In this document: positions 1-63,707 of the stretch, in pieces
Numbering within the stretch: position 1 is the first letter of the stretch
Layout: each line of letters starts with the position of its first letter
Assembly: GCA_035543515.1 (NCBI GenBank)
Contig: DATKJS010000044.1
Coordinates: 1 to 63,707 of the forward strand
Reading direction: 5' to 3'
DNA from: Terriglobales bacterium
GTDB lineage: Bacteria > Acidobacteriota > Aminicenantia > Aminicenantales > Saccharicenantaceae
Length of the DNA stretch: 63,707 bases
Notes under the pieces: generated by a model
The model's input: the letters and a program-made list of their open reading frames with translations, nothing else
What the model was told of the DNA's origin: nothing
Database searches by the model: none
Program-made: the position numbers and the translations under genes

Positions 1-2
1 AA

Positions 3-1802
3 GCCCTGATTGACGACATGCCGAATCCACCGTATGGTGCCGGTCCTGGCGGCGGACTCCATGATCAGCCCGCCGGCTTCCATCGCGGCCTGCCGCGCTT
101 TGGCGATCTCGTCCGGGTCGGTCTGGTCAAAGAAATAGTCGTACTCGAGAATGCACCGTTTGCCGCTGTCGATGGGCGTGATGAACCCCAGGCCGTTCGT
201 GAGGCCCTGCCGGTCGGCGATGCCCTTGAAGCCGGCGGTGATCTCGGCGATGAGGTGCTGCTCGAGCGGAAGAAAGACGATGTTGACGGCGAACTGCTTC
301 TCCCGTCCCATCCTCGAGCTCAGGATCCGGAACATGTTCAGCCAGACGAGGTCCGTCATTTCCGGCCGGCCGTAGACCTCTTCAAAGAACGGTCGAAGCT
401 CCGGCTCAACCGATTGCGCCAGCAGGGCCGCCGAAGGCGCCAGGGCCGTCTCCGCGATGTCCGCAAAACCCTTGACCCGGAGATAGGAGAAGGGCTCGTC
501 GGCTTCCATGCCGCCCAGGATCTCCGGCCAACCCGACGACCGCAGTGACGGCAGGCCCAAGCTCAGCGCCCGGAAGAGTCGCTGGTCGAAGAACGGAAGG
601 CCCATGGCCTGAACGCCCTGGATCGCATGGCGGTCGCCGATCACGAGGACGAGATAGGCGATGCCGAGCTTGCCCTCGAAGACATCTCTGACCTCCCCCG
701 CCAGTTTCATTGTCGGAGCCAGGAACGACGAAATGTACCCGCCGCCGAGAATGCCGATAGCCAGGCCGATCCGCCTCACGGCGCACTCCTTGGAAAACGC
801 GAGCGCCTTGTCCAGCGAATCGAAAGGCACCAGGACGCCCGCCTCGTCGCCCGTCACGGGATGGAGCTTCATCGTGACCGAAGTGCAGATGCCGGGAGAT
901 TCCTGGTCGGCCTGTTTGAAGGCAAAGAGGTTCGGGGCGTCCTTCGCGCCAAGGGAGAAGAACGACCCGTCCCGGGCCACGAACTCGGCATCGACGCAAT
1001 TCTCGGCGGCCGTCCCGTAGGCGGTCAGGAACGTCGAGAAGATCCCCGAGCAGATCATATTGGAGCAGACGAGGGCCGCCGGCTCGGCGACGTTGACGCG
1101 GAACCCCCGCCGGGCGGCCTCGCTCTGGAGGTCGAAGGCGGACACGCCGGCCCCCACCTTAACCGCCCAGTTCTTTTCGTCGAAAGCGATGCCTTTCATC
1201 CGGTTCAGGTCGATGACGGCGCCTTCGCTGAAGACGAGGCCCGCGTTCTGCGACCCGTTGCCGCGGACGACCCAGGGAATGCTGCGGCTGTTCAAGAGCC
1301 TCAGGAGGGCCGCCGCTTCATCCCTGGTCCCCGGCAGGACGACGTAAGCGGGCATCTTGGGCACGGTGAACGGGCCGGGGTCGTGGGAATACGTTACGGC
1401 GACGGCCCTGTCGTTCGTCGCCCACTCCTCGCCGACGATGCCGCGGATGTCCTGCAGCGCCGGATCTGTCGGGGGCTTCTCGACCGCCCCGCCCTTCTTG
1501 ACGTGCCCGGCGACGAGGTCCTTGAGGGCCTCCATGACGCGCGTCGGCCGCAGCTCGGTGACAAAGTAGCATTGATGATCGCACTTGCCGCAGAGGTCGC
1601 AGCTTTCCGCGACCTCGACGCACTTCTCCGTGATCGGGATCCTATGCTCCGACAAGGCGGCATAAAGGTCCATCCGGCCCTCAGGATAAAAGGTGACATA
1701 GTGTCGGTCGAGCCCGGAGGCGCAGACCCCGCTCCCCAGGAAATCGATCTTGCACATCGCGAAATGCCGGCAGCTCTTCGCGATCTTCAAGACGTCATCC
1801 AT
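3..1802 (-). CDS. Fe-S/FAD-binding oxidoreductase (N-terminal Cys-rich 4Fe-4S region + FAD_binding_4/PCMH, GlcD-like), 3'-truncated by window edge
   Basis: Absent from the ORF track because no stop lies in the window. Manual translation from ATG 1802 (SD GGAGG upstream): MDDVLKIAKSCRHFAMCKIDFLGSGVC...SCDLCGKCDHQC (CxxCxxCxxxC), then PCMH-like YVVLPGTRDEAAALLRLL...VVRGNGS...VIDLNRMKGI...VKVGAGV. Frame stays open to the left edge. Confidence 0.85.
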   Translation of the reverse strand, partial: MDDVLKIAKSCRHFAMCKIDFLGSGVCASGLDRHYVTFYPEGRMDLYAALSEHRIPITEKCVEVAESCDLCGKCDHQCYFVTELRPTRVMEALKDLVAGHVKKGGAVEKPPTDPALQDIRGIVGEEWATNDRAVAVTYSHDPGPFTVPKMPAYVVLPGTRDEAAALLRLLNSRSIPWVVRGNGSQNAGLVFSEGAVIDLNRMKGIAFDEKNWAVKVGAGVSAFDLQSEAARRGFRVNVAEPAALVCSNMICSGIFSTFLTAYGTAAENCVDAEFVARDGSFFSLGAKDAPNLFAFKQADQESPGICTSVTMKLHPVTGDEAGVLVPFDSLDKALAFSKECAVRRIGLAIGILGGGYISSFLAPTMKLAGEVRDVFEGKLGIAYLVLVIGDRHAIQGVQAMGLPFFDQRLFRALSLGLPSLRSSGWPEILGGMEADEPFSYLRVKGFADIAETALAPSAALLAQSVEPELRPFFEEVYGRPEMTDLVWLNMFRILSSRMGREKQFAVNIVFLPLEQHLIAEITAGFKGIADRQGLTNGLGFITPIDSGKRCILEYDYFFDQTDPDEIAKARQAAMEAGGLIMESAARTGTIRWIRHVVNQG

Positions 1803-1816
1803 GGTATCCCTCCTGT

Positions 1817-2647
1817 TCAGGCGGTCCGGGCCGGGCATGCTTTCACCGCATAGCCCATGTACATGACCGCCGTGATCCGGCTTTCGACCAGCTTGATCCT
1901 CTCGGCGAGCTCTCGATACGTCCAATCGCCCGCGGCCCTCCTGCGGAGATAGCGAAGGACACGGGGGATCGGGACGTCGGGGATCATGCCCCGATGCTCT
2001 TTCCACTCCAGGCGGTTCTCCCGAAGGAGCGATCTCATTTCGCCGGGTTTGATGAACATCTCCCACACGTGGAGGTCCTTGGGCATGAACGCCCACCGCT
2101 TCCAGACCTGACTGATCCTGATGGCGGCCAGGCGGCTGATCCAGTTGCGGTTGAGGGTGTCGTAGCAGAACGCTCCGCCCGGTTTCAGGACACGGGAGAT
2201 CTCAGCGATGACCTTCGGAAGATCGCGGACGTGCTCCAAGACGTCGCAGCAGAGCACGGCGCCGAAGGACTGGTCGCTGAAAGGCAGCGACTCGCCCACG
2301 CCGCTCACGTACTGGATTTTCAGCCCGGCCGCCCGGGCGTGAGCGGCCGCGACCCGCAGGGACCGTTCGGACGGGTCGAGGCCAGTCGTTTCGAACCCCA
2401 TGCGGGCGACCTCTTCGGTCACGAACCCTCCGCCGCAGCCGACGTCCAAGGCCGCCGTGACGCTCGGCTCGATCCCGAGCTCGTCCAGCAGTTTCTTTCT
2501 GGCATAGCCCACCCGGACGGGGTTGAAGGAAACATTCATCTGGAAAAACGCGGAATCGGGACGCCACCATTGGTCGCTCTCGGCGCTGTAGATCCCGTTG
2601 TCTATCTTGTCGAATGCATCCTGGGAGGCTTTCCGCATGAGGTTCAA
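1817..2647 (-). CDS. ubiG: UbiG-family SAM-dependent O-methyltransferase
   Basis: DNGIY...WW...FNPVRVGY N-terminus, LDVGCGGG SAM motif I, CCDVLEHV, LKPGG. Alternative start ATG 2638. Confidence 0.8.
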   Translation of the reverse strand: MNLMRKASQDAFDKIDNGIYSAESDQWWRPDSAFFQMNVSFNPVRVGYARKKLLDELGIEPSVTAALDVGCGGGFVTEEVARMGFETTGLDPSERSLRVAAAHARAAGLKIQYVSGVGESLPFSDQSFGAVLCCDVLEHVRDLPKVIAEISRVLKPGGAFCYDTLNRNWISRLAAIRISQVWKRWAFMPKDLHVWEMFIKPGEMRSLLRENRLEWKEHRGMIPDVPIPRVLRYLRRRAAGDWTYRELAERIKLVESRITAVMYMGYAVKACPARTA

Positions 2648-2828
2648 GTCGTTTCAGGATTCCCCTTCGCGGTCCGATTTCACCTTGCTTCTCTGATCCA
2701 ACTATATCAACTTCGGTCCGCGTTCGCTAGGAGAGCCGCCGATCCATCATCCGGACGGATCCTCAATCAGTGAACCGAACAAGGAACTCCCCGCACGCAA
2801 TTGGGAACGGGGCGCTTGACGAGCGGTC

Positions 2829-3095
2829 TTACTTCTTGTGGAAGCTCTCGATAGCCTTGGGTGTGAACTCCCTCACTTCGGTGATCCGCGCTCTGGCCTG
2901 CATATAGGATGAACCGATCCGGTCTCGGACTTCCTGCTCATCCTTGGCCTTGACGACAGCCCATCCGGTGTGGACGCCCGACATGCATCCCCAGCGGACG
3001 TCCTTGAGCATCTTTCTGCCCTTTCCGGCCATCTCGTCCAGGGCCTTCAGACACTCAGCATCGGTGTGAGGCAACTCGACCAAGTATTCGGCCAT
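2829..3095 (-). CDS. Small conserved hypothetical protein (88 aa, ferredoxin-like alpha/beta, GYD/DUF4242-like)
   Basis: Clean ORF with SD (GAGGG), YLVELPH...GCMSGVHTGWAVV pattern, host-like codon usage. Confidence 0.7.
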   Translation of the reverse strand: MAEYLVELPHTDAECLKALDEMAGKGRKMLKDVRWGCMSGVHTGWAVVKAKDEQEVRDRIGSSYMQARARITEVREFTPKAIESFHKK

Positions 3096-3311
3096 GATAC
3101 CCTCCTTTCAAGAGAAGCGAATTCGCCCATTCTGCAGAATAATACGCAGGAATTGTGCCAAGTCGCCTGCCTGAATAAGGGCGGTTTTTCGACGTTTTGT
3201 TCCGGCGGCCGATACAGCGGTTTCTTAAGAAATCCCCGGCCCGCCTGAAGGCCGGCGTTCCCCCGGCCAGACGGCGGGTTCGTCCATTCCCCTCTCAGAG
3301 GAAGCCGTCTT

Positions 3312-3379
3312 ACGCCGCGGGACTCAAGATCCCGTCCGGGGCAACTCGGGTGTGGGTTCGATTCCCTCCACCGGCACCA
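3312..3379 (+). pseudogene. 3' part of tRNA-Leu(CAA) lacking 5' acceptor strand and D-arm (probable att-site remnant)
   Basis: Anticodon arm CGGGA-CTCAAGA-TCCCG (CAA at 3325-3327), long variable arm CCGGG-GCAA-CTCGG, T-loop TTCGATT, acceptor 3' strand CACCGGC + A + CCA. No GCCGGTG or D-loop upstream. One T.T mismatch in the T-stem. Confidence 0.8.
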
Positions 3380-3523
3380 TCATTTCCGATCGCCGTTGGC
3401 CCGCAGAAGGCGGAATCGTCCGGCCAGCGGGCTGTATTCGTCCGACCGTTGGTGTAAAATGCCGGCATGGAAGCACCCTGCCTTCTTCGTCATGCGGAAG
3501 GATTGAAGGATTAAGGAGAAAAC

Positions 3524-4084
3524 ATGAAGCGCGCTCCGCTCCTGGGGATCCTCATTGCGCTCGCGATGGGGTTGGTTTTGGCCGGCGCCCTGACCGCCGG
3601 CCCGGCGGGGGCTCAGACCAAGGCGCGCGCGCCGGCCGACCCATGGGCCCGGCTGAGCTTCCTCGCCGGCGAATGGCAGGGCGTGGGGACGGGGGCCCCC
3701 GGCGAGGCTGTCGGCGGCACGTCCTTCGCCTTCGGCCTGGACAAGAAGGTCCTCGTGAGAAAGAACTGGGCCAAGTATCCTCCCAAGCCCGGCGAGACCG
3801 CCGGCCTTTCCCATGAGGACCTGATGATCGTGTATCCCGGGCCGGGCGGGGGCCCGTTCCGGGCCATCTATTTTGACAACGAGGGCCACGTCATTTCCTA
3901 CGCCGTCACTTTTCCCAAGGAGGGGAACGCAGCGCTTTTCGAGAGCGAGGCCGGTCAGCCAGGCCCGCGCTTCCGCCTGATCTATGAACTCAACGCCGAC
4001 GGCCTCCTCGACAGCGTCTTCTGGATCGCCCCGCCCGGCGGCGAGTTCAAGGCCTACGTCCGGGGATCGCTCAGGAAGAAATAG
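3524..4084 (+). CDS. Secreted hypothetical protein (DUF1579-like beta-barrel)
   Basis: SD AAGGAG, signal peptide, LSFLAGEWQG and YFDNEGHVI motifs typical of calycin-like DUFs. Confidence 0.7.
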   Translation: MKRAPLLGILIALAMGLVLAGALTAGPAGAQTKARAPADPWARLSFLAGEWQGVGTGAPGEAVGGTSFAFGLDKKVLVRKNWAKYPPKPGETAGLSHEDLMIVYPGPGGGPFRAIYFDNEGHVISYAVTFPKEGNAALFESEAGQPGPRFRLIYELNADGLLDSVFWIAPPGGEFKAYVRGSLRKK

Positions 4085-4116
4085 GCGATCCTGCCCGTGG
4101 CCCGCTCGCGGTTGAG

Positions 4117-7100
4117 ATGAAGAAACGCTGGAAGAGGGTCGTCCGGACGGCCGGCCTCGTCCTGGCCGGAGCCCTCATTCTCGTCCTCGGCTCCGCTTCC
4201 TATCTCTATTTCCACAAGCCGGCCCTCAAAGGCTATATCGAAAGGACCCTCTCCAAGCGGGCCGGGACGACGGTGACCATCGGCCGGCTCGACTACCGCC
4301 TCTTCCCCCTGCGCGTCGAGGCCGACTCGGCCCGGATCGTTCTCGTCAGCGTCCTCGGCAGGCTCGAGATCGAGGCCGGCCGGGTCCAAGCTACGGGCCA
4401 TTTCGACCGCGTCCTCTCGGACAAGAAGCCGTACCTCGACGAGGTCGCCATCTCCGGGCTGAAGGTCGATTTCGCCGAGGACCCGAACTCGCCGCCGTCC
4501 GGCCCGGTCGACGTCAAGGGCCTGTCGCGGATGCTCTCCGGCTACCTGGCCTACGCCTCCCGCGTGACGATCAAGGACGCCTCGCTCCACCTCGGCCTGC
4601 CCGTCGAGGGCATGGACCTCGCCGCCGGGGGCGTCGCCATCGCGGGCGTCGGCGGCGACCGTGACTCGCTCGCGATGTCCGTCGAGCGGTTCGAGTTCCG
4701 CAACTTCAAGCCCGCCGCCGTCCTCTCCGCCGGGTTCAACGCCGAAGCCGGCTGGACCCGCGCCGACCCCTTCCTGCTCGACGGCACGGTGGACCTCGCC
4801 GCGCGCTCCGCCGCGCTGCCGGGCAAGAATTGGCAGTCGGCCGGCTTTGCCCTGAAGGCGGGCTTTAGGACCGACGGCGCTCGCCTCTCCGTCGGGCGCT
4901 TCGACCTGGGCATGCCGGGCCTCGTCGCGCTCTCGGGCTCAGCCGAGGCCGGCTTGGGCAAGAACGCCGGGGTCGCGGTCACGTCCGTTCTCGACCTGAC
5001 GAGCCTGGCCGCGGCCAAGGAGGCCTTCGCCGCGTTCCTGCCGCCGGACCTGCCGGCCCTCTCCGTCGACGGCGCGCTCCGATGGGAGGGAGAGGTGCGC
5101 GGCGCCGTGCCCGCGGGCGGGGCGCCCAAGGTCGGCCTCAAGGGCGACCTGCGACTCCTTCCGACGCGGGTCAAAGCCGCCTTGCCGGGTCTTTCCATCG
5201 GCCAGACCCTCCGCGCGACCGTCCGGCTCGAGGGGATGCTTCCGGACCTGGCCGCCTCCGGCACGATCGAAGGGAGCGGGGGAGAGGCGGCCGCGAATTC
5301 CCTGCGCGCCTCCGGTGTGTCCTTCCGCCTGCCGTTCGAGTTCCGGGGCGGCAGGCTCGGCTTCAAGTCGCTCACGGCCCGGGCGGCGAAGGCCGCCCTT
5401 CGCGCGGCCGGCCGGACGATCGAGCTCGACGCCGTGAGCCTGACCGCCTCCGGCCGCGTCGACGCCGGCGACCGGTCCGCGGTCCTCGATTCGCTGAGCG
5501 CCGACATCCCGGGCCTGGGCCGCTTCGACATCAGCGGCACGGCGTCGCCGGGGCCGCGGCCCGCGATCGCCCTCGACGCGCGCGGCCGCGATATCGACAT
5601 GGCCCGCGTTGTCACGTCGTTCCCGACCGTCGTTCCAACCGCCTTCGCCGCCTGGCAGCCCGGCGGCCTGGCCGGCCTCACCCTCGCCGTCCGGAGCGGG
5701 CCGAAGGGCGGGCCGCCGTACCGGCTGAAGGGGACTTGCGTCCTCACCAAGGGCGCTTTTCAGGACGCGACGGGGACGATCGTCGCCGAGGGCCTCGAGC
5801 CCCGGTTGGAATTCGATACGGAGGTCTCCTCCGCCGCTGCGCCCGTCCGCATCTCCGCCGCCCTCGACCTGGCGGCGGGCGAAACGCTGTGGAAGGACGC
5901 CTATTTCAATTGGAAGTCCGAGCCCGTGCGTTTGGAGATCAAGGGGGAGTACGACCCCCGGGCCGGAGCGGTCGGCGGCGGCGAGGCGGCCCTCACCTTT
6001 GCGCCGGTCGGATCGCTCCGCGCCCGCGGTTCGGTCTTCCTCGGTCCGCCGCCGCGCTTCGACGTCCATCTGTCCGCGCCAGCCGTCGACCTGGCGACGC
6101 TCTATGCGTTCCTGGCCAAGATGAATCCCGCCCGGCCGGCCGCTCTCGAGGTCGAGGGCCGCGCCGACGTCGAGGCCGACCTCCGCGTCTCCGGCGGCAA
6201 GAGCATCAGCGGCCTGGCCCGGGTCAGGGGAGCGGCGGTGGCGCGGAAGGACGGCACGCTCGCGCTGTCCGGGCTCGAGGCCGACCTGCCGTTCTCGCTT
6301 TCCGAGGGCGCCGCACCGGCCGAGACGCAGGTTGCCCCGTCCTCCTCGCCCGGCTACGTGAGGCTCAAGGACCTCAAGACCCCGGCCCTGTCTCTCCCCC
6401 CCCTCCGTCTCGACTTCGAGGCCTCCCGCAACCTCTTCGTCGCGGCCCCCGCCGCGGTCGAGCTCTGGGGAGCGAAGCTGAGCCTGGGCCGGACCTCGCT
6501 TTCCGTCGACCCGGCAGGCGGCGGAGTGACGGGCGTCTCCAGGCTGGCCCTCTCGGAGCTCGACCTGGCCAAGCTGCCCTTCCAGTCCCCGTCGTTCAAA
6601 CTCTCGGGTCGGCTCTCGGTGCCGGAAGGGGAGCTCTTCGTCGGCCCGAAAGAGGTCCGCTTTGACGGGCGGGTGCTGGCCTCGCTCTTCGGCGGACGGA
6701 TGACGCTCGACCGCCTCCGCCTCACCGACCTCCTCACGCCGGGCATGCGGGTCATGTTCGACGCGCAGGTCGAGGGACTGAACCTGGGCCGGCTGACGGA
6801 TTCCGTGCCCTTCGGCGAGGTCACCGGCGTCGTCGATGTCTCCCTCAAGGGCTTCGTCCTCTCCTACGGGCAGCCGGAGAGCTTCGCCCTGACCGTCCGC
6901 TCGGTGCCGACGAGGGGCGTCTCGCAGAAGTTCAGCGTCAAGGCCGTGGACAACCTGTCCGTCATCAGCTCCGGCGGGCCGTCGGCCGCGCCCTCCTCGA
7001 ATTTCCTGACGCGGCTCGTCCACAGCTTCAACTACAGCCGGATCGGCATCGCCTGCTCGCTCCGGAACGACGTCTTCACCCTGCAGGGGACGATCGTCGA

Positions 7101-7239
7101 GAACGGCGTCCAGTACCTCGTCCGGCGCGCGACGTTCTTCGGCATCGACGTCGTCAACGCCAAGCCCGTCAACACCATCAGCTTCAAGGACATGCTCGGC
7201 CGCCTGCAGCGGGTCGGCCAAAGCCAGGAAAAGAAATGA
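4117..7239 (+). CDS. AsmA-like/YdbH-family intermembrane bridge protein
   Basis: N-terminal TM anchor, ~1000 aa of beta-rich repeats, C-terminal ...FNYSRIGIACSLRNDVFTLQG segment; followed by a YdbL-family gene. Confidence 0.75.
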   Translation: MKKRWKRVVRTAGLVLAGALILVLGSASYLYFHKPALKGYIERTLSKRAGTTVTIGRLDYRLFPLRVEADSARIVLVSVLGRLEIEAGRVQATGHFDRVLSDKKPYLDEVAISGLKVDFAEDPNSPPSGPVDVKGLSRMLSGYLAYASRVTIKDASLHLGLPVEGMDLAAGGVAIAGVGGDRDSLAMSVERFEFRNFKPAAVLSAGFNAEAGWTRADPFLLDGTVDLAARSAALPGKNWQSAGFALKAGFRTDGARLSVGRFDLGMPGLVALSGSAEAGLGKNAGVAVTSVLDLTSLAAAKEAFAAFLPPDLPALSVDGALRWEGEVRGAVPAGGAPKVGLKGDLRLLPTRVKAALPGLSIGQTLRATVRLEGMLPDLAASGTIEGSGGEAAANSLRASGVSFRLPFEFRGGRLGFKSLTARAAKAALRAAGRTIELDAVSLTASGRVDAGDRSAVLDSLSADIPGLGRFDISGTASPGPRPAIALDARGRDIDMARVVTSFPTVVPTAFAAWQPGGLAGLTLAVRSGPKGGPPYRLKGTCVLTKGAFQDATGTIVAEGLEPRLEFDTEVSSAAAPVRISAALDLAAGETLWKDAYFNWKSEPVRLEIKGEYDPRAGAVGGGEAALTFAPVGSLRARGSVFLGPPPRFDVHLSAPAVDLATLYAFLAKMNPARPAALEVEGRADVEADLRVSGGKSISGLARVRGAAVARKDGTLALSGLEADLPFSLSEGAAPAETQVAPSSSPGYVRLKDLKTPALSLPPLRLDFEASRNLFVAAPAAVELWGAKLSLGRTSLSVDPAGGGVTGVSRLALSELDLAKLPFQSPSFKLSGRLSVPEGELFVGPKEVRFDGRVLASLFGGRMTLDRLRLTDLLTPGMRVMFDAQVEGLNLGRLTDSVPFGEVTGVVDVSLKGFVLSYGQPESFALTVRSVPTRGVSQKFSVKAVDNLSVISSGGPSAAPSSNFLTRLVHSFNYSRIGIACSLRNDVFTLQGTIVENGVQYLVRRATFFGIDVVNAKPVNTISFKDMLGRLQRVGQSQEKK

Positions 7240-7300
7240 CCGTGCCGCCCGGCTTTGATATAATGAGGGCGGCGGACAATTTCGAGAAAAGGGGAATGCG

Positions 7301-7885
7301 ATGAAGATCAGATCGTTCAAGGCCGTCTTCCTGGCGGGGCTGACGCTGGCCCTCCTGTCCTGCATCACGGTCAACATCTATTTCCCGGAGGCCGAGGTCA
7401 AGAAGGCCGCCGAGGACATCGTCAAGGAGGTCCAGGGCGCGGACAAGGACAAGGGCAAGACGGACGAGATCAAGAAGGAGTCGGTGGCCCAGACGCCGGG
7501 CTTCTCCCTCGTCCCCGGGCTCTACGCCCAGCAGGCGACCGAGGTTTCGTCGCCGCGCATCCGGGCCATCAAGGAATCGATGAAGGGCCGGTTCGAGCAG
7601 CTCGTCCCGCACTATGACGCCGGCCGCATCGGCATCGGCAGCGACGGCAACCTGAAGGTGCTCAAGACGGACGGGCTGTCCCTCCAGGACCGCGCCGTTC
7701 TGACCCGGCTCGTCAACGACGAGAACAAGGACCGCAAGGACCTCTACGCCGAGGTGGCCAAGGCCATGAACATCGACGCCGGCAAGGTCGGCGACGTCCA
7801 GAGGGTCTTCGCCGAGCAGTGGATCGGGTCGGCCCGCCCCGGCTGGATGGTCCAGAAGCCCGACGGCACCTGGGCCAAGAAGTAG
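7301..7885 (+). CDS. Lipoprotein, YnbE-like N-terminus + YdbL/DUF1318 domain
   Basis: Lipobox LLSC then ITVNIYFPEAEVKKAAEDIV; DUF1318-like GRIGIGSDGNL...LVNDENKDRKDLY...W. Confidence 0.8.
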   Translation: MKIRSFKAVFLAGLTLALLSCITVNIYFPEAEVKKAAEDIVKEVQGADKDKGKTDEIKKESVAQTPGFSLVPGLYAQQATEVSSPRIRAIKESMKGRFEQLVPHYDAGRIGIGSDGNLKVLKTDGLSLQDRAVLTRLVNDENKDRKDLYAEVAKAMNIDAGKVGDVQRVFAEQWIGSARPGWMVQKPDGTWAKK

Positions 7886-7974
7886 CCCGCGCCGCGGCCC
7901 GTTTTTCGAACGGCCCCGAATGGCGTTGACGCTGGCCCCGGTCCGTGGGATAATGGCGGGCCGGCGGCCGGAAC

Positions 7975-8277
7975 ATGAAAAGGTCCATCGCCCTCGCCTT
8001 CCTGCTCGTTTTCGCGGGGCTCGCATTCTATTTCTACTTCGCCGAGGAAACCTGCCCCGTCCACTGCTGCCCGGCGCCGGTCGGCTCCTTCAACCATGTC
8101 CACGGCGGCCCCGCCGCCGTCTGCCTCTGCTTCTGGAGCACGCTCTTCGCGCCCGTGACCTTTGATCTCGCCCATTTCCTGAGGACCGGCCTTCGGCCCG
8201 CCGACCCCCTCGACCGGACGCCTCTCGTGGCCTTCCGGGCCGACGTCGGCCATCCTCCCAAGACCCTCCCTGCCTGA
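7975..8277 (+). CDS. Small Cys/His-rich exported protein upstream of metal efflux operon
   Basis: Signal/TM segment, then CPVHCCP, HVH, CLC; ends HPPK, a pattern often seen in leader genes of czc/cus operons. Confidence 0.55.
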   Translation: MKRSIALAFLLVFAGLAFYFYFAEETCPVHCCPAPVGSFNHVHGGPAAVCLCFWSTLFAPVTFDLAHFLRTGLRPADPLDRTPLVAFRADVGHPPKTLPA

Positions 8278-8421
8278 CCCCGGACGCCGGGGACCCCGAC
8301 GACCTCGACCGGCGGCTTTCGTCCGCCTGCCCGCCCGCGGGCTTTCCCCGGCTCCTACCGAGCGCACGGCAGTCCGGGCGCCCCGCGCGCGAGCAGGCGC
8401 CCCGTCGAAGGAGGAACGAAG

Positions 8422-9747
8422 ATGGCCCGAGCCAACCCCGTTGAGAACCAGAGCCCGGATAAACGCGTCCGTCCGATGACCGGTCGGAGCGCCGGGGACG
8501 GCCGGCCCCGACCGGCCCTGGCCGCGCTTCTCGTCCTGGGTCTGGCCGCCCTGGCCTTCGGCGACGAGGCGGCCCGCCTCCTGTCGCTCGATGAGGCCGT
8601 CGGCCAGGCCCTCGGCCGCAATCCCGCCGTCCTGCGGGCCCGCCAGGAAGCCGACGCCGCGCGGGGCCGGCGGCTCCAGCTCCAGGCCGCACCGGCTCCC
8701 GAGCTGAGCTTCGAGGCCGCGGCCCTGCCGCTCTGGAACGACAAGGGCGGCGAGGAATTCAGCCTGGGCCTCCGCCAGCTCGTCGAGTTCCCCGGCAAGA
8801 GGGGGCTTCGGCGCGAGATCGGGCGGTCGGGCGAGGCGCAGGCCGCGCTCGAGCTCGAGCGGGTCCGGTCAATCGTCCGGGGCCGGGTCGAGAAGGCGTA
8901 TTGGCAGGCCGTCCATGCCCGCAGACAGCTGGACGGGCTGACCTCGGTCATGGCCACGCTCGAGGAATACTCCGAGCTCGCTGCGGCGCGCTACAAGAGC
9001 GGCCAGGTCCCATACCTGGACATCGTCCGTGGCCGGGTCGAAACCCTGCGCCTGCGCAACGAGATCGTCGAGGCCCGCCGCAACCTCAAGGAGAGGACGG
9101 CCGCGCTCGAGCTCCTCATGGGCGAGAGGGATTATGCCCCGCTCGACCTCTCCACGGACATGGGCTTCACGCCCGTCGGCAAGAGCCTCGAGGAGCTCAA
9201 GGCCGCGGCCCTGGCCGGCTCGAGCCTCCGCTTGGCCGCCGAGCGGCGGCGGCAGGCCGAACACGCGGCCGCCCTGGCTAGGAAGGCGGGTCTCCCGGAC
9301 TTCACGGTCGGCCTTTTCACGCCGAGCAAGCGGCTCGGCGGCTGGGGTTTCGAAGTCGGCCTGACCCTGCCTTTCTTCAGTACCTCGGCCCGGGGCGCGG
9401 CCGTCGAATCCGAGGCGATGGAACGGCAGGTTGCGATCGCTGCCGAGGCCCGGAGGAGCGGGGCGCTCTTCGCGCTCGAGAGCGCGTACGCCGACGCCCG
9501 GGCCCTCGAGGACGAGATCGTGCTCTTCCGCGACACGATGATGCGCGAGGTCGAAGAATCGTTGAAGGCCGGGCTCCTCAATTATCAGTACGGCCGGGCC
9601 GATTCGCTGGGCGTCCTGGACATCGTCCGGGGGCTCAAAGACGCCCGGGCGGAGTTTCTCCGTGCCCTGCTCAACCACCAGCTGGCCTTGATCGACATCG
9701 CGACGGCCGGCGAGGACGACGGCTTCGGCGCCGCGTCCAATGACTGA
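8422..9747 (+). CDS. czcC: TolC/CzcC-family outer membrane efflux protein
   Basis: LSLDEAVGQALGRNP, repeated OEP helices, LPDFTVG, GLTLPFF; first gene of an RND triplet. Confidence 0.9.
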   Translation: MARANPVENQSPDKRVRPMTGRSAGDGRPRPALAALLVLGLAALAFGDEAARLLSLDEAVGQALGRNPAVLRARQEADAARGRRLQLQAAPAPELSFEAAALPLWNDKGGEEFSLGLRQLVEFPGKRGLRREIGRSGEAQAALELERVRSIVRGRVEKAYWQAVHARRQLDGLTSVMATLEEYSELAAARYKSGQVPYLDIVRGRVETLRLRNEIVEARRNLKERTAALELLMGERDYAPLDLSTDMGFTPVGKSLEELKAAALAGSSLRLAAERRRQAEHAAALARKAGLPDFTVGLFTPSKRLGGWGFEVGLTLPFFSTSARGAAVESEAMERQVAIAAEARRSGALFALESAYADARALEDEIVLFRDTMMREVEESLKAGLLNYQYGRADSLGVLDIVRGLKDARAEFLRALLNHQLALIDIATAGEDDGFGAASND

Positions 9748-9775
9748 ACCCGACATGACTAGAACGAGGACGATC

Positions 9776-10903
9776 ATGAAAAGAGAACAGACGACGTTCG
9801 GCGCGGCCGTTGCCCTGGCGCTCCTGGCCCTCCTCCTCGCTCTCGCCTGCAAGGGCGGGCCCGCCCGGGGCGGGGAGGCCCCGGCGGCGACAAGAGCGGC
9901 CGAGGGGACAGTGGCCCTGAGCCCCGAGGCGGCCCGCACGGCCGGCATCAAGACCGAGGCGGCCCGCTTCATGAGCTTCCGGCCCGCGGTCAAGGCCTCG
10001 GGGACCGTGGCCCTCAACCAGAAGGCCTTTGTCCGCATCACCCCGCGCGTCGCCGGCCGCGTCGAGAGCGTGTCCGCCTTCGAGGGCGACCGCGTCCGGG
10101 CCGGACAGGATCTCTTCCGCCTCTGGAGCGCGGAGCTGATGGCCGTCCAAGCCGAATACCTTCAGATCCTGGCCCGGGACGCGGCCCCGGCCGGGAGCGT
10201 CCCGCCCGAGGAGGCCAAGCTCCAGGAAGGCCTGGTCAAGTCGACCGAGTCACGGCTCCGGCTGATGGGCTTCGCCGAGGAGGACCTGGCGGCCCTGCGC
10301 GCCGGCCGGCGGGCGCTCCCGGACCTGGCCATCCGCGCCCCCATCGCCGGCACGGTCGTCGAGGTCGGCGTTGCGGCCGGCAGCGCCGTGGAACCCGGGG
10401 CGGGCCTCGCCGCCGTAGCCGACCTGTCCGTGCTTTGGGTCCAGGTCAGCCTCTTCGAGAAGGACCTGGCCGCGGTCGCCCCCGGCGCGTTCGCCGAGGT
10501 CGAGGTCGCGGCTTATCCCGATCAGATCTTCCCGGGAACGCTCGTCAGCGTCGGCGCCCTCATGGACGAGGCGACGCGGACGGTCAAGGCCCGTGTCGAA
10601 GTGCCGAATCCCGGCGGCCGGCTCAAGCCGGGCATGTTCGCCGACGTCCGGATCGTCCCCAAGGACCCCGTGACGGTCCTGGCCGTTCCCGAGCAGGCCG
10701 TCAGGACGATGTCGGGACAGACCGTCGTGTTCATCGCGGGACCCGGCGGGACCTACCTCCGGAGGGAGGTCCGGAAGGGGCGGGACTTCGAATCCTACGT
10801 CGAGATCCTCGAGGGGCTTACGGCGGGGGAGCGGGTCGTGTGCGACGGCAGCTTCGACGTCAAGGCCGAGATGCTCAAGGGCACGCTCGAAGGAGAAAAA
10901 TGA
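9776..10903 (+). CDS. czcB: RND efflux periplasmic adaptor (CzcB/CusB family)
   Basis: Lipobox LALAC, RITPRVAGRVE, IRAPIAGTV, LKPGMFA. Start 9776 has SD GAGGA; the ORF track starts at 9740. Confidence 0.9.
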   Translation: MKREQTTFGAAVALALLALLLALACKGGPARGGEAPAATRAAEGTVALSPEAARTAGIKTEAARFMSFRPAVKASGTVALNQKAFVRITPRVAGRVESVSAFEGDRVRAGQDLFRLWSAELMAVQAEYLQILARDAAPAGSVPPEEAKLQEGLVKSTESRLRLMGFAEEDLAALRAGRRALPDLAIRAPIAGTVVEVGVAAGSAVEPGAGLAAVADLSVLWVQVSLFEKDLAAVAPGAFAEVEVAAYPDQIFPGTLVSVGALMDEATRTVKARVEVPNPGGRLKPGMFADVRIVPKDPVTVLAVPEQAVRTMSGQTVVFIAGPGGTYLRREVRKGRDFESYVEILEGLTAGERVVCDGSFDVKAEMLKGTLEGEK

Positions 10904-13900
10904 TGATCGAGAAGGTCATCGCCTTTTCGCTCAAGGAGCGGACCCTCATCCTCGTCGTCCTGGCCCTCGTCGTTGGGGTCGGGGTCTATTCGTTCCTGAC
11001 CCTGCCGATCGACGCCTTCCCCGACGTGACCAACATCCAGGTCGAAGTCGTAGCCACGGCGCCCGGCCTCTCCCCCCTGGAGATCGAGAAGTTCGTGACC
11101 CACCCGATCGAGATGGGCATGCGCGGCCTGCCGGGCCTCCACCTCATGCGCTCGGTCACCAAGTACGGGATCTCGGTCGTCACCCTGGTCTTCGAGGACA
11201 AGGTGAACATCTACTTCGCCCGCCAGCTCGTCTTCCAACGCCTGGCCGAGGCCCGGGACGTCATGCCCGAGGGCGTCGGCATCGAGATGGGGCCCGTGGC
11301 CACGGCCATGGGGGAGATCTATCAGTACACGCTCGAAGGGCCGGAGCCGGCCGACGAGGCCGGGCGCGTGGCCCGCCTCACGGAGCTCCGGACCCTGCAG
11401 GACTGGGTCATCAGCGCCCAGCTCAAGTCCGTGCCGGGTGTCAGCGAGGTCAATTCCTTCGGCGGCTACATTCGGCAACTCCAGGTCATCATGGACCCGG
11501 ACCGGCTCCTCAAGTACGGGCTGAGCGCCAACGCCGTCTACGAGGCCGTCAAGAACAACAACCAGAACGTCGGCGGCGGCTTCCTCGACCGCCACTCCGA
11601 GCAGTTCCTCATCCGCGGCATCGGGCTCATCCGCTCCGTCGGTGATATCTCCCGGATCGTCCTCAAGTCGTCGGGCGGCGTCCCCGTCACGATCGCCGAC
11701 GTCGCCGAAGTCCGGGCGGGCCACGCCGTCCGCCAGGGGGCGGCGGTCAAGGACGGGAAGAAGGAGTGCGTCGGCGGCGTCGTTATGCTCCTCCGCGGCG
11801 AGAACAGCCGCGACGTCGTCGCCCGGGTCGAGGCCAAGGTGGCCGAGATCAACGACTCGAGCCTCCTGCCGGCCGGCGTGCGGATCGAGCCCTACTACAA
11901 GCGCTCGGACATCATCGTCAAGAGCATCGGCACCGTCACCGGGGCCCTGGCCATCGGGTCCCTCCTGGTCATCATCGTCCTCTTCCTGTTCCTCAGGAGC
12001 GTCCGCGGGGCCTTGATCGTCATCCTGGCCCTGCCGCTCTCGGCGCTCGTGACGTTCACCGTCATGAAGACCGCGGGCCTCACGGCCAACCTCATCTCGC
12101 TCGGCGGCCTGGCCATCTGCATCGGCATGATCATCGACGCGACGATCATCCAGGTGGAGAACGTTCAGCGGCACTTGAGCGCGGCCGGAAGGGGAAGATC
12201 GACCGTCCGGGATGTCTTCGCGGCCGTCCTCGAGGTCCGCAAGCCGAGCATCTTCGGCGAGCTCATCATCGCCCTGACTTTCCTGCCCATCGTCAGCCTG
12301 CGGGGCTACGAAGGCAAGATGTTCTCGCCCCTGGCCTTCACCGTGGCCATCGCCCTGCTGGCCTCGCTCCTCCTTTCGATCTTCGTCGTCCCGGTCCTCT
12401 GCTCGCTCCTCCTCAAGCCGGGGCGCGGGAAAGAGAGCGTCCTCCTCCGGGCCGCCAAGAGGGTCTATCTGCCCGTCCTCGGATTCGGGCTGCGGCGCAA
12501 GGGGGTCGTCATCGGCGGCGCCGTGCTGATGCTGGCCGCGGCCGTGGCGGTCATCCCGCGGCTCGGGACGGAGTTCCTGCCGGTCATGGACGAAGGGGCC
12601 TTCGACATGGACTTCCAGCTGCTGCCCGGCGTCTCGCTCGACAAGGCCCTGGAGGTCTCCAAGCTCGTCGAACGGAAGGTCATGGCGTTCCCCGAGATGG
12701 CGGTCATCGTCGGCAAGACGGGCCAGACCGGCATCGCCATCGAAGCGCGGGGAGTTGACAAGACGGGATACGTCGGCGCCCTGCGGCCGCGCTCCGAGTG
12801 GACGAACGCCAAGACAAGCCCCGAGCTCATGGAGAAGATGCGCCAAGCCGTGGCCGACGTCCCGGGCATGGTCATTTCCTTCAGCCAGCCCATCCAGTGC
12901 CGGATCAGCGAGCTCATGGAGGGCACGAGGGCCCAGGTCCTGGTCAAGGTCTTCGGCGACGACATGGACGTCCTCAAGTCGACCGCCGAGTCGATCGCCC
13001 GCGTCCTCTCGGGCGTCCGGGGCGCCAAGGACATCCTCGTCGAGCAGATCTCGGGCCAGCCCTACATCTCGATCGCCGTGGACCGGGCCCGGATCGCCCG
13101 CCACGGCATCAACGTCAGGGACGTTCTCGAGGTCATCGAGATCGCGGTCGAAGGAAAGCCGGCCAGCCTCGTCTACGAGGAAAGCAAGTCCTTCGATATC
13201 ACGACCCGCTTCGCCGAAAACCACCGCAACTCGATCGAGAAGCTCAAGACGATCCTCATCGACGCGCCGGGAGGCTACCGGGTCCCCCTGGGCGAACTGG
13301 CCTCCGTGGAGGCCGTCGAGGGGCCGGCCCAGATCAGCCGCGAGAACGGCCAGCGGCGCGTCGGCATCGAGATGAACATCGCCGGGCGCGACATCGGCGG
13401 CTTCGTCAAGGAAGCCCGGGAGAGGGTCCGGCGCGAGGTGATGCTCGCCCCGGGGACGTACGTGAGTTGGGGCGGACAATTCGAAAACCAGCAGCGGGCC
13501 ATGGGCCGGCTGATGGTCATCGCGCCGGCGGTCATCGCCCTCATCTTCTTCCTCCTCCTGGTCACGTTCGACTCGGCCAAGCTGGCGCTCCTCGTGCTCT
13601 TGAACCTTCCGTTCGCCCTGATCGGCGGGGTCTTCGCCCTCCTTGTCTCGGGCCTCTATCTGTCCGTGCCGGCGTCGGTGGGGTTCATCGTCTTGTTCGG
13701 CGTGGCTGTGCTCAACGGGCTCGTCCTCGTCTCCTGCATCTCGCAGCTCCAGGACTGCGGCGTGCCCGTCGAGGAGGCTGTCCGGAAGGGGGCGGAGACG
13801 AGGCTGCGGCCGGTCCTCATGACGGCCTCGATCGCCGTCTTCAGCCTCATCCCGCTTCTCTTCGCCACGGGACCGGGCTCGGAGATCCAGAAGCCGCTGG

Positions 13901-14055
13901 CCGTGGTGGTCGTCGGAGGGCTGATCTCATCAACGTTGCTGACGCTCCTCGTCCTGCCGGTTCTCTATGGCTGGTTCCGGAAGCGCGCGGGGAACGGGGG
14001 CCCTGCCGAGGGAGACCTCGAGGCCGGAACGGGGGAGAGCTGCGAGCTTGAATAA
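10900..14055 (+). CDS. czcA: CusA/CzcA-family heavy-metal RND efflux permease
   Basis: LPIDAFPDVTNIQV, SLGGLAICIGMIIDA, GTEFLPVMDEG, AVLNG, RLRPVLMTA. True start at the ATGA overlap with the czcB stop (10900), not 10435. Confidence 0.95.
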   Translation: MMIEKVIAFSLKERTLILVVLALVVGVGVYSFLTLPIDAFPDVTNIQVEVVATAPGLSPLEIEKFVTHPIEMGMRGLPGLHLMRSVTKYGISVVTLVFEDKVNIYFARQLVFQRLAEARDVMPEGVGIEMGPVATAMGEIYQYTLEGPEPADEAGRVARLTELRTLQDWVISAQLKSVPGVSEVNSFGGYIRQLQVIMDPDRLLKYGLSANAVYEAVKNNNQNVGGGFLDRHSEQFLIRGIGLIRSVGDISRIVLKSSGGVPVTIADVAEVRAGHAVRQGAAVKDGKKECVGGVVMLLRGENSRDVVARVEAKVAEINDSSLLPAGVRIEPYYKRSDIIVKSIGTVTGALAIGSLLVIIVLFLFLRSVRGALIVILALPLSALVTFTVMKTAGLTANLISLGGLAICIGMIIDATIIQVENVQRHLSAAGRGRSTVRDVFAAVLEVRKPSIFGELIIALTFLPIVSLRGYEGKMFSPLAFTVAIALLASLLLSIFVVPVLCSLLLKPGRGKESVLLRAAKRVYLPVLGFGLRRKGVVIGGAVLMLAAAVAVIPRLGTEFLPVMDEGAFDMDFQLLPGVSLDKALEVSKLVERKVMAFPEMAVIVGKTGQTGIAIEARGVDKTGYVGALRPRSEWTNAKTSPELMEKMRQAVADVPGMVISFSQPIQCRISELMEGTRAQVLVKVFGDDMDVLKSTAESIARVLSGVRGAKDILVEQISGQPYISIAVDRARIARHGINVRDVLEVIEIAVEGKPASLVYEESKSFDITTRFAENHRNSIEKLKTILIDAPGGYRVPLGELASVEAVEGPAQISRENGQRRVGIEMNIAGRDIGGFVKEARERVRREVMLAPGTYVSWGGQFENQQRAMGRLMVIAPAVIALIFFLLLVTFDSAKLALLVLLNLPFALIGGVFALLVSGLYLSVPASVGFIVLFGVAVLNGLVLVSCISQLQDCGVPVEEAVRKGAETRLRPVLMTASIAVFSLIPLLFATGPGSEIQKPLAVVVVGGLISSTLLTLLVLPVLYGWFRKRAGNGGPAEGDLEAGTGESCELE

Positions 14056-14058
14056 GAT

Positions 14059-14149
14059 GGGGTCAGGCCTGCTTCTTATCACTCTTGCCATGGAACCGAA
14101 GGTGCGTCCTCGGTCGGGATCAATAGTGATAAAAAGCAGACCTGACCCC
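14059..14149. repeat. 91-bp palindromic REP/REPIN- or MITE-like element
   Basis: GGGGTCAGGCCTGCTTCTTATCACT (14059-14083) is the inverted repeat of AGTGATAAAAAGCAGACCTGACCCC (14125-14149), 23/25 matches, with an inner hairpin ACCGAAGG...CCTCGGT. Confidence 0.75.
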
Positions 14150-14210
14150 CCTTTTGGATTTGGCTCCGTCTTGTCCTTGGCCCCCTGTTTATAATAGAAT
14201 CTGCCGACCC

Positions 14211-15686
14211 ATGAAGTTCGACGCGCTATTGGCCAAGAAGTCCCTCGGGCAGCTGACCCGGGAAGCCTCCTCCGAGGCCTCCGGCCTGAAGAGGGTCCTC
14301 GGGCCGTGGCACCTCATCTTCCTCGGCGTCGGGGCCATCGTCGGCGCGGGCATCTTCGTCATGACCGGCCACGTCGCCGCCCAGTATTCCGGCCCGGCCG
14401 TGACCCTCTCCATCGTGCTCGCCGGCCTGACGTGCGCCTTCGCCGGGCTCTGCTACGCCGAATTCGCCTCGCTCATCCCCATCGCCGGCAGCGCCTACAC
14501 CTACGCTTACGCGACACTCGGCGAGATCTTTGCCTGGATTATCGGCTGGGACCTCATCCTGGAATACTCGGTGGGGGCTACGACGGTCGCGATCGGCTGG
14601 TCCGGGTACGTCGTCAGCTTTCTCAAGGGCATCGGCCTCAACGTCCCCGCCGCCCTGGCCGACGCGCCCTTCGCGTTCGACCCGAAGTCCGGCGCCTGGA
14701 CGAGGACCGGCGCCTGGATCAACCTTCCGGCCCTCCTGGTGATCCTCCTCATCACCTACGTCCTCGTGCGGGGCATCCGGGAGTCGGCGACGGTCAACTC
14801 GGTCATCGTCTTCCTCAAGATCGCCATCATCCTCATCTTCATCGGGGCGGGTCTCTTCTTCATCAAGCCGGGCCTGTGGAAGCCGTTCATCCCCCCGAAC
14901 CAGGGACAGTCCGGCTTCTTCGGCTGGAGCGGGATCCTCCGCGGGGCCGGGGTGATGTTCTTCGCCTACCTCGGCTTCGACGCCGTCTCGACGGCGGCCC
15001 AGGAGGCCAGGAACCCGAAACGCGACATGCCCATCGGCATCCTCGGCTCGCTCTTCGCCTGCACGGCCATCTACATCGTCTTCTCCCTCGTCCTCACGGG
15101 CGTCGTCCCCTACACCCAGCTCAACGTCCCCGCCCCCGTGGCCGTGGCCATCGACGCCATGCGGCTCTTCTGGCTCTCGCCCCTGATCAAGATCGCCGCC
15201 ATCATCGGCCTCATGTCGGTGATGATCGTCCAGCTCATGGGCCAGCCGCGGATCTTCTACACCATGGCCAAGGATGGGCTCCTGCCGCCGGCCGCGGCCC
15301 GGGTCCACCCGAAATACGGCACACCCTATGTTACGACGATCGTCACGGGCCTTGTCGTCAGCGTTGCGGCATCGCTCCTGCCCATGGGCATCGTTGGAGA
15401 GCTCGTCAGCATCGGGACGCTCTTCGCCTTCGCCATCGTCTGCAGCGGCGTCCTCGTCCTCCGCTACGCCCGCCCCGACATCCCCCGGCCCTTCAAGACC
15501 CCCCTCGTTCCGTTCGTCCCCCTCCTGGGCATTTTTTCCTGTGTCTACCTGATGACCCGCCTGTCCAAGGACACCTGGGTCCGCCTCATCGCCTGGATGG
15601 CGATCGGGCTCGTCATCTATTTCACCTACGGCATCCGCAAGAGCCGGCTGCGGCGTCCGCCGGCGGCCGGCCCGGATGCGACCTGA
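14211..15686 (+). CDS. APC-family amino acid permease (cationic amino acid/YfnA-like)
   Basis: [44 protein letters not shown]. Start ATG 14211. Confidence 0.92.
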
Positions 15687-15699
15687 CCGAGGAGGCCCC

Positions 15700-17202
15700 A
15701 TGAGCTCCAATCCCGCCCCCGCCCCTCCGGCCCCCCCCGCGGCCGGGGCCCGCGAGTTCAAGCGCGAGATGTCCCTCTTCGACTCCATGATGATCGTCAT
15801 GGGAGCGATGATCGGCTCCGGCATCTTCATCGTCAGCGCGGACATCGCCCGGACCGTCGGCTCGGCGGGCTACCTCCTGCTCGTCTGGTTCATCACCGGC
15901 GTCGTGACCATCATCGGCGCCCTGAGCTACGGCGAGCTGGCCGGGATGATGCCCCATGCCGGCGGCCTCTACGTGTACCTCCGCGAGGCCTACAACCCCC
16001 TGACCGGCTTCCTCTACGGCTGGACGACCTTCCTCGTCATCCAGACGGGGACGATCGCGGCCGTCGGCGTCGCCTTCGCCAAGTTCACCGGAGTCCTCAT
16101 TCCCTGGTTCCGCGAGGACAATGTCCTCGTGACCGTCCTCGGCCTGAAGGTCTCGGCCGCCCAGCTTCTGGCCATCGCCAGCATCGTCCTCCTGACCGCC
16201 CTCAACATGCGCGGCCTGAGGACGGGCAAGACGATCCAGGGCCTCTTCACCGTGACCAAGACGCTGGCGCTCACGGGGCTCATCCTGCTCGGGTTCATCT
16301 TCGGGGCCAACGCTGCGGCCGTCAAGGCCAATCTGGCCGGGTTCTGGAAGGCGAGCTGGACGCACCTCGCGAGCGGCGGCGGCATCGCCTCCGTCGAGCC
16401 GCTCTCGGGGCTGATGGTCGTGGCCGCGATCGGGGCGGCCATGGTCGGCTCGCTCTTCGCTTCGGACGAGTGGTACACGGTGACCTACATCGCCGGCGAG
16501 GTCAAGAACCCCAAGCGGAACATCCCCCTCAGCCTCGTCCTCGGGGCCGGCATCGTCACCCTCCTCTATTTCCTGGCCAACGTCGCCTACGTCACGATCC
16601 TGCCCGTCCACGGCACCCCGGGGGCGGCCGACGTCGTGGGACGGGGGATCCAGTTCGCCACGGCGGACCGGGTCGGCACGGCGGCCGCCTCGATGATCTT
16701 CGGCTTGCCGGCGGCCGTCATCATGGCGGTCCTGATCATGATCTCGACCTTCGGCTGCAACAACGGGCTGATCCTGTCCGGGGCCCGGGTCTATTACGCC
16801 ATGGCCAAGGACGGGCTGTTCTTCAACGCGACGGGATCGCTCAACAAGAAGTGCGTGCCGGGCACGGCTCTCGTCGTCCAGTGCGTCTGGGCCAGCCTGC
16901 TCTGCCTGTCCGGGAGGTACAGCGACCTCCTCGATTACGTCGTCTTCGCCGTCCTGATCTTCTTCGTCCTCATCGTCAGCGGCATCTTCATCCTGAGGAA
17001 GAAGAAGCCCGACGCCGAGCGCCCCTACAAGGCCTGGGGCTATCCCGTCGTCCCGGCCATCTATATCCTGGTCGCGGCGGCCATCGCCGTCGACCTCCTC
17101 GTCTTTAAGCCAAAGTACACGATCCCGGGCCTGGCCATCGTCCTTCTCGGCATCCCCGTCTATTTCGTCCGGAAGGCCCTGGCCAAGGCGCCCGCGGATT
17201 GA
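15700..17202 (+). CDS. APC-family amino acid permease (LAT/SteT-like)
   Basis: GAMIGSGIF, LSYGELAGMMPHAGG, AGEVKNPKRNIP, GARVYYAMAKDG. SD GGAGG before ATG 15700. Confidence 0.92.
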   Translation: MSSNPAPAPPAPPAAGAREFKREMSLFDSMMIVMGAMIGSGIFIVSADIARTVGSAGYLLLVWFITGVVTIIGALSYGELAGMMPHAGGLYVYLREAYNPLTGFLYGWTTFLVIQTGTIAAVGVAFAKFTGVLIPWFREDNVLVTVLGLKVSAAQLLAIASIVLLTALNMRGLRTGKTIQGLFTVTKTLALTGLILLGFIFGANAAAVKANLAGFWKASWTHLASGGGIASVEPLSGLMVVAAIGAAMVGSLFASDEWYTVTYIAGEVKNPKRNIPLSLVLGAGIVTLLYFLANVAYVTILPVHGTPGAADVVGRGIQFATADRVGTAAASMIFGLPAAVIMAVLIMISTFGCNNGLILSGARVYYAMAKDGLFFNATGSLNKKCVPGTALVVQCVWASLLCLSGRYSDLLDYVVFAVLIFFVLIVSGIFILRKKKPDAERPYKAWGYPVVPAIYILVAAAIAVDLLVFKPKYTIPGLAIVLLGIPVYFVRKALAKAPAD

Positions 17203-17219
17203 CGGGGAGGGGGCGGGAT

Positions 17220-17411
17220 CTACTTCCTCTTGTCCGCGGCCAGGACGCCCGCGGCCATGTACTCCTTCGGGGAGATTTCCTGGACCCAGACGCGGATCGA
17301 TTCGAGCGGCGCGCCGATCGATTCGTGCACGGCCGTCGTGACCGAGGAGAGGAGGGCCCTCTTCTGTTCGTCCGTCCGGCCTTCCATCAGGTGGATCTCG
17401 ATGAGCGGCAT
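17220..17411 (-). CDS. 4-oxalocrotonate tautomerase family protein
   Basis: MPLIEIHLMEGRTDEQKRALL...SIRVWVQE: N-terminal Pro after Met, 63 aa, SD AAGGAG. The true start lies inside the longer ORF-track entry. Confidence 0.9.
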   Translation of the reverse strand: MPLIEIHLMEGRTDEQKRALLSSVTTAVHESIGAPLESIRVWVQEISPKEYMAAGVLAADKRK

Positions 17412-17592
17412 GTCGGGCTCCTTTCTGCCCCATTCTAACAAAGATGGGGGCAAATCTTCATTTCGCCACTTTATTGGACCCGTAGGCCGAGCCTCAACAG
17501 TGATCGGTTGGAGTGGCAGAATGCAGATTTGACCCGTCTCCGATTGACTTTCCGGAGGCCTTCTGATAAACACATAGGCGAAGGCGGTAGAC

Positions 17593-17940
17593 ATGGACAT
17601 CAGGACCCGGGACCACCAGGGCATCGTCGTGTTCGACATCGACGGGGAGGTCACCATCTCGACCATGCCGCAGCCGACCCTGCACCAGCTCATCAAGGAC
17701 CAGCTCGAGCGGGGGAAGCGGGACATCCTGCTCGACCTGAAAAAGGTCGATTTCATCGACAGCTTCGGCATCGGCGAGCTCCTGGCGAGCTACGTTTCGA
17801 CGCAAAACCTGGGGGGGAAGCTCAAGCTCTGCCACGTCTCCAGAAAACTCTTCCTCCTCTTCCAGATCACCAGGCTCGTCACCGTCCTCGAGATCTATGA
17901 GGATTGCGACCGCGCCCTGAAGAGCTTCGGCACGCCTTGA
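17593..17940 (+). CDS. STAS-domain anti-sigma-factor antagonist (RsbV/SpoIIAA-like)
   Basis: ILLDLKKVDFIDSFGIGELL with the conserved phospho-acceptor Ser (DS), GGKLKL, ITRL. Confidence 0.92.
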   Translation: MDIRTRDHQGIVVFDIDGEVTISTMPQPTLHQLIKDQLERGKRDILLDLKKVDFIDSFGIGELLASYVSTQNLGGKLKLCHVSRKLFLLFQITRLVTVLEIYEDCDRALKSFGTP

Positions 17941-17987
17941 ATCCCGCCGGGCCGGGGGAGGGGGGACGGCCGTTGGACGAGGGCCGG

Positions 17988-20537
17988 ATGCACGCCTTCT
18001 TGCGCAGGCTGCGCGTCGACGTCCGGCCGGACGAGTCGCGGGCGGCGGCCTTCCTCTTCCTCTACTTCTTCCTCATCACGCTCACCTTCTCCGTCATCAA
18101 GACGGTCAAGGAAAGCCTCCAGATCAGCGTCAACCCGCGCTCGTGGTGGGTCTTCGACCTCGGCACGGCGGTGCTGATCGGCTTCGCCGTCGCCGTCAAC
18201 ACCAGGCTCCTCAACCGCCTGCCACGTCGGAAATACTCGTCGCTGACCCTAGGCTTCTCCGCCGGGTGCCTGGCCCTCTTTTGGTACGCCTTCGACCTCT
18301 ATCACCGGCGGATCTATCCCTTCCCGGTGCTGCTCGTGTTCGTCCAGAGCCACCTGAACCTCTTCATCTACGCCTTCAGCTTCTGGTCCGACGTCTTCAT
18401 CGCCATGACGATCACCCAGTTCTGGATCGCCGTCAACGACATCTTCCATCCCCACCAGGCCAAGCGGCTGGTCGGCTTCCTGGTGACCGGAGGACTCCTG
18501 GGCGGGATTGCGGGCTCGGCTATCGCCTGGAGCCTGCCCAAGCTCGTTGCCCCGCACTATCTCCTTCTTGTTTGCCCGGCCATCCTCCTCCTGATGATCG
18601 CCGTGGTCGGCCTCGTCCACGGCGAAGGGGAGAGGCTCCGGGGAGGGACCGAGGCCGGGTCTCGGCCGGCCGGCGCCGGCGTCGGCTTCCTGGAGAGCCT
18701 CCGGACGGTGCGCGGCGACCGCTATCTTCGCATCCTCGCCGGCGTCCTGGCCTCGGCCGTCCTCGTCGGGCAGATCATCAATTACCAGTTCAAGTTCGTC
18801 GTCAAGGCCCAGGGATGGAACGACGCGACACGGACCTCGTTCCTGGCGATGTTCTTTTCCGGCGTGCTCGTCGTCTCAACCCTCTTCCACCTGTTCGCCA
18901 CGGGCCGTGTCCTGAGACGCTTCGGCATCCGCGTGGCCCTGCTCGTGGCCCCGGTCGTCCTCATCCTCGGCACGGTGCCGGTCTTCTTCCTGACGATCGT
19001 GACGGCCGCCGCCGTGCCGACGGCGGCCGGCCTCCTCTGGGCCTCCCTCCTTCGCGGCGCGGACAAGCTCTTCGACACGACCATGAGCCAATCCGTGCGG
19101 GAGCTCCTCTACATCCCCATCCCGGCCGAGATCAAGTACAAGGCGAAGGTCCTCATCGACATGTCCGTCAACAAGTTCGCCCTCGGCTTCGGCGCGGTCC
19201 TCTATTGGACCCTCTACCGGGCGCTGTCGTTCGCGATGAAAACGCCGGAGGAGCAGGTCCGGACCCTCGGCGTCTTCGTCGTCGCCTTCGCCCTTCTCTG
19301 GATGGGCCTTATCTGGATCATCCACGACGAGTACCTCGGGAAGGTCAAGGCGGACCTGGCCAGGAAATGGCAGGACGGCCATAAGGTCGTCGACGCGAAC
19401 GTCGACATCGGGCTGACGCGGCGCATCGTCGACACCATCCAGAGCCGGGAGAGAAGCGCGACCCTTTACGTCATGAACCTTTATGGGCTCGTCCAGAAGG
19501 AGAAGCTGACGGCGGAGCTCATGGAGGCCATCGGCCTCAGGGGCGAGGAGCTCAAGGCGCGGTCCATGGACGCCCTCCTGGGCGTCGACGGCGAGCCCGC
19601 GTTCCAGGGGATCGAGGACATCATCACCGACAAGGAGTTCGACTCCGTCGTGCGGGAGGTCATGGCCCTGCCGGTCTACAAGGACGTGATGGAAAAGCAG
19701 ATCGGCGACCTCGTCACCGGGAAGAGCGCCTCGGAGGTCGCCCGGATGGAGGCGGCCAAGGCCCTGGGCCTGATGGAGCCGACGCCCGCCGTCATCCGCG
19801 AGCTCGGCCGGCTCCTCCGGGACCCTTCGCCCGAGGTCCTCAACTACGCCCTTCACAGCGCCGCCGCCCATCTCCGGAAGGAGCACGTCCCCGCGATCGT
19901 CGACCTCCTCGAGAACCCGATGACCAGGCAGCTCGCCCAGGATACCCTGGCCGCCTACGGACCGCGGGTCGAGGACGTCCTGAAGAAGCGCCTCCAGGAC
20001 CGGGAGGGTCCTCCCGAGGTCCGCCGGGCCATCCCCGACGTCCTGGCCCGATTGGGGAACCAGAAGGCGGCCGACGCCCTGGTCGCGGAGCTCGTGGCCG
20101 GCGACGAGGTTCTGGAGGCCGGCCTCATCGAGGCCCTCTATAAGGTCCGCGCGAACCATCCGCAGGCCAGCTTCAAGAAGAGGCGGATCGCGGCCGCCGC
20201 CCTCTCCCTGGCCCGCCGAAATGCCGAGGACTACCTGGCCGCGGCCGAGGCTGGGGCCGGCCGGGAGCCCGGGCCAGAACGGCAGGCGGCCATCGACCTC
20301 CGGACCAAGCTCCTGTTCGACCTCCTGACGCTCATCGCCCCGCCCGAGGACGTCGTCAAGGCCTACCAGAACATCCTCCGGGGGACGAAGAAGTCCGTCG
20401 ACTACTCGCTCGAGCTCCTCGACAACATCCTCAACGGGGACCTCAAGGAACTCCTCTTCCCCCTCATCGAGAGCCTGCCGCCGGAGGAGCGCTGCCGCCG
20501 CCTGAGGAAGCCCCTCCGGGCCCCGCGGCCCCGCTAG
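17988..20537 (+). CDS. NTT/TLC-family nucleotide (ATP/ADP) transporter fused to C-terminal HEAT repeats
   Basis: NTT motifs FWIAVNDIFHPHQAKRL..F...GG.LGG and RELLYIPIPAEIKYKAKVLID; C-terminal HEAT-like helices (EAAKALG, LLRDPSPEV, RRAIPDVLARLG). Alternative start TTG 17937. Confidence 0.85.
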   Translation: MHAFLRRLRVDVRPDESRAAAFLFLYFFLITLTFSVIKTVKESLQISVNPRSWWVFDLGTAVLIGFAVAVNTRLLNRLPRRKYSSLTLGFSAGCLALFWYAFDLYHRRIYPFPVLLVFVQSHLNLFIYAFSFWSDVFIAMTITQFWIAVNDIFHPHQAKRLVGFLVTGGLLGGIAGSAIAWSLPKLVAPHYLLLVCPAILLLMIAVVGLVHGEGERLRGGTEAGSRPAGAGVGFLESLRTVRGDRYLRILAGVLASAVLVGQIINYQFKFVVKAQGWNDATRTSFLAMFFSGVLVVSTLFHLFATGRVLRRFGIRVALLVAPVVLILGTVPVFFLTIVTAAAVPTAAGLLWASLLRGADKLFDTTMSQSVRELLYIPIPAEIKYKAKVLIDMSVNKFALGFGAVLYWTLYRALSFAMKTPEEQVRTLGVFVVAFALLWMGLIWIIHDEYLGKVKADLARKWQDGHKVVDANVDIGLTRRIVDTIQSRERSATLYVMNLYGLVQKEKLTAELMEAIGLRGEELKARSMDALLGVDGEPAFQGIEDIITDKEFDSVVREVMALPVYKDVMEKQIGDLVTGKSASEVARMEAAKALGLMEPTPAVIRELGRLLRDPSPEVLNYALHSAAAHLRKEHVPAIVDLLENPMTRQLAQDTLAAYGPRVEDVLKKRLQDREGPPEVRRAIPDVLARLGNQKAADALVAELVAGDEVLEAGLIEALYKVRANHPQASFKKRRIAAAALSLARRNAEDYLAAAEAGAGREPGPERQAAIDLRTKLLFDLLTLIAPPEDVVKAYQNILRGTKKSVDYSLELLDNILNGDLKELLFPLIESLPPEERCRRLRKPLRAPRPR

Positions 20538-20552
20538 GCGGGACCGGCCCGG

Positions 20553-20581
20553 TTGCATTGCCGCGCCTTGTCCTTTAGAAT
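20553..20581 (+). promoter_or_regulatory. sigma70-type promoter for the FHA-GAF-PP2C / RsbW pair
   Basis: TTGCAT-17 nt-TAGAAT. Confidence 0.55.
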
Positions 20582-20598
20582 GGGGGGCGGGAATCCCG

Positions 20599-22275
20599 AT
20601 GGCGGACCTGTTCATCTATCCCAAGGGCGGGGACGCGTTCGTCTTCGCCCTCGGCGCCCAGAAAGTCACCGCCGGCCGGGCCGCGTCCTGCGACATCCCG
20701 CTCTCCGACCAGTACACCTCCGGTTGCCACGTCGCCTTCGTCCCCAAGGACCGCGGCTACGCCGTCCAGGACCAGGGGAGCAAGAACGGGACTTACGTCA
20801 ACGGCCGGCGGATCAGCGGTGAGGTGGCCCTCAGGCGGGGCGACGAGGTCGTCGTCGGCGAGACCAAGATCATCTTCGACCGCGAGTTCCAGACGAACGT
20901 CAAGATCGTCGACGGCACGACCTTCACCCACAGCTCGAACACGATCATCAGCGTCCCGGACATCGTCCGCAAGCCTCCGACGGCGGTCTTCCTCCAGCCG
21001 GTCGCCGGCCGTCCCGAGCCGGGGCGCTATCAGCAGGACCAGAAGTTCCTGGGCGTGCTGAGCGAGGTCAGCCAGGCCCTCATCTACCACATGCCCCTCG
21101 ACAGGCTCCTGGATCACATCATGGATCTCATCACCGGGAACATCCCCATGGATCGGGGCGTTCTCATGCTCCGGGAGGGCCCGGACGGCGAGCTCGTCCA
21201 CAAGGTCGTCCGCGTCTATGACAGCCCCTTGCGCAGCCAGAGCATCCTCGTCAGCCGGACGATCGTCCAGACGGCCCTGGACAGGAACTCGTCCATCCTC
21301 ATCTCGGACATCCAATCGGAGGCGGAGCTCCGGGGACAGGTCTCGGTCGTCCAGGGCCGGATCCACTCGGCCATGTGCGTCCCCCTCTGGAACGGCGACG
21401 CCATCATCGGCCTCATTTATTGCGACCGGGCCGCCCTCCACGGCCCCTTCACCGAGGACGACCTGAGGCTCCTGACGCTCCTCGCCAACCTCGCCGCCAA
21501 CAAGATCGAGAACGCCAGGCTGATCGAGCAGGAACTGGCAAAGGAACGGATCGAACAAGAGCTCATAACGGCGGCCCAGATCCAGAAGAATTTCCTGCCC
21601 AAGGAGGACCCCGTCTTCGAGCCCTTCGACATCAGCGGCGGCACGCGGGCCTGCCGTTATGTCGGCGGGGACTACTACGATTTCATCCCCGTCGACGCGG
21701 ATCGCCTGGGCCTCGCCATCGCCGACGTCTCCGGGACGGGCGTCAGCGCGGCCCTCCTCATGGCTTCGCTCCGGGCCTCGCTCCACTCCAAGATCGGCCT
21801 GACGCGGGACCTGGCCCGGCTGGCCGCCGAGCTCAACGACGACGTCCACAAGAGCTCCGACTCCAACTCCTTCATCTCCTTCTTCTTCGGCCTCCTCGAC
21901 CGCGGGCGGGGGGAGGTCGAGTACGTCAACGCGGGGCATAACCCGCCGCTCGTCGTCGACGCCGCCGGCGGAGTCCGCACCCTCGAGAGCACGGGCTTCT
22001 GCCTGGGGATGTTCCCGGCCGTGAGCTACGAGACGCGGACCCTCCGCCTCGCGCCGGGCGACATCCTGTGCCTTTTTACCGACGGCATCGTCGAGAGCCG
22101 CGACGCGGACAGGGAGGAGTTCGGGGACGAACGGCTGGCCCGCCGCCTTCGGGAATCCGCGGACCTCCCGGCCCGCGACATCAGGGACCGGATCTACGAG
22201 GACGCGTTCGCCTTCTCATCCTGCGTCGAGCCGGGCGACGACATGACCGTCGTCGTCGTCAAGAGGGGCACCTGA
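20599..22275 (+). CDS. FHA-GAF-PP2C (SpoIIE/RsbU-family) Ser/Thr phosphatase
   Basis: FHA GR...SxxH...SKNGTYVNG; GAF SAMCVPLW..D.IIGLIYCD; PP2C VGGDYYD, IADVSG.G..AAL, FTDGIVE, DDMT. Confidence 0.93.
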   Translation: MADLFIYPKGGDAFVFALGAQKVTAGRAASCDIPLSDQYTSGCHVAFVPKDRGYAVQDQGSKNGTYVNGRRISGEVALRRGDEVVVGETKIIFDREFQTNVKIVDGTTFTHSSNTIISVPDIVRKPPTAVFLQPVAGRPEPGRYQQDQKFLGVLSEVSQALIYHMPLDRLLDHIMDLITGNIPMDRGVLMLREGPDGELVHKVVRVYDSPLRSQSILVSRTIVQTALDRNSSILISDIQSEAELRGQVSVVQGRIHSAMCVPLWNGDAIIGLIYCDRAALHGPFTEDDLRLLTLLANLAANKIENARLIEQELAKERIEQELITAAQIQKNFLPKEDPVFEPFDISGGTRACRYVGGDYYDFIPVDADRLGLAIADVSGTGVSAALLMASLRASLHSKIGLTRDLARLAAELNDDVHKSSDSNSFISFFFGLLDRGRGEVEYVNAGHNPPLVVDAAGGVRTLESTGFCLGMFPAVSYETRTLRLAPGDILCLFTDGIVESRDADREEFGDERLARRLRESADLPARDIRDRIYEDAFAFSSCVEPGDDMTVVVVKRGT

Positions 22276-22297
22276 GGGGCCGCGGGAACGGGCCGGC

Positions 22298-22711
22298 ATG
22301 AGCTCCGGGGCAAAGACTCTGACGGTCAAGGCGGACCTTGCGGCCATCGACCGGGCCCGCGAGTTCCTGCGGGACAACCTGCGCGGTCTCTCCCTGGCCG
22401 AGGAGGACGTCCTGAGGATCGAGCTCTCCCTCCACGAGATCCTCGTCAACATCGCCCGCTACGCCTACCCGAAGGGGGACGGCGAGATGTCCCTCCGCGT
22501 CTGGCGCGAGGACGGCACGCTCCGCATGGAGTTCCGCGACCGCGGCGTCCCCTTCAACCCCGCCGAGCGGCCCGCCCCGGACATCGAGGAGAGGATCCGC
22601 CGGGGGGCGAAGGGCGGGCTCGGCATCCACCTCTTCAAGACGCTCATGGACGGCTACTCGTACCGTCGGGAGGGTGCGGAGAACGTTCTGACGGTCTTCA
22701 AAAAGGTCTGA
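22298..22711 (+). CDS. RsbW/SpoIIAB-type anti-sigma factor Ser kinase (HATPase_c_2)
   Basis: ELSLHEILVNIARYAY (N box), FRDRGVPFNP (G1), GGLGIHLFKTLMD (G2). Confidence 0.92.
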   Translation: MSSGAKTLTVKADLAAIDRAREFLRDNLRGLSLAEEDVLRIELSLHEILVNIARYAYPKGDGEMSLRVWREDGTLRMEFRDRGVPFNPAERPAPDIEERIRRGAKGGLGIHLFKTLMDGYSYRREGAENVLTVFKKV

Positions 22712-22720
22712 GCGCCGCGG

Positions 22721-23554
22721 TCAGTAGAGGACGTTGGCCTGCCCGTTCTTCTTGACCAGCTTATCGATCTCGCCCAAGATGAGGTCCCGGCGGATGAGGA
22801 CGGCCTTGATCTCGTCGTCAGTCAGGTAGTCGCCCGTGATGCCCTTGATCCCTTCGAAGGTCAGCGTCTTGACCTTGTCGACGATGGCCCGCGGCAGCTC
22901 GCTCATGAGCTTCGGGCCCTCAGGGTGTTTCTCGGTATAGATGAGGGCCTTAACGAATTTGCCGGAGGAGCGGAAGGACCGGGAATGGTCGATGAGAATC
23001 ATCCGCCAGTCCTTGGTGATGAGGATCTGGTTCTGGTGGCGGTCCTCGTTGGCGATGAGGTTGTCGAAGAACCTCTGCAGGTACGTGTCCCGGTTCCAGC
23101 CGAAGACCTTGTAGGACGGCATCTTGATCTTCTTCTCCTCCCGCTCCTTTAGGGAGATGCAGTCGGTGATCCAGTACTGGAGGGAGCCCCGGTCGCCCTG
23201 GAAGCGCCGCTCGATGGTCGGCGAGACCATGTGGAGCCCGAGCCACTCGCTCATGCGGTAGGCGCAGATCTCGTACTGCCAGCCCTCGACATAGCCCTGC
23301 ATGCGGCCCTCGGCGCTCTTCCACAGGGCGTCATGGGTGACGTCGCCCTTCCGGAGCGTCAGCCTCCAGGGGCTGGTCACGGACTCGGGGCCGACCATGT
23401 GGGACTGGTTGACGATGTCCGCCGTCTTGAGGAACTCCTCCCATTGGGGGAACTGACCGAGCTCGTCGGCCGTGAACTGGGCCAGGAGCGCGGGCGCCCG
23501 GAGAAGGGCCAATCCCGCGACGATGAGGACCACCGTTGCTTTCTTCATTTTCAC
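22721..23554 (-). CDS. Secreted atypical kinase, type II PI4K/FAM20C-like fold (paralog 1)
   Basis: Signal peptide; ALWK, YEICAY, PTIER, GSLQYW, FDNLIANEDRHQNQIL, LIDHSRSF. Confidence 0.75.
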   Translation of the reverse strand: MKMKKATVVLIVAGLALLRAPALLAQFTADELGQFPQWEEFLKTADIVNQSHMVGPESVTSPWRLTLRKGDVTHDALWKSAEGRMQGYVEGWQYEICAYRMSEWLGLHMVSPTIERRFQGDRGSLQYWITDCISLKEREEKKIKMPSYKVFGWNRDTYLQRFFDNLIANEDRHQNQILITKDWRMILIDHSRSFRSSGKFVKALIYTEKHPEGPKLMSELPRAIVDKVKTLTFEGIKGITGDYLTDDEIKAVLIRRDLILGEIDKLVKKNGQANVLY

Positions 23555-23597
23555 CCTCCCGCGAGATCGATTCCTGCCGCGGACGGCCGCGGTCGTC

Positions 23598-24446
23598 TCA
23601 ATCGTAGAGGACGTCCGCCTCCCCCCTGGCCCGGACCATGCCGTCGATCTCTTTGATGAGGAGGTCGCGGCGGGCGAGGAGCGAGCGGATCTCCCGGTCC
23701 GTCAGGGTCTCGCCCACGGCAGTTCCGACGGACTCGAAGGACAGCGCCTTGACCTTTTCATAGAACCAGCGGGGGAGCCGGCTGAAGAGGAACGGGTGCC
23801 CGTCCTGGGCTTTCTTGATGCCGTCCGCCCCGAACATGAGCTTCTCAGTGAACTCCTTGGTCGACCGAAAGGCCCGGGAGTGGTCGATGAGGATCGTCCG
23901 CCAGTCCTCCGTGTAGAGGACGTTCTGCTGGGTCCGGTCCTCGTTGGCGATGAGGCTGTCCCAGGCCCGGGTCAGCCACTTCATCCTCTCGATCCCGGCC
24001 TCGGCTTCCTTGGGGATGGCGATTCCCTGCTCGGCGACCTTGAGAAGGCTGTACTTGTTCTCGGCCCAGAGCGACAGGGCGCCCTTCTTCCCCTGGAACT
24101 CGCGCTCGACCGCGGCGGGGACCATGTCCAGCCCGATGAGCTTGTCGAGGCGGTAAGCGGCGATCTCGTACTGCCAGCCCTCGAGGAACCCGTACATCAT
24201 GCCGCTCGGGTTCTTCCAGAAGGCCCTGCTCTCGAAATCGCCCTTCCTGAGGGTCAGCCGGAAGGGCTTGGTGACGCCCTCGCCTGCCGGCTCGGCCTTG
24301 ACGATCTCGGCCGTGAGGAGGAACTCCTCCATCTGCGGCCGCCGGGCGACCTCCTCGGGCTTGAACTGGCCGCGAAGATCCCCGGGCCTGACGACGAAGG
24401 CCAGGAAAAGAACGACGAGCGCCGCTTCACGCTTCATGGATGTCAC
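23598..24446 (-). CDS. Secreted atypical kinase, type II PI4K/FAM20C-like fold (paralog 2)
   Basis: Signal peptide; AFWK, YEIAAYRLD..IGL.MVP, GALSLW, WDSLIANEDRTQQNVL, LIDHSRAF. Confidence 0.75.
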   Translation of the reverse strand: MTSMKREAALVVLFLAFVVRPGDLRGQFKPEEVARRPQMEEFLLTAEIVKAEPAGEGVTKPFRLTLRKGDFESRAFWKNPSGMMYGFLEGWQYEIAAYRLDKLIGLDMVPAAVEREFQGKKGALSLWAENKYSLLKVAEQGIAIPKEAEAGIERMKWLTRAWDSLIANEDRTQQNVLYTEDWRTILIDHSRAFRSTKEFTEKLMFGADGIKKAQDGHPFLFSRLPRWFYEKVKALSFESVGTAVGETLTDREIRSLLARRDLLIKEIDGMVRARGEADVLYD

Positions 24447-24469
24447 CCCGACCGCTTTCTGTTGCCCGG

Positions 24470-24498
24470 ATTATAGGACCCTTCCTCCCGGAAATCAA
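24470..24498 (-). promoter_or_regulatory. sigma70-type promoter for the tandem kinases
   Basis: Minus strand TTGATT-17 nt-TATAAT, overlapping the upstream NTT stop codon. Confidence 0.6.
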
Positions 24499-25997
24499 GC
24501 CGCGGGTGCCGGATTCCCGTCGGCCGCGGCCTTCCGCCTCTTGTATTCCCCGACGATCTTGAAGCAGAGCGCGATGAGGACGAGGACGACGACGACGTTC
24601 AGCATGGCGTAGCGTTCGATCTTCAAGCCCAGCAGCTGTGTCCCGGCCAGCACGGCCAGGGCCGAAACCGTGTCGCCGCCCCTGACGAAGAAGGTGTCGA
24701 TGGCGGCCTTGGCCTTGTATTTTTCCTCCCTTGGCGTGACCAGGAACAGGGCGGCCTTGGTCGTGTTCTGGAGCGAATAGTCGGTGCCGTTCTCCAGGGA
24801 CTTGACCCAGCGGACGAGGACGAGGACCGCCCCGAAAGAGATCAGGGCATACCCCCCTAGGGCGATCAACGGCAGGAAGAAGAGCGCTCCCCCGACCCCG
24901 ACCCACTTGAAGATGCGCGAAACAAGGAAGAGCTGGATGATCAGGGCGACGAGGTTCGTCAGGAGCTGATAGTTCATGAACGCCCGGTGGATCGATTTCT
25001 CCATGGCCGCGCCGGGCGCGTTCTCCTGGGGAACGGGTGCGCCCCGGGCGCTATCCCCAGCGGGGGAGGCGGCCCCCGGCAGAGCCGCCGTCATTGGCCT
25101 GGAGGCCGTCTTCGAGAGCTCGGTGTTGACCGTGACGGCCGAGATGACGTACTCGCCCGTGGCATTGACGAAATTGTAGAGGCCGATCAGGAGGGCGATG
25201 AAGAGCAGGTAGCGGCTCTTGAACACGAGCCGAAAACCGCCCCCGGCCTTCAGCGGCTGGGCCTGGGCGCGGGCCTTCTCCTCGGAGCCGGCGAGCCCCT
25301 TTTCCCGGTCATCGAGGGTTCTCCGGACATCCCGGCGATGGATGTATCTGGCCAGGCCGATACAGATGAGGAGGACAGTCCCTGCGATGAGCATGAGCTT
25401 GAATTCCCACCGTCCGCCCAGGAGGTCCCTGAGCTTGATGACCACGGGCAGCGTCCCGACGACGCCTCCCAGCGTCGCGCCGAAGGCGATGAGGGGAAAG
25501 GTCCGCTTTCCCTGCTCGTCGGAATAGAGGTCGTTGGCGAAACCCCAGAACTGGGCGATCACGAAATAATTGAAGATGCCGATCCAGACGAAGAAGGCGA
25601 TCCCCATGGTCTTGACGGGGATGCGGCAGAAGCTGAGGCCGTAGAAGATCACGATATTCGAGATGAAGAACAGGGTCGTCCAGGTGATGAGGACGTGCCG
25701 GGGGACCTTGGAGGCCAGGCGGCTGAAGGCCTTGATCACGAAGATGAAGAGGACGGCCTGGGCGCCGCCCAGACAGCTCTTGACCACGGCGGAGTTCTTG
25801 TCGACGAGAAGCAGCGCCTCACGCAGGGGTTTGAGGATGTAATAGGCGACGAGGAGGAGGAAGACATTCAGCGCGAGGAGGAGCGCCTTGGGCGCCTCGC
25901 CCGGCCGGATGTCGGCGAAAAGCCGGAGGAACCCGTAGAGCAGACGTTCCCCCGGCGACCCCGTTCCCGACGCCGTCCTCGCTCCGGCTTCCGCCAT
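24495..25997 (-). CDS. NTT/TLC-family nucleotide (ATP/ADP) transporter, stand-alone
   Basis: YYILKPLRE, FWGFANDLYSDEQGKRTFPLIAFGATLGG, DYSLQNTTKAALF...EKYKAKAAIDTFFVRGGD. Start ATG 25997 with SD GGAGG. Confidence 0.88.
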   Translation of the reverse strand: MAEAGARTASGTGSPGERLLYGFLRLFADIRPGEAPKALLLALNVFLLLVAYYILKPLREALLLVDKNSAVVKSCLGGAQAVLFIFVIKAFSRLASKVPRHVLITWTTLFFISNIVIFYGLSFCRIPVKTMGIAFFVWIGIFNYFVIAQFWGFANDLYSDEQGKRTFPLIAFGATLGGVVGTLPVVIKLRDLLGGRWEFKLMLIAGTVLLICIGLARYIHRRDVRRTLDDREKGLAGSEEKARAQAQPLKAGGGFRLVFKSRYLLFIALLIGLYNFVNATGEYVISAVTVNTELSKTASRPMTAALPGAASPAGDSARGAPVPQENAPGAAMEKSIHRAFMNYQLLTNLVALIIQLFLVSRIFKWVGVGGALFFLPLIALGGYALISFGAVLVLVRWVKSLENGTDYSLQNTTKAALFLVTPREEKYKAKAAIDTFFVRGGDTVSALAVLAGTQLLGLKIERYAMLNVVVVLVLIALCFKIVGEYKRRKAAADGNPAPAA

Positions 25998-26029
25998 CCG
26001 CCCCTCCCTCGGCCGCACGCTCCCGCGTG

Positions 26030-27940
26030 TCAGAATAGGACCGCGGCCTCCCCCCGGGCCTCGACCTGCGTCCGGATGGCGCGGAGGATCGACCCCACCC
26101 TCGCCTCGAGGGCCCGGACCTCCTCCTCGTTCAGGTAGGGGGCGACCAGGCGGCGAACCCCGGCCTTGTCCCAATCGACGAGTTTCCGGTAAAAGGCCCG
26201 CGAGCACCTCTGGATCTCGCACCCGGGGACCGTCTCCGTCACGGGCGCGAAGGCCCTGGAGAAGTCGACCGCCCAAACCCTCTCCGTATTCCTCTGGATG
26301 AGGATGTCACGCTCTCGCTCGGGGCCGCAGGTGTCGGCGACGAGGTTGATGAAGACCCTCAGGTCGGCCATGGTCCGCTCGAAGGCCTCCGGGTCGCCGA
26401 TCGGGAGTCCCTGGCCCTTCCGGGCCGTCTCGGAGAAGGCGTCCTCGACGAAGATCTGGAGGGAGCCCGGGTAACCGTTGATCGTCCGCTCGATGAGCGG
26501 CGGGATGAGGCCCAAGCCGAGGGCCTTGTCGAGGGCGTAGGCGGCGAGCTCGTACTCATAGCTGTCGGCCAGCGGGTCCGGCCGGCGGCGGTCGATGTAC
26601 TTGAACTGGGCCCAGTGCTTGGCCCCGCCGGCCTCCAGCCGGACCTTCCAGGGGTCGGTCCGACCTGCCTCGCCGGGGATGACGAAGGCCGGCGTCGCCG
26701 TCTGCAGGAACCGTTCGACCTCGTCCGCGGCCCCCGGCCCGTTCGCCGTCGGCGAACCGCCGGGAGCCGGCGGCGCCGCTTCCTCGGCATCCGTGTAGTG
26801 GTCGAGCGTCCCGCCGTTGATGATGAGGGCATAGAGACGGCCGCCGTAGAGGGTGAAGCCGATCCCGGTATCGATCATCCAGAGCTTCCCGTGGAAGAGG
26901 GGGATGATGTCCCCGGCCGGCGCGATCGGGCTCCGCGTTTCCCCCATGGCCATGAAGTTGTGGCCGATGACCATCTTCGTCGCCTTGAGGTTGGCCAGGA
27001 TCCGGTCCATGTCCTCCTGGGAGATGGTGTTCTCCATCTGGCGGAGCCACAGCGGGCCTTCGGAGTTGTAGACGAGCTTGGGACGGAACTCCTGCATGAG
27101 GACCCGGGAGTTCGGTCCTCGGAGGGCGAACATCCCCAGTTCCAGCCGGAACGCGTCGTTGAGGTCCTTGAGCTTCCAGGTCGAGAACTGGCGGTTGACC
27201 CCGGCGTGGGCGAAGACGACGTCGTTGATCTTGATGACGACGTTCTTCGTCAGGAGCCATTTTCCATAGGTGTGGTTGAAGTTCTCGGTATAGGCCTGGC
27301 CGGCCTCGTCCATGCCCCTGACCCTCTTGGAGGTCTCGAGGATCTTCTCCCAGAAGGCGCGGTAGCCGGCGTCCTTGGCGAAGTCGGGACCCCCGGGCCC
27401 CAGCCTGGCCCGCTCGGCGGCCGGCAGGCCCGACAGGTATTGCTTCGCCCGGGCCTTCTTGAAGTCGTCGGGAAGGAACGCGTAGAACTGGTCGACGAAG
27501 ACGTACTGCGGATAGTTCAGGGCGATGCCCGTGATCGTCGACTCTTCGTGGTTGCCGAGCAGGACGTGGACCATGCCGCCCGCGGCCGCGGCCTCTTTCT
27601 CCAGGCGCATGAGGAAGTCGAAGATGTCCCTGGCCTTGTCGCCCCGGTCCAGGACGTCGCCAATCTGCACGAGGTGGGTCCTTCCGCCGGTCCAGTGAAG
27701 ACGCTCGTCGACGAGGCCGACCTTCGACGCCTTGAGGATGGTCACGAAGTTGTCGAAGTCCCCGTGGAGGTCGCCCACGGCCACGATCCGCTCGACGCCG
27801 GTCCATTCGCAGGGGATGTCGGCGGCGCGGGTGGCCGGGGCCAGGGCGAGAAGCGCGGCGCCGAGGGACAGGGCGAAGGCGAAACGCCCTCGAAGCCGCC
27901 GGCAAGGTCCGCCCCTTTCAAATGAGAACATCGACGCCAT
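26030..27940 (-). CDS. Secreted Shelph-type metallophosphoesterase fused to a degenerate PI4K-like kinase domain
   Basis: Signal peptide; GDLHGD, GDVLDRG, GNHE, HAG, GHN, IDTG. C-terminal domain AQFKY...YELAAYALD..LGL..IPP..ER...GSLQ...VDFSRAF is homologous to the neighbouring kinases. Start may be 27931. Confidence 0.85.
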   Translation of the reverse strand: MASMFSFERGGPCRRLRGRFAFALSLGAALLALAPATRAADIPCEWTGVERIVAVGDLHGDFDNFVTILKASKVGLVDERLHWTGGRTHLVQIGDVLDRGDKARDIFDFLMRLEKEAAAAGGMVHVLLGNHEESTITGIALNYPQYVFVDQFYAFLPDDFKKARAKQYLSGLPAAERARLGPGGPDFAKDAGYRAFWEKILETSKRVRGMDEAGQAYTENFNHTYGKWLLTKNVVIKINDVVFAHAGVNRQFSTWKLKDLNDAFRLELGMFALRGPNSRVLMQEFRPKLVYNSEGPLWLRQMENTISQEDMDRILANLKATKMVIGHNFMAMGETRSPIAPAGDIIPLFHGKLWMIDTGIGFTLYGGRLYALIINGGTLDHYTDAEEAAPPAPGGSPTANGPGAADEVERFLQTATPAFVIPGEAGRTDPWKVRLEAGGAKHWAQFKYIDRRRPDPLADSYEYELAAYALDKALGLGLIPPLIERTINGYPGSLQIFVEDAFSETARKGQGLPIGDPEAFERTMADLRVFINLVADTCGPERERDILIQRNTERVWAVDFSRAFAPVTETVPGCEIQRCSRAFYRKLVDWDKAGVRRLVAPYLNEEEVRALEARVGSILRAIRTQVEARGEAAVLF

Positions 27941-28053
27941 TCATATATATGCGATTTCCCGCCAGGAATCAATACCACTCCGGCCGTTGACTCCCCGGCG
28001 GGGGACTTGCTATCCTTGACCGGGTCCGGGCCGCCGGACGAGGAAGGTGACGC

Positions 28054-29409
28054 ATGAGCAATCGACTTGGCGATGGAATCCGCGCCGGCTCGAGGGCGGC
28101 GGGGCTCGGAGCGGCCGCGCTCCTCCTCCTGATCCTGGGTCTGGGCGGCTGTTCGCCGGAGCGACGGCCGGCCGCCCCGGCCGCGCCGGTCCGGGTGAGG
28201 ACAGGACTCGAGGTCTTCCTCGAAAGAAACCTCGGGCTGGTCGAGGGAAAGCGCGTCGGGCTCATCACCAACCCGACTGGCATCGACGCCGCGTTCCGGT
28301 CGACCGTCGACCTCCTCGCCCGCAACCCCAAGGTCAAGCTCGTCGCCCTCTACGGGCCCGAGCACGGCGTGCGGGGTGACGCCCAGGCCGGGGAATACGT
28401 CCCGTACTATTTCGACAGGAAGGCCGGGCTGCCCGTCTTCAGCCTCTACGGCCAGTCGATGAAGCCCGAGCCGGGCATGCTCAAGAGGATCGACGAGTTC
28501 ATGCGCTCCTACGACACCCGGTCCGCCGGGAAGGTCCCGGAGAAGGACATGGTCCAGGGGGTCGACGTCATGATCTACGATATCCAGGACGTCGGCACGC
28601 GGGTCTACACCTACATCGCGACGATGGCCTACGCCATGCAGGCCTGCGCGGAGAACGGCATCGATTTCATCGTCCTCGACCGGCCCGACCCGATCGGCGG
28701 CGCGGACGTCGAGGGCCCGGTCCTCGAGTATCCCGCCTACAGCTCGCCCGTCGGGCTCTATCCCGTGCCCGAGCGCTTCGGCATGACCATGGGCGAGCTG
28801 GCCCGGCTGTTCAACGACCGGTTCCTGGCGAAGAAGGCGAACCTGACCGTCATCCCGATGGAGGGCTGGACGCGGGCGATGTGGTTCGACCGGACGGGGC
28901 TGCCCTGGGTCATGCCGTCGCCGAACATGCCGACGCTCGACACCGCGGCCGTCTATCCCGGGTTCGTCGCCTTCGAGGGGACGAACGTCTCCGAGGGGCG
29001 GGGGACGACCCGGCCGTTCGAGCTCTTCGGCGCCCCGTGGGTCGACGGCGACGACCTCGCGGCGAAGCTCAACGGGCTCGGCCTCCCCGGGGTCATCTTC
29101 CGCGGCGCCTGGTTCACGCCCACGTTCTCCAAGTTCGCCGGCCGGCTCTGCGGCGGCTGCCAGGTCCAGGTCATCGACCGCGCCGCCTTTCGCTCCTTCG
29201 AGGCCTTCCTCCAAGTCGTCAAGGCCATCCGCGACGCGGCCCCCGACAAGTTCGAGTTCCACAAGGACTACTTCGACAAGGTCATGGGGACGTCCCGCGT
29301 GCGAGAGGCCCTCGAGGCCGGGACCCCGGTGAAGACGATCGTCGACGGCCTCAAGCCGGGCCTCGACGCCTTCCTGCAGCTGCGCAGACCCTATTTGCTC
29401 TATAAGTAA
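28054..29409 (+). CDS. namZ: Exo-beta-N-acetylmuramidase NamZ family (DUF1343)
   Basis: GKRVGLITNPTG, PEHGVRG, YDIQDVGTRVYTYIATM, LDRPDP, SPNMPT, SEGRGTTRPFE. Confidence 0.92.
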   Translation: MSNRLGDGIRAGSRAAGLGAAALLLLILGLGGCSPERRPAAPAAPVRVRTGLEVFLERNLGLVEGKRVGLITNPTGIDAAFRSTVDLLARNPKVKLVALYGPEHGVRGDAQAGEYVPYYFDRKAGLPVFSLYGQSMKPEPGMLKRIDEFMRSYDTRSAGKVPEKDMVQGVDVMIYDIQDVGTRVYTYIATMAYAMQACAENGIDFIVLDRPDPIGGADVEGPVLEYPAYSSPVGLYPVPERFGMTMGELARLFNDRFLAKKANLTVIPMEGWTRAMWFDRTGLPWVMPSPNMPTLDTAAVYPGFVAFEGTNVSEGRGTTRPFELFGAPWVDGDDLAAKLNGLGLPGVIFRGAWFTPTFSKFAGRLCGGCQVQVIDRAAFRSFEAFLQVVKAIRDAAPDKFEFHKDYFDKVMGTSRVREALEAGTPVKTIVDGLKPGLDAFLQLRRPYLLYK

Positions 29410-29454
29410 AGAGGTCAGCCCAGGGGGACATTCCCCGTCTTTCAGGCCCGCGGG

Positions 29455-29474
29455 GACAGTTGCTGTCTTTTTTT
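29455..29474 (+). terminator. Weak intrinsic terminator candidate after namZ
   Basis: GACAG-TTG-CTGTC followed by T7. Confidence 0.35.
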
Positions 29475-29548
29475 AGGCACGGTTGACCTGCCCCGCCTTT
29501 TCCTTTAGAATGAATGCCTTTCCGATTTCGACCGAGGAGCGACGAGAG

Positions 29549-31120
29549 ATGGCCAATCCAGAGTTCCCGTCGGCCCCGTCGGGCCCCCTGTCCCAGGTCC
29601 TGGACAAGCCCCCCCGGGATTTCGTCCGGGCCGACATCCTCAAGGTCATCGATAAGCTCGGCATCGAGCGGCTGACATTCCACTACACGGCTTTGGACGG
29701 CAAGCTCAAGGAGCTGAAGATCCCGGCGACCGACCGGGCCCAGGCCGAGACCGTGCTCGCCGAGGGCGAGCGCGTGGACGGCTCGTCGCTGTTCAAGGGC
29801 ATGGTCGACATGGCCCTCTCGGACCTCTACGTCGTCCCGCAGTACCGCACGGCCTTCCTCAACCCCTTCGAGGAGGGCAGCCTCGACTTCGTCTGCCGCT
29901 ACCTCGCCCGGGACGGCAGCCCGGCGCCCTTCACCCTCGACAACATCCTCGGCCGGGCCGCCGGGCTCTTCCGCGCCTCGACCGGGCTCGACCTCCGGGC
30001 CCTGGGCGAGCTCGAATTCTTCCTGCTCCTCCCCGCCGGGGAGCGGGGCTATTGCGTGCCAGGCCAGAGCGGCTACCACGGCTCTCAGCCGTTCACTAAG
30101 AGCGGCCCCATCCTCAACGAGATGGTCCGTCACATCGGCCGGGTCACCGGAGCGGTCAAGTACGCCCACGGCGAGGTCGGCCTGGTCGATTCCGTCCACA
30201 GCGACGTCGAGGAGATTGAGGGCCGCCGGGCCGAGCAGCTCGAGATCGAGTACCTGCCGCGGCCGGTCGAGGAGATGGCCGACGCCCTCGTCCTCGGCCG
30301 CTGGGTTATCCGGAACACGGCCTTCCGGCACGGCGCGATCGCCACCTTCACCCCGAAGATCGAGGAAGGCGTTGCCGGCAACGGCCTCCACTTCCACCTT
30401 GAGCTCGCCCAGGAGGGCCGGAACGTCATGACCATGCCCGACGGCCGGCTGTCCGAGGCGGCCCGCAAGCTCATCGGCGGGCTGTGCGAGTACGCCGATT
30501 CCCTGACCGCCTTCGGCAACACCGTCTCCTCGGCCTACCTGCGCTTGGTCCCCAACCACGAGGCGCCGACCCGGGTCTGCTGGAGCGACCTCAACCGCAG
30601 CGCCCTCATCCGCGTCCCGCTCGGCTGGACGAACGTCTCCCACTTGGCGGGGAAGGTCAATCCCCGTGAGCCGGAGGTCGCCCGCGGCGCCGCCGGCGCC
30701 CGGCAGACGGTCGAGCTGCGGAGCCCGGACGGCAGCGCCCTCATCCACCTCGTCCTGGCCGGCATCGCCATGGCCGCGAACTGGGCCTTCGGGGGGGACG
30801 GCTCCCTGTTCAAGGAATACGGGCCGCTCGAGCTTGCGGACAGGCTCTATGTCAAGGGGAACATCTTCTCGGACAAGGAGCTGCTCGCCAGGCTCCCGGT
30901 CCTGCCGGCAAGCTGCGTCGAGTCGTCGCGGCTCCTGCTGAAAAAGCGGGACCTCTACGAGCGGGACGGCGTCTTCCCGTCCTCGGTCATCGACTACGTC
31001 GCCCGGATGCTCGAGGCCGAGAACGACGAGTTCATGAACAAGCTCCTCGCCGGGCTGCCGGCCCACGAGCGGCTCCACGAGGTCCGCAAGATCATGCACA
31101 AGGACCTCCACAAGCACTGA
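29549..31120 (+). CDS. glnA: Glutamine synthetase family protein
   Basis: VDGSS, GELEFF, AGNGLHFH, AYLRLVPNHEAP, NRSALIRVP, ELRSPD. SD GAGGAG; upstream promoter TTGACC-17-TAGAAT (29483-29511). Confidence 0.85.
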   Translation: MANPEFPSAPSGPLSQVLDKPPRDFVRADILKVIDKLGIERLTFHYTALDGKLKELKIPATDRAQAETVLAEGERVDGSSLFKGMVDMALSDLYVVPQYRTAFLNPFEEGSLDFVCRYLARDGSPAPFTLDNILGRAAGLFRASTGLDLRALGELEFFLLLPAGERGYCVPGQSGYHGSQPFTKSGPILNEMVRHIGRVTGAVKYAHGEVGLVDSVHSDVEEIEGRRAEQLEIEYLPRPVEEMADALVLGRWVIRNTAFRHGAIATFTPKIEEGVAGNGLHFHLELAQEGRNVMTMPDGRLSEAARKLIGGLCEYADSLTAFGNTVSSAYLRLVPNHEAPTRVCWSDLNRSALIRVPLGWTNVSHLAGKVNPREPEVARGAAGARQTVELRSPDGSALIHLVLAGIAMAANWAFGGDGSLFKEYGPLELADRLYVKGNIFSDKELLARLPVLPASCVESSRLLLKKRDLYERDGVFPSSVIDYVARMLEAENDEFMNKLLAGLPAHERLHEVRKIMHKDLHKH

Positions 31121-31130
31121 GCCCGGGAGG

Positions 31131-32648
31131 TCAAAGCCGCCCCGAAACCTTCTCGTGGGCCCTGAACTCCGGCCCGAGGGTCCGCCATAGGGAATCGAAC
31201 CGCTCCCGGAGGGCGGCATATGTCCCGGCGTTCGCGGGCTCCGGCTCCGCCGCCAGCTTGTCCAGGCAAACCCGGGCCGAGGTGATGTCGCGGATGTCGG
31301 CCGGCCGCCCCTCGTCCCGGAGATAACACCAGATGGCCTGCAGGGCCCCGCCGTGCGCCGCGGCCTCCCGCTCCCTGAGCGTCACGACCGGGGCGCCGAG
31401 GATGTCAGCGACGACCTGGAGCCAGAGCCGGCTCTTGGCCCCGCCCCCCGTGGCCCGGACCTCGGCCGGGCGGAGGCCGAGCGAGCGCATCCGGGCGAAC
31501 CCGTAGCCGAGGTTCAGGATCGTCCCCTCCATGACCGAGCGGGCCAGGTGCGCGGCGTCGAAGGTCCGGCGGTCGAGGCCGAAGAGGACGGCGCTCGCCG
31601 AGGGCAGGACCGGGACGCGCTCGCCGTCGACGAAGGGCAGGAAGACGAGCCCGTCGGCCCCGGCCGGGGCCCGGCCCGCCGCGGCCTCGAGCTTGCGGTT
31701 CGTCCAGCCGAGGAGCTTCTTCAGGAGCTCCGTCGTGTTGGTCACGTTCATCGTACAGAGGAGCGGGAGCCATCCGCCCGTGCTGTCGCAGAAGGCGGCG
31801 ATCTCGCCCTCGGGGTCGATGAAGGGCTCCGCGGCGTGGGAGTAGATCGTGCCCGAGGTGCCCAGGCTGACCGTCGAGACGCCCGCCACGACGTTGCCCG
31901 TGCCGATGGCCCCCATCATGTTGTCGCCGCCGCCGGCGGAGACGAGGACACGGCCCCAGCCGTACCTCTCTGCCACGGAACGGCGGACGACGCCGACCGG
32001 CTCGCGCGGATGGCTCAGGGGCGGGAGTTTGCCGATGAGGGCCGGGTCGACGGCCGCCGCGGCCTCCTCGCTCCAGCGGAGGTTCCGGACGTCCATGAGG
32101 CCCGTGCCCGAAGCGTCGCCGTACTCCATGTGGGCCCGCCCCGTCAGGTGGAAGTTCAGGTAATTGTGGGGGAGAAGGACGGTCGCGAGCCGGGCGAACC
32201 GGTCCGGCTCGTGTTCCTTCAGCCAGAGGATTTTCGAGGCGGTGAAGCCGACGGCGAGGCGGATGCCGAGCTTGCGGACGCACTCCGCCGGGCCGCCGAG
32301 ACGGGCAAGGAGCTCTTGCGTCTCCGCGATGGTCGAGGTGTCGTTCCAGAGCTTGGCCGGGCGGAGCGGACGGCCGCGGCCGTCGAGCGGCACAAAGCCG
32401 TGCTGCTGGCCGGAGACGCCCAGGCAGACGACCTTCTTCGCGTCCACCCGGGCTTCCTTGAGCGCCCCGGCCAGAGCCCCGTCCATGGCCCGGACCCAGG
32501 TCGCCGGGTCCTGCTCGCTTGCGCCCGGGGCCAGGCCGGCGACCATCTCGTGGCGGCCGTAGCCGCGGCCGAGGACGCGGCCGCTCTCGAAGTCCACGAC
32601 CAGGGCCTTCGTGCCCTGCGTTCCCGAGTCGACGCCGATGGCGACCAT
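31131..32648 (-). CDS. xylB: Xylulokinase (FGGY family)
   Basis: IGVDSGTQGTK, GVSGQQHG, LWND, DASGTG, GGGDN, SLGTSG, GGGAKS..W.Q. Confidence 0.92.
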   Translation of the reverse strand: MVAIGVDSGTQGTKALVVDFESGRVLGRGYGRHEMVAGLAPGASEQDPATWVRAMDGALAGALKEARVDAKKVVCLGVSGQQHGFVPLDGRGRPLRPAKLWNDTSTIAETQELLARLGGPAECVRKLGIRLAVGFTASKILWLKEHEPDRFARLATVLLPHNYLNFHLTGRAHMEYGDASGTGLMDVRNLRWSEEAAAAVDPALIGKLPPLSHPREPVGVVRRSVAERYGWGRVLVSAGGGDNMMGAIGTGNVVAGVSTVSLGTSGTIYSHAAEPFIDPEGEIAAFCDSTGGWLPLLCTMNVTNTTELLKKLLGWTNRKLEAAAGRAPAGADGLVFLPFVDGERVPVLPSASAVLFGLDRRTFDAAHLARSVMEGTILNLGYGFARMRSLGLRPAEVRATGGGAKSRLWLQVVADILGAPVVTLREREAAAHGGALQAIWCYLRDEGRPADIRDITSARVCLDKLAAEPEPANAGTYAALRERFDSLWRTLGPEFRAHEKVSGRL

Positions 32649-32742
32649 CCTTCACCTCTATTTCCTGCCCGGCTTAGCAACAATTCTAGGGGAGGGGCCT
32701 GCGGACTGTCAACCGCCGCCTTCCCGGCGCCGGAGACCTTTC

Positions 32743-32771
32743 TTGACAGGGCGGGGGGCGTCCCGTAGAAT
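32743..32771 (+). promoter_or_regulatory. sigma70 promoter, probably giving a leaderless mRNA
   Basis: TTGACA-17 nt-TAGAAT, ATG 7 nt downstream, no SD. Confidence 0.65.
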
Positions 32772-32778
32772 CGGCCGC

Positions 32779-33345
32779 ATGAAGGCCCTCTTGCGGGCCG
32801 TCGTCGCTGCGGCCCTCGCGGCTTCGCTCTTCGCGGCCGCCGCCTCCGCCGTCGAGGTCGAGGCGCGGGCCGGCTATTTCATTCCCTCGTCGCGCGACGT
32901 CCGCGCCGTCTATCCGAACGGCGTGCCCTTCGGCGCGGACATCAGCGTCCCCCTTCTCGACGTCATCTCCGTCTGGGGCGGAATCGACATTTTCCGCAAA
33001 ACCGGAAAGCTCACCTACACGGAGGAGCCGACGATGCTGCGTGTGATGCCGGTGTTCCTGGGGCTCAAGCTCGGCTCCGTCCGCCGCTCGCGCGCCGTGC
33101 GGCCATACGCGGCGGCCGCCGCGGGCTATTTCTCCTACAAGGAAACGAACGTCATCGGCACGGCCAGCGGCAGACGTCTGGGGCTGGTCGCCCAGGCCGG
33201 CCTTCTCGTCAGGCTCAAGGGACGGGTCTCGCTCGACTTCCACGCGCGGTACACCATGGTCAAGGCCGCGGGGCAGGGAGCGGACGCCGTGGCCACCGAG
33301 CTCGGCGGCTTTCAGGGCGGTCTAGGGATCGCCGTGGGCTTCTGA
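32779..33345 (+). CDS. Outer membrane beta-barrel protein (OMP_b-brl/OmpW-like)
   Basis: Signal peptide, alternating beta strands, C-terminal GF. Confidence 0.75.
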   Translation: MKALLRAVVAAALAASLFAAAASAVEVEARAGYFIPSSRDVRAVYPNGVPFGADISVPLLDVISVWGGIDIFRKTGKLTYTEEPTMLRVMPVFLGLKLGSVRRSRAVRPYAAAAAGYFSYKETNVIGTASGRRLGLVAQAGLLVRLKGRVSLDFHARYTMVKAAGQGADAVATELGGFQGGLGIAVGF

Positions 33346-33475
33346 CGGCGGGCCCTTCTTGAGACACCCCGCGTCACGGCCGCCGGGGAGACGTCCCTCC
33401 AGGCGAAGTTGATAAATCAATGCCGGCACGGTAGACTATTCTCTGATGAAAAGCCCGAGGCTCAAGGAGCATGAG

Positions 33476-34108
33476 ATGAAGCGGGCCGCCCGAATGACCG
33501 CGGCCGCGGTCCTGGCCGTCCTGCTCGCAGCCCCGGCGGCCCGGTCCCTCATGAAGCCGGGCCAGAAGTTCCTGCCTTTCGCCCTCAAGGGCGTAGACGG
33601 CCGGGAATACGCCCTGACCCTTGAGGGCGGCCGGCTGACGCATGCCGTGACCGAGACCGTCGACGGCAAGGCCCAGACAATGAAATCCCACCCCGCGGCC
33701 GTCCTCATCGATTTTTGGGCGACTTGGTGCATCCCCTGCCGGGAAGGGATGCCGACCATGGAAAAGCTCCACGAGAAATACAAGCCGGCCCCCGGCCAGT
33801 CAGAGGGCGGCCTGCGGCTCCTCTCGGTCGCCATGGACAATCCCGGGTCGAAGAAGGTCAAGATCCTCTACGACATGTCGAAGGTTACTTATCCGATGCT
33901 CTACGACCCCACGCCGGGGAACGCCGGGGACGGCCTCCTCCATTCGCCGCTCGAGATGAAGGGCCCCTACGACGCCGTGTCCCTGCCGGTCGTCTACCTC
34001 ATCGACGCCTCGGGCACGATCGTCCACGTCCACCAGGGCTTCAAGCTCCAGGAGGCGGCCGGGTTCGAGGAGGCGGTGAAGAAGGCGCTGGCCGGAGCAA
34101 AGACGTGA
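33476..34108 (+). CDS. TlpA/redoxin-family thiol-disulfide oxidoreductase
   Basis: DFWATWCIPC, LPVVYLIDASG.I. SD AAGGAG before 33476; alternative leaderless start 33446. Confidence 0.88.
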   Translation: MKRAARMTAAAVLAVLLAAPAARSLMKPGQKFLPFALKGVDGREYALTLEGGRLTHAVTETVDGKAQTMKSHPAAVLIDFWATWCIPCREGMPTMEKLHEKYKPAPGQSEGGLRLLSVAMDNPGSKKVKILYDMSKVTYPMLYDPTPGNAGDGLLHSPLEMKGPYDAVSLPVVYLIDASGTIVHVHQGFKLQEAAGFEEAVKKALAGAKT

Positions 34109-34239
34109 AGCGCCGCCTGCCCTGGATCCTCCTCGGACTCTCGCTCGGGCTCGTCGCGGCCGGGCTCCTCCTCGGCGAATACAAGGCCGTCCTCGAGAAG
34201 GCCGTCACGGTCTGTCTCGACTGCATCGGGATCGGCTGA
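34105..34239 (+). CDS. CD1871A-family small CxxC membrane protein
   Basis: GTG start overlapping the TlpA stop; 44 aa, one TM helix, C-terminal KAVTVCLDCIGIG. Confidence 0.85.
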   Translation: MKRRLPWILLGLSLGLVAAGLLLGEYKAVLEKAVTVCLDCIGIG

Positions 34240-34249
34240 GGCAGCGGCG

Positions 34250-35155
34250 GTGGGCATCCTGGCCAAACCCCGGCGCAAGCGGATCTGGTACCAGGCCTTG
34301 GGCGGGCTGGCCATCAACGCCTGGCTGCCGGGCTGGCTGAGCGGCCAGATCTACCAGGGCCGCGTCAAGGGGGTCTGCGTCCCCGTCCTCAACTGCTATT
34401 CCTGCCCGTCGGCCATGGGCGCCTGTCCCATCGGCGCGCTCCAGACGTTCATGGCCGGGCTCCGCCTCAACCTGGCCGCGGCCGAGGCCAAGTTCGGCCT
34501 CTACGTCATCGGGCTCCTCGGCGTCGTGGGCAGCGTCGTCGGCCGCATGCCGTGCGGCTGGCTCTGCCCCTTCGGCCTGCTCCAGGAGGTCATGCACAAG
34601 ATCCCGACGCCCAAGCTCAAGGTGCCGCGCGCCCTTTCCTATGGGCGCTATGTTTTCCTGGCCGTTCTCGTCGTGGCTCTGCCCCTGCTCGTCGTGGACC
34701 AGTACGGCCTCGGCCAGACCTGGTTCTGCAAGTGGGTCTGCCCGGCCGGGACGCTCGAGGCGGGCTTGCCGCTCATCCTGCTCAACGCCGGGCTGCGCAG
34801 CCTCGTCGGGTTCATGTACTACTGGAAGGTCGGCCTGCTCGTCCTCTTCCTCGGCTGGATGACGGTCAGCCGGCGGCCGTTCTGCCGGACGGTCTGCCCG
34901 CTGGGGGCCATCCTCGGGCTGTTCAACAAGGCGAGCCTCTTCCGGATGGCCGTGGACGACGCGAAATGCACGCTTTGCGACAAGTGCCGCCGGGACTGCC
35001 CCGTGGGCATCGGCATCTACGCATCGGCCAACAGCCCGGACTGCGTCCGCTGCCTGAAGTGCGTCGATTCGTGCAAGTACGGGGCGGTGAGCTACGAATT
35101 CCTGAAGCGGCGCGAGGTTGCCGAGGACCTTCGGGTCCGCAAAACCGCGGCCTAG
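34250..35155 (+). CDS. Membrane 4Fe-4S binding protein (NapH/MauN/YccM-like)
   Basis: CVPVLNCYSCP, CGWLCPFG, FCKWVCPAG, FCRTVCPLG, two CxxCxxCxxxC ferredoxin motifs. Confidence 0.9.
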   Translation: MGILAKPRRKRIWYQALGGLAINAWLPGWLSGQIYQGRVKGVCVPVLNCYSCPSAMGACPIGALQTFMAGLRLNLAAAEAKFGLYVIGLLGVVGSVVGRMPCGWLCPFGLLQEVMHKIPTPKLKVPRALSYGRYVFLAVLVVALPLLVVDQYGLGQTWFCKWVCPAGTLEAGLPLILLNAGLRSLVGFMYYWKVGLLVLFLGWMTVSRRPFCRTVCPLGAILGLFNKASLFRMAVDDAKCTLCDKCRRDCPVGIGIYASANSPDCVRCLKCVDSCKYGAVSYEFLKRREVAEDLRVRKTAA

Positions 35156-35183
35156 GCGCGGCCCCGGAGAGTCCCGGCGGCCG

Positions 35184-35759
35184 TCACTTCGGCTTGACCT
35201 CGTTCACCTGGATGAGGATCTTGGGCGCCGCTTCGTACTTGGTCATCTCGATCTTTCCGTCCGGAAGGACGAATCTGACGCTGGCGTCCTCGTAGAGCCG
35301 GCCGTCCCCCACGCCTTTGGTGGGAAGGTTCAGCTCGAGGACCATGAAGAAGTTCGGCCCGGTCCGGACGAACTGGGAGCCCGGGTCCCAGACCTGCCGC
35401 AACAGGACGCAGGTGAGCTTCCGGCCCTTGTCGGTGGTGACGATCTGGGCGGCGTGGATGGGGAGGTTCCAGCCGCGGCTGTCCATGAACCGGACGACGC
35501 CCTTGTTCAGCTTCTGGAAGACGGTGAGGAAGGCGTCATCGCTGGTATTCAGCGCCTGCTGCAGCAGGATGAGCTCCTCGGGCGCCGTGTACGACTGGAC
35601 CTCGATCCGCAGCGCGACGGCCGGCGGCTCGATGGGGGCCTTGCCGGTCAGCAGCCGGGCCCTGAAGACGTCCGCGGCCCGCGCCGGCACGGCCAGGGCC
35701 GCGGCGCCGGCGGCGAGGGCCAGGGCCGAGAGGGCTCGATTCCGGGACGGATGCGTCAT
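35184..35759 (-). CDS. Secreted hypothetical protein
   Basis: Signal peptide, SD GGAGGA, host-like codon bias. Confidence 0.7.
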   Translation of the reverse strand: MTHPSRNRALSALALAAGAAALAVPARAADVFRARLLTGKAPIEPPAVALRIEVQSYTAPEELILLQQALNTSDDAFLTVFQKLNKGVVRFMDSRGWNLPIHAAQIVTTDKGRKLTCVLLRQVWDPGSQFVRTGPNFFMVLELNLPTKGVGDGRLYEDASVRFVLPDGKIEMTKYEAAPKILIQVNEVKPK

Positions 35760-35929
35760 GGCGTCCTCCTCCGCGTTCGCTGTCGACTCCAGGGACGAAC
35801 ATATACCCTGAGTCGCGGGATGTCAATCTTGCGGACCGGGCGGGCGGCACGGGCAGCATATTGGTTGACCGGGCGAACTGATGTAGAATGGCGTTCATGG
35901 TTTCGGAATCACGCCACGAGGAGGGTGCC

Positions 35930-37501
35930 ATGAACTATCGATGCACGCGGCGGGCGGCGGCGGCCGTTGCCCTGGTCCTGCTGTTGGCCCTGTCGGCCGC
36001 GACGCAGGAGAAAGTCGACCTCCAGGTCCTCCAGCGGATTCGCAAGGAAGGCCTCGAGAATTCCAAGATCACAGACTTCCTAATCTACCTCTGCGACGTC
36101 TACGGGCCCCGGCTCGCCGAGAGCCCGCAGTACCGCAAAGCGGGGGAGTGGGCCGTCGGCCGGCTTAAGGAGATGGGGCTCGCCAGCGCCAAGATGGAGC
36201 CCTATGGGACTTACGGCCGGGGCTGGGAGCTCCAGAAGTTCTACGGCGCGATGACGGCCCCCCAGTATATGCCGCTCATCGCCTATCCCAAGGCCTGGAC
36301 GCCGGGGACGAACGGCCTCGTCAAGGGGAGCCCGGTCCTCCTCGACGTCAAGAAGATCGCCGACCTTGATAAGTACAAGGGCAAGCTCAGGGAGGCCATC
36401 GTCCTCATGCAGGGCGAGCAGCCGCTCGAGATCTCCTTCGACCCGGCCGCCTCCCGGCTGACGGATGACGAGTTGAAGAAGCTTTACTTCGTCCCCGACC
36501 CCGCGGCCCGTTCGCCCTTTGCCGCCCGGATGGAGGAGTTCATGGCCCGCCAGCAGCTCCAGCAGGCCGTGAGCAAGTTCCTCAAGGACGAGGGCGCGGC
36601 CGTCTGCCTCGAGCCCAGCCGCGGCAAGGACGGGACCATCTTCGTCCAGAGCGGCGGCAACCAGAGCCCGACGGCGGCGGTGCCCCTGCCCGCGGTCGTC
36701 GTCTCGGTCGAGCAGTACAACCGCATCGTGCGCATCCTTCAGAAGGACGTCCCGGTAACGCTCGAGGTCGAGGTCCAGGCCCGCTTCACCCAGGACGACC
36801 TCCAGGGCTATAACGTCGTCGCCGAGCTGCCGGGCACGGACAAGAAGCTCAAGGACGAGATCGTCATGCTCGGCGGGCACTTCGACAGCTGGCACGCCGG
36901 CACGGGCGCCACGGACAACGGCGCCGGCTGCGCCGTGGCCGTGGAGGCCGTGCGGATCCTCAAAGCCGCCGGCGTCCAGCCTCGCCGGACCATCCGCATC
37001 GGCCTCTGGGACGGCGAGGAGCAGGGCTTCATCGGCTCCCTCGGCTATATCAGGAACCATTTCTTCGACCGGGGGAAGAAGGAGAAGAAGCCCGAGTACG
37101 ACCGCCTGGCCGGGTACTTCAACTTCGACAACGGCAGCGGCAAGATCCGCGGCATCTACGCCCAGGGCAACACCGCCGTCGTGCCGATCTTCGAGCAGTG
37201 GCTGGAGCCCCTCCACGACCTCGGCGCGGCCACGGTCACCATCCGCAACACGGGCGGCACGGACCACTTGTCCTTTGACGGCATCGGCCTGCCGGGCTTC
37301 CAGTTCATCCAGGACGTGCTCGAGTATGACTCGCTGACCCATCACTCGAACATGGACGTCTTCGACCACCTTTCGCGGGGCGACCTGATGCAGGCGGCCA
37401 CGGTCATGGCCTGGTTCGTCTACAACGCCTCGATGCGGGACCAGAAGCTGCCGCGGAAGTTCTTCGACCCCAACGCCCCGGCGCCGACGCGCCGGTTCTG
37501 A
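35930..37501 (+). CDS. M28-family metallopeptidase (carboxypeptidase Q-like)
   Basis: GPRL, GHFDSW..GTGATDNGAG, WDGEEQG, TDHLSF, HHSNMD. In-frame leaderless ATG 35897 also possible. Confidence 0.92.
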   Translation: MNYRCTRRAAAAVALVLLLALSAATQEKVDLQVLQRIRKEGLENSKITDFLIYLCDVYGPRLAESPQYRKAGEWAVGRLKEMGLASAKMEPYGTYGRGWELQKFYGAMTAPQYMPLIAYPKAWTPGTNGLVKGSPVLLDVKKIADLDKYKGKLREAIVLMQGEQPLEISFDPAASRLTDDELKKLYFVPDPAARSPFAARMEEFMARQQLQQAVSKFLKDEGAAVCLEPSRGKDGTIFVQSGGNQSPTAAVPLPAVVVSVEQYNRIVRILQKDVPVTLEVEVQARFTQDDLQGYNVVAELPGTDKKLKDEIVMLGGHFDSWHAGTGATDNGAGCAVAVEAVRILKAAGVQPRRTIRIGLWDGEEQGFIGSLGYIRNHFFDRGKKEKKPEYDRLAGYFNFDNGSGKIRGIYAQGNTAVVPIFEQWLEPLHDLGAATVTIRNTGGTDHLSFDGIGLPGFQFIQDVLEYDSLTHHSNMDVFDHLSRGDLMQAATVMAWFVYNASMRDQKLPRKFFDPNAPAPTRRF

Positions 37502-37526
37502 GACTGGGGCGGGCGGCGCGGGCGTC

Positions 37527-38837
37527 TCAGGCCGGCCGGCCGGCCTGACTGAGGCGATGGCGCGAGAAGAGGAACATGTAGACCGCCTGGAGGGGCATGA
37601 AGACCCCGAGCAGGCCCATCAGGACCCCGGCCCCGCCGGCCAGGACGATCAGGCAGGCCGCCGTGGAAAAGAAGTCCCGCCGGTAGATGAAGGCCATCTT
37701 GCCGGCGATGGCGTCGACCCGGCCCAGGAGGCCGGGTCTGGCGCCGCTCGCCTCGATCTCCCTGGCGATGGCGACGATGTTGTTGCCGAGCCGCTTCCTC
37801 TTCATGTAGCGCACGAGCTGGGCGTAGAAGAGGCCCATCGACACGAGGGCCAGGCCGCCGAGCCAGAGCCAGACGACGTTCCGCGAGGCACGGTACAGCC
37901 CGACCGGCAGGCACAGGAAGAACAAGACGAAGATGAACGCGTCGCCGGTGATGTCGAGGAAGCCGCCGAATTTCGATATCCGATAGGTCAGCCGCGCGTT
38001 CTCCCCGTCGCAGCCGTCGAAGATCGAGGCGAAGTCGAAGAGGAAGGCCCCGAGCGCGGACGGGCCGTACCCGCCCTGGGCGACGAACCAGCCGCTGGCC
38101 AGCCCGATGAGGAGGGTGGCGACGCTCTGCACGGCCGGGGCGACGCCCGTCTTGAGGAAGACCCGGGTCAGGAAAAGGGAGATGCGGCGGTTGAAGTGCC
38201 GCGAGAAGAAGCCGTCGGTCGGCTTGCGGGCGGTGTTGAGCAGGCGCCGCTCCGCCGTCCGGAACGAGGCCCGGTCCGAGACTTCGAGACAGAAGCGCGC
38301 GCCCGGCCCGACCGTCCGGCCGCCTGCCGCCGGCCCCGCGGCCGCGGCCAGGATATCGGCCCCTGCCTGGAGGCCGCCCGGGGCGGCGAGCCGTTCAACG
38401 AGGACGGCGAAGCGGCCGGCGGGACAGAGAGCGAGACCGCCGTCCAGACGAAGGGGCTTGCCCTCGGCCCGGTCCTCCCCGGCGATCTCGCCGAGCAGCG
38501 CGGGGTCGAAGACGAGGTTCCCGCGGAGGAGCCAGAACGATGTCCCGGCCCATCCTCTTCCGGCCACCTCCGCCAGGCGCTCTGCCGGGATGAACTCGAG
38601 GCCGATGGCGCTCTTCACGACCCTGCGGTCCCGGCCCATCGCCGCCGTGACGGCCTCCCATCCCGACCCGTCCTCGCCAACGAGCAGGAACCGCTTGACC
38701 CCCGACTGGGCTGCCGCCAGGACGGTGCGCTGGACGAGCGTCAGTCCGAGCAGCCGCCGGAGAGGGGAGCCCGCCGGACGGGGCTTCTCCTCCGCCCGGC
38801 CCGGGAGCAGGATGATGGCCCGCTCGACGGCGCTCAC
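37527..38837 (-). CDS. CDP-alcohol phosphotransferase (DIPPS-like) with degenerate N-terminal NTP-transferase domain
   Basis: KPTDGFFSRHFNRRIS; DxxDGxxAR...GxxxDxxxD motif (DGCDGENARLTYRISKFGGFLDITGD). GTG start 38837 overlaps the upstream stop. Confidence 0.85.
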   Translation of the reverse strand: MSAVERAIILLPGRAEEKPRPAGSPLRRLLGLTLVQRTVLAAAQSGVKRFLLVGEDGSGWEAVTAAMGRDRRVVKSAIGLEFIPAERLAEVAGRGWAGTSFWLLRGNLVFDPALLGEIAGEDRAEGKPLRLDGGLALCPAGRFAVLVERLAAPGGLQAGADILAAAAGPAAGGRTVGPGARFCLEVSDRASFRTAERRLLNTARKPTDGFFSRHFNRRISLFLTRVFLKTGVAPAVQSVATLLIGLASGWFVAQGGYGPSALGAFLFDFASIFDGCDGENARLTYRISKFGGFLDITGDAFIFVLFFLCLPVGLYRASRNVVWLWLGGLALVSMGLFYAQLVRYMKRKRLGNNIVAIAREIEASGARPGLLGRVDAIAGKMAFIYRRDFFSTAACLIVLAGGAGVLMGLLGVFMPLQAVYMFLFSRHRLSQAGRPA

Positions 38838-39844
38838 GAGGACCCCGGCTCCGCGGACTTCCTCTTCTCCAGGGCAAAGAGCAGGAGCCCCAGCCCGGCG
38901 AAGATGAGGGTCCGGATGCGGCGGATGATGGACAGGCTGAGCCCCACGCCGGCCGGGAAGCCCAGGCTGCGGATGACCAGGATGCTGATGCCCTCCATGA
39001 CGCCCCACTGTCCGGGCAGGACGAAGAAGACCGTGTTGCCGACCGTGATGACTGTCGAAACGAGCAGGGCCTGGATGAAACTGAGGGGAGCCTTGAGCAC
39101 GGCCATGATGATCATGACCTCGGCAACCCCGGCCAGACGGCTGAGGACGTTCAGCCCGATGGGGATGAGGGCCCTGGTGTTCGAGCGGGAGTAGAGGAGG
39201 CTCAGCGTTTCGTCGAGGGTTCGGAACTGGGTCTCGTTCCTCGCTGCCCAGGCCTTGCCCCCAGGGATGAAGCGGCCGACCGTCATCAGCGCCTTGGTGA
39301 CCCCGGTCTTCTGGACGAAGATGAGGAAGAAAGTGCAGGCCGCCGTGATGGCGAGGCTGATAACGACCGGGATGATCAAGCTCTTCGGCAGGCGGAGGGT
39401 CAGGAGCCCCAGGACGAACCCGGAGATCATGAAGATCAGGGAGGCGACGAATTCGATGGTCTTGTCGAAAAGGACGCTCGGTATGCCGTCCTTGAGGGGG
39501 ATATGCTCCCGGATCATGAAGGCCCGCATGGCATCGCCGCCCAGGCTGGCCGAGGGCAGGACGAGGTTGAAGGCGGAGCTGATGATCTTGATCCGGAAGA
39601 GGGCCCAGAACGGCACGGGCTGGAAGAAGGATCTCAGGATGATCCACCAGGAGGCGGCCTGCAGGAGAAAGAAGGTCGCCCCGAGAGAGCAGGTCACGAG
39701 GAACCAGGGTCCGAAGCTGGCCAGGTTCGAGCCGATCGTCTTGAGCCCGGTCCGGCGGAGGAGGTAGACGAAGAGGACGACGCCGATGAGGGTCAGGAGG
39801 ACTTTGACCCAGTCACGGACGGTTCTAAGCCCGAAGACTTTCAT
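38834..39844 (-). CDS. Lysylphosphatidylglycerol-synthase TM/flippase-like protein (UPF0104)
   Basis: Multi-TM; NLVLPSASLGGDAMRA, DKTIE, PGQWGVMEG, IRRIR. ATG 39844 overlaps the upstream stop. Confidence 0.85.
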   Translation of the reverse strand: MKVFGLRTVRDWVKVLLTLIGVVLFVYLLRRTGLKTIGSNLASFGPWFLVTCSLGATFFLLQAASWWIILRSFFQPVPFWALFRIKIISSAFNLVLPSASLGGDAMRAFMIREHIPLKDGIPSVLFDKTIEFVASLIFMISGFVLGLLTLRLPKSLIIPVVISLAITAACTFFLIFVQKTGVTKALMTVGRFIPGGKAWAARNETQFRTLDETLSLLYSRSNTRALIPIGLNVLSRLAGVAEVMIIMAVLKAPLSFIQALLVSTVITVGNTVFFVLPGQWGVMEGISILVIRSLGFPAGVGLSLSIIRRIRTLIFAGLGLLLFALEKRKSAEPGSS

Positions 39845-40602
39845 CGCCCGCCGCTTCCGGGCAGCGCCGGCCCGGCCAGCAATGGCGCCGGCCGGGCGGC
39901 CAGCAGGCGCTCCGCCCGCCCCACCGCCCCCTCGTCGTCGACGTCGATCCAGAATGCGTCGCCGATGTCCACGGCCCGCGCCCTGCGGGCCTCCATGAGC
40001 ACCCGGATGCCGCCCGACAGGCTGAAATCGCCGCGCCGCTGGCTCTCCTCGAGGGCCGGGAAGATTCCCGGCGAGCAGAGGAAGACGCCGGTGTCGAAGG
40101 CATTGTAGGTTCCGATCATCTTCCCGATTCCCTCGATCAACCCGTCCCTGACCAGGACCTTCGTCACGTCGTCGAGGTCGGCCGTCGGATGGTCGCTGAG
40201 GCGAAGGTCGACGGCGAGCATGATCTCGTCCGCTCCGAGGCGCTGGCCGGCGATCCGCTCGACGAGCCGCGGCTCGACGATATGGTCGGACATCATCAGG
40301 ACGAAGGCGCCGTGGAGGCGCTCGCGGGCCTTGTGGACGGACAGCCCGTTCTCCTTCTCCCATTCGTCGTTGGCGACGCAGGCGATGGAGACGCGGTTCT
40401 CCCGGCCGAAGCCCTCGAGATGGCGCTCGAGCGTCTCACGGGCGTAGCCGGTCACGACCACGAACTCCCGCAGGCCCGCCTCGAGCCCGGCCAGGAGGAC
40501 CCAGTCGACGAGGGGCCTCCCCCCGACGGGAAGGAGCGGCTTGCTCTGGGGCCGGCCGGCGAGCCGGCTGCCGCGGCCCGCCGCGATGATCAGGCCTTGC
40601 AC
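39841..40602 (-). CDS. Phosphosugar cytidylyltransferase, IPCT/LicC-like
   Basis: AAGRGSRL, KPLL, EWEKENGLS, MSDH, DDVTKV, YNAFDTG, WIDVD. Confidence 0.85.
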   Translation of the reverse strand: MQGLIIAAGRGSRLAGRPQSKPLLPVGGRPLVDWVLLAGLEAGLREFVVVTGYARETLERHLEGFGRENRVSIACVANDEWEKENGLSVHKARERLHGAFVLMMSDHIVEPRLVERIAGQRLGADEIMLAVDLRLSDHPTADLDDVTKVLVRDGLIEGIGKMIGTYNAFDTGVFLCSPGIFPALEESQRRGDFSLSGGIRVLMEARRARAVDIGDAFWIDVDDEGAVGRAERLLAARPAPLLAGPALPGSGGR

Positions 40603-40797
40603 GATCCTCTTCTCCTGTTCTATGGCGGCGCCGGTCCGCCCGGCGGCCGGAGCCGGCCGCGGACGCGTCCGCCTAAGCCGGCTATTATAGTCCCAAAGCC
40701 CCGGAGGCTCAAGGCATCCAGGCCGGCTGGACTTCCCCCGCCGCGGGCCCTATAATAGCGCGGAAGGCGCAAGGACCTCCGGCGAACGAAGCGCGAC

Positions 40798-41964
40798 GTG
40801 ACGACCGATCCCCGAATGCTCGTGGCCCAGGTCGGCCCCTATCCGCCCGAGAAGAACGGTATTGGCGACTATGTCGCCGACCTCGCCGCCGCTCTCCGGG
40901 AGCGGGACCCGGGCGTCGAGACGCTCGTCCTGACCTGCCGCACCCCAGGCGCGCCCGAGCGCGAGCCAGGCGTCTGGCGGTGCTGGGAGCCGCGCTCCGA
41001 CTGGCCGGGCCGCCTCCTGGCCGCGGTCGACGAGACCCGCCCCCGGGTCGTCCATGTCCAGCACGGGATGTACATGGGCCATGACGCCCGGCTGCCGCGG
41101 TTCCTCGACGGGCTGAAGGCCAGGGGGATCGCCGGGGTGGTCACGCTCCATGGCGTCTGGCCGACCTCCCCGGTCCGCTTTTGGCCACGCCGCTTCCACC
41201 GGGCTTTGGGGCGAGCCGCCGGCCGGATCGTCATCCACCAGCGCGCCGGCTCGATGGATGTCCTCATGGCCCACGGCGTCCCGGCCGGTCGCGTCGCCGT
41301 CATCCCCCACTGGACGAGGCCCGCCCCGGCCGTTGACCGCGGCCCGTCCCGCCAAGCGCTCGGGCTGGGGGACGGTCCCCTGGCGCTTTTTGCCGGGCTC
41401 ATCTTCCGACGCAAGGGGCTCCACATCGCCGTCCGCGCCTTCGACGCGGTGGCCCGTGAGGTTCCCGGAGCCCGCCTCCTGGCCGTCGGCCGGGTGCGCA
41501 TGGCCAGCCCTATCGACTGGGCCTACCGGGCTTGGCTCGACCGGCTGACGGGACCGGGCCGGCGCGCCGGATGGCTCGACTTCCGGCCCGGGCACGTCTC
41601 CGAGGCCGACCTCTCGACGGCCATCGCCGCCGCGGACGCGGTCGTCTTTCCCTACCTCCGTCCCTACGGGTCGTCGAGCGGCATGCTCCACCGGGTCCTG
41701 GCCGCCGGGCGGCCCGTCATCTGCACTGACGTGCCCACGTTCGCCGAGGCCATCGACGCTTGGGGCCGAGAGCTGCCCGAGCTCGTTGTCCGGCCGGGGG
41801 ACGTCGGCGCCCTGGGGCGGGCCCTGTCGAATGTCCTTGGCAGTGATGGCCTGCGGGCGCGGGCGGCCGAAGCATCAGCCCGGCTGGGGGATGCGTTCCC
41901 CCTGGCCGCGGCGGCTGAGGCGTACCTGAAACTCTACCGGGAGCTCCTGGGGGGAGCCGCGTGA
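40798..41964 (+). CDS. GT4-family glycosyltransferase
   Basis: GIGDY, VHVQH, TLHG, RRKGL, VFPY...SSGML..VLAAGRPVI.TDV. Confidence 0.88.
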   Translation: MTTDPRMLVAQVGPYPPEKNGIGDYVADLAAALRERDPGVETLVLTCRTPGAPEREPGVWRCWEPRSDWPGRLLAAVDETRPRVVHVQHGMYMGHDARLPRFLDGLKARGIAGVVTLHGVWPTSPVRFWPRRFHRALGRAAGRIVIHQRAGSMDVLMAHGVPAGRVAVIPHWTRPAPAVDRGPSRQALGLGDGPLALFAGLIFRRKGLHIAVRAFDAVAREVPGARLLAVGRVRMASPIDWAYRAWLDRLTGPGRRAGWLDFRPGHVSEADLSTAIAAADAVVFPYLRPYGSSSGMLHRVLAAGRPVICTDVPTFAEAIDAWGRELPELVVRPGDVGALGRALSNVLGSDGLRARAAEASARLGDAFPLAAAAEAYLKLYRELLGGAA

Positions 41965-42932
41965 ACCCGCCGGACGCGGCCGGGAAAGGACCGGGCCCCG
42001 ATGGCGTCAGGGGCGGCCCGACGGCCGGTGCGGACCCGCGCCCTTACCGGGAAAAGATCGTCGGCGAGATCTGTTACGCCCTCGGATTCTCGCGGACCGG
42101 GATCATGCGCCGGCTCCTGTCGCCCGTCGTCAGGGTCCCGGCCCGGCGCTTCGCCGCGGTCGCGGCCCGCGCCGACGCCGCCGTAGCCTCGGGCGGCATC
42201 AGCGGCGCCGCCAGGGCCATTCTGCCCGAGCTCTCCCTCTGGCCGGCCTCGCGCGGCGCGGCGGACATCCCGCGGCAAGGGCCGCTCCTCGTCCTCTCGA
42301 ATCACCCGGGCGGCTACGATTCGGTGGGCATCCTCTCCTGCCTTCCCCGGCCGGACGTCAAGGTCCTCATCACGGACGCCGGCTTCACCCGGACCTTCGT
42401 CGCCGCCAGCCGCTATTTCATCTATGTCCCCAAGGATGACGCCGGGCGGGGCAGGGCCCTGCGCGAGGCGGTCGGGCACCTCCGGAGCGGCGGGGCCGTT
42501 CTCGTGTTCGCGCACCAGGAGGTCGAGCCGGACCCCGAGATGGCTCCGGGCGCGTGGGAGGCGCTCGGCGAGTGGTCGCGGAGCATCGAGCTCATGCTGC
42601 GCCGCGTCCCGGCGGCCCGGGTCCAGGTGGTCATCGCGAGCGGCGTCGTCATGCGCAAGTTCCTGCGCCATCCGCTCGTCAAGGTCCGCAGATCTCCCGC
42701 CCGCCGTCAGAAGCTGGCCGAGGTCCTTCAGATCCTCTGGCAGATGCTCTCCCCCCGGACGGTGCGGACGGACGTCCACATCTCCTTCGCCGGAGCGGTG
42801 CGGGGGGACGAGCTGGGGCCCGGCGACCGGACGGCCGCCGTGGTCGCCATCGCGCGCCGGCTCCTCGGGGAACACATGGCGGTGCTCGCTGGCGGGTTCG
42901 GGAGCAGGCGGCCCACGTCGGCTAGTTCTTGA
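41961..42932 (+). CDS. PlsC/LPLAT-superfamily acyltransferase
   Basis: GPLLVLSNHPGGYD (HxxxxD), GGAVLVFA..EVEP. GTG start overlapping the GT4 stop. Confidence 0.75.
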   Translation: MNPPDAAGKGPGPDGVRGGPTAGADPRPYREKIVGEICYALGFSRTGIMRRLLSPVVRVPARRFAAVAARADAAVASGGISGAARAILPELSLWPASRGAADIPRQGPLLVLSNHPGGYDSVGILSCLPRPDVKVLITDAGFTRTFVAASRYFIYVPKDDAGRGRALREAVGHLRSGGAVLVFAHQEVEPDPEMAPGAWEALGEWSRSIELMLRRVPAARVQVVIASGVVMRKFLRHPLVKVRRSPARRQKLAEVLQILWQMLSPRTVRTDVHISFAGAVRGDELGPGDRTAAVVAIARRLLGEHMAVLAGGFGSRRPTSASS

Positions 42933-44388
42933 CCTGGGTCAGGACGACCTCCACGCGCCGGTTCTTGGCCCGGTTGGCCTCCGTATCGTTCGGCGCCACC
43001 GGATTGGCCGGCCCGAACCCCTGGTATCTCATCCGGCTCTCGGCGATCCCCTGGCCCTTCAGAAAATCGTAGACCGACCGGGCCCGCTCAGAGGAAAGGC
43101 TCATGTTGAACTCCTCCGTGCCGGTCGAATCCGTATAGCCCTCGATGCTCAGGTTCATGTTCTGGAAGACCATGAGGATCCCGGCGAGCTTGGCCACGGT
43201 CAGCTGGGAGGCGAACGGGAGCGTTGCCTTGTTCACGTCGAAGAGGATGCCCGGGAGGCTGACGATGACGCCGCGGGCCGTTTCGTTCGTCTCGGCCACG
43301 CTCGAGAGGGCGTTGCGGAGCGTCCTTGCCAGGTCGTCGCGCTCCCTGCGGATGGACTCGCGCTCGGCGGCCACGGCGTCCCTCTCCCCGGCGACCTTAT
43401 CGCGCTCGGCCGCGATCATCTCCTTCTCGGCCGCCAGCTTGTCACGCTGTTGCATGAGGTCCTTGGATTCGACGGCCAGGGCCTCGCGCTGGGCCTCGAC
43501 CTCCTTGAGCTCGCGGGCGACGCGCTGGGCCTCGGTTTCGGCCGCGGCGGCGCGCTGCTCGAGGGCGGCTTTCTCCGCCAGGCGCTTGGCCTCGGCCTCG
43601 GCCGCCGCCCTCGCTTCGTCGGCCTTGACCTTGTCACCGATGGCCTGGGAGGCGAGCTGGACGGCGATCCGCGAGAAATCCGTGATCTCCTTCTTGTTCC
43701 CCTTGGCCTTGAAGAGGTTGTCGGCGCTGGTGAAGGCGTTGGCCGCATTCTTCATGGCCGTCGGATTGACCTCGGCCGCGTTCATCTTCGTGGCCGCCTC
43801 GATGACCTTCTGGGCCTGCCTATAGGCGACGGGCGTATCGTCCGCGTACTGGAAGCCGGCGATGCTGTCCAGCGCCGGCTTGGCCCCCGTCTGGAAATCG
43901 TTGAAGGTGAACGGAGTCGTCTTGACCCCGGCCGTCAGGACCTCGCCCGAAGTGAAGAGGACGAGCTCGGTCGGCTTGCGGACCGCGGTGTAGGGCTCGG
44001 CCGTGACCATCAGGGCGAAGACCCTCTTGCTCGTATAGTACTGCAGGCTGCCGGAGGCGTTCTTGCGGTCGACCGGGACCTCGCCCAAGTTGTCGGCCGT
44101 GCCGTCGATGGCCACGGACCAGAGGACATAGGACGAGATGTCGCCCGCGAAAAGCAGGGCCGGCTCCATCTTGTCGAAGCTCAGGGCGATCGACGTCTGG
44201 GCCTTGTCGAAGAGGAGCGTCGCCGTCATTGTCGCCTTGGCCGGCGCCCGGCCCGTGCGCGAGAAATTGACGCCGATGGTCTTCCCGCTGGGCAGGGTCA
44301 GGGCTTTCATCTGGACCTCAGCCGCCGCGAGGACGCCCGAGACGAGGAAGAGCGCCAGGACCAAGAGGACCTGTCTTTTCAGGGACAT
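42922..44388 (-). CDS. OmpA-family protein with N-terminal beta domain and long coiled coil
   Basis: C-terminal ILFDVNKA, IEGYTDSTG..FN..LS..RA..V..FL, NRAKNRRVE; AER-rich heptads. Start ATG 44388. Confidence 0.9.
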   Translation of the reverse strand: MSLKRQVLLVLALFLVSGVLAAAEVQMKALTLPSGKTIGVNFSRTGRAPAKATMTATLLFDKAQTSIALSFDKMEPALLFAGDISSYVLWSVAIDGTADNLGEVPVDRKNASGSLQYYTSKRVFALMVTAEPYTAVRKPTELVLFTSGEVLTAGVKTTPFTFNDFQTGAKPALDSIAGFQYADDTPVAYRQAQKVIEAATKMNAAEVNPTAMKNAANAFTSADNLFKAKGNKKEITDFSRIAVQLASQAIGDKVKADEARAAAEAEAKRLAEKAALEQRAAAAETEAQRVARELKEVEAQREALAVESKDLMQQRDKLAAEKEMIAAERDKVAGERDAVAAERESIRRERDDLARTLRNALSSVAETNETARGVIVSLPGILFDVNKATLPFASQLTVAKLAGILMVFQNMNLSIEGYTDSTGTEEFNMSLSSERARSVYDFLKGQGIAESRMRYQGFGPANPVAPNDTEANRAKNRRVEVVLTQVKN

Positions 44389-44523
44389 GCCTTCACCTCC
44401 GGAGGGAGATTCGGAAGACTCCGCCACATTCACTTTCCGAGCGGAAGGATAGCACCGGAGGGGAGGGGAGTCAATCGGCCGCGGTCCTTGAAGGCGCCCT
44501 CCGTTCTCGTGTAACATCTCCTC

Positions 44524-45408
44524 GTGGCCTGGCTCGAGGAAGACTACCGCCGCAGCGTTGCCGATGTGACGCGGCCGAGGACCCTGCCGGGGACGGCCGT
44601 CGAGGTCGTCCGCGAGGTCGCCCCGGGCACGGCCTTCCGCCACGTCCTGTTCGATTTCGACGGCACGCTCAGCCTCATCCGAGAGGGCTGGCCCGAGGTC
44701 ATGGTCGGCATGATGGCGGAAGAGATCCTGGCCACGGGCACGCGGGAGACGCCCGACGAGGTCGCCCGCGCCTGCCGCGCCTTCGTGGCCGAGCTCACCG
44801 GCAAGCAGACGATCTACCAGATGATCCGCCTGGCCGAGGAGGTCCGCCGGCGGGGCGGCCGGCCGCGCGACCCCCTCTCGTACAAGGAAGAATACCACGG
44901 CCGCCTGATGGGGCGGATCGCGGCAAGGCGCGACGCCCTCCGCTCCGGCGCGGCCCGGCCGGAGCAGCATCTCGTGCCCGGCGCGCTGGCCGTGCTGGCC
45001 GCGCTGAGGGACCGGGGCCTGCCGATGTGCTTGGCCAGCGGGACCGACATGAAGTACGTCGTCGAGGAGGCTGGCCTGCTCGGGCTGACGCCGTTCTTCG
45101 GCGACCGCATCTACGGCGCCATCGACGATTACAGGAACTATTCAAAGCGGATGGTCATCGAGCGCATCCTCGGCGAGAACCGCGTGGATGGGGCGTCGCT
45201 CCTCGGCTTCGGCGACGGCTACGTCGAGGTCGCGAATGTCAAGGCAGCGGGCGGCGTCGCAGTGGCCGTGGCCAGCGACGAGGCCGGCCGGACGGGCCGC
45301 ACCGACCCCTGGAAGCGCGAGCGGCTCATCGGCGTCGGGGCCGACCTCGTCATTCCCGATTACCGCGACGGTGAAGCGCTCCTGGGCTATCTCTTCGGGC
45401 GGGGGTAG
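44524..45408 (+). CDS. HAD-superfamily hydrolase
   Basis: FDFDGTLS motif I, LASGTD, K..V, GFGDGYVE. GTG lies 6 nt after a TAACAT -10 (leaderless candidate). Confidence 0.85.
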   Translation: MAWLEEDYRRSVADVTRPRTLPGTAVEVVREVAPGTAFRHVLFDFDGTLSLIREGWPEVMVGMMAEEILATGTRETPDEVARACRAFVAELTGKQTIYQMIRLAEEVRRRGGRPRDPLSYKEEYHGRLMGRIAARRDALRSGAARPEQHLVPGALAVLAALRDRGLPMCLASGTDMKYVVEEAGLLGLTPFFGDRIYGAIDDYRNYSKRMVIERILGENRVDGASLLGFGDGYVEVANVKAAGGVAVAVASDEAGRTGRTDPWKRERLIGVGADLVIPDYRDGEALLGYLFGRG

Positions 45409-45419
45409 GGAGGCGGACC

Positions 45420-46388
45420 ATGCCGTTCAAGACGTTCGACCGCTCGCGGCTGAAGCTGAGGCCGCTCGCCGAGCGCGACCACGCCCTCGGCCGCGACGTC
45501 TTCATCTATCCCGGGAGCCCCCGTGAGCCCTTCGACCATCCGGCGCTTCCCGTCCTGGCGGCCAGAATCCGCGAGGCCCGGGCGGCCGGGAGCTCCGTCA
45601 TCCTCATGCTCGGGGCCCACGTCCTGCGGCGCGGCAACGGCCCGCTCCTCATCGACCTCATTCGCCGCGGCCTGGTCAGCCACGTGGCCCTCAACGGCGC
45701 CGGAGCCGTCCACGATTACGAGCTGGCCCTTGTCGGCAGCACCTCGGAGAGCGTCGCCCGCTATGTCCGGACGGGCGAGTTCGGGCTGTGGAACGAGACG
45801 GGCGGCATCAACGAGGCGGCGCGGGCCGGCTGGCGCGACGGCATCGGCCTGGGCGAGGCCGTCGGCCGGGCCATTGCCGACGGCGGCTTCCCGTTCGCCG
45901 AGACGAGCGTCCTCGCCGCGGGCGTCCGGCTCGGCGTGCCCGTGACCGTCCACGTCGCCATCGGCCAAGACATTGTCCACGAGCACCCGAATTTCGACGG
46001 CGCGGCGACCGGCGCGACGAGCGATACGGACTTCCTCGTCCTCGCCGAGAGCATCTCCGGCCTCGAGGGCGGCGTCCTGCTCAACATCGGCACGGCCGTC
46101 ATGGGTCCCGAGGTCTACCTGAAGGCCCTGACCATGGCCCGGAACGTCGCCCGCCAGGAGGGGCGCGAGATCAGGCATTTCACGACGGCCGTCTTCGACC
46201 TCTTGGCGCTCGGCGAGGCGGACCTCCGCCGCGAGGCGGCCAAGACCGACCCGTCCTATTACTTCCGGCCCTATAAAACGGTCCTCGTCCGGACGGTGGC
46301 GGACGGCGGCGAGAGCTTTTATGTCCGCGGCGACCACGCGGCGACCGTGCCCGCTCTCTATCATCTCATCGTGGAGGACGGGAAGTGA
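45420..46388 (+). CDS. Deoxyhypusine-synthase-like NAD-binding fold protein, function unknown
   Basis: VILMLGAHV, NGAGAVHD.E, VPVTVHVAIG.DI.H, GGVLLNIGTAVMGPEVYLKAL. Confidence 0.65.
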   Translation: MPFKTFDRSRLKLRPLAERDHALGRDVFIYPGSPREPFDHPALPVLAARIREARAAGSSVILMLGAHVLRRGNGPLLIDLIRRGLVSHVALNGAGAVHDYELALVGSTSESVARYVRTGEFGLWNETGGINEAARAGWRDGIGLGEAVGRAIADGGFPFAETSVLAAGVRLGVPVTVHVAIGQDIVHEHPNFDGAATGATSDTDFLVLAESISGLEGGVLLNIGTAVMGPEVYLKALTMARNVARQEGREIRHFTTAVFDLLALGEADLRREAAKTDPSYYFRPYKTVLVRTVADGGESFYVRGDHAATVPALYHLIVEDGK

Positions 46389-47419
46389 TGACCGCGGCCA
46401 GACTGCACGAGATCGTCGGGCGGTTCGCTTCCTGCCGGGTGGCCGTGCTCGGCGATTTCTTCCTCGACAAGTACCTCGACACGGACCCCGAGCTCGCCGA
46501 GACCTCCGTCGAAACCGGCAGAGCCGCCCACCAAGTCATAGCCATCCGGACGAGCCCGGGCGCGGCCGGCACGATCGTCAACAACCTTGCCTCACTCGGC
46601 GCCGGGGAGGTCCATGCCCTGGGTGTCAGGGGGGATGACGGCGAGGGATATGACCTCGAAAAAGCCCTCGCCGGCCGCGGCTGCCGGACCGGAGATCTCA
46701 TGGTCGTTCCGGGGCGTTTCACGCCGACGTACCTCAAGCCAAGGAACATGCGGGAGCCCGGGCTCGCGGGCGAGCACGACCGCTACGACACCAAGAACCG
46801 GACGCCCATGCTGCGGGACGCGGAGGACGCGGTCCTCGAACGCCTCGAACGGCTCCTGCCGCGCCTCGACGCCGTGGCCGTCGAGGACCAGGTCGAGGAG
46901 GCCGATTGTGGAGTCGTCACGACGCGCGTCCGGGCGCGCCTGGCCGAGATCGGCCGCCTCCATCCGGAGAAGGTCATCTGGGCTGACAGCCGCTCGCGGA
47001 GCGGGCTCTTTCGGAACGTCGTCATCAAGGTCAACGCGCGCGAGGCCCTCAAGCGGGCCTTCCGGCCCGGGGCCAACGAGCCCGAGGATGCCGATGTCGT
47101 CAGGGCGATGGCCGGGCTCCGGGCCCGGACGGGCCGGCCCGTCTTCGTCACCGCCGGGACGCGCGGCGTCTGGGTGAGCGACCCCGCGCCCGACCTCGTC
47201 CGGGCCGTCCGCGTGCCCGAGCCGACCGACCCGACCGGGGCGGGCGACAGCGCCACGGCCGGCGCCCTGCTGGCCCTCTGCGCCGGCGCGACGCCGCCCG
47301 AGGCGGCCCTGGTGGCGAACCTCGTGGCCTCGATCACCGTGCAGCAGCTGGCCACGACGGGCACCGCGCGGCCGGACGAGCTCGGGCCCCGTCTGGAGAT
47401 GTGGCTTTCACAAACGTAG
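46388..47419 (+). CDS. PfkB-family sugar kinase, HldE/RfaE domain-I-like
   Basis: VLGDFFLDKY, SPGAAGTIVNNLASLG, DPTGAGDSATAG. Confidence 0.85.
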   Translation: MTAARLHEIVGRFASCRVAVLGDFFLDKYLDTDPELAETSVETGRAAHQVIAIRTSPGAAGTIVNNLASLGAGEVHALGVRGDDGEGYDLEKALAGRGCRTGDLMVVPGRFTPTYLKPRNMREPGLAGEHDRYDTKNRTPMLRDAEDAVLERLERLLPRLDAVAVEDQVEEADCGVVTTRVRARLAEIGRLHPEKVIWADSRSRSGLFRNVVIKVNAREALKRAFRPGANEPEDADVVRAMAGLRARTGRPVFVTAGTRGVWVSDPAPDLVRAVRVPEPTDPTGAGDSATAGALLALCAGATPPEAALVANLVASITVQQLATTGTARPDELGPRLEMWLSQT

Positions 47420-47435
47420 AAAAGGAGGAGCGCCG

Positions 47436-47996
47436 ATGAAATTCGCCGCCGATTACCTCGAAGACCTGAAAAAGACCTTGGCCCGGCTCGACGCCGCCGA
47501 GATCGGCAAGGCGGCCGCGCTCCTCGGGGAAGCGCGGGACAACCATCGCTCGGTGTTCGTCCTGGGAAACGGCGGCAGCGCCGCCATCGCCTCGCACCTC
47601 GTCGTCGACCTCCTCAAGGGGGCCTCGTTCGGCCGCCGGGAGCGTTTCAGGATCATGAGCCTCTCCGATAACATCCCGACGGTCACGGCCTATCTCAATG
47701 ACGTTGGTCCTGACGCGGTCTTCGTCGAACAGCTCAAGAACTTCGCCCGCACGGACGACGTCGTCATCGCCATCAGCGGCAGCGGCGACAGCCCGAACGT
47801 CCTGGCCGCCGTCGAATACGCGAACGGCATCGGCTGCCGGACGATCGGCATGACCCGGGCGGACGGCGGTGCGCTCCGCGGCCTGGTCGGGCTCAGACTG
47901 GCCGTCCCGAGCGGCCACCTGGGCCGGCTCGAGGACAGCTTCACGGTCATGGCCCACATCCTGGCCTACGCCTTCATGGAGCGGGCCGTCGATTAG
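47436..47996 (+). CDS. gmhA: SIS-domain phosphoheptose isomerase (GmhA-like)
   Basis: GNGGSAAIASH, TAYLND, DVVIAISGSG.SPNV, EDSF..MAH. Confidence 0.85.
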   Translation: MKFAADYLEDLKKTLARLDAAEIGKAAALLGEARDNHRSVFVLGNGGSAAIASHLVVDLLKGASFGRRERFRIMSLSDNIPTVTAYLNDVGPDAVFVEQLKNFARTDDVVIAISGSGDSPNVLAAVEYANGIGCRTIGMTRADGGALRGLVGLRLAVPSGHLGRLEDSFTVMAHILAYAFMERAVD

Positions 47997-50900
47997 CGCG
48001 CCCGGCCTTCTGTAACGAACGTCACCGGACCGAGAAGACCCGACGGGAGAAGGGGAGAGTCCTTTTCGAAGTGCTTCCAGGTCGAGAAGGTATAGCGGCC
48101 GGGCGAAGGACGCGGCTCGCCCTTGAGGAGCCACTCGGGCCAGCGCGAGAGGCTGCCGTCTCGGCCGTATTCGCAATCGGCGGGCTGGCGCTCGTCCCCG
48201 ATGAGGCGGTTGGGCCAGAGGTTGGCCACGGTGACCTCCAGCCGGTTTCTCCTGGCCTTCACGGCGCCCGTGATCTCCACGCGCCAGGGGTCGCACCAGA
48301 CGACACCGAGGTCCCGGCCGTTGAGACGGACGCGGGCGATGTCCTTCACTGCACCCAGGTCGAGCCAGAGGCGCGAAGAAGCCATTGAACCGACGGCCTC
48401 AGGCAGGTCGAAGACCTTTTCGTATGTGGCGTGGCCCGAATAGTACTTGATCCCCTCTTCGGGGCGGCGGCTCCAGTCGTCAAGGCCTTCGAAGACGACC
48501 TTCTCGGGTCCGCCCCATCTCGGGTCGAACGAGACGTCCCACGGCCCGTCGACCTTCCCGGCCTCGACGAGCGGAGTGAAGTTCAGCGCGCCGCCCGTGT
48601 TCCCTCCGGCCTTTTCCCCTGCCGGCGCATCGGCCGCGGCTTTCCGGAAGACGACGAAGAACGACTGATGGGGTGCAAAGCTAAGGGGCGCCGACGTCCG
48701 GCCGTTGGAACCCGTCCATTCTGTGAGGTCCCGGACCTCGCCCGTCACCGCGTCCCAAAGCTCGGGCCGCTTGCCGGTCACGCGGAAAACGCAGGTCGCC
48801 TCGAGTGGCGAGGCGGCCGCGTTGGCGACGAAGTAGATGTCGGTGTCGCCGTCCCGCCGGTGCGCATAGCGGACGGCGCCATCCGACTCGAAGTCCGGCG
48901 GGATGCTCATCTCCGAGAGGACACGGGCGGCCACGGCGAAATCGCCGTACTGCCGTGGTTCGGAAAGAGGGGCGGCGCCGACGTGCCACGTCGAGTCCTC
49001 GAGGCGCTCCCGGCCTTTTGCGAGCGTCGCCTCGGCCGCCGTCGCCTCGGTCTCCCGACCGTCTCCGGGATTCCCAAGGCCCGCGCCTGCTTTCGGTCCC
49101 CTGGCGACCGCCTTCCCCTCCTTGGCGCCCTCGGCTTCCCTCACCCAGATGACCCGGCCTTTCCCGATGGCGTGCTCCGTGACGCGGACACCGTCGCCAT
49201 CGCCCCACAGTTCGGCGGCAAGCGCCCTGACCTCGGCGTCGCATTCCGGATAGCCGGCCAGGCCGGGAGATTTGCGCGGCGGCGGGCCGACGACCGTCGC
49301 CCCGGCAGCTGCGAGGTCCCGGACCTTCCGCAGCAATCCCGGGGTCATCGTCTCCCGCTCCGGGAGGACGAGGAGCCGGTAACTCATGCCGTCCGGGAGG
49401 ACGAGGCGCCCGTCCCGCACGGACATCGAAGCGACGAGCGTCTCCGGGGCGCAGGCGTCGAAGTTCCAGCCGAGCCGGTCGGGCGGGCTGCCGCGCAGCG
49501 CCGACTCCGGCGCGCGGAAGACCTGCGGTGCGCCCTCGGCGACCAGGTAACAGACGTCCGCCACCGGCAGCCCCTGCCGCAGCATGAACTGGCACCGCGT
49601 CAGATAGCGGTGGCATGCGGGCAGCATGTCCCAGAAGGTCTGGGTCCTTTCCCAGTGCACGCCGTAGGGGCCCATGGTCATGCCCGGCCGGAGGTCGAGC
49701 CGTGCCTGATGCTGGTAACGGTGGAAGACGATGCGGTTGACGCCCGCGGCCAGGGCCCAGTCGCCGAGGGCCTTCATCGCGGCCGGATTGGCCTGCCAGC
49801 GCTCCTCGTCGCTCGAGGTGAAGGCCTCGGCGCCCACGATCCGCCGGCCGCAGGTGTGGCCGACGCTTGCGGCCTCGATGACGCTGTGGGCCGTATTGAA
49901 GCCGCAGAGCCAGAACTCGCCCTGCGGCACGTCGGCGACCGTGCCCAGGGTCATGTCGGCGCAGGGGGTCATGTCGTAGGGCTCGATCGAGAGCCCGAAG
50001 CCGTCGCGGCGGCCGAGCTCCTTGAGATGGGTGGCGTGGTTCTCGATGATGAGCTCCTGGGCGGTGAGGCGGAGGTCCCAGAGGAAGCGCTCCGAAAGCT
50101 CGAGCGTCCCGACGACGCGGCCCGTGATCGCGGGGAGATAGGGGAGGAGGTCGTAGCCGCGGCGGCGGCGGAACTCCTCGCGGAAGGCGCCGGTCCAGTT
50201 CTGGGCGCCCATCTCCCAGCTGTCGATGTGGAGAGACGTCCAGCCTGCGCCGGCGGCCGTTTTATGCGGGCCGATCTCGCGCAGGAGGCTGCCGACAAAA
50301 GCGTCGTAATGTGCGTCGAGCGCCGCCCGGTCGAGCTTGTCGCACTCGAGCCCGAGCCCCGGGACGGGAGCAGGCCGCGTGTTTGCGCCGGTCGTCGTCC
50401 GGCCGAAACGGAGAATCGTCCATCGTCCCTGCGGGATGTCACACGAGAGGCGCCCGTCCGCTGCGAGTCGGCCGGAGAGGTCGACGATGCGCGAAGGGTC
50501 GATAACCGCGCCGGCCGGGAGAGGGGGGTAGTCCGCAGGCGAGGGGAGAAGTGGCTTGACGCCCGGCTGGGACGAATAGGGGGCCCGGACATAGAGGGCC
50601 TTCTCGTCGATGTCGGCGATCGCGCCGCCGCCGGCCTTGGGCGTCGGGAAGGCCAGCACGGCTACATCCTTATAGAACTCGTTCTTCGCTCTTTCCTGTG
50701 CCGGCGGCAGCATCCCGTCCCCGAAAAAGGCGGGCCGCCGCTTGGGAAGGGGCAGGACGCCGTCGAAGCGCGCCGGACCCTTGACATCGACGGCGCTGGC
50801 GACGAGGTGCTGCATCGACTGTTCGGGCTTGACCCACGGGCCGCCACTCCCGGTCCAGCCGGGCCCGGCGTTGAGAGTGATCTCCAGGCCCAGCCGCTCC

Positions 50901-51232
50901 GCCTCGGTGACGACGTGCTTGAAGAGCCGGCGCCACTCAGGGCTCATGAACTCGACCGGCCCGCGCGGCACGCCGACGTTGACCTCGCAGATGATGACGC
51001 CGCCGATGCCCGCGGCTTTCATCGCCTCGAGGTCCTTGGTGATGCCGGCGCGGTCGAGGTTCCCGTCCATCCACATCCAATAAACCCAGGGCCGGGCCTC
51101 GTCCGGGGGCGCGGCGAAACCATAAGCCAGCGGGTCTGCCGGGCGCGAGGCGCAGCCGGCGGCGAAGCAGAGGGCCGTCAGGATAAGAGCGCCCTTGGCG
51201 AGTTTCCTTACCAACCGGGACCTGCGCATCAT
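47993..51232 (-). CDS. GH106-family alpha-L-rhamnosidase-like glycoside hydrolase (lipoprotein)
   Basis: ARPWVYWMWMDGN...ITKDLEAMKAAGIGG, DSWE, AEAFT, G.NRIVFH, C-terminal GH2-like LDLG.V.DIA.V.LNG and SGLLGPV. Confidence 0.88.
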   Translation of the reverse strand: MMRRSRLVRKLAKGALILTALCFAAGCASRPADPLAYGFAAPPDEARPWVYWMWMDGNLDRAGITKDLEAMKAAGIGGVIICEVNVGVPRGPVEFMSPEWRRLFKHVVTEAERLGLEITLNAGPGWTGSGGPWVKPEQSMQHLVASAVDVKGPARFDGVLPLPKRRPAFFGDGMLPPAQERAKNEFYKDVAVLAFPTPKAGGGAIADIDEKALYVRAPYSSQPGVKPLLPSPADYPPLPAGAVIDPSRIVDLSGRLAADGRLSCDIPQGRWTILRFGRTTTGANTRPAPVPGLGLECDKLDRAALDAHYDAFVGSLLREIGPHKTAAGAGWTSLHIDSWEMGAQNWTGAFREEFRRRRGYDLLPYLPAITGRVVGTLELSERFLWDLRLTAQELIIENHATHLKELGRRDGFGLSIEPYDMTPCADMTLGTVADVPQGEFWLCGFNTAHSVIEAASVGHTCGRRIVGAEAFTSSDEERWQANPAAMKALGDWALAAGVNRIVFHRYQHQARLDLRPGMTMGPYGVHWERTQTFWDMLPACHRYLTRCQFMLRQGLPVADVCYLVAEGAPQVFRAPESALRGSPPDRLGWNFDACAPETLVASMSVRDGRLVLPDGMSYRLLVLPERETMTPGLLRKVRDLAAAGATVVGPPPRKSPGLAGYPECDAEVRALAAELWGDGDGVRVTEHAIGKGRVIWVREAEGAKEGKAVARGPKAGAGLGNPGDGRETEATAAEATLAKGRERLEDSTWHVGAAPLSEPRQYGDFAVAARVLSEMSIPPDFESDGAVRYAHRRDGDTDIYFVANAAASPLEATCVFRVTGKRPELWDAVTGEVRDLTEWTGSNGRTSAPLSFAPHQSFFVVFRKAAADAPAGEKAGGNTGGALNFTPLVEAGKVDGPWDVSFDPRWGGPEKVVFEGLDDWSRRPEEGIKYYSGHATYEKVFDLPEAVGSMASSRLWLDLGAVKDIARVRLNGRDLGVVWCDPWRVEITGAVKARRNRLEVTVANLWPNRLIGDERQPADCEYGRDGSLSRWPEWLLKGEPRPSPGRYTFSTWKHFEKDSPLLPSGLLGPVTFVTEGRAR

Positions 51233-51356
51233 GAAGCCCTCCGTTCCGAACTCGAGCCGATGCTATCCTCGGCCGCTCGCTCAAGTCAAGCGATGTCGCC
51301 GGGGAGAATCAGGTCAGGTTGACATCGAGAAAATATTGGTTTAGGCTCCTTCCCTG

Positions 51357-51440
51357 ATGGCGCGGACGATCATTGGAGTCGGCTTGCTCATTCTGGGAGT
51401 CATGCTTGTCCATCGTCCATCGATGTCCGGCATGCCATAA
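51357..51440 (+). CDS. Putative 27-aa leaderless single-TM small protein / leader peptide
   Basis: MARTIIGVGLLILGVMLVHRPSMSGMP*. ATG lies 9 nt after TTGACA-17-TAGGCT (51319-51347). Confidence 0.4.
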   Translation: MARTIIGVGLLILGVMLVHRPSMSGMP

Positions 51441-51480
51441 GATTCTGTCCAACGTCTTTTTTGATTTAGGATCAACGATC

Positions 51481-54306
51481 ATGACAAAACCGTCCCTGCT
51501 TGCGAAGCTTCTCTGGCCGCTCTGGGCCTTCGCCCTGGCCCTTTCGTCCGTTGCCGCGCAGGACAAGAACACCTACGCGCCCGATATCCCGGAAAAGGGA
51601 TCGGTCGAGGCCATCGCCAAGTTCACGACCGAAGCCCGCTTCGGCAACCCGTGGGTCGCCTACGTGCCGGCCTCCGATACCGTGCCTTCGCCGACGCAGT
51701 CCCTCGGCCACGTCGTCGGCGCCGAGGGCGAGCTGTCGAGCACGGCCAAGATCTACGGCTATTTCCGGAAGCTGGCCGCAGCGACGCCGCGCGTCCGCGT
51801 CCAGACGATCGGCCGGACCGAGGAAGGGCGGGACATCCTCCTCGTCGCCGTTTCGGACGAGGACGGGATCCGCAGCCTCGACAAGCTCAAGGCCGCGACC
51901 GCCGCCCTGGCCGACCCGCGGAAAACGACCCCCGAAGCGGCCGAGGCGCTCATCGCTTCGGGCCGCCCTATTTATTACTTTAATGCCGGGCTTCACTCGA
52001 CGGAGACGGGGAGCCCCGAGATGGCCATGGAGCTGGCCTACCGCCTGGCCGTGTCCGACCAGCCCATGATCCAGCGGATCCGGGCCAGCGTCATCGTCCT
52101 TATCAACCCGGTTTCGGAGCCGGACGGCCGCGATAAGATGGTCGATTGGTTCTACCGCTATCTCAAGGGCAAGACGGACTTCGACGACCTCCCGCCCGTC
52201 TCGCCGCCGTACTGGGGCCATTACGTCTTCCACGACAACAACCGCGACACGCACCGCCAGGCCCTCGAGCTGACGCGGGCCGTGACCCGGATGTTCTTCG
52301 ATTTCCACCCGACCGTTATCCACGACCTCCACGAGAGCATCCCGCTCCTCCACACCTGGAACGGCACCGGCCCGTGGAACAACAACGTCGACGCCATCCT
52401 CATCGACGAGTTCTTCGAGATGGCTTTCGCCGAGATCGGCGCCCTAACCTCCCTGGGCATGCCGGGCGTCTGGACGTGGGGCTTCGGCGAGGGCTGGACC
52501 CACCACTACCTCGACTCCTTCGCCGTCAACCACAACAGCATGGGCCGCGGCTACGAGACGTACGGGAACGCCTCGGCCGAGACCATGGAGCGGGTCCTCA
52601 GGCCGAACGAGGAGCGCTACGTCAACCGGCCCGTCACGAGCAGGGAATGGTATCGTCCGCTGCCGCCGCCGCGGAAATTCCGCTGGTCCCTGCGGGATAA
52701 CACGAACTACATGGAAACGGGCTGCCTGGCCATCCTCGACTATACCGCCAAGAACGCCAAGGAGATGCTCCGCGATTTCTATCGCAAGGGATATAACTCA
52801 TGGCAAAAGGGGGTCAAGGGCGCGCCGTTCGCCTTTGCCATCCGCGAGGACCAGGGCGACCGCCGGCGCGTCGTGGAGATGCTCGGGCTCCTGATGGGAC
52901 ACGGCATCGAGGTCTCGCGGGCGACGGCGGCCTTCAAGCTCGACGAGGGCGAGTTCCCGGCCGGGACCTACCTCGTTAAGCTCGACCAGCCCTATCGGAA
53001 TTACGCCGTGGACCTGCTCACGGCCCAGGAGTACCCGCCCGACACGCCCTACGAGCCCTACGACGACGTGTCCTGGTCGCTTCCACTTCACTTCGGCGTC
53101 GAGGCCAAGCGCATTGACGACGCCAAGGTCAAAGACGTCCCGGCGACCCTGCTCCAGGCCGGCTTCGAGGTTCGGGGCAAGGTCAGCGGCGCCGGTCCGG
53201 TCTACCTGCTCAAGGACACGGGCCAGGAATCGCTTTTCGCCCTGCGCAACCGTCTGGCCGCCTTCAAGGTCGAGATTGTCGAAAAGCCCTTTAAGTCGGG
53301 CGGGGCGGATTATCCGGCCGGCTCATGGATCCTCCCCGACCAGAAGGGACTGGCCGACTCCCTGAAGAAGGCTGCGGCCGAGCTGGCCCTGGACTTCGAG
53401 AGCGGGGCCGCCGCGCCCGACGTCGCCCGCCACGAGTCGCGCCTGCCGCGCCTCGCCGTCTGGCACACCTGGGCCGACACCGAGTCGACCGGCTGGATCC
53501 GCTACGCCCTCGACCGCGAGAAGATCCCTTACGCCTACATCCGCGACGACGAGATCCGGGCCGGCCGGCTCCACGAGCGCTACGACATCATCGTCTTCCC
53601 CCACAACTACCTCGGCCTCCAAGAGCAGATCCTGGGGATCGACAAGAAGTGGTCGCCGATGGCCTACACGAAGACGAAAGACTTCCCCGATCTTGGCGTT
53701 CCGGATGGATCGGACGACATCACCGGGGGGATCGGTTGGGGCGGCATGGCCAACCTGGAGAAGTATCTCGCCGATGGCGGCATCCTCATCACCCTCGGCA
53801 ACGGCTCGACGTTGGCGCTCGACGGCGGGCTCGTTCGCGACGTCTATCACAAGGGCGGCGCCTTTTTCACGCCCGGCTCGGAGCTCAGGGTGAAGTTCGT
53901 GAGACCCGACCATCCGCTCGCCTACGGCTATCCGGAGACGACCTCGGTTTTCCGCACGATGCTGCCCGTTTACGATATCGCCATGTCGGGGCGCCGGAGC
54001 GTCGTTCTCCAATGGGGGACGAAGCTCCGCTCGGAGGACCGCGAGGAAACCCCGGCCGAAGCGGCAAAGGCCAAGGATGCCCAAGCGGCGGCCAAGAAGG
54101 AAGAGCCCAAGATGCTCGTCGCGGGCGCCCTGAGGGGCGAGGACGACCTCGAGGGCCGGCCGGCCATCTTAGACCTTCCGGCGGGCAAGGGTCGCGTCAT
54201 CGCCTTCAACTTCGAGCCGATTCACAGAGACCTCAACCGCTCGGATTTCCGGTTCCTGTGGAACGCGCTCCTCAACTGGAACGCCCTGCCGCCTGGCGGA
54301 AAATAG
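51481..54306 (+). CDS. M14-family zinc carboxypeptidase with C-terminal class I GATase-like domain
   Basis: GLHSTE (HxxE), NPVSEPDGRD, DNNRD, HDLHE; signal peptide; start ATG 51481. Confidence 0.9.
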   Translation: MTKPSLLAKLLWPLWAFALALSSVAAQDKNTYAPDIPEKGSVEAIAKFTTEARFGNPWVAYVPASDTVPSPTQSLGHVVGAEGELSSTAKIYGYFRKLAAATPRVRVQTIGRTEEGRDILLVAVSDEDGIRSLDKLKAATAALADPRKTTPEAAEALIASGRPIYYFNAGLHSTETGSPEMAMELAYRLAVSDQPMIQRIRASVIVLINPVSEPDGRDKMVDWFYRYLKGKTDFDDLPPVSPPYWGHYVFHDNNRDTHRQALELTRAVTRMFFDFHPTVIHDLHESIPLLHTWNGTGPWNNNVDAILIDEFFEMAFAEIGALTSLGMPGVWTWGFGEGWTHHYLDSFAVNHNSMGRGYETYGNASAETMERVLRPNEERYVNRPVTSREWYRPLPPPRKFRWSLRDNTNYMETGCLAILDYTAKNAKEMLRDFYRKGYNSWQKGVKGAPFAFAIREDQGDRRRVVEMLGLLMGHGIEVSRATAAFKLDEGEFPAGTYLVKLDQPYRNYAVDLLTAQEYPPDTPYEPYDDVSWSLPLHFGVEAKRIDDAKVKDVPATLLQAGFEVRGKVSGAGPVYLLKDTGQESLFALRNRLAAFKVEIVEKPFKSGGADYPAGSWILPDQKGLADSLKKAAAELALDFESGAAAPDVARHESRLPRLAVWHTWADTESTGWIRYALDREKIPYAYIRDDEIRAGRLHERYDIIVFPHNYLGLQEQILGIDKKWSPMAYTKTKDFPDLGVPDGSDDITGGIGWGGMANLEKYLADGGILITLGNGSTLALDGGLVRDVYHKGGAFFTPGSELRVKFVRPDHPLAYGYPETTSVFRTMLPVYDIAMSGRRSVVLQWGTKLRSEDREETPAEAAKAKDAQAAAKKEEPKMLVAGALRGEDDLEGRPAILDLPAGKGRVIAFNFEPIHRDLNRSDFRFLWNALLNWNALPPGGK

Positions 54307-54453
54307 GGCCGCGCCGGGTCGGATGAGTCCGGAATGGAACTGGCTCCCCGGCGGCGTCGAGTTGTGGTATACTCGGCCGCAGGGACCGTTCGGCGCAACC
54401 GGGGGGGGAAACCGGTCCCGTCCGAACGGCAACGGACCCGTGAGGAGGGGACG

Positions 54454-54708
54454 ATGCCTGAAGAAGCCATCGGCAAGGTGACCCACTATTTCGATCGGAT
54501 CGGCGTCGCCGTCCTGCAGCTGACGGGGACGGTCCGGGTCGGCGACAGCCTCCATTTCCACGGCCACTCGACGGATTTCACGCAGAAGGTCGATTCGCTC
54601 CAGATCGAGCACAAGAGCGTCCCGGAAGGGAACCCGGGCCAGGACGTGGCGCTGAAGGTCGGCCAGAAGGTCCACCCGAACGACCAGGTGCTGAAAGTCA
54701 CGGAATAG
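54454..54708 (+). CDS. Small EF-Tu domain II-like / U32 peptidase C-terminal-like protein
   Basis: IGKVTHYFDRIGVAV...VGD...G..TDFTQ.V.S.QI.H. SD GAGGAGG before ATG 54454. Confidence 0.85.
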   Translation: MPEEAIGKVTHYFDRIGVAVLQLTGTVRVGDSLHFHGHSTDFTQKVDSLQIEHKSVPEGNPGQDVALKVGQKVHPNDQVLKVTE

Positions 54709-54783
54709 CGACCCGCACGGAGCGCGGCGCTGTCCTCACGACGGCCGGGGGGATTCCCTCGCCGCTCGAATAAAGGAGGGGTC

Positions 54784-55209
54784 ATGAATTGGAAACGCAT
54801 CTTCTTGGCCAGCCTCGTGATCTACGTCGTCTTCCAGGGCCTGGGTTACCTCATGGACCACGTTTTCCTGAAGGGCGACTATGACCAGCTGAAGTCCCTG
54901 TGGCGGCCGAACATGACGTCGAGGATGTGGGTCCTCTACGTCGTGGGCCTCCTGGTGGCGTTCCTGTTCACCTACATCTTCGTCAAGGGCCGCGAGGGGA
55001 AGGGAATCCAGGAGGGCGTGCGGTTCGGAATCATCATCTGGCTGTTCACCATTGTGCCGTATAACCTCGAGCTCTGGGTCATCTTCCCCATCCCGCACCA
55101 GCTGATCGTGAAATGGATGCTGTTCGGGCTGCTGTCGAGCCTGATTGGCGGCATCCTGGCCGCGGTCATCTACGAGCCGGCCGCTCCGGCCGCCGCGACG
55201 CAGCCCTAG
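54784..55209 (+). CDS. 4-TM membrane protein (DUF1761-like)
   Basis: SD AAGGAGG, four hydrophobic segments. Confidence 0.75.
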   Translation: MNWKRIFLASLVIYVVFQGLGYLMDHVFLKGDYDQLKSLWRPNMTSRMWVLYVVGLLVAFLFTYIFVKGREGKGIQEGVRFGIIIWLFTIVPYNLELWVIFPIPHQLIVKWMLFGLLSSLIGGILAAVIYEPAAPAAATQP

Positions 55210-55236
55210 AAGGGAGGCGGGTCCGCGCAGGCGCGG

Positions 55237-55728
55237 CTAACGCGCCGGGGCGACGGCCGAGACGAATTCCCGGGCGAACGCCGCCGCCTTGTCGAGCGCG
55301 CCGTCGATGAGGGGGCCCCTTATGTCCTTGACCTCGCAGCGGAGCGTCTCGGGGTAGACGTTCAGGCCCAGCGCTTTTGCGGCGTCGTGCATGAGGCCTG
55401 CGGCGCCGGGGGTGAGCCATTTCCGGCCCTTTTCGAGTTTCACCGGGTCGGTCGGGATCGGCCCGTAGGTGTCAAAGACGGCGAGGGGTTTCCGGGCCGC
55501 GCCCAGTTTCCGCAGGCGTTTCAGGACGCGCAGCGCCCTCCGCGTGACCCGCGCCATCCTCGTCGGGGCGCCGATCAGGATAAGGTCGAAACTCTCCGGG
55601 TCCGGCAGCCTTTTCCTCAGGTCCTGGACGACGGGGGCGTGGCCGAGCGCGGTCAGCTGGGAGGCCATGGCCTCCGCGGCCTGTTTCGTGTTGCCGTAGT
55701 GGCTTCGGTAGAGGATGAGGGCTTTCAT
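55237..55728 (-). CDS. Flavodoxin-domain protein
   Basis: ILYRSHYGNTKQAAEAM, DLILIGAPT, AVFDT. Confidence 0.85.
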   Translation of the reverse strand: MKALILYRSHYGNTKQAAEAMASQLTALGHAPVVQDLRKRLPDPESFDLILIGAPTRMARVTRRALRVLKRLRKLGAARKPLAVFDTYGPIPTDPVKLEKGRKWLTPGAAGLMHDAAKALGLNVYPETLRCEVKDIRGPLIDGALDKAAAFAREFVSAVAPAR

Positions 55729-55744
55729 CTCGCGTCCTCCTTCT

Positions 55745-56815
55745 TCACGGGCTTTCCCAGACCCGCAACCCCTGGCGGCTGAGATAGATGGGGATGGACC
55801 GGAAGGCCGGGTCGGCCGCCTCGACGGCCTTGATCATGGCTCGCTTCTCGTGCGACCGGTCGCCGCAGAGGAGGGTCAGCGAGCCGCCCTCGCCGCCCGC
55901 GCCGTTGACCTTCCAGCCGAGCGCGCTATGGGCCTTGGCGATGGCGATGACTTTCTCGGCGTCCGCGCTGACGAGCTTGGGGTGGAGGCGGCGCTGGGCC
56001 TCCGTGTTCTCCTTCATGACCCGGCCGAGGGCCTCGAAGTCGCCGGCGAAGAGAGCGTCGCGCGAGCGTGAGGCGGTGCGGCGCAGGGCCTCGAGCTTCG
56101 GCGAATCCGGCCCGGCGCACTCGAGCTCGCGGATGACCATCTCGTGGATCTCCGAGGAGCGGTGGGACCGCCCCAGGTAGATGAGGGCGAGCCGGCGCTC
56201 GAGCTCCCACCAGACCGTGTTGGGCACGACGACGGGGGAGACCGAGGCGTGGGGATAGTGGAACATCTCGATGTAGTTGATGCCGCCGTAGGCCGAGCAG
56301 AGCTGGTCCTGGATGCCGCACTGCTGCTTGAGGATCTCGGTCTCGATGCGCTGGGCCGCGGCGGCGACCTCGTGGGGCGTCAGGCGGCCGGGAGTGAGGC
56401 GGTCGAGGGCGCCGATCAGGGCGACGGTGACGGCGGCAGACGTCCCCGTCGAGCCGCCGGCCGGGGCCTCGGAGAAGATCGTCACCTCAAAGGCCAGGTC
56501 GCGGGGGACTTTCATGAACTCAATGGCCGCTTCGAGGAGCGGATGGCGGTCCCATGTCTTGCGCTGGGACTTAAGGCCATAGCGCTGGCCGAAGTTCTCG
56601 GCGTTGATGACGACGCGGTCCCTGCGGCTGCGGACCGGGAAGACCTCGACCTGGACCTCGGCATAGGGGTAGACGGCGATGTTGAAGATGCGGCCGGTGC
56701 CCGCGAACCAGGTGTCGGTCCAGCCGCCGTTGTCGCAGATGCGGATGGGCGCGACGCTGTTGATGACGCGCGGGGGAGCGGGCTTCGCTCGCGACGTGGG
56801 CTTGTTGCGGGGCAT
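55745..56815 (-). CDS. GHMP-family sugar kinase (HddA-like)
   Basis: APIRICDNGGWTD, SEAPAGGSTGTS, GIQDQLCSAYGG, GWKVNGAGGEGG. Start ATG 56815. Confidence 0.85.
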   Translation of the reverse strand: MPRNKPTSRAKPAPPRVINSVAPIRICDNGGWTDTWFAGTGRIFNIAVYPYAEVQVEVFPVRSRRDRVVINAENFGQRYGLKSQRKTWDRHPLLEAAIEFMKVPRDLAFEVTIFSEAPAGGSTGTSAAVTVALIGALDRLTPGRLTPHEVAAAAQRIETEILKQQCGIQDQLCSAYGGINYIEMFHYPHASVSPVVVPNTVWWELERRLALIYLGRSHRSSEIHEMVIRELECAGPDSPKLEALRRTASRSRDALFAGDFEALGRVMKENTEAQRRLHPKLVSADAEKVIAIAKAHSALGWKVNGAGGEGGSLTLLCGDRSHEKRAMIKAVEAADPAFRSIPIYLSRQGLRVWESP

Positions 56816-56889
56816 GGGCGATCGCGGCCTCCGTCCGCCGGAATGACTATACTTGCGCCCGGCGGCGGGTGTCAAGGAAAGAGGGCTCC

Positions 56890-59800
56890 CTAGCGGATGA
56901 ACCGCCAGAGGTCGTTAAGCTGTCCCGCAATGAGTCCGCCGTACCCGTTGCCTCCAAAGAGCCAGAACCTGCCCCGGGAGTCTGTCCAGGAGACGGCCCC
57001 ATGCCGACAGCCTGGGGTGTCTGACAGATCTGCGATGCCCCTTGTTCCATAGACCCCATAAGGGGATTGGAAAAGTGAACTCCTTCCTGAAACCCAGGTC
57101 CAAGCGGAGGTCGCAGGGTCGTACATCCAGAGGTCATTGAGCTCCGAATCGTAGCCAGTCGAGTCACGGCCATACCCGCCGAATAGCCAAAGCCTGCCGC
57201 CAGCATCACACCAGGGCACAGCCCCCCACCGTCCACCGGGGACATTCGAAACATCCGCGACGCCCATCGTTCCGTAGATTCCCGCCTGACCCCCGATGGA
57301 GCTCCCCGAGACCCACGTCCATTCGAGAGCTGCCGGGTCGAATCTCCAGAGGTCATTGAGCTCGCCGCCCCCGAAGAGCCAGAGTGTCCCTTGGGGGTCG
57401 AGCCAGCCGACTGCGCCGTGTCTCGCCGGGGGAATGCTCGACGGGTCAGGCACGCCCTTCGTGCCGTAAGACCCTGCCTGGTCTCTCGTGTCGCTGCCGG
57501 AGACCCACGTCCAAAGACCGGTGGCGGTCTCATACTTCCAGAGGTCGTTCAGGTTGCCCTCGTACGAGCTCGTGGTCGCATCGTAGCCATATCCCCCGAA
57601 GAGCCAGAGGTTTCCGATGGAATCCGCCCAGGGGACCGCCCCACGTCTGGCTCCCGGCCTGCTCGATGGATCGGCGACACCCTTGATTCCATAGGATCCG
57701 TGCCAATCGAGCCCATTGTTGCCGGAAACCCAAGTCCATTCGCCGGTCACCGTGTCGAAACGCCACAAGTCATTCAGCTCACCGGCCGTATCGTTGGAGA
57801 GAGCATAGCCGTATCCGCCGAAAAGCCAGAAGTTGCCGCTGGCATCAATCCAGGAGACGGCCTGCTCTCTGCTCCCGGGGATGTTCGACGGATCGGGCAT
57901 TCCCTGGGTGCCGTATGAGCCCGGCCGGTTGGTTATGGTGCTCCCCGAGACCCAGGTCCATTCGCCGGTCGAGGTGTCGTACACCCAGAGTTCGTTATAA
58001 GAGCCTTGATGGTGGGGCCAGACGGATGATCCTCCGAACAGCCAGAGTCTGCCCAAACGGTCAGCCGAGGCGGTCGCACTCTCTCTCGAGCCCGGCACAT
58101 TCGTCGGGCCGGAGACTCCTCGCGTGCCATACATCCCCGCCTGGGACACGTCGTCGCTTCCGGAGATCCAGGCCCATTGGTTGGCGACGGGTTCGAGGAT
58201 GGTGACGGAAGCGCTTGCCGTCCGGGTGGGATCAGCGACCGAAGTGGCGGTGACCGTTACGGGGGCCGAGCCCGGGACGATTGCCGGAGCCGTGTACAGG
58301 CCGTCGCTGCCGACCGTTCCGCACGCCGCACCGTCGCATCCGGCGCCGGACACGCTCCAGGTCACCTCGTGATTGGTCGAGTACTGTACGGAGGCTCTGA
58401 GCAGCCGGGACTCGCCGGCATACACGCTGGCGGCATCCGGCGTCATCGTGACCTTGACGGCGGCGTCGACAATCGTTACCGTGGCGCTGGCCGACTTGGA
58501 GGGGTCAGCTACGGAGGTGGCCCTGACCGTCACCGTGGCCGGGCTGGGTGCACTCGCAGGGGCCGTGTAGAATCCGGAGTTGCTGAGCGTCCCGCACGCC
58601 CCGCCGCCGCATCCGACGCCGGACAGGCTCCAGCTCACGGCGTCGTTCGCCGAATTGTGCACCATGGCGTTGAACTGGACGGACTCGGTGACATAGACGC
58701 TGGGAGCATCGGGAGCTATCGTTACGCGGACAGCCGACGAGGGCGGTATGGTCTGACCGACGCCGGAATATCGCCATAGATCACTGAGCCTTTGATCTTG
58801 TGCCTCGGCGCTACAACCGCCTCCTCCGAAGAGCCAGAGTCCGCCATTGGGGGCTTTCCAGGATATGGCTTTTGTTCTCCCCCCCGGAACGTTCGAGAAG
58901 CTCAGCGTGCCTTTCGTCCCGTAGATGCCTTTCTGATCGACTGTCGAGGTGCCGGCAACCCAGGTCCATTTGAGCGTCGCCGGGTCGAACATCCACAGGT
59001 CGTTGAGAAGGCCGGAGTCTGCGGCTGAGCGGCCGTATCCGCCGAAAAGCCAGAGTCGGCCATTGGAACCGAGCCAGGACACGGCCGCCTGCCTCGCCCC
59101 GGGGACATTCGAGGACGAGGCAACTCCCTGCGTCCCATAGCTGCCCGGCTCGTCCGGACGATCGCTTCCCGAGATCCAGGTCCATTCGAGTTGCGTCGTA
59201 TCGAACTTCCAGAGCGCATTCCCGCCGCCGACGAGGAGCCAGAGATTATCTTCGGGATCGATCCAGGAAACCGCGCCACCCGTTCCTCCGGGGACGTTCG
59301 ACGGCAGGGTCACGCCTTTCGTCCCGTAGCTGCCTTCCTGGTCAGCGATATCGTCACCGGAGACCCATTTCCATTCGAGCGTTCTCGGGTCGAATCGCCA
59401 TAGGTCGTTGAGGGCTCCGCCAAGTTCGCCGATCGAATCCAGGCCGGCTCCTCCGAAAAGCCAGAGCTTGCCACTGGAATCGACCCAGGTCACGGCGGAT
59501 TCTCTCGCGCCGGGCGTGCCCTCCGGCGCGGCCACGCCCTTCGTTCCGTAGATCCCCGGCTGATAGAAGATCTTGCTGCCGGCGATCCAGGTCCATTCAA
59601 CGGTCGCGGGATCGAATCGCCAGAGGTCATTAAGGTCCGACCAATGACCGTCGGCGTCACATCCCCATCCTCCGAAGAGCCAGAGCTTGCCGGAGGCATC
59701 GGACCAGGAGGCGGCCGATTGTCTCGCCCCCGGGACGTTTGATGGCGAAGCGATGCCCTTCGTCCCATAGACGCCCGGCGCGCCTGGGCCGTCGTCGCCC

Positions 59801-60153
59801 GAGATCCAGGTCCATTCATTGGTCGTGGGATCGTATTTCCATAAGTCGTTCTGCTGTCCCCAATAATGCTCGGGCGCACCGTAGGCATATCCTCCGAACA
59901 GCCAGAAGTTGCCTTTGGAATCGACCCAGGAGACGGCCGATTCCCTCGCTCCGGGGATATTCTGAGGGTCCGCCTTGCCTTTTATCCCGTAGATACCACC
60001 CTGGTTTCCCGCATTGCTGCCGGACATCCATGTCCATCCGGCCTCTGTCGTCGGAGGAGTCGCGGAGCTGTCGGCGCCTCCGCAGGCGATGCATAGTGTG
60101 ATGAACGAAAAAGCTAAGACCCCCAGGACTGCTGCCACAGGCTGCTTGTTCAT
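56890..60153 (-). CDS. Surface protein with two 6-repeat Kelch-like propellers separated by two Ig-like domains
   Basis: 12 repeats of WTWxSG...GxYGTxG...PGAR..A..W.D..G.LWLFGG...NDLW; two ...YTAP...VTV.ATSVADP Ig-like domains; signal peptide ending CIAC. Confidence 0.88.
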   Translation of the reverse strand: MNKQPVAAVLGVLAFSFITLCIACGGADSSATPPTTEAGWTWMSGSNAGNQGGIYGIKGKADPQNIPGARESAVSWVDSKGNFWLFGGYAYGAPEHYWGQQNDLWKYDPTTNEWTWISGDDGPGAPGVYGTKGIASPSNVPGARQSAASWSDASGKLWLFGGWGCDADGHWSDLNDLWRFDPATVEWTWIAGSKIFYQPGIYGTKGVAAPEGTPGARESAVTWVDSSGKLWLFGGAGLDSIGELGGALNDLWRFDPRTLEWKWVSGDDIADQEGSYGTKGVTLPSNVPGGTGGAVSWIDPEDNLWLLVGGGNALWKFDTTQLEWTWISGSDRPDEPGSYGTQGVASSSNVPGARQAAVSWLGSNGRLWLFGGYGRSAADSGLLNDLWMFDPATLKWTWVAGTSTVDQKGIYGTKGTLSFSNVPGGRTKAISWKAPNGGLWLFGGGGCSAEAQDQRLSDLWRYSGVGQTIPPSSAVRVTIAPDAPSVYVTESVQFNAMVHNSANDAVSWSLSGVGCGGGACGTLSNSGFYTAPASAPSPATVTVRATSVADPSKSASATVTIVDAAVKVTMTPDAASVYAGESRLLRASVQYSTNHEVTWSVSGAGCDGAACGTVGSDGLYTAPAIVPGSAPVTVTATSVADPTRTASASVTILEPVANQWAWISGSDDVSQAGMYGTRGVSGPTNVPGSRESATASADRLGRLWLFGGSSVWPHHQGSYNELWVYDTSTGEWTWVSGSTITNRPGSYGTQGMPDPSNIPGSREQAVSWIDASGNFWLFGGYGYALSNDTAGELNDLWRFDTVTGEWTWVSGNNGLDWHGSYGIKGVADPSSRPGARRGAVPWADSIGNLWLFGGYGYDATTSSYEGNLNDLWKYETATGLWTWVSGSDTRDQAGSYGTKGVPDPSSIPPARHGAVGWLDPQGTLWLFGGGELNDLWRFDPAALEWTWVSGSSIGGQAGIYGTMGVADVSNVPGGRWGAVPWCDAGGRLWLFGGYGRDSTGYDSELNDLWMYDPATSAWTWVSGRSSLFQSPYGVYGTRGIADLSDTPGCRHGAVSWTDSRGRFWLFGGNGYGGLIAGQLNDLWRFIR

Positions 60154-60279
60154 TCGCCCCCGCTCTTCCCGGGCCCTATTAAAACTCTCCGCGGCGCGGC
60201 ATGTCAAGCCCGAGCGAAAGGGTCACCCGTGGTGAGCCGTGCCGGAATCAGAAAGGACGGCCGGATGGGAGGGGAGGAA

Positions 60280-60340
60280 TGGCGGGAAGGTGCGGGAATC
60301 GAACCCACCCGGGACGTCGATAGCCCCATGCCGGATTTGA
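60280..60340 (-). pseudogene. selC: 3' half of tRNA-Sec (selC), from anticodon to CCA; probable att-site remnant
   Basis: Minus strand TCAAATCCGGCATGGGGCTATCGACGTCCCGGGTGGGTTCGATTCCCGCACCTTCCCGCCA: UCA anticodon, long variable arm, 5-bp T-stem, 8-nt acceptor strand, G discriminator, CCA. The 5' half is absent. Confidence 0.85.
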
Positions 60341-60511
60341 CCCCAGGGAGCCTTATGGCGAAGCTATTAATGCGGAACGGACTATGAACCGCTCTTCTCC
60401 GCAATATGGCCGAATTGTGGGTTAGCTATTAGACGTTGGGACTCTGAGTTCCTAACTGAAGCCTGACAGGTCTTTTTCCGAGAGCGCGACAATAATCAAT
60501 GTCCCCGCCGA

Positions 60512-61504
<993 letters not shown>

Positions 61505-61551
61505 CTATCCCCCATAGTGTCGATTGTATTTTGCCGGTTGGTTCGATCTTC

Positions 61552-62064
61552 TCATTTCGTGATCCTGATTCTTCGCAACCACTCAGAGACCGTGTCTTGC
61601 GCGGTTCTTACGTCCCTTCCCCAAATCGCCACACCGTCCAGCAAGATCGATTTTGCGCAGAGCTTTGAGATATCCGCAACGCTTCGTCCCAACCCGGTTC
61701 CGCCGTGAGTGCAAAACGGCACGATGGTTTTCCCCGTGAAATCGTATTCCAACAAAAAGGTCTTGACTGGAGCGGGAATCGTGTACCACCAAATAGGGTA
61801 GCCTATAAAGACCGAACGATATAAGTTGATATTCTCGACTTTGGTTTTCAGGGCAGGCTTATCACCGGAGTCAAGTTCTTGCCTTGCTTGTTTTACAACC
61901 GCGTCATAATCATTGGGGTAGGGATTTACGGTCTGAATCTCAAAAATATCGCTGCTCACGCTCTTATGTATTTGATTGGCGACCTCACGAGTGTTGCCAC
62001 TGTGGGAAAAATAGGCCACCAGGATTCTTTCCGTTCCTGAGGGCGGCGCAGCGGCAAAACTCAT
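61552..62064 (-). CDS. Flavodoxin (flavodoxin_4 type)
   Basis: ILVAYFSHSGNT, IGYPIWW, PFCTHGG.G. N-terminus possibly truncated. Confidence 0.88.
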   Translation of the reverse strand: MSFAAAPPSGTERILVAYFSHSGNTREVANQIHKSVSSDIFEIQTVNPYPNDYDAVVKQARQELDSGDKPALKTKVENINLYRSVFIGYPIWWYTIPAPVKTFLLEYDFTGKTIVPFCTHGGTGLGRSVADISKLCAKSILLDGVAIWGRDVRTAQDTVSEWLRRIRITK

Positions 62065-62355
62065 ATGAGCCCTAACACCTATGCGACCCTAACGCGACCA
62101 ATGTACCACCTCAAGAACGACATTTTCAACCATTCTTTCCTCTGGCATCAGAGTCGGATCGCCCAGTGAGTTGTGGGAGCAGGTGAGGAGCGGGTCATGG
62201 CAGGTCCTTTTGGATGGCTTTCGCTCTCCTCTCATATAAGCTCTGAAGTTACAGGCTGAAAACGCCGTGGACAAAGTGGCGGTTTTGGAAAAAATGAAGA
62301 GCCAGGAACGGCATAATACTCCATTATTCTAACACTCGATAGACATCGACGCCGG

Positions 62356-63707
62356 GCCGTGTCAACCGATGTTCGCAACTTCGGGGCCATCGTAAACCTC
62401 TTCAGTTAGCCGCTTGAGCCATCAGCTCATGGAGCCTGTCCAAGGACCCGAGGACCTTGTCCTCTCGGATATAGCTGCGCTCACCTCCCCAGTCCTCCGA
62501 GTATTCGACGAGATAGCAGATCGTCAACCGGACATAGGACTCGACCGAGGGGAAGACGCCCACCACCCGGCTCCGCCGGCGGATCTCCATGTTCAGCCGC
62601 TCCTGTCCATTGGTCGAGGAGATCCTCTTCTTGTCGACGTCCGGGAAGTCATAGAACGAGAGAGAGTCCTCGAGGCCCTCTTCCAGGCAACAGACCGCCT
62701 CGGGGAACCGCTTCCCGTAATCGTCGATGAGAGCGGCGGCCGCCCGCCGAGCGCTTTTCTTGTCCGGCTCGAGCCAGATCTGTTTCAGATGGGCCGCGAA
62801 CCGGGCTTTTTCCCGATGGGGCACCTTGGCCAGGATGTTGCGCATGAAGTGGACCTTACAACGCTGCCAGGAAGCGCCCAGCCATTCCTTCCGGACCGCG
62901 GCCTGGAGGCCGGCGTGGGCGTCGGAGACGCAGAGCGCGGTCCTCTTCATGCCCCGGGCCTTGAGATTGCGGAAAAAGACGCGCCAGGAGTCCTCCGACT
63001 CGTCGAACATGGGCTCCACAGCCAGGATCTCCCGTGTCCCGGCCTTATTGACCCCGCAGGCGATCATCACGGCCACCGAGACCACCCGTCCCTCGACCCG
63101 GACCTTCTGGTACAGGGCGTCGATCCAGAGGAACGGATACTCCTCCTCCAGGGGCCGACTCCGAAAATCGGCGACCTGGGCGTCGAGCTCCTTGTTGAAC
63201 TCCGAGACCCGGGAAGCGGAGATGTTCTCGATGCCCATAGCCCGGGCCAGCCGCTCGATTTTCCGGGTCGAGACCCCGTTGACGAAGGCCTCCTGGACAA
63301 CCGCGATCAGCGCCTGCTCGGATCTCTTCCTCTCCGAGATGAAGAACGGCACATAGCCGCCCTTACGAACCTTGGGCACGAGAAGATAGACCGTCCCGAG
63401 CCGGGTATCAACTCTCCGGGCCCGCGCCCCCGAAAAATACGTTGTGCGTTCCTTGGCATGCTTGCCCTTGGCCGCCCCGACCTTGGCTTCCGCCTCGATC
63501 CTCATCATCTCCGTCATCACCCACTTGAGCATGGCCAGGAACGGATCCGGCTCCGTGATGAACTGCAATAGCGCCTTCTTGAAGGGTGTCCTATAATGCT
63601 GTTGGGCCATCGTAGTAAAACTTCTCCTCTCAATCGATTTGGCGATCGAAGAGAGTTTACGATGGCCTACCTCCTATGCCAAATTGCGAACGTCACTGTA
63701 CACTAGC
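62356..63707 (-). mobile_element. IS256-family insertion sequence
   Basis: Imperfect terminal inverted repeats: GTGTCAACCGATGTTCGCAACTT...GGCCATCGTAAACCTCTTC (62359-62403) versus GAAGAGAGTTTACGATGGCC...AAATTGCGAACGTCACTGTACAC (63648-63703). The window ends at the IS end. Confidence 0.88.
62402..63610 (-). CDS. IS256 (Mutator-family) DDE transposase
   Basis: GVSTRK, LWIDA, VSDAHAGL..A, WQRCKVHFMRN, STNGQERLNMEIRRR. Confidence 0.95.
   Translation of the reverse strand: MAQQHYRTPFKKALLQFITEPDPFLAMLKWVMTEMMRIEAEAKVGAAKGKHAKERTTYFSGARARRVDTRLGTVYLLVPKVRKGGYVPFFISERKRSEQALIAVVQEAFVNGVSTRKIERLARAMGIENISASRVSEFNKELDAQVADFRSRPLEEEYPFLWIDALYQKVRVEGRVVSVAVMIACGVNKAGTREILAVEPMFDESEDSWRVFFRNLKARGMKRTALCVSDAHAGLQAAVRKEWLGASWQRCKVHFMRNILAKVPHREKARFAAHLKQIWLEPDKKSARRAAAALIDDYGKRFPEAVCCLEEGLEDSLSFYDFPDVDKKRISSTNGQERLNMEIRRRSRVVGVFPSVESYVRLTICYLVEYSEDWGGERSYIREDKVLGSLDRLHELMAQAAN

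Follow-up and report, generated by a model that had tools for sequence, protein, structure and literature searches.

Earlier work listed TLC/NTT carriers in 24 groups of bacteria, Aminicenantes among them, and described a clade of NTT-HEAT fusions with adjacent or fused cyclic-nucleotide-binding domains; its sequences include one from Aminicenantes and three from Acidobacteria (Major, Embley & Williams 2017, Genome Biol Evol 9:480; PMC5381601). That free-living bacteria can encode NTTs, that some of these are fused to HEAT repeats and that the family extends to Aminicenantes is already published and not new. ATP/ADP translocators (Chlamydia pneumoniae NTT1, 9j3n; Arabidopsis NTT1, 9j3j/9j3m; Rickettsia Tlc1) import ATP into parasites or plastids by counter-exchange of ATP with ADP + Pi, and the title of the plastid NTT1 structure describes it as ADP/Pi-bound. 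In the partner switches RsbV-RsbW-RsbU (Bacillus) and SpoIIAA-AB-E, a STAS protein with a phospho-Ser, a HATPase_c_2 kinase and a PP2C phosphatase are encoded in one operon. Fam20C, Fam20B and the pseudokinase Fam20A are secretory-pathway kinases that use ATP in the lumen of the ER and Golgi. The locus analyzed here combines features of these systems: the gene context of its two NTT-family carriers, a full partner-switching set on one side and exported kinases with a phosphatase on the other, is new and absent from the description of the NTT-HEAT genes in PMC5381601.

Two divergent NTT-family carriers in a free-living host

The source, which turns up in metagenomes from wetlands and peat, was an Aminicenantes MAG of 3.0 Mb (96% complete) whose nearest relatives are also Aminicenantes MAGs. 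It encodes purM, pyrG and a rotary ATPase, and the window (the whole stretch of 63,707 nucleotides that was analyzed) also encodes amino-acid permeases, glycoside hydrolases, peptidases and an RND efflux pump; the cell is diderm, with OEP-HlyD-AcrB encoded in the window. The host is free-living and no reduced symbiont, as the preliminary description had supposed. Classical energy parasitism, in which a host-dependent bacterium imports host ATP, is called to mind by the family name and the smallish genome, but it is already contradicted by the biosynthetic, energy and uptake genes above, by the wetland/peat source of the DNA and by the presence of the same genes in Acidobacteriota with genomes as large as 8.8 Mb, and has next to no chance of being correct.

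Only two TLC genes were found in the 2.99-Mb genome:

17988..20537, + strand: NTT1, an NTT-HEAT fusion of 849 aa (Pfam TLC, MFS_1 and HEAT_2, family profile)
24495..25997, - strand: NTT2, a tail-less TLC/NTT carrier of 500 aa (Pfam TLC, family profile)

Both exceeded the Pfam TLC gathering score of 21 bits (NTT1, 41 bits, E 1.4e-10; NTT2, 50.6 bits, E 1.7e-13), which confirmed the earlier report of two NTT-family genes in one locus, and the NTT motifs quoted in that report were present in each (FWIAVNDIFHPHQAKRLVGFLVTGG and KYKAKVLID in NTT1; FWGFANDLYSDEQGKRTFPLIAFGATLGG and KYKAKAAID in NTT2). NTT1 consists of a 12-TM TLC/NTT core (~residues 1–470) and the previously noted HEAT tail of ~380 aa (~470–849; nt 19395–20534), which matched HEAT/alphaRep repeats by profile and is taken as cytoplasmic; further Pfam matches were to MFS_1 (39 bits) and HEAT_2 (35 bits). 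This architecture, together with the free-living host and a neighbor with a small-molecule sensor domain, is like that of the described NTT-HEAT fusions. In the tree, the tail-less NTT2 clade is nested within lineages that carry HEAT fusions, similar to the 'reverted' clade of PMC5381601. We collected 463 homologues of NTT1, whose orthologues measure 845–875 aa, and 4206 of NTT2, which shows 70–89% identity across Aminicenantes and whose large family comprises 6328 clusters at the 50% identity level.

The preliminary description had raised a possible grouping with non-nucleotide MFS carriers and a comparison with characterized NTTs by phylogeny. Profile searches placed both carriers nearest NTTs: the NTT2-type family profile matched C. 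pneumoniae NTT1 over the whole 12-TM core (E 1e-23) and Arabidopsis NTT1 (E 3e-17), whereas the best other MFS protein reached merely E 1e-3, and the NTT-HEAT family profile matched the same two proteins with E 4e-35 and 9e-29, again with the whole core aligned. Fold comparison gave weak support for NTT membership of both. The carriers are homologous to ATP/ADP translocators across the 12-TM core and share with them the blocks FW.FAN[DE]...KR and K.KAK/GKAAID, but identity is ~16–18%, and in the tree both fell outside the characterized NTT clade on separate, long branches, very long to C. pneumoniae NTT1. Judged by profile and motif, NTT1 and NTT2 are genuine though divergent TLC/NTT proteins, and no other solved MFS carrier comes as close to them as the NTTs do.

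With the NCBIfam NTP/NDP-exchanger model TIGR00769, the carriers scored 35 and 42 bits against a cut-off of 387; since they are far below this value and outside the characterized clade, their substrate is not deducible by orthology. This strong divergence, the long branch to C. pneumoniae NTT1 and the match of the general MFS_1 model to NTT1 could also fit a non-nucleotide cargo (a phosphorylated sugar, a lipid head group or phosphate), or a mainly sensory (transceptor) or scaffolding function of NTT1 that would hold the partner switch at the membrane, given that HEAT repeats are protein-binding scaffolds. Likewise, the divergent Simkania NTT4 failed to move nucleotides and the NTT-HEAT clade has no assigned function (Major et al. 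2017, PMC5381601). However, both carriers retain the two blocks of ATP/ADP translocators (the second as K.KAK..ID), every non-NTT MFS carrier was far behind in the profile searches, and the phosphate donor for the exported kinases beyond the cytoplasm would be left unexplained; we consider such a cargo or scaffold function unlikely.

Partner-switching operon and exported kinases beside the carriers

NTT1 lies between STAS and PP2C genes, as described before, but the RsbW-like gene that follows PP2C had been missed; the operon (STAS, NTT-HEAT, FHA-GAF-PP2C, RsbW-like kinase) contains a complete partner-switching set:

17593..17940, + strand: STAS-domain protein of RsbV/SpoIIAA-like anti-anti-sigma type, 115 aa (Pfam STAS, 53 bits)
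20599..22275, + strand: FHA-GAF-PP2C (SpoIIE/RsbU-type) phosphatase, 558 aa, cytoplasmic (Pfam matches)
22298..22711, + strand: RsbW/SpoIIAB-like serine kinase (HATPase_c_2), 137 aa (Pfam HATPase_c_2, 92 bits)

The STAS protein has no signal peptide and carries a phosphorylatable Ser within FIDSFGIG; this DSFG/DSYG Ser was retained in 43 of 45 orthologues. The phosphatase matched FHA, GAF and SpoIIE with 58, 56 and 165 bits, respectively, and orthologues of the RsbW-like kinase retain the N-box and the DxGxPF box. Compared with the known partner switches, the PP2C has FHA and GAF inputs, and an NTT-HEAT membrane protein replaces the sigma factor gene in the operon. No sigma factor gene was found within the cluster by the gene list and Pfam scan; since the NTT-HEAT gene occupies the operon instead, this suggests that the transporter tail is the output of the switch. 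The NTT1 operon is convergent with the neighboring NTT2 operon, and same-strand intergenic gaps across the cluster were 22–61 nt.

NTT2 shares its operon with two predicted Sec-exported kinases and a PPP-type phosphatase:

22721..23548, - strand: KL2, exported Fam20/PI4KII-like atypical kinase, 275 aa (AlphaFold2, Foldseek, family profile)
23598..24437, - strand: KL1, exported KL2 paralogue, 279 aa (alignments, N-terminal hydrophobic segment, profile hit 23604–24437)
26030..27940, - strand: MPE, exported two-domain protein, 636 aa (Pfam Metallophos; PDB 1V73/2Z72 match)

MPE and KL1, which flank NTT2, both have N-terminal signal peptides, in agreement with the earlier placement of the tail-less carrier between exported enzymes; in KL2, the signal peptide is MKKATVVLIVAGLALLRAPALLA, followed by QF. 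An N-terminal hydrophobic export segment was present in 141/147 KL and 50/51 MPE orthologues but rare in the switch proteins (STAS, 2/43; RsbW, 1/66; PP2C, 0/35). KL2 contains the kinase motifs K79, E95, NEDRHQN (D171, R172) and LIDHSRSF (D189), and the best Foldseek matches of its AlphaFold2 model (pLDDT 87, pTM 0.85) were PI4K type II beta and alpha (E 4e-7), so that the modeled KL2 can be assigned with confidence to a PI3/PI4-kinase-like fold. KL1 is 45% identical to KL2 and retains the catalytic loop NEDRTQQN and LIDHSRAF; alignments of the KL family revealed conserved Lys, Glu, DR-x-x-N and D-H/F-S/G. The family profile matched Fam20A (1e-10) and Fam20B and Fam20C (~3e-6), with the motifs EIAA[YF].LD..L....VPPTV and FD.LI.N.DRH...D..R.F in common, and KL proteins are likewise predicted to leave the cytoplasm; they differ from Fam20 in being bacterial and far smaller (275 aa), and in that Foldseek puts type II PI4-kinases first.

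The signal peptide of MPE is followed by a PPP phosphatase domain of Shewanella type, in which GDLHGD, GDVLDRGD and GNHE are present; MPE matched the cold-active protein-tyrosine phosphatase (1V73, 2Z72) with E 3e-30. It keeps the GDxHG, GDxxDRG and GNHE motifs of the Shewanella-like phosphatases but is fused to a KL-like C-terminal domain and shares an operon with an NTT carrier. This domain, a probable pseudokinase that KL queries matched in relatives, shows a degenerate catalytic loop; a KL kinase with the degenerate MPE C-terminus may recall, by analogy, Fam20C with Fam20A.

A possible supply of ATP to the periplasm

The periplasm is usually regarded as ATP-free. We propose, with a probability of roughly 0.45, that the carriers may swap cytoplasmic ATP for periplasmic ADP + phosphate and that the partner switch may gate NTT1. 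NTT1 and NTT2 would be counter-exchangers with the mechanism of the ATP/ADP translocators but run opposite to the parasites' direction, ATP out and ADP + Pi in. The exported KL kinases would spend the delivered ATP on phosphorylating putative envelope targets, and MPE would remove the phosphate mark; such a periplasmic kinase/phosphatase cycle would yield exactly ADP + Pi, the counter-substrates found bound to plastid NTT1. NTT1 would be a regulated valve, with its HEAT tail replacing the sigma factor as the target of the partner switch, so that ATP export would track cytoplasmic signals. If this is true, NTT carriers supply ATP to the periplasm instead of stealing it from a host. A molecule the size of ATP can leak out through general porins, which would make a periplasmic pool costly to keep up. 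By analogy, both this system and Fam20 would need nucleotides carried across the membrane that encloses the compartment, by an SLC35-family carrier for Fam20 and by the proposed NTT-family carriers here. The role in serving exported enzymes that was suggested earlier for the carriers gained support from the exported kinases and phosphatase, the conserved linkage and the genome-wide co-occurrence, whereas nucleotide transport, and still more its direction, is inferred.

Conservation of the cluster and co-occurrence of its parts

Among 50 species-level loci centered on KL2 (at least 14 kb each), an NTT gene was located within 10 kb in 46; the NTT2 type was present in 43, the NTT-HEAT type in 37, MPE in 45 and RsbW in 44. 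The same parts stay together across two distinct gene orders, in both of which the RsbW-like gene adjoins KL2, and four further families of Acidobacteriota (loci L016, L023, L024 and L025), where the flanks differ, again have NTT-HEAT next to KL and PPP genes. In a sample of 301 Acidobacteriota genomes, an NTT gene was present in 131 (44% base rate) and KL in 75; together with the 24 bacterial groups already known, this makes NTTs in a free-living bacterium no surprise. All 75 KL genomes carry an NTT gene, and none of the 170 NTT-less genomes has KL (hypergeometric P 4e-35 by genome and 2e-25 by genus, in a test that ignores phylogeny). These data suggest that both NTT genes are part of one conserved envelope module rather than tools of energy parasitism.

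Mere synteny, in which the NTT genes, the partner switch and the KL-MPE operon share a slowly rearranging Aminicenantes stretch with no functional tie, would account for the equal conservation of unrelated tautomerase, NamZ and GlnA genes beside the cluster, and one class supplies most of the 80 loci. It is nevertheless very improbable in view of the two gene orders, the recurrence with different flanks and the excess of NTT genes in KL genomes over the base rate.

The carriers could alternatively scavenge, importing NTP, NDP, NMP, NAD or dinucleoside polyphosphates after MPE and KL have processed extracellular nucleotides. Every characterized NTT works in import (Major et al. 2017, PMC5381601), MPE is weakly ApaH-like (Ap4A hydrolase) in NCBIfam, the wetland and peat habitat is organic-rich, and KL is absent from many NTT-bearing genomes. 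Nonetheless, the nearest solved relative of MPE is a PPP protein phosphatase and no 5'-nucleotidase, the 5'-nucleotidase C-terminal domain is absent, and the genome itself makes purines and CTP; moreover, scavenging would leave three exported kinase-fold domains (the C-terminal one of MPE degenerate) without a role and would not explain why KL is perfectly nested in NTT-bearing genomes, which makes it a doubtful explanation compared with the proposed export of ATP. In some close relatives (L005, L006 and G207), the KL-MPE operon occurs without NTT2 inside. KL was absent from 56 of the 131 NTT-bearing genomes, and in other families the NTT2-type genes that stand alone have unrelated neighbors, indicating that NTTs have further roles too.

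Two convergent operons and their carriers

Assignment of ORFs together with domain searches revealed two convergent operons, the plus-strand one containing NTT1, an NTT-HEAT fusion, and the minus-strand one containing NTT2, a tail-less carrier. The latter also encodes MPE, a metallophosphoesterase, and the paralogous kinase-like proteins KL1 and KL2 (family KL). Intergenic gaps on the same strand were 22–61 nt, and 9 nt lie between the ends of the two operons.

Genes of the two operons, listed 5' to 3' on each strand
17593-17940, plus strand: STAS, first gene of the plus-strand operon
17988-20537, plus strand: NTT1 (849 aa), second gene
20599-22275, plus strand: FHA-GAF-PP2C, third gene
22298-22711, plus strand: RsbW-like HATPase_c_2 kinase, last gene
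27940-26030, minus strand: MPE (metallophosphoesterase), first gene of the minus-strand operon
25997-24495, minus strand: NTT2 (500 aa), second gene
24437-23598, minus strand: KL1, third gene
23548-22721, minus strand: KL2, last gene

The spacer between NTT2 and KL1 contains TTGATT and TATAAT separated by 17 nt (24470-24498, minus strand), which agree with the sigma-70 consensus at 10/12 positions, a consensus match only. KL1-KL2 may have a promoter of their own in this spacer, which would fit the existence of relatives without NTT2 at that position.

Both carriers exceeded the gathering score of Pfam TLC (PF03219; 21), with 41 bits for NTT1 and 50.6 bits for NTT2, and a scan of the whole genome detected TLC genes at these two loci only. 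The NTT motif blocks quoted in the preliminary description were present in both proteins. Neither reached the 387-bit cut-off of TIGR00769 (NCBIfam NTP/NDP exchange transporter), the scores being 35.2 for NTT1 and 42.1 for NTT2. Searches of the PDB with single sequences were weak for NTT2 (9j3n, Chlamydia pneumoniae NTT1, at E 0.012) and yielded nothing meaningful for KL2, so that profiles were required. With the NTT2-type profile, the complete 12-TM core aligned to 9j3n (1e-23) and to Arabidopsis NTT1 (3e-17), and SLC37A4, the best MFS carrier in the PDB after these, reached only 1e-3; the NTT-HEAT profile matched the same two proteins at 4e-35 and 9e-29, respectively, with no non-NTT MFS protein in the PDB below E 1. 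The AlphaFold2 model of NTT2, built from a shallow alignment at 70–89% identity, was of low confidence (pLDDT 56.6, pTM 0.54), and in Foldseek it ranked 9j3n and 9j3m as the top two, weakly (E 1e-3 and 1e-2; TM 0.40). In NTT1, HEAT_2 scored 35 bits at residues 663-745 and profile positions 578-755 resembled alphaRep/HEAT proteins; NTT1 therefore combines an NTT core with HEAT repeats at the C-terminus of the same polypeptide, the definition of an NTT-HEAT protein, and NTT2 has no such tail.

We constructed a tree of 51 NTT2-type and 37 HEAT-fused cores with C. pneumoniae NTT1, the sole characterised sequence, as the outgroup. All NTT2-type cores fell into a single clade (SH-aLRT 98) embedded among the HEAT-fused lineages, and a branch of 4.2 changes/site connected C. 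pneumoniae NTT1 with the other 88 sequences. The TLC scores, motif blocks and profile matches assign NTT1 and NTT2 to the NTT family rather than to other MFS carriers, as the preliminary description had supposed; in this tree, with its one characterised sequence, neither fell inside a functionally characterised NTT clade. In sequence, both carriers are far from every protein with a known substrate. They might transport a non-nucleotide substrate or act as sensors, which we consider unlikely, the profile matches to nucleotide carriers standing on one side and the long branch on the other.

The location of NTT1 between STAS and PP2C genes, pointed out earlier, was confirmed, and NTT1 proved to lie in the middle of a complete partner-switching operon. 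STAS has the phosphorylatable Ser (FIDSFGIG), and the Ser of DSFG is kept in 43/45 orthologues; the N-box and G1 box of the RsbW-like kinase are conserved, and the input domains of PP2C are FHA and GAF. Judged by these domains and motifs, STAS, the HATPase_c_2 kinase and PP2C are a complete set of the RsbV/RsbW/RsbU type, co-encoded as in the known modules. Whereas the output of the classical partner switch is a sigma factor, no sigma factor gene was found among the ORFs between 17220 and 27940, every one of which was accounted for. Since the alignment of the NTT1 core to canonical 12-TM NTTs runs from one end to the other, a cytoplasmic position is expected for the HEAT tail, which would place it within reach of STAS, RsbW and PP2C.

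Upstream of the cluster, a 62-aa gene of the 4-oxalocrotonate-tautomerase family (17220-17408, minus strand) is divergent from STAS. It occupies the same position in all related contigs examined (L004, L005 and L007) and may be part of the cluster. Two tandem APC-family amino-acid permease genes with an 11-nt overlap (14154-15686 and 15676-17202, both plus strand) lie just upstream and are present in L004 too.

Kinase-like proteins and phosphatase predicted to be exported

No Pfam family was assigned to KL1 or KL2, the weak matches being PI3_PI4_kinase, HipA_2 and the SCO1664 family. The AlphaFold2 model of KL2 obtained from 52 homologues (pLDDT 87.3, pTM 0.85) retrieved PI4KII beta and alpha first in Foldseek (probability 1.0, E 4e-7), followed by PI3K, Vps34 and PI4KB. 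The KL profile matched Fam20A at 1.3e-10, Fam20B at 2.8e-6, Fam20C at 3-5e-6 and C. elegans Fam20 at 5.8e-6, compared with 0.04 for PI4KII beta; the match to Fam20 runs via two blocks, EIAAY.LD..LG...VPPTV and FDNLI.NEDRH...LIDHSRSF. Among the 52 sequences, KL2 residues K79, E95, R172 and D189 were invariant and D171 was present in at least 90%, and in a wider KL set N169 and D189 were invariant; the catalytic Lys, helix-C Glu, catalytic-loop D-R and metal-binding Asp are thus all conserved in KL. The N-terminus of KL2, MKKATVVLIVAGLALLRAPALLA followed by QF, is a predicted signal peptide with an A-x-A/QF cleavage motif, and in some KL homologues a lipobox replaces this type of cleavage site. 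KL1 and KL2 are accordingly predicted to be exported kinases.

The N-terminus of MPE is likewise a predicted signal peptide. Its N-terminal domain resembled 1V73 and 2Z72 (E 3e-30), the cold-active protein-tyrosine phosphatase of Shewanella, which belongs to the PPP family, and the PPP motifs GDxHG, GDxxDRG and GNHE were all found, as GDLHGD, GDVLDRGD and GNHEES. At the C-terminus lies a further copy of the KL domain whose catalytic loop is degenerate, probably a pseudokinase. Tat export of MPE was considered and rejected; the RRLRGRF stretch is not conserved among orthologues, which makes Sec export more likely.

Orthologues with a hydrophobic N-terminal window
KL: 141/147 (export prediction only)
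MPE: 50/51 (export prediction only)
STAS: 2/43
RsbW: 1/66
PP2C: 0/35

The signal peptides and the hydrophobic N-terminal windows across KL and MPE orthologues bear out the suggestion that NTT2 lies among exported enzymes, which we can now specify as two putative kinases and a phosphatase joined to a probable pseudokinase.

A homologue of the exo-beta-N-acetylmuramidase NamZ with a lipoprotein signal, LGLGGC (28054-29409, plus strand), is divergent from MPE and is followed by a glutamine synthetase gene (29483-31120, plus strand). NamZ adjoins MPE in 25/50 related loci; this linkage might indicate a cell-wall sugar as the kinase target, or may be plain synteny.

Conserved linkage and co-occurrence of NTT and KL genes

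The same cluster was found in three contigs at approximately 50% identity, one of which had no NTT2 and kept all else. A scan of species-representative genomes yielded 557 KL relatives, and the best 80 of the 557 KL loci were all from Aminicenantes. Linkage was counted in loci of at least 14 kb (n=50).

Genes within 10 kb of KL2 in the 50 loci
Any NTT gene: 46/50
NTT2 type: 43/50
HEAT-fused type: 37/50
MPE: 45/50
RsbW: 44/50

Two gene orders were observed. In the second, a STAS-NTT-HEAT(-PP2C) unit lies on the opposite side of the KL operon, and RsbW remains convergent to KL2; the cluster has stayed together through a rearrangement. Related clusters were also present outside the class, in four further Acidobacteriota families.

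Related clusters in four further families
L016: PPP, KL, an NTT-HEAT of 1104 aa and the NTT2 type
L023 (G046:C23): PP2C-NTT-HEAT-STAS on one side, a PPP gene with five KL genes on the other, in divergent orientation
L024: NTT-HEAT and a fused PPP-KL gene, likewise divergent
L025: two NTT-HEAT genes with three KL genes flanking

The tandem array of L023 (9356-14878), a PPP phosphatase gene followed by the five KL genes, represents a strong expansion of KL, and no NTT2-type gene was nearby. Loci L026 and L027 (G268:C18 and G134:C1) contain divergent pairs of very long NTT-HEAT genes, with open frames of approximately 920 and 1270-1370 aa, and KL genes are absent from the surrounding 8 kb; further domains, e.g. 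cNMP-binding, may account for the extra length.

At the level of whole genomes, an NTT-family gene was present in 131 of the 301 sampled Acidobacteriota genomes (1.9-8.8 Mb) and KL in 75, all 75 of which had an NTT gene; KL was found in 0/170 genomes without one. For this co-occurrence the hypergeometric P, without phylogenetic correction, was 4e-35 when genomes were counted and 2e-25 when genera were counted. Within the class, the families without NTT were the families without KL, and vice versa, and KL was present in 31/38 genomes with a strong NTT2-type match. That these genes share synteny only, without a functional tie, we regard as very unlikely; such a reading has against it the two gene orders and the genome-wide co-occurrence.

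The idea that NTT2 is always in an operon with kinases had to be rejected, as most NTT2-type genes elsewhere in Acidobacteriota (40-46% identity) have unrelated neighbours, including a GGDEF sensor, adenylate cyclase, a sigma-54 activator, inositol-phosphate synthase, a transposase and an FGE-sulfatase. The link to KL is closer in the case of HEAT-fused carriers, as it is when whole genomes are compared. Given these stand-alone genes and the 56 NTT genomes without KL, the NTT family clearly has further roles beyond the pairing with KL.

NTT genes have been reported in many free-living bacteria, with one Aminicenantes and three Acidobacteria sequences in the published table (Major et al. 2017, PMC5381601). 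Together with the 131 genomes counted here and the 6328 clusters of the NTT2-type family at 50% identity, that survey means that NTTs in a free-living bacterium, put forward as noteworthy in the preliminary description, are not news; as a gene finding, NTT1 and NTT2 are new members of a published family. The same survey described NTT-HEAT fusions as one widespread clade, often adjoining or fused with a cyclic-nucleotide-binding domain, and stated their function as unknown (PMC5381601); we found no function given in the literature using that term. Our literature search for bacterial Fam20 or secreted periplasmic kinases found no paper on such proteins, and a review of Fam20 did not discuss bacterial homologues. 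The conserved pairing of NTTs with a partner switch, a PPP phosphatase and Fam20-like kinases that are exported appears not to have been described in print, and gives a directly testable hypothesis for the role of NTT-HEAT in free-living bacteria.

Proposed supply of ATP to the periplasm

The window is one contig, of 63.7 kb, from a MAG (2.99 Mb, 96% complete, 3.9% contamination). This MAG encodes PurM (416 bits), PyrG (787 bits) and two adjacent rotary-ATPase catalytic subunits, and the window additionally contains two amino-acid permeases, a GH106 rhamnosidase, peptidases and sugar kinases. For all cluster proteins the named relatives were Candidatus Aminicenantes or Acidobacteria MAGs, the nearest record being an Aminicenantes MAG with a KL2 91% identical, and the cluster is present in Candidatus Saccharicenans subterraneus. 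The stretch was found in wetland, peat and soil metagenomes, and a transcript search found no RNA runs carrying it. The genome check called for in the preliminary description thus revealed no reduced symbiont. Energy parasitism, the role for which a reduced genome without nucleotide synthesis or its own ATP supply would be expected, is contradicted by this gene content and genome size, by the peat and wetland source and by the occurrence of the same genes in genomes of up to 8.8 Mb; we regard host dependence as ruled out for practical purposes. Nucleotide import for scavenging, which would likewise use the carriers inward, in a cell with these biosynthetic genes, is given a low probability. 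A full tripartite RND efflux set in the window (OEP outer-membrane factor, HlyD-type adaptor and AcrB-type pump; 8422-14055, plus strand) indicates a diderm cell.

The reading that we favour, at slightly below even odds (about 0.45), is that NTT1 and NTT2 exchange cytoplasmic ATP for periplasmic ADP and phosphate, with the partner switch gating NTT1. This mechanism is inferred; what the data show is to which families the parts belong, the predicted export of KL and MPE, the operon layout, and the conserved linkage and co-occurrence. As counter-exchangers, the two carriers would supply the periplasm with cytoplasmic ATP and bring back ADP and phosphate, exactly the products that a cycle of kinase and phosphatase would yield. 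According to the title of 9j3m, ADP and phosphate are the counter-substrates bound in the structure of plastid NTT1. KL1 and KL2 would phosphorylate targets in the envelope, and MPE would reverse the mark. The partner switch would act on the HEAT tail of NTT1. Because the kinase step of such a switch in Bacillus depends on the ATP level, it could adjust ATP export to the energy state of the cell, and also to signals that the FHA and GAF domains sense. The wider scheme, in which ATP fuels reversible periplasmic phosphorylation in free-living diderm Acidobacteriota and export by one carrier is gated via its HEAT tail to the energy state of the cell, is somewhat more tentative than the favoured reading. 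A limit on any reading with periplasmic ATP is that ATP would leak through porins.

In textbooks the periplasm is ATP-free, and envelope processes are hence thought to use other donors or energy from the inner membrane. If the proposal is true, this view would no longer stand for a large group of bacteria from soils and sediments, as these would possess a dedicated, regulated ATP/ADP exchanger paired with kinases and a phosphatase outside the cytoplasm. Fam20, a Golgi kinase of animals, would then have relatives at work in bacterial envelopes, and the KL/NTT module would be a possible bacterial equivalent of the kinase system in the eukaryotic secretory pathway. The NTT-HEAT family, catalogued in 2017 and known from cyanobacteria, Chlamydia and oomycetes too, would gain a first function, and the proposal would bear on the origin of ATP/ADP exchange across a bacterial membrane in a free-living cell, a prerequisite for the origins of organelles. 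The only printed statement of a similar idea that we found is a hypothesis paper of 2014, which reasoned from periplasmic enzymes in need of ATP that ADP and ATP must cross the membrane in some prokaryotes, and which named no gene (PMC4289276).

Two observations concern the public records and the assembly. Locus L047 shows the KL1-KL2-RsbW order that typifies Aminicenantes, and its record bears the name 'Candidatus Hydrothermarchaeota archaeon'; many other such contigs are named 'uncultured Eubacteriales'. Both labels probably reflect mistakes in binning or labelling. The contig studied here ends in a stretch (60001-63707) where the G+C content drops from approximately 65% to 56% and whose genes code for an aldo/keto reductase, a flavodoxin and a Mutator-family (IS256-like) transposase; the assembly was probably interrupted here by an insertion sequence.

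Follow-up and report, generated by a model that had tools for sequence, protein, structure and literature searches.

Two adjacent genes of a peat and wetland Aminicenantes bacterium (Terriglobales bacterium, assembly GCA_035543515.1, contig DATKJS010000044.1) raise the question of whether bacteria might phosphorylate substrates outside the cytoplasm and, if so, where the phosphate donor would come from. The window analyzed here is the whole 63,707-nucleotide stretch of this contig. A sequence-only reading had proposed that the two genes are tandem secreted kinases of a type II PI4K/FAM20C-like family with their own promoter. We first tested whether the underlying observations were correct. Both open reading frames were present on the minus strand, which had not been specified before, at 22721..23554 (277 aa from GTG) and 23598..24446 (282 aa from GTG). 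The likely true starts are the ATG codons at 23548 and 24437, each preceded by a GGGAGG/GGGGTG Shine-Dalgarno-like stretch, giving the 275-aa (paralog A, 22721..23548) and 279-aa (paralog B, 23598..24437) products also found in the protein database. The two proteins were 46% identical over their full length (BLASTP E 3e-83). The motifs described by the sequence-only reading were all present in A and B, respectively: ALWK/AFWK, YEICAY/YEIAAY, GSLQ/GALS, DRHQNQ/DRTQQN, and the shared LIDHSR. The metal-binding loop reads IDHSRSF in A and IDHSRAF in B. In an alignment of 50 sequences, K77, E93 and D187 (numbering of A) were invariant, and D169 in the catalytic loop NEDRHQNQ was kept in at least 90% of rows, the exception being a third paralog described below. 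Across 83 A and 76 B orthologs the Lys, the Glu and both Asp residues were invariant or nearly so. Notably, A has Gln where the +5 Asn of the canonical DRxxxN loop is expected, with an Asn at +4, while the NEDRTQQN loop of B has the canonical spacing.

Signal-peptide features were assessed heuristically. A K/R n-region followed by a hydrophobic 10-mer (Kyte-Doolittle mean >= 2.0) was found in 119/120 A orthologs and 118/120 B orthologs, and the residue before the conserved mature N-terminus QF was A, G or S in 193/227 sequences. The predicted cleavage sites are LLA|QF in A, with a signal peptide of about residues 1-22, and LRG|QF in B. A lipobox-like motif was present instead in 26/120 A orthologs. 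The same features were seen in 104/129 representatives of the wider family. An AcrB RND pump encoded in the window is in line with a diderm context. The promoter-like, sigma-70-type element TTGATT-17-TATAAT was located at 24498..24470 on the minus strand (10/12 matches), about 33 nt upstream of the B start codon, with two such sites found in 6 kb against 0.4 expected. A TTGAxx-17-TAxxAT element was found at a similar distance upstream of B in most orthologous loci, 43/54 having at least 8/12 matches, with the -10 end mostly 31-36 nt from the start codon in the closer orthologs and about 40-50 nt in the more distant ones. An Rfam scan of the whole window gave no match. No transcript evidence was found, the only metatranscriptome run holding 4% of the sampled words.

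Next, we asked whether the kinase assignment holds. A single-sequence phmmer search of A against the PDB gave only noise (haemagglutinin, L14; E > 0.7). In contrast, a family profile (A1) hit only FAM20A (3.6e-5), FAM20B (1.6e-3) and FAM20C (2.3e-3) among PDB sequences at E <= 0.01, and the alignments covered helix C, the catalytic loop and the metal-binding loop. The AlphaFold2 model of A (pLDDT 90.9, pTM 0.88) gave PI3K-gamma (6xrm, E 7.9e-7), PI4KII-alpha (4hnd_B, E 1.1e-6, query-normalised TM-score 0.52) and PI4KII-beta (4wtv_A) as top Foldseek hits, with 196 hits at E <= 1e-3. The interpretation is thus supported at superfamily level, although kinase activity itself is inferred from sequence and predicted structure. 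No Pfam or NCBIfam model reached its cutoff for A or B. A scored 18.5 bits against 27.1 for PI3_PI4_kinase (PF00454) and 13.2 bits against 26.8 for Fam20C (PF06702), for which B gave no hit. The two proteins scored 13.8 and 16.7 bits against 27 for HipA_2 (PF20613) and 33.4 and 28.5 bits against 172.4 for the SCO1664 family (TIGR03843), and ABC1 also fell below its cutoff. CotH (PF08757) gave no hit at E <= 1 for A, B or the phosphatase fusion protein described below, and none among 50 family members at E <= 0.01. Among these 50 members, PF00454 was the most frequent weak hit (20/50, best E 4e-5), followed by HipA_2 (12/50) and FAM198 (5/50), while 1/50 reached E < 0.01 for Fam20C. One distant relative just passed the HipA_2 and Fam20C cutoffs. 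Hence, we regard these proteins as an unnamed family, with about 4,700 clusters at 50% identity in several phyla. In distant members (11 aligned fusion kinase domains), NxDRNxG and IDHxRxF were invariant and the +5 Asn was present in at least 90%, but the beta3 Lys was mostly Arg. Comparison of A1 with A3 by hhalign (probability 100%, E 4e-61) supports a single family.

Compared with the FAM20 secretory-pathway kinases and the related FAM198, the A and B proteins share export through a signal peptide and similarity over helix C (EIAAY/F..LD..LG...VPPTV.R), the N-x-DRH catalytic loop and the D-x-x-R-x-F metal-binding loop. They are, however, bacterial rather than metazoan Golgi proteins, are about 250 aa when mature against more than 400 aa, lack the FAM20 N-terminal segment and insertions, and have DRHQNQ or DRTQQN rather than DRHHYE. 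The type II phosphatidylinositol 4-kinases and the PI3K/PI4K catalytic domains are the best fold matches. Their DRxxxN loop is canonical in B and, as DRNxGN, in most of the family, but not in A. PI4KII differs in being cytosolic and palmitoylated, whereas A and B have no CCPCC motif and carry Sec signals, have IDH instead of DFG or IDN, and lack accessory helical domains. CotH and HipA/HipA_2 are bacterial atypical kinases in the Fam20-related part of the superfamily, but neither has a link to a signal peptide, a phosphatase or an NTT.

The sequence-only reading had treated the pair as a stand-alone unit. Inspection of the flanking genes showed instead that A and B belong to a longer conserved gene cluster. 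On the same strand, the gene at 26030..27940 encodes a 636-aa exported fusion protein in which a signal peptide is followed by a PPP-family (Shewanella-like) protein phosphatase domain (26786..27823) carrying GDLHGD, GDVLDRGD and GNHE motifs. This domain scored 44 bits against 21.5 for Metallophos (PF00149, 4e-11) and matched the Shewanella cold-active protein-tyrosine phosphatase (PDB 1v73/2z72) at E 5e-31, with a Foldseek E of 3e-19 and target-normalised TM-scores of 0.65-0.68, followed by PP5, calcineurin and PP2A in the fold search. The C-terminal part (26033..26728) is a third kinase-like domain, paralog C, which keeps the Lys (FKY), the Glu (YELAAY) and a DFS loop. In 57 C-clade sequences a conserved Cys replaces the catalytic Asp (consensus 'vyD.C.N..D'; C538 is nearly invariant), and the best kinase-like fold hits were FAM20A structures (5yh2_B, 5wrs_B, 5wrr), so C is probably a pseudokinase. 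The fusion is not a frameshift artefact, as about 32 orthologous loci carry the same fusion and about 28 have two adjacent genes, each with its own signal peptide. Signal-peptide features were found in 110/120 fusions, and a twin-arginine-like motif in only 17/120 orthologs, so Tat export was rejected as a general feature.

Between the fusion and B, 32 nt downstream of the former and 57 nt upstream of the latter, lies a gene for a 500-aa NTT/TLC-family nucleotide-transporter homolog without a HEAT domain (24495..25997, minus strand), whose stop codon is overlapped by the promoter-like element. It scored 50.6 bits against 21 for Pfam TLC (PF03219), and the NTT motifs FWGFAN[DE] and KxKAAID (here FWGFAND and KAKAAID) aligned to PDB 9j3n. 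It is, however, only distantly similar to characterised NTTs (TIGR00769, 42.1 bits against 387.2; PDB 9j3n, E 0.012), and nucleotide exchange by this protein is inferred. A convergent operon on the plus strand (17593..22711) ends 9 nt from the stop codon of A and encodes a STAS antagonist (17593..17940), an NTT-HEAT transporter (17904..20537, start uncertain), an FHA-GAF-PP2C/SpoIIE phosphatase (20599..22275) and an RsbW-like HATPase_c_2 kinase (22298..22711). The operon is a candidate cytoplasmic regulator of the transporter, and the RsbW-like gene was conserved next to A in 72/82 loci.

Within Aminicenantia, the order phosphatase(-C), NTT, B, A was conserved in 82 loci (B 73, NTT 59, phosphatase 56), although this could partly reflect shared ancestry. 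Outside Aminicenantia, kinase, phosphatase and NTT(-HEAT, -cNBD) recurred in distant lineages in different gene orders and fusions. An adjacent NTT-HEAT, with or without cNBD, was found for 6/10 distant phosphatase-kinase fusions. In a metagenome scan, 30/80 loci had an NTT, and among loci with at least 3 kb on both sides the figure was 9/17, 8 of them directly adjacent and in at least three different gene orders, so that about half of the well-flanked family loci had no NTT nearby. The architectures seen here (NTT, NTT-HEAT, NTT-HEAT followed by cNBD, and the triple fusion) are in agreement with those described for free-living bacteria, including Aminicenantes, where their function is unknown (PMC5381601). 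A term search of that paper did not reveal a link to exported kinase and phosphatase genes.

Taken together, we consider it somewhat more likely than not that A and B are Sec-exported, periplasmic or envelope-anchored enzymes working within a reversible phosphorylation module. In this proposal, the conserved sigma-70-type promoter drives the B-A pair, signal peptidase cuts before the conserved Gln-Phe, and each mature enzyme binds ATP-Mg/Mn through the beta3 Lys/helix-C Glu pair and the IDH Asp and transfers phosphate with the DR-loop Asp as catalytic base. The exported PPP phosphatase would reverse the modification, and C, fused to or encoded next to it, is probably a targeting or regulatory pseudokinase. 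We infer that the NTT exchanges cytoplasmic ATP for periplasmic ADP and so supplies the phosphate donor. Against the proposal, the periplasm probably lacks ATP, and ATP could leak through outer-membrane porins. The transporter may be gated by cytoplasmic regulators, here a STAS/RsbW-like/PP2C partner-switching set and in other lineages a cNMP-binding protein or domain. A and B differ consistently in the catalytic loop (DRH-x-N-Q against DRTQQN) and travel as a pair. They are most likely two active kinases with different substrates or sequential steps. Because the partner phosphatase is of a protein-phosphatase type, a protein substrate appears likeliest. Catalytic activity, ATP supply, reversal and substrate type are all inferred, without experimental data of any kind.

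Other explanations appear less likely. A and B might phosphorylate a lipid, a sugar or a cell-wall polymer, such as LPS or other outer-membrane lipid, exopolysaccharide or a peptidoglycan fragment, as PI4KII does for phosphatidylinositol and FAM20B for xylose. This unlikely alternative draws on the best fold matches being lipid kinases, on FAM20B among the profile hits and on the exo-muramidase gene NamZ (28054..29409 in the window), which lies divergently next to the cluster in 35/82 Aminicenantia loci. NamZ was absent from the module outside one sub-lineage, however, no lipid-binding or membrane-anchoring motif such as CCPCC was present, and the phosphatase is closest to a protein-tyrosine phosphatase. 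Less likely still is a nucleotide-scavenging module, in which the phosphoesterase and the kinase-fold proteins would bind or process extracellular nucleotides or dinucleoside polyphosphates and the NTT would take up the products. Characterised NTTs are importers of ATP, NTPs or NAD (PMC5381601), the phosphoesterase domain has weak similarity to ApaH/PrpE Ap4A hydrolases (E 1e-6 to 5e-3), and C keeps the nucleotide-binding residues but not the catalytic Asp. On the other hand, the phosphatase is far closer to a protein phosphatase (5e-31) than to ApaH (1e-6), the catalytic and metal-binding Asp residues are invariant in A, B and the distant fusions, which points to phosphotransfer, and bacteria usually seem to dephosphorylate nucleotides and import nucleosides.

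The sequence-only reading had also suggested a kinase/activator heterodimer of the FAM20C/FAM20A type. In its favor, A and B were nearly always adjacent in the order B then A (73/82 loci), the pair occurred at extra sites without the rest of the cluster, and A lacks the canonical +5 Asn. Nevertheless, both clades conserve Lys, Glu and both Asp residues, and the clearly degenerate paralog is C. An obligate active/inactive split between A and B is therefore unlikely, with the reservation that this judgement was made without a multimer prediction.

Known periplasmic phosphotransfers appear to use lipid-linked donors, and our literature searches for bacterial periplasmic or Fam20-like kinases and for periplasmic ATP found nothing relevant; a 2026 preprint describes a different, non-secreted PI3K-like bacterial family, SEAE1. 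A more far-reaching and tentative possibility is that many diderm bacteria (Acidobacteriota including Aminicenantia and Thermoanaerobaculia, and by record name Myxococcota and others) run a dedicated ATP-driven phosphorylation system in the periplasm, a bacterial counterpart of the eukaryotic secretory-pathway kinase system. An NTT or NTT-HEAT antiporter would export ATP in exchange for ADP, exported Fam20/PI4KII-like kinases would phosphorylate envelope or extracellular substrates, an exported PPP phosphatase paired with a pseudokinase domain would erase the mark, and cytoplasmic cNMP-binding or partner-switching proteins would gate the ATP supply through the HEAT domain. If true, this would provide the first functional hypothesis for the NTT and NTT-HEAT(-cNBD) transporters of free-living bacteria, whose role was left open (PMC5381601), and could identify the closest prokaryotic relatives of the Fam20/FAM198 kinases, offering a lead on the bacterial ancestry of these secretory kinases.

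Two open reading frames were found on the minus strand, at 22721..23554 and 23598..24446. The likely starts are ATG 23548 and ATG 24437, each preceded by a purine-rich Shine-Dalgarno-like stretch, giving proteins of 275 aa (A) and 279 aa (B) that are identical to the database entries P0001 and P0121, respectively. A and B are 46% identical over their full length (E 3e-83). All motifs listed in the sequence-only reading were present, namely ALWK/AFWK, YEICAY/YEIAAY, GSLQ/GALS, DRHQNQ/DRTQQN and IDHS. The promoter-like element TTGATT-17-TATAAT, also noted in that reading, was located at 24498..24470 on the minus strand, and two such sites were found in 6 kb against 0.4 expected. A TTGAxx-17-TAxxAT element recurred upstream of B orthologs in most diverged genomes, with at least 8/12 matches in 43/54, and the -10 end was mostly 31-36 nt from the start codon in the closer orthologs and about 40-50 nt in the more distant ones. 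We therefore take it to be a real promoter for the B-A pair. Many long ORFs run antisense to or overlap the real genes throughout the window, e.g. 18876..20615 (-), 20575..21939 (-), 23472..24476 (+) and 24987..26138 (+), as is typical of high-GC DNA. Those that were scanned gave no family hits, and they are best treated as artefacts.

The closest relatives are MAGs of Candidatus Aminicenantes, and the sequence itself occurs in wetland and peat metagenomes. The window encodes an RND efflux system (8422..14055, +) with an AcrB-family pump at 10435..14055 (Pfam E 8e-283), consistent with a diderm envelope. The two preceding ORFs (8422..9747 and 9740..10903) may encode the outer-membrane and adaptor components. 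Other genes in the window, a GH106 alpha-L-rhamnosidase (47993..51232, -), a 1,105-aa Kelch-repeat protein (56890..60207, -) and two tandem amino-acid permeases (14154..17202, +), fit a saccharolytic or fermentative lifestyle and are unrelated to the kinase-like pair. A and B each have thousands of homologs, all labelled 'hypothetical protein'. In an alignment of 50 sequences, K77, E93 and D187 were invariant, and D169, N167, H188 and S189 were kept in at least 90% of rows. Next, 216 kinase-like sequences were collected from 82 loci and split by clade. Clade A has the consensus NEDRH.NQ, with the Asn at +4 rather than the canonical +5, whereas clade B has NEDRTQQN with the canonical DRxxxN spacing. 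Both clades keep the Lys, the Glu and IDHSR.F. Hence, both paralogs are under selection as intact enzymes.

To assess export, the N-termini of the orthologs were examined. A positively charged n-region followed by a strongly hydrophobic 10-mer was present in 119/120 A orthologs and 118/120 B orthologs, but not in cytoplasmic control proteins from the window. The mature N-terminus 'QF' is conserved, and the residue at -1 was A, G or S in 193/227 sequences, while the residue at -3 was small or aliphatic in 223/227, which fits signal peptidase I. Notably, 26/120 A orthologs had a lipobox-like motif instead. No twin-arginine motif was conserved. Across the wider family, 104/129 full-length representatives showed the same N-terminal features.

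The AlphaFold2 model of A, predicted from the alignment, was confident (pLDDT 90.9, pTM 0.88). A Foldseek search against the PDB returned PI3K-gamma (7.9e-7), PI4KII-alpha (1.1e-6, TM-score 0.52 query-normalised), PI4KII-beta, Vps34 and others, with 196 hits at E <= 1e-3. In a complementary analysis, a profile of the family searched against all PDB sequences hit only FAM20A (3.6e-5), FAM20B (1.6e-3) and FAM20C (2.3e-3) at E <= 0.01, and the alignment covered helix C (EIAAY.LD..LG...VPPTV.R), the catalytic loop (LI.N.DR..) and the metal-binding loop (.D..R.F). In contrast, curated models all stayed below their cutoffs, with scores of 18.5 against 27.1 for PI3_PI4_kinase, up to 16.7 against 27 for HipA_2, 13.2 against 26.8 for Fam20C and 33 against 172 for SCO1664. 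Across the 50 members, the weak hits were PI3_PI4_kinase (20), HipA_2 (12), FAM198 (5) and Fam20C (1), and CotH was never hit. The placement proposed from sequence alone, 'type II PI4K / FAM20C-like', is thus right at superfamily level, but the family itself is undescribed. An exhaustive profile search found 4,745 clusters at 50% identity with E <= 1e-3, and 710 with E <= 1e-30. Most members have the canonical loop LI.N.DRN.GN and ILIDHSRAF. Source names place members in Aminicenantes, Thermoanaerobaculia, Bryobacterales, other Acidobacteriota, Myxococcota, Chromatiales and Latescibacteria, where they are annotated only as 'metallophosphoesterase' or 'hypothetical'. One distant relative, the 671-aa protein P0247, has two tandem kinase-like domains in one polypeptide (loops LIFNDDRNSGNV and LIYNDDRNTGNV) and just passes the Pfam cutoffs for HipA_2 (29.8/27) and Fam20C (29.4/26.8), so it bridges this family to the curated ones.

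The sequence-only reading missed two further genes that lie upstream on the same strand. The first encodes a 636-aa exported protein (26030..27940), whose N-terminal domain is a PPP-family phosphatase with the GDLHGD, GDVLDRGD and GNHE motifs. This domain is closest to the Shewanella cold-active protein-tyrosine phosphatase (PDB 1v73/2z72, E 5e-31; Foldseek 3e-19), followed in the fold search by PP5, calcineurin and PP2A. The C-terminal domain (26033..26728, -) is a third paralog of A and B, here called C, which keeps the Lys (FKY), the Glu (YELAAY) and a DFS loop. In 57 C-clade sequences, however, a conserved Cys replaces the catalytic Asp, and the best kinase-like fold matches of C are FAM20A pseudokinase chains. 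Three conserved cysteines are present in C, C538 at the catalytic-Asp position and C574 and C579 in PGCEILRCSR, and in an exported domain these may form disulfides or a redox or metal site. The second gene (24495..25997) encodes a 500-aa NTT/TLC transporter homolog that scores 50.6 bits against a cutoff of 21 for Pfam TLC, and in which the NTT motifs FWGFAN[DE] and K.KAAID are conserved against the NTT structure 9j3n. It is nonetheless far from characterised exchangers, scoring 42 bits against a cutoff of 387 for TIGR00769. The gaps between genes are 32, 57 and 49 nt.

Convergent with A, and ending 9 nt from its stop codon, is an operon of four genes (17593..22711, +) that encode a STAS anti-sigma antagonist with a DSFG phospho-serine motif, an NTT-HEAT transporter, an FHA-GAF-PP2C (SpoIIE-type) phosphatase and an RsbW-like HATPase_c_2 kinase. 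A nucleotide-transporter gene thus sits inside a partner-switching operon, and in other lineages a cNMP-binding gene or domain occupies the same position next to NTT-HEAT. On the other side, a NamZ exo-beta-N-acetylmuramidase (28054..29409, +) with a lipoprotein-type signal (LGLGGC) is encoded divergently from the phosphatase-C gene, an adjacency that is conserved in 35/82 Aminicenantia loci but not outside that lineage.

We then asked whether this linkage is meaningful. Within Aminicenantia, 82 loci keep the order phosphatase(-C), NTT, B, A, followed by the convergent RsbW-like gene, with counts of 73 for B, 72 for the RsbW-like gene, 59 for NTT and 56 for the phosphatase, although many loci are truncated. 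C is fused to the phosphatase in about 32 loci, whereas in about 28 it is a separate downstream gene with its own signal peptide, and this fusion/fission pattern argues for a functional link. Some Aminicenantes genomes carry a second B-A pair elsewhere (loci L005, L012 and L013) with its own TTGAC.-17/18-TAT.AT promoter-like site. L005 and L013 show no phosphatase or NTT gene in the locus, and L012 has an opposite-strand NTT/TLC hit but no phosphatase. The pair therefore seems to duplicate as a unit.

The link also holds outside this class. Many family representatives are phosphatase-kinase fusions of 600-800 aa with canonical catalytic loops, and of ten such proteins looked up, six had an adjacent NTT-HEAT gene. 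This gene was downstream in loci L083 and L085, upstream with a cNMP-binding gene in between in L089, L090 and (truncated) L086, and part of an NTT-HEAT-cNBD triple fusion overlapping the phosphatase-kinase gene by 4 nt in L173. A metagenome scan seeded with distant kinase domains returned 80 loci, 30 of them with an NTT. Among loci with at least 3 kb on both sides, 9/17 had one, 8 of those directly adjacent, so that about half of the well-flanked loci have no NTT nearby. In comparison, by our own rough estimate, chance adjacency for a gene present once or twice per genome would be about 1%. At least three gene orders occurred: fusion then NTT; kinase convergent with NTT and a separate phosphatase; and NTT, NTT, cNBD, fusion, kinase. 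The distant domains and the A/B family are one family (hhalign probability 100%, E 4e-61). Large Peptidase_M14 (zinc carboxypeptidase) genes were also seen near family members in three unrelated contigs (L083 14467..17118, L172 1..2761 and L084 9933..10997), and one lies 27 kb away in the window (51373..54306, +), but this may be coincidence.

NTT, NTT-HEAT and NTT-HEAT-cNBD genes were previously shown to be widespread in free-living bacteria, with one Aminicenantes sequence listed and the functions stated to be unknown (Major, Embley & Williams, 2017, PMC5381601). In our literature searches, no report was found of exported Fam20/PI4K-like bacterial kinases or of a periplasmic kinase system. 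A 2026 preprint describes a different PI3K-like bacterial family that is predicted to be non-secreted.

Taken together, computed rather than experimental evidence supports A and B as exported paralogs with a PI3/4K-Fam20-type kinase fold, intact catalytic residues and their own conserved promoter, in a family that is genomically coupled to an exported protein-type PPP phosphatase, to a degenerate paralog and to NTT-family transporters. From this we infer that A and B are active phosphotransferases that use ATP, that the NTT, whose substrate and direction are not established, supplies that ATP by ATP/ADP exchange across the inner membrane, and that the phosphatase-C protein reverses or targets the modification. 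The cytoplasmic HEAT domain, together with cNMP-binding or STAS/RsbW/PP2C proteins, is inferred to regulate the supply. Some observations weigh against this model. ATP in the periplasm is unorthodox and could leak through porins, A lacks the canonical +5 Asn, distant fusions mostly carry Arg at the beta3 Lys position, and no transcript data were found.

The main alternatives are that A and B are envelope lipid or glycan kinases, that the genes form a nucleotide-scavenging and import module, or that A and B form a kinase/activator heterodimer, as suggested in the sequence-only reading. We infer that the substrate is more likely protein than lipid or glycan, because of the type of phosphatase. 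The different catalytic loops of A and B, both conserved, and the occurrence of the pair on its own at other sites (L005, L012 and L013) suggest two active enzymes with distinct or sequential roles. A FAM20C/FAM20A-type split between them is less likely, and the pseudokinase role fits C better.

Hence, the tandem pair described from sequence alone is confirmed, and its interpretation is supported at superfamily level. The finding is more interesting than first described, because the pair is part of a widespread, undescribed module of kinase, phosphatase and NTT. We regard A and B as representing a new exported bacterial family of the kinase-like superfamily, and there is a substantial, although still tentative, possibility that the finding marks a categorically new extracytoplasmic, ATP-fuelled phosphorylation system.
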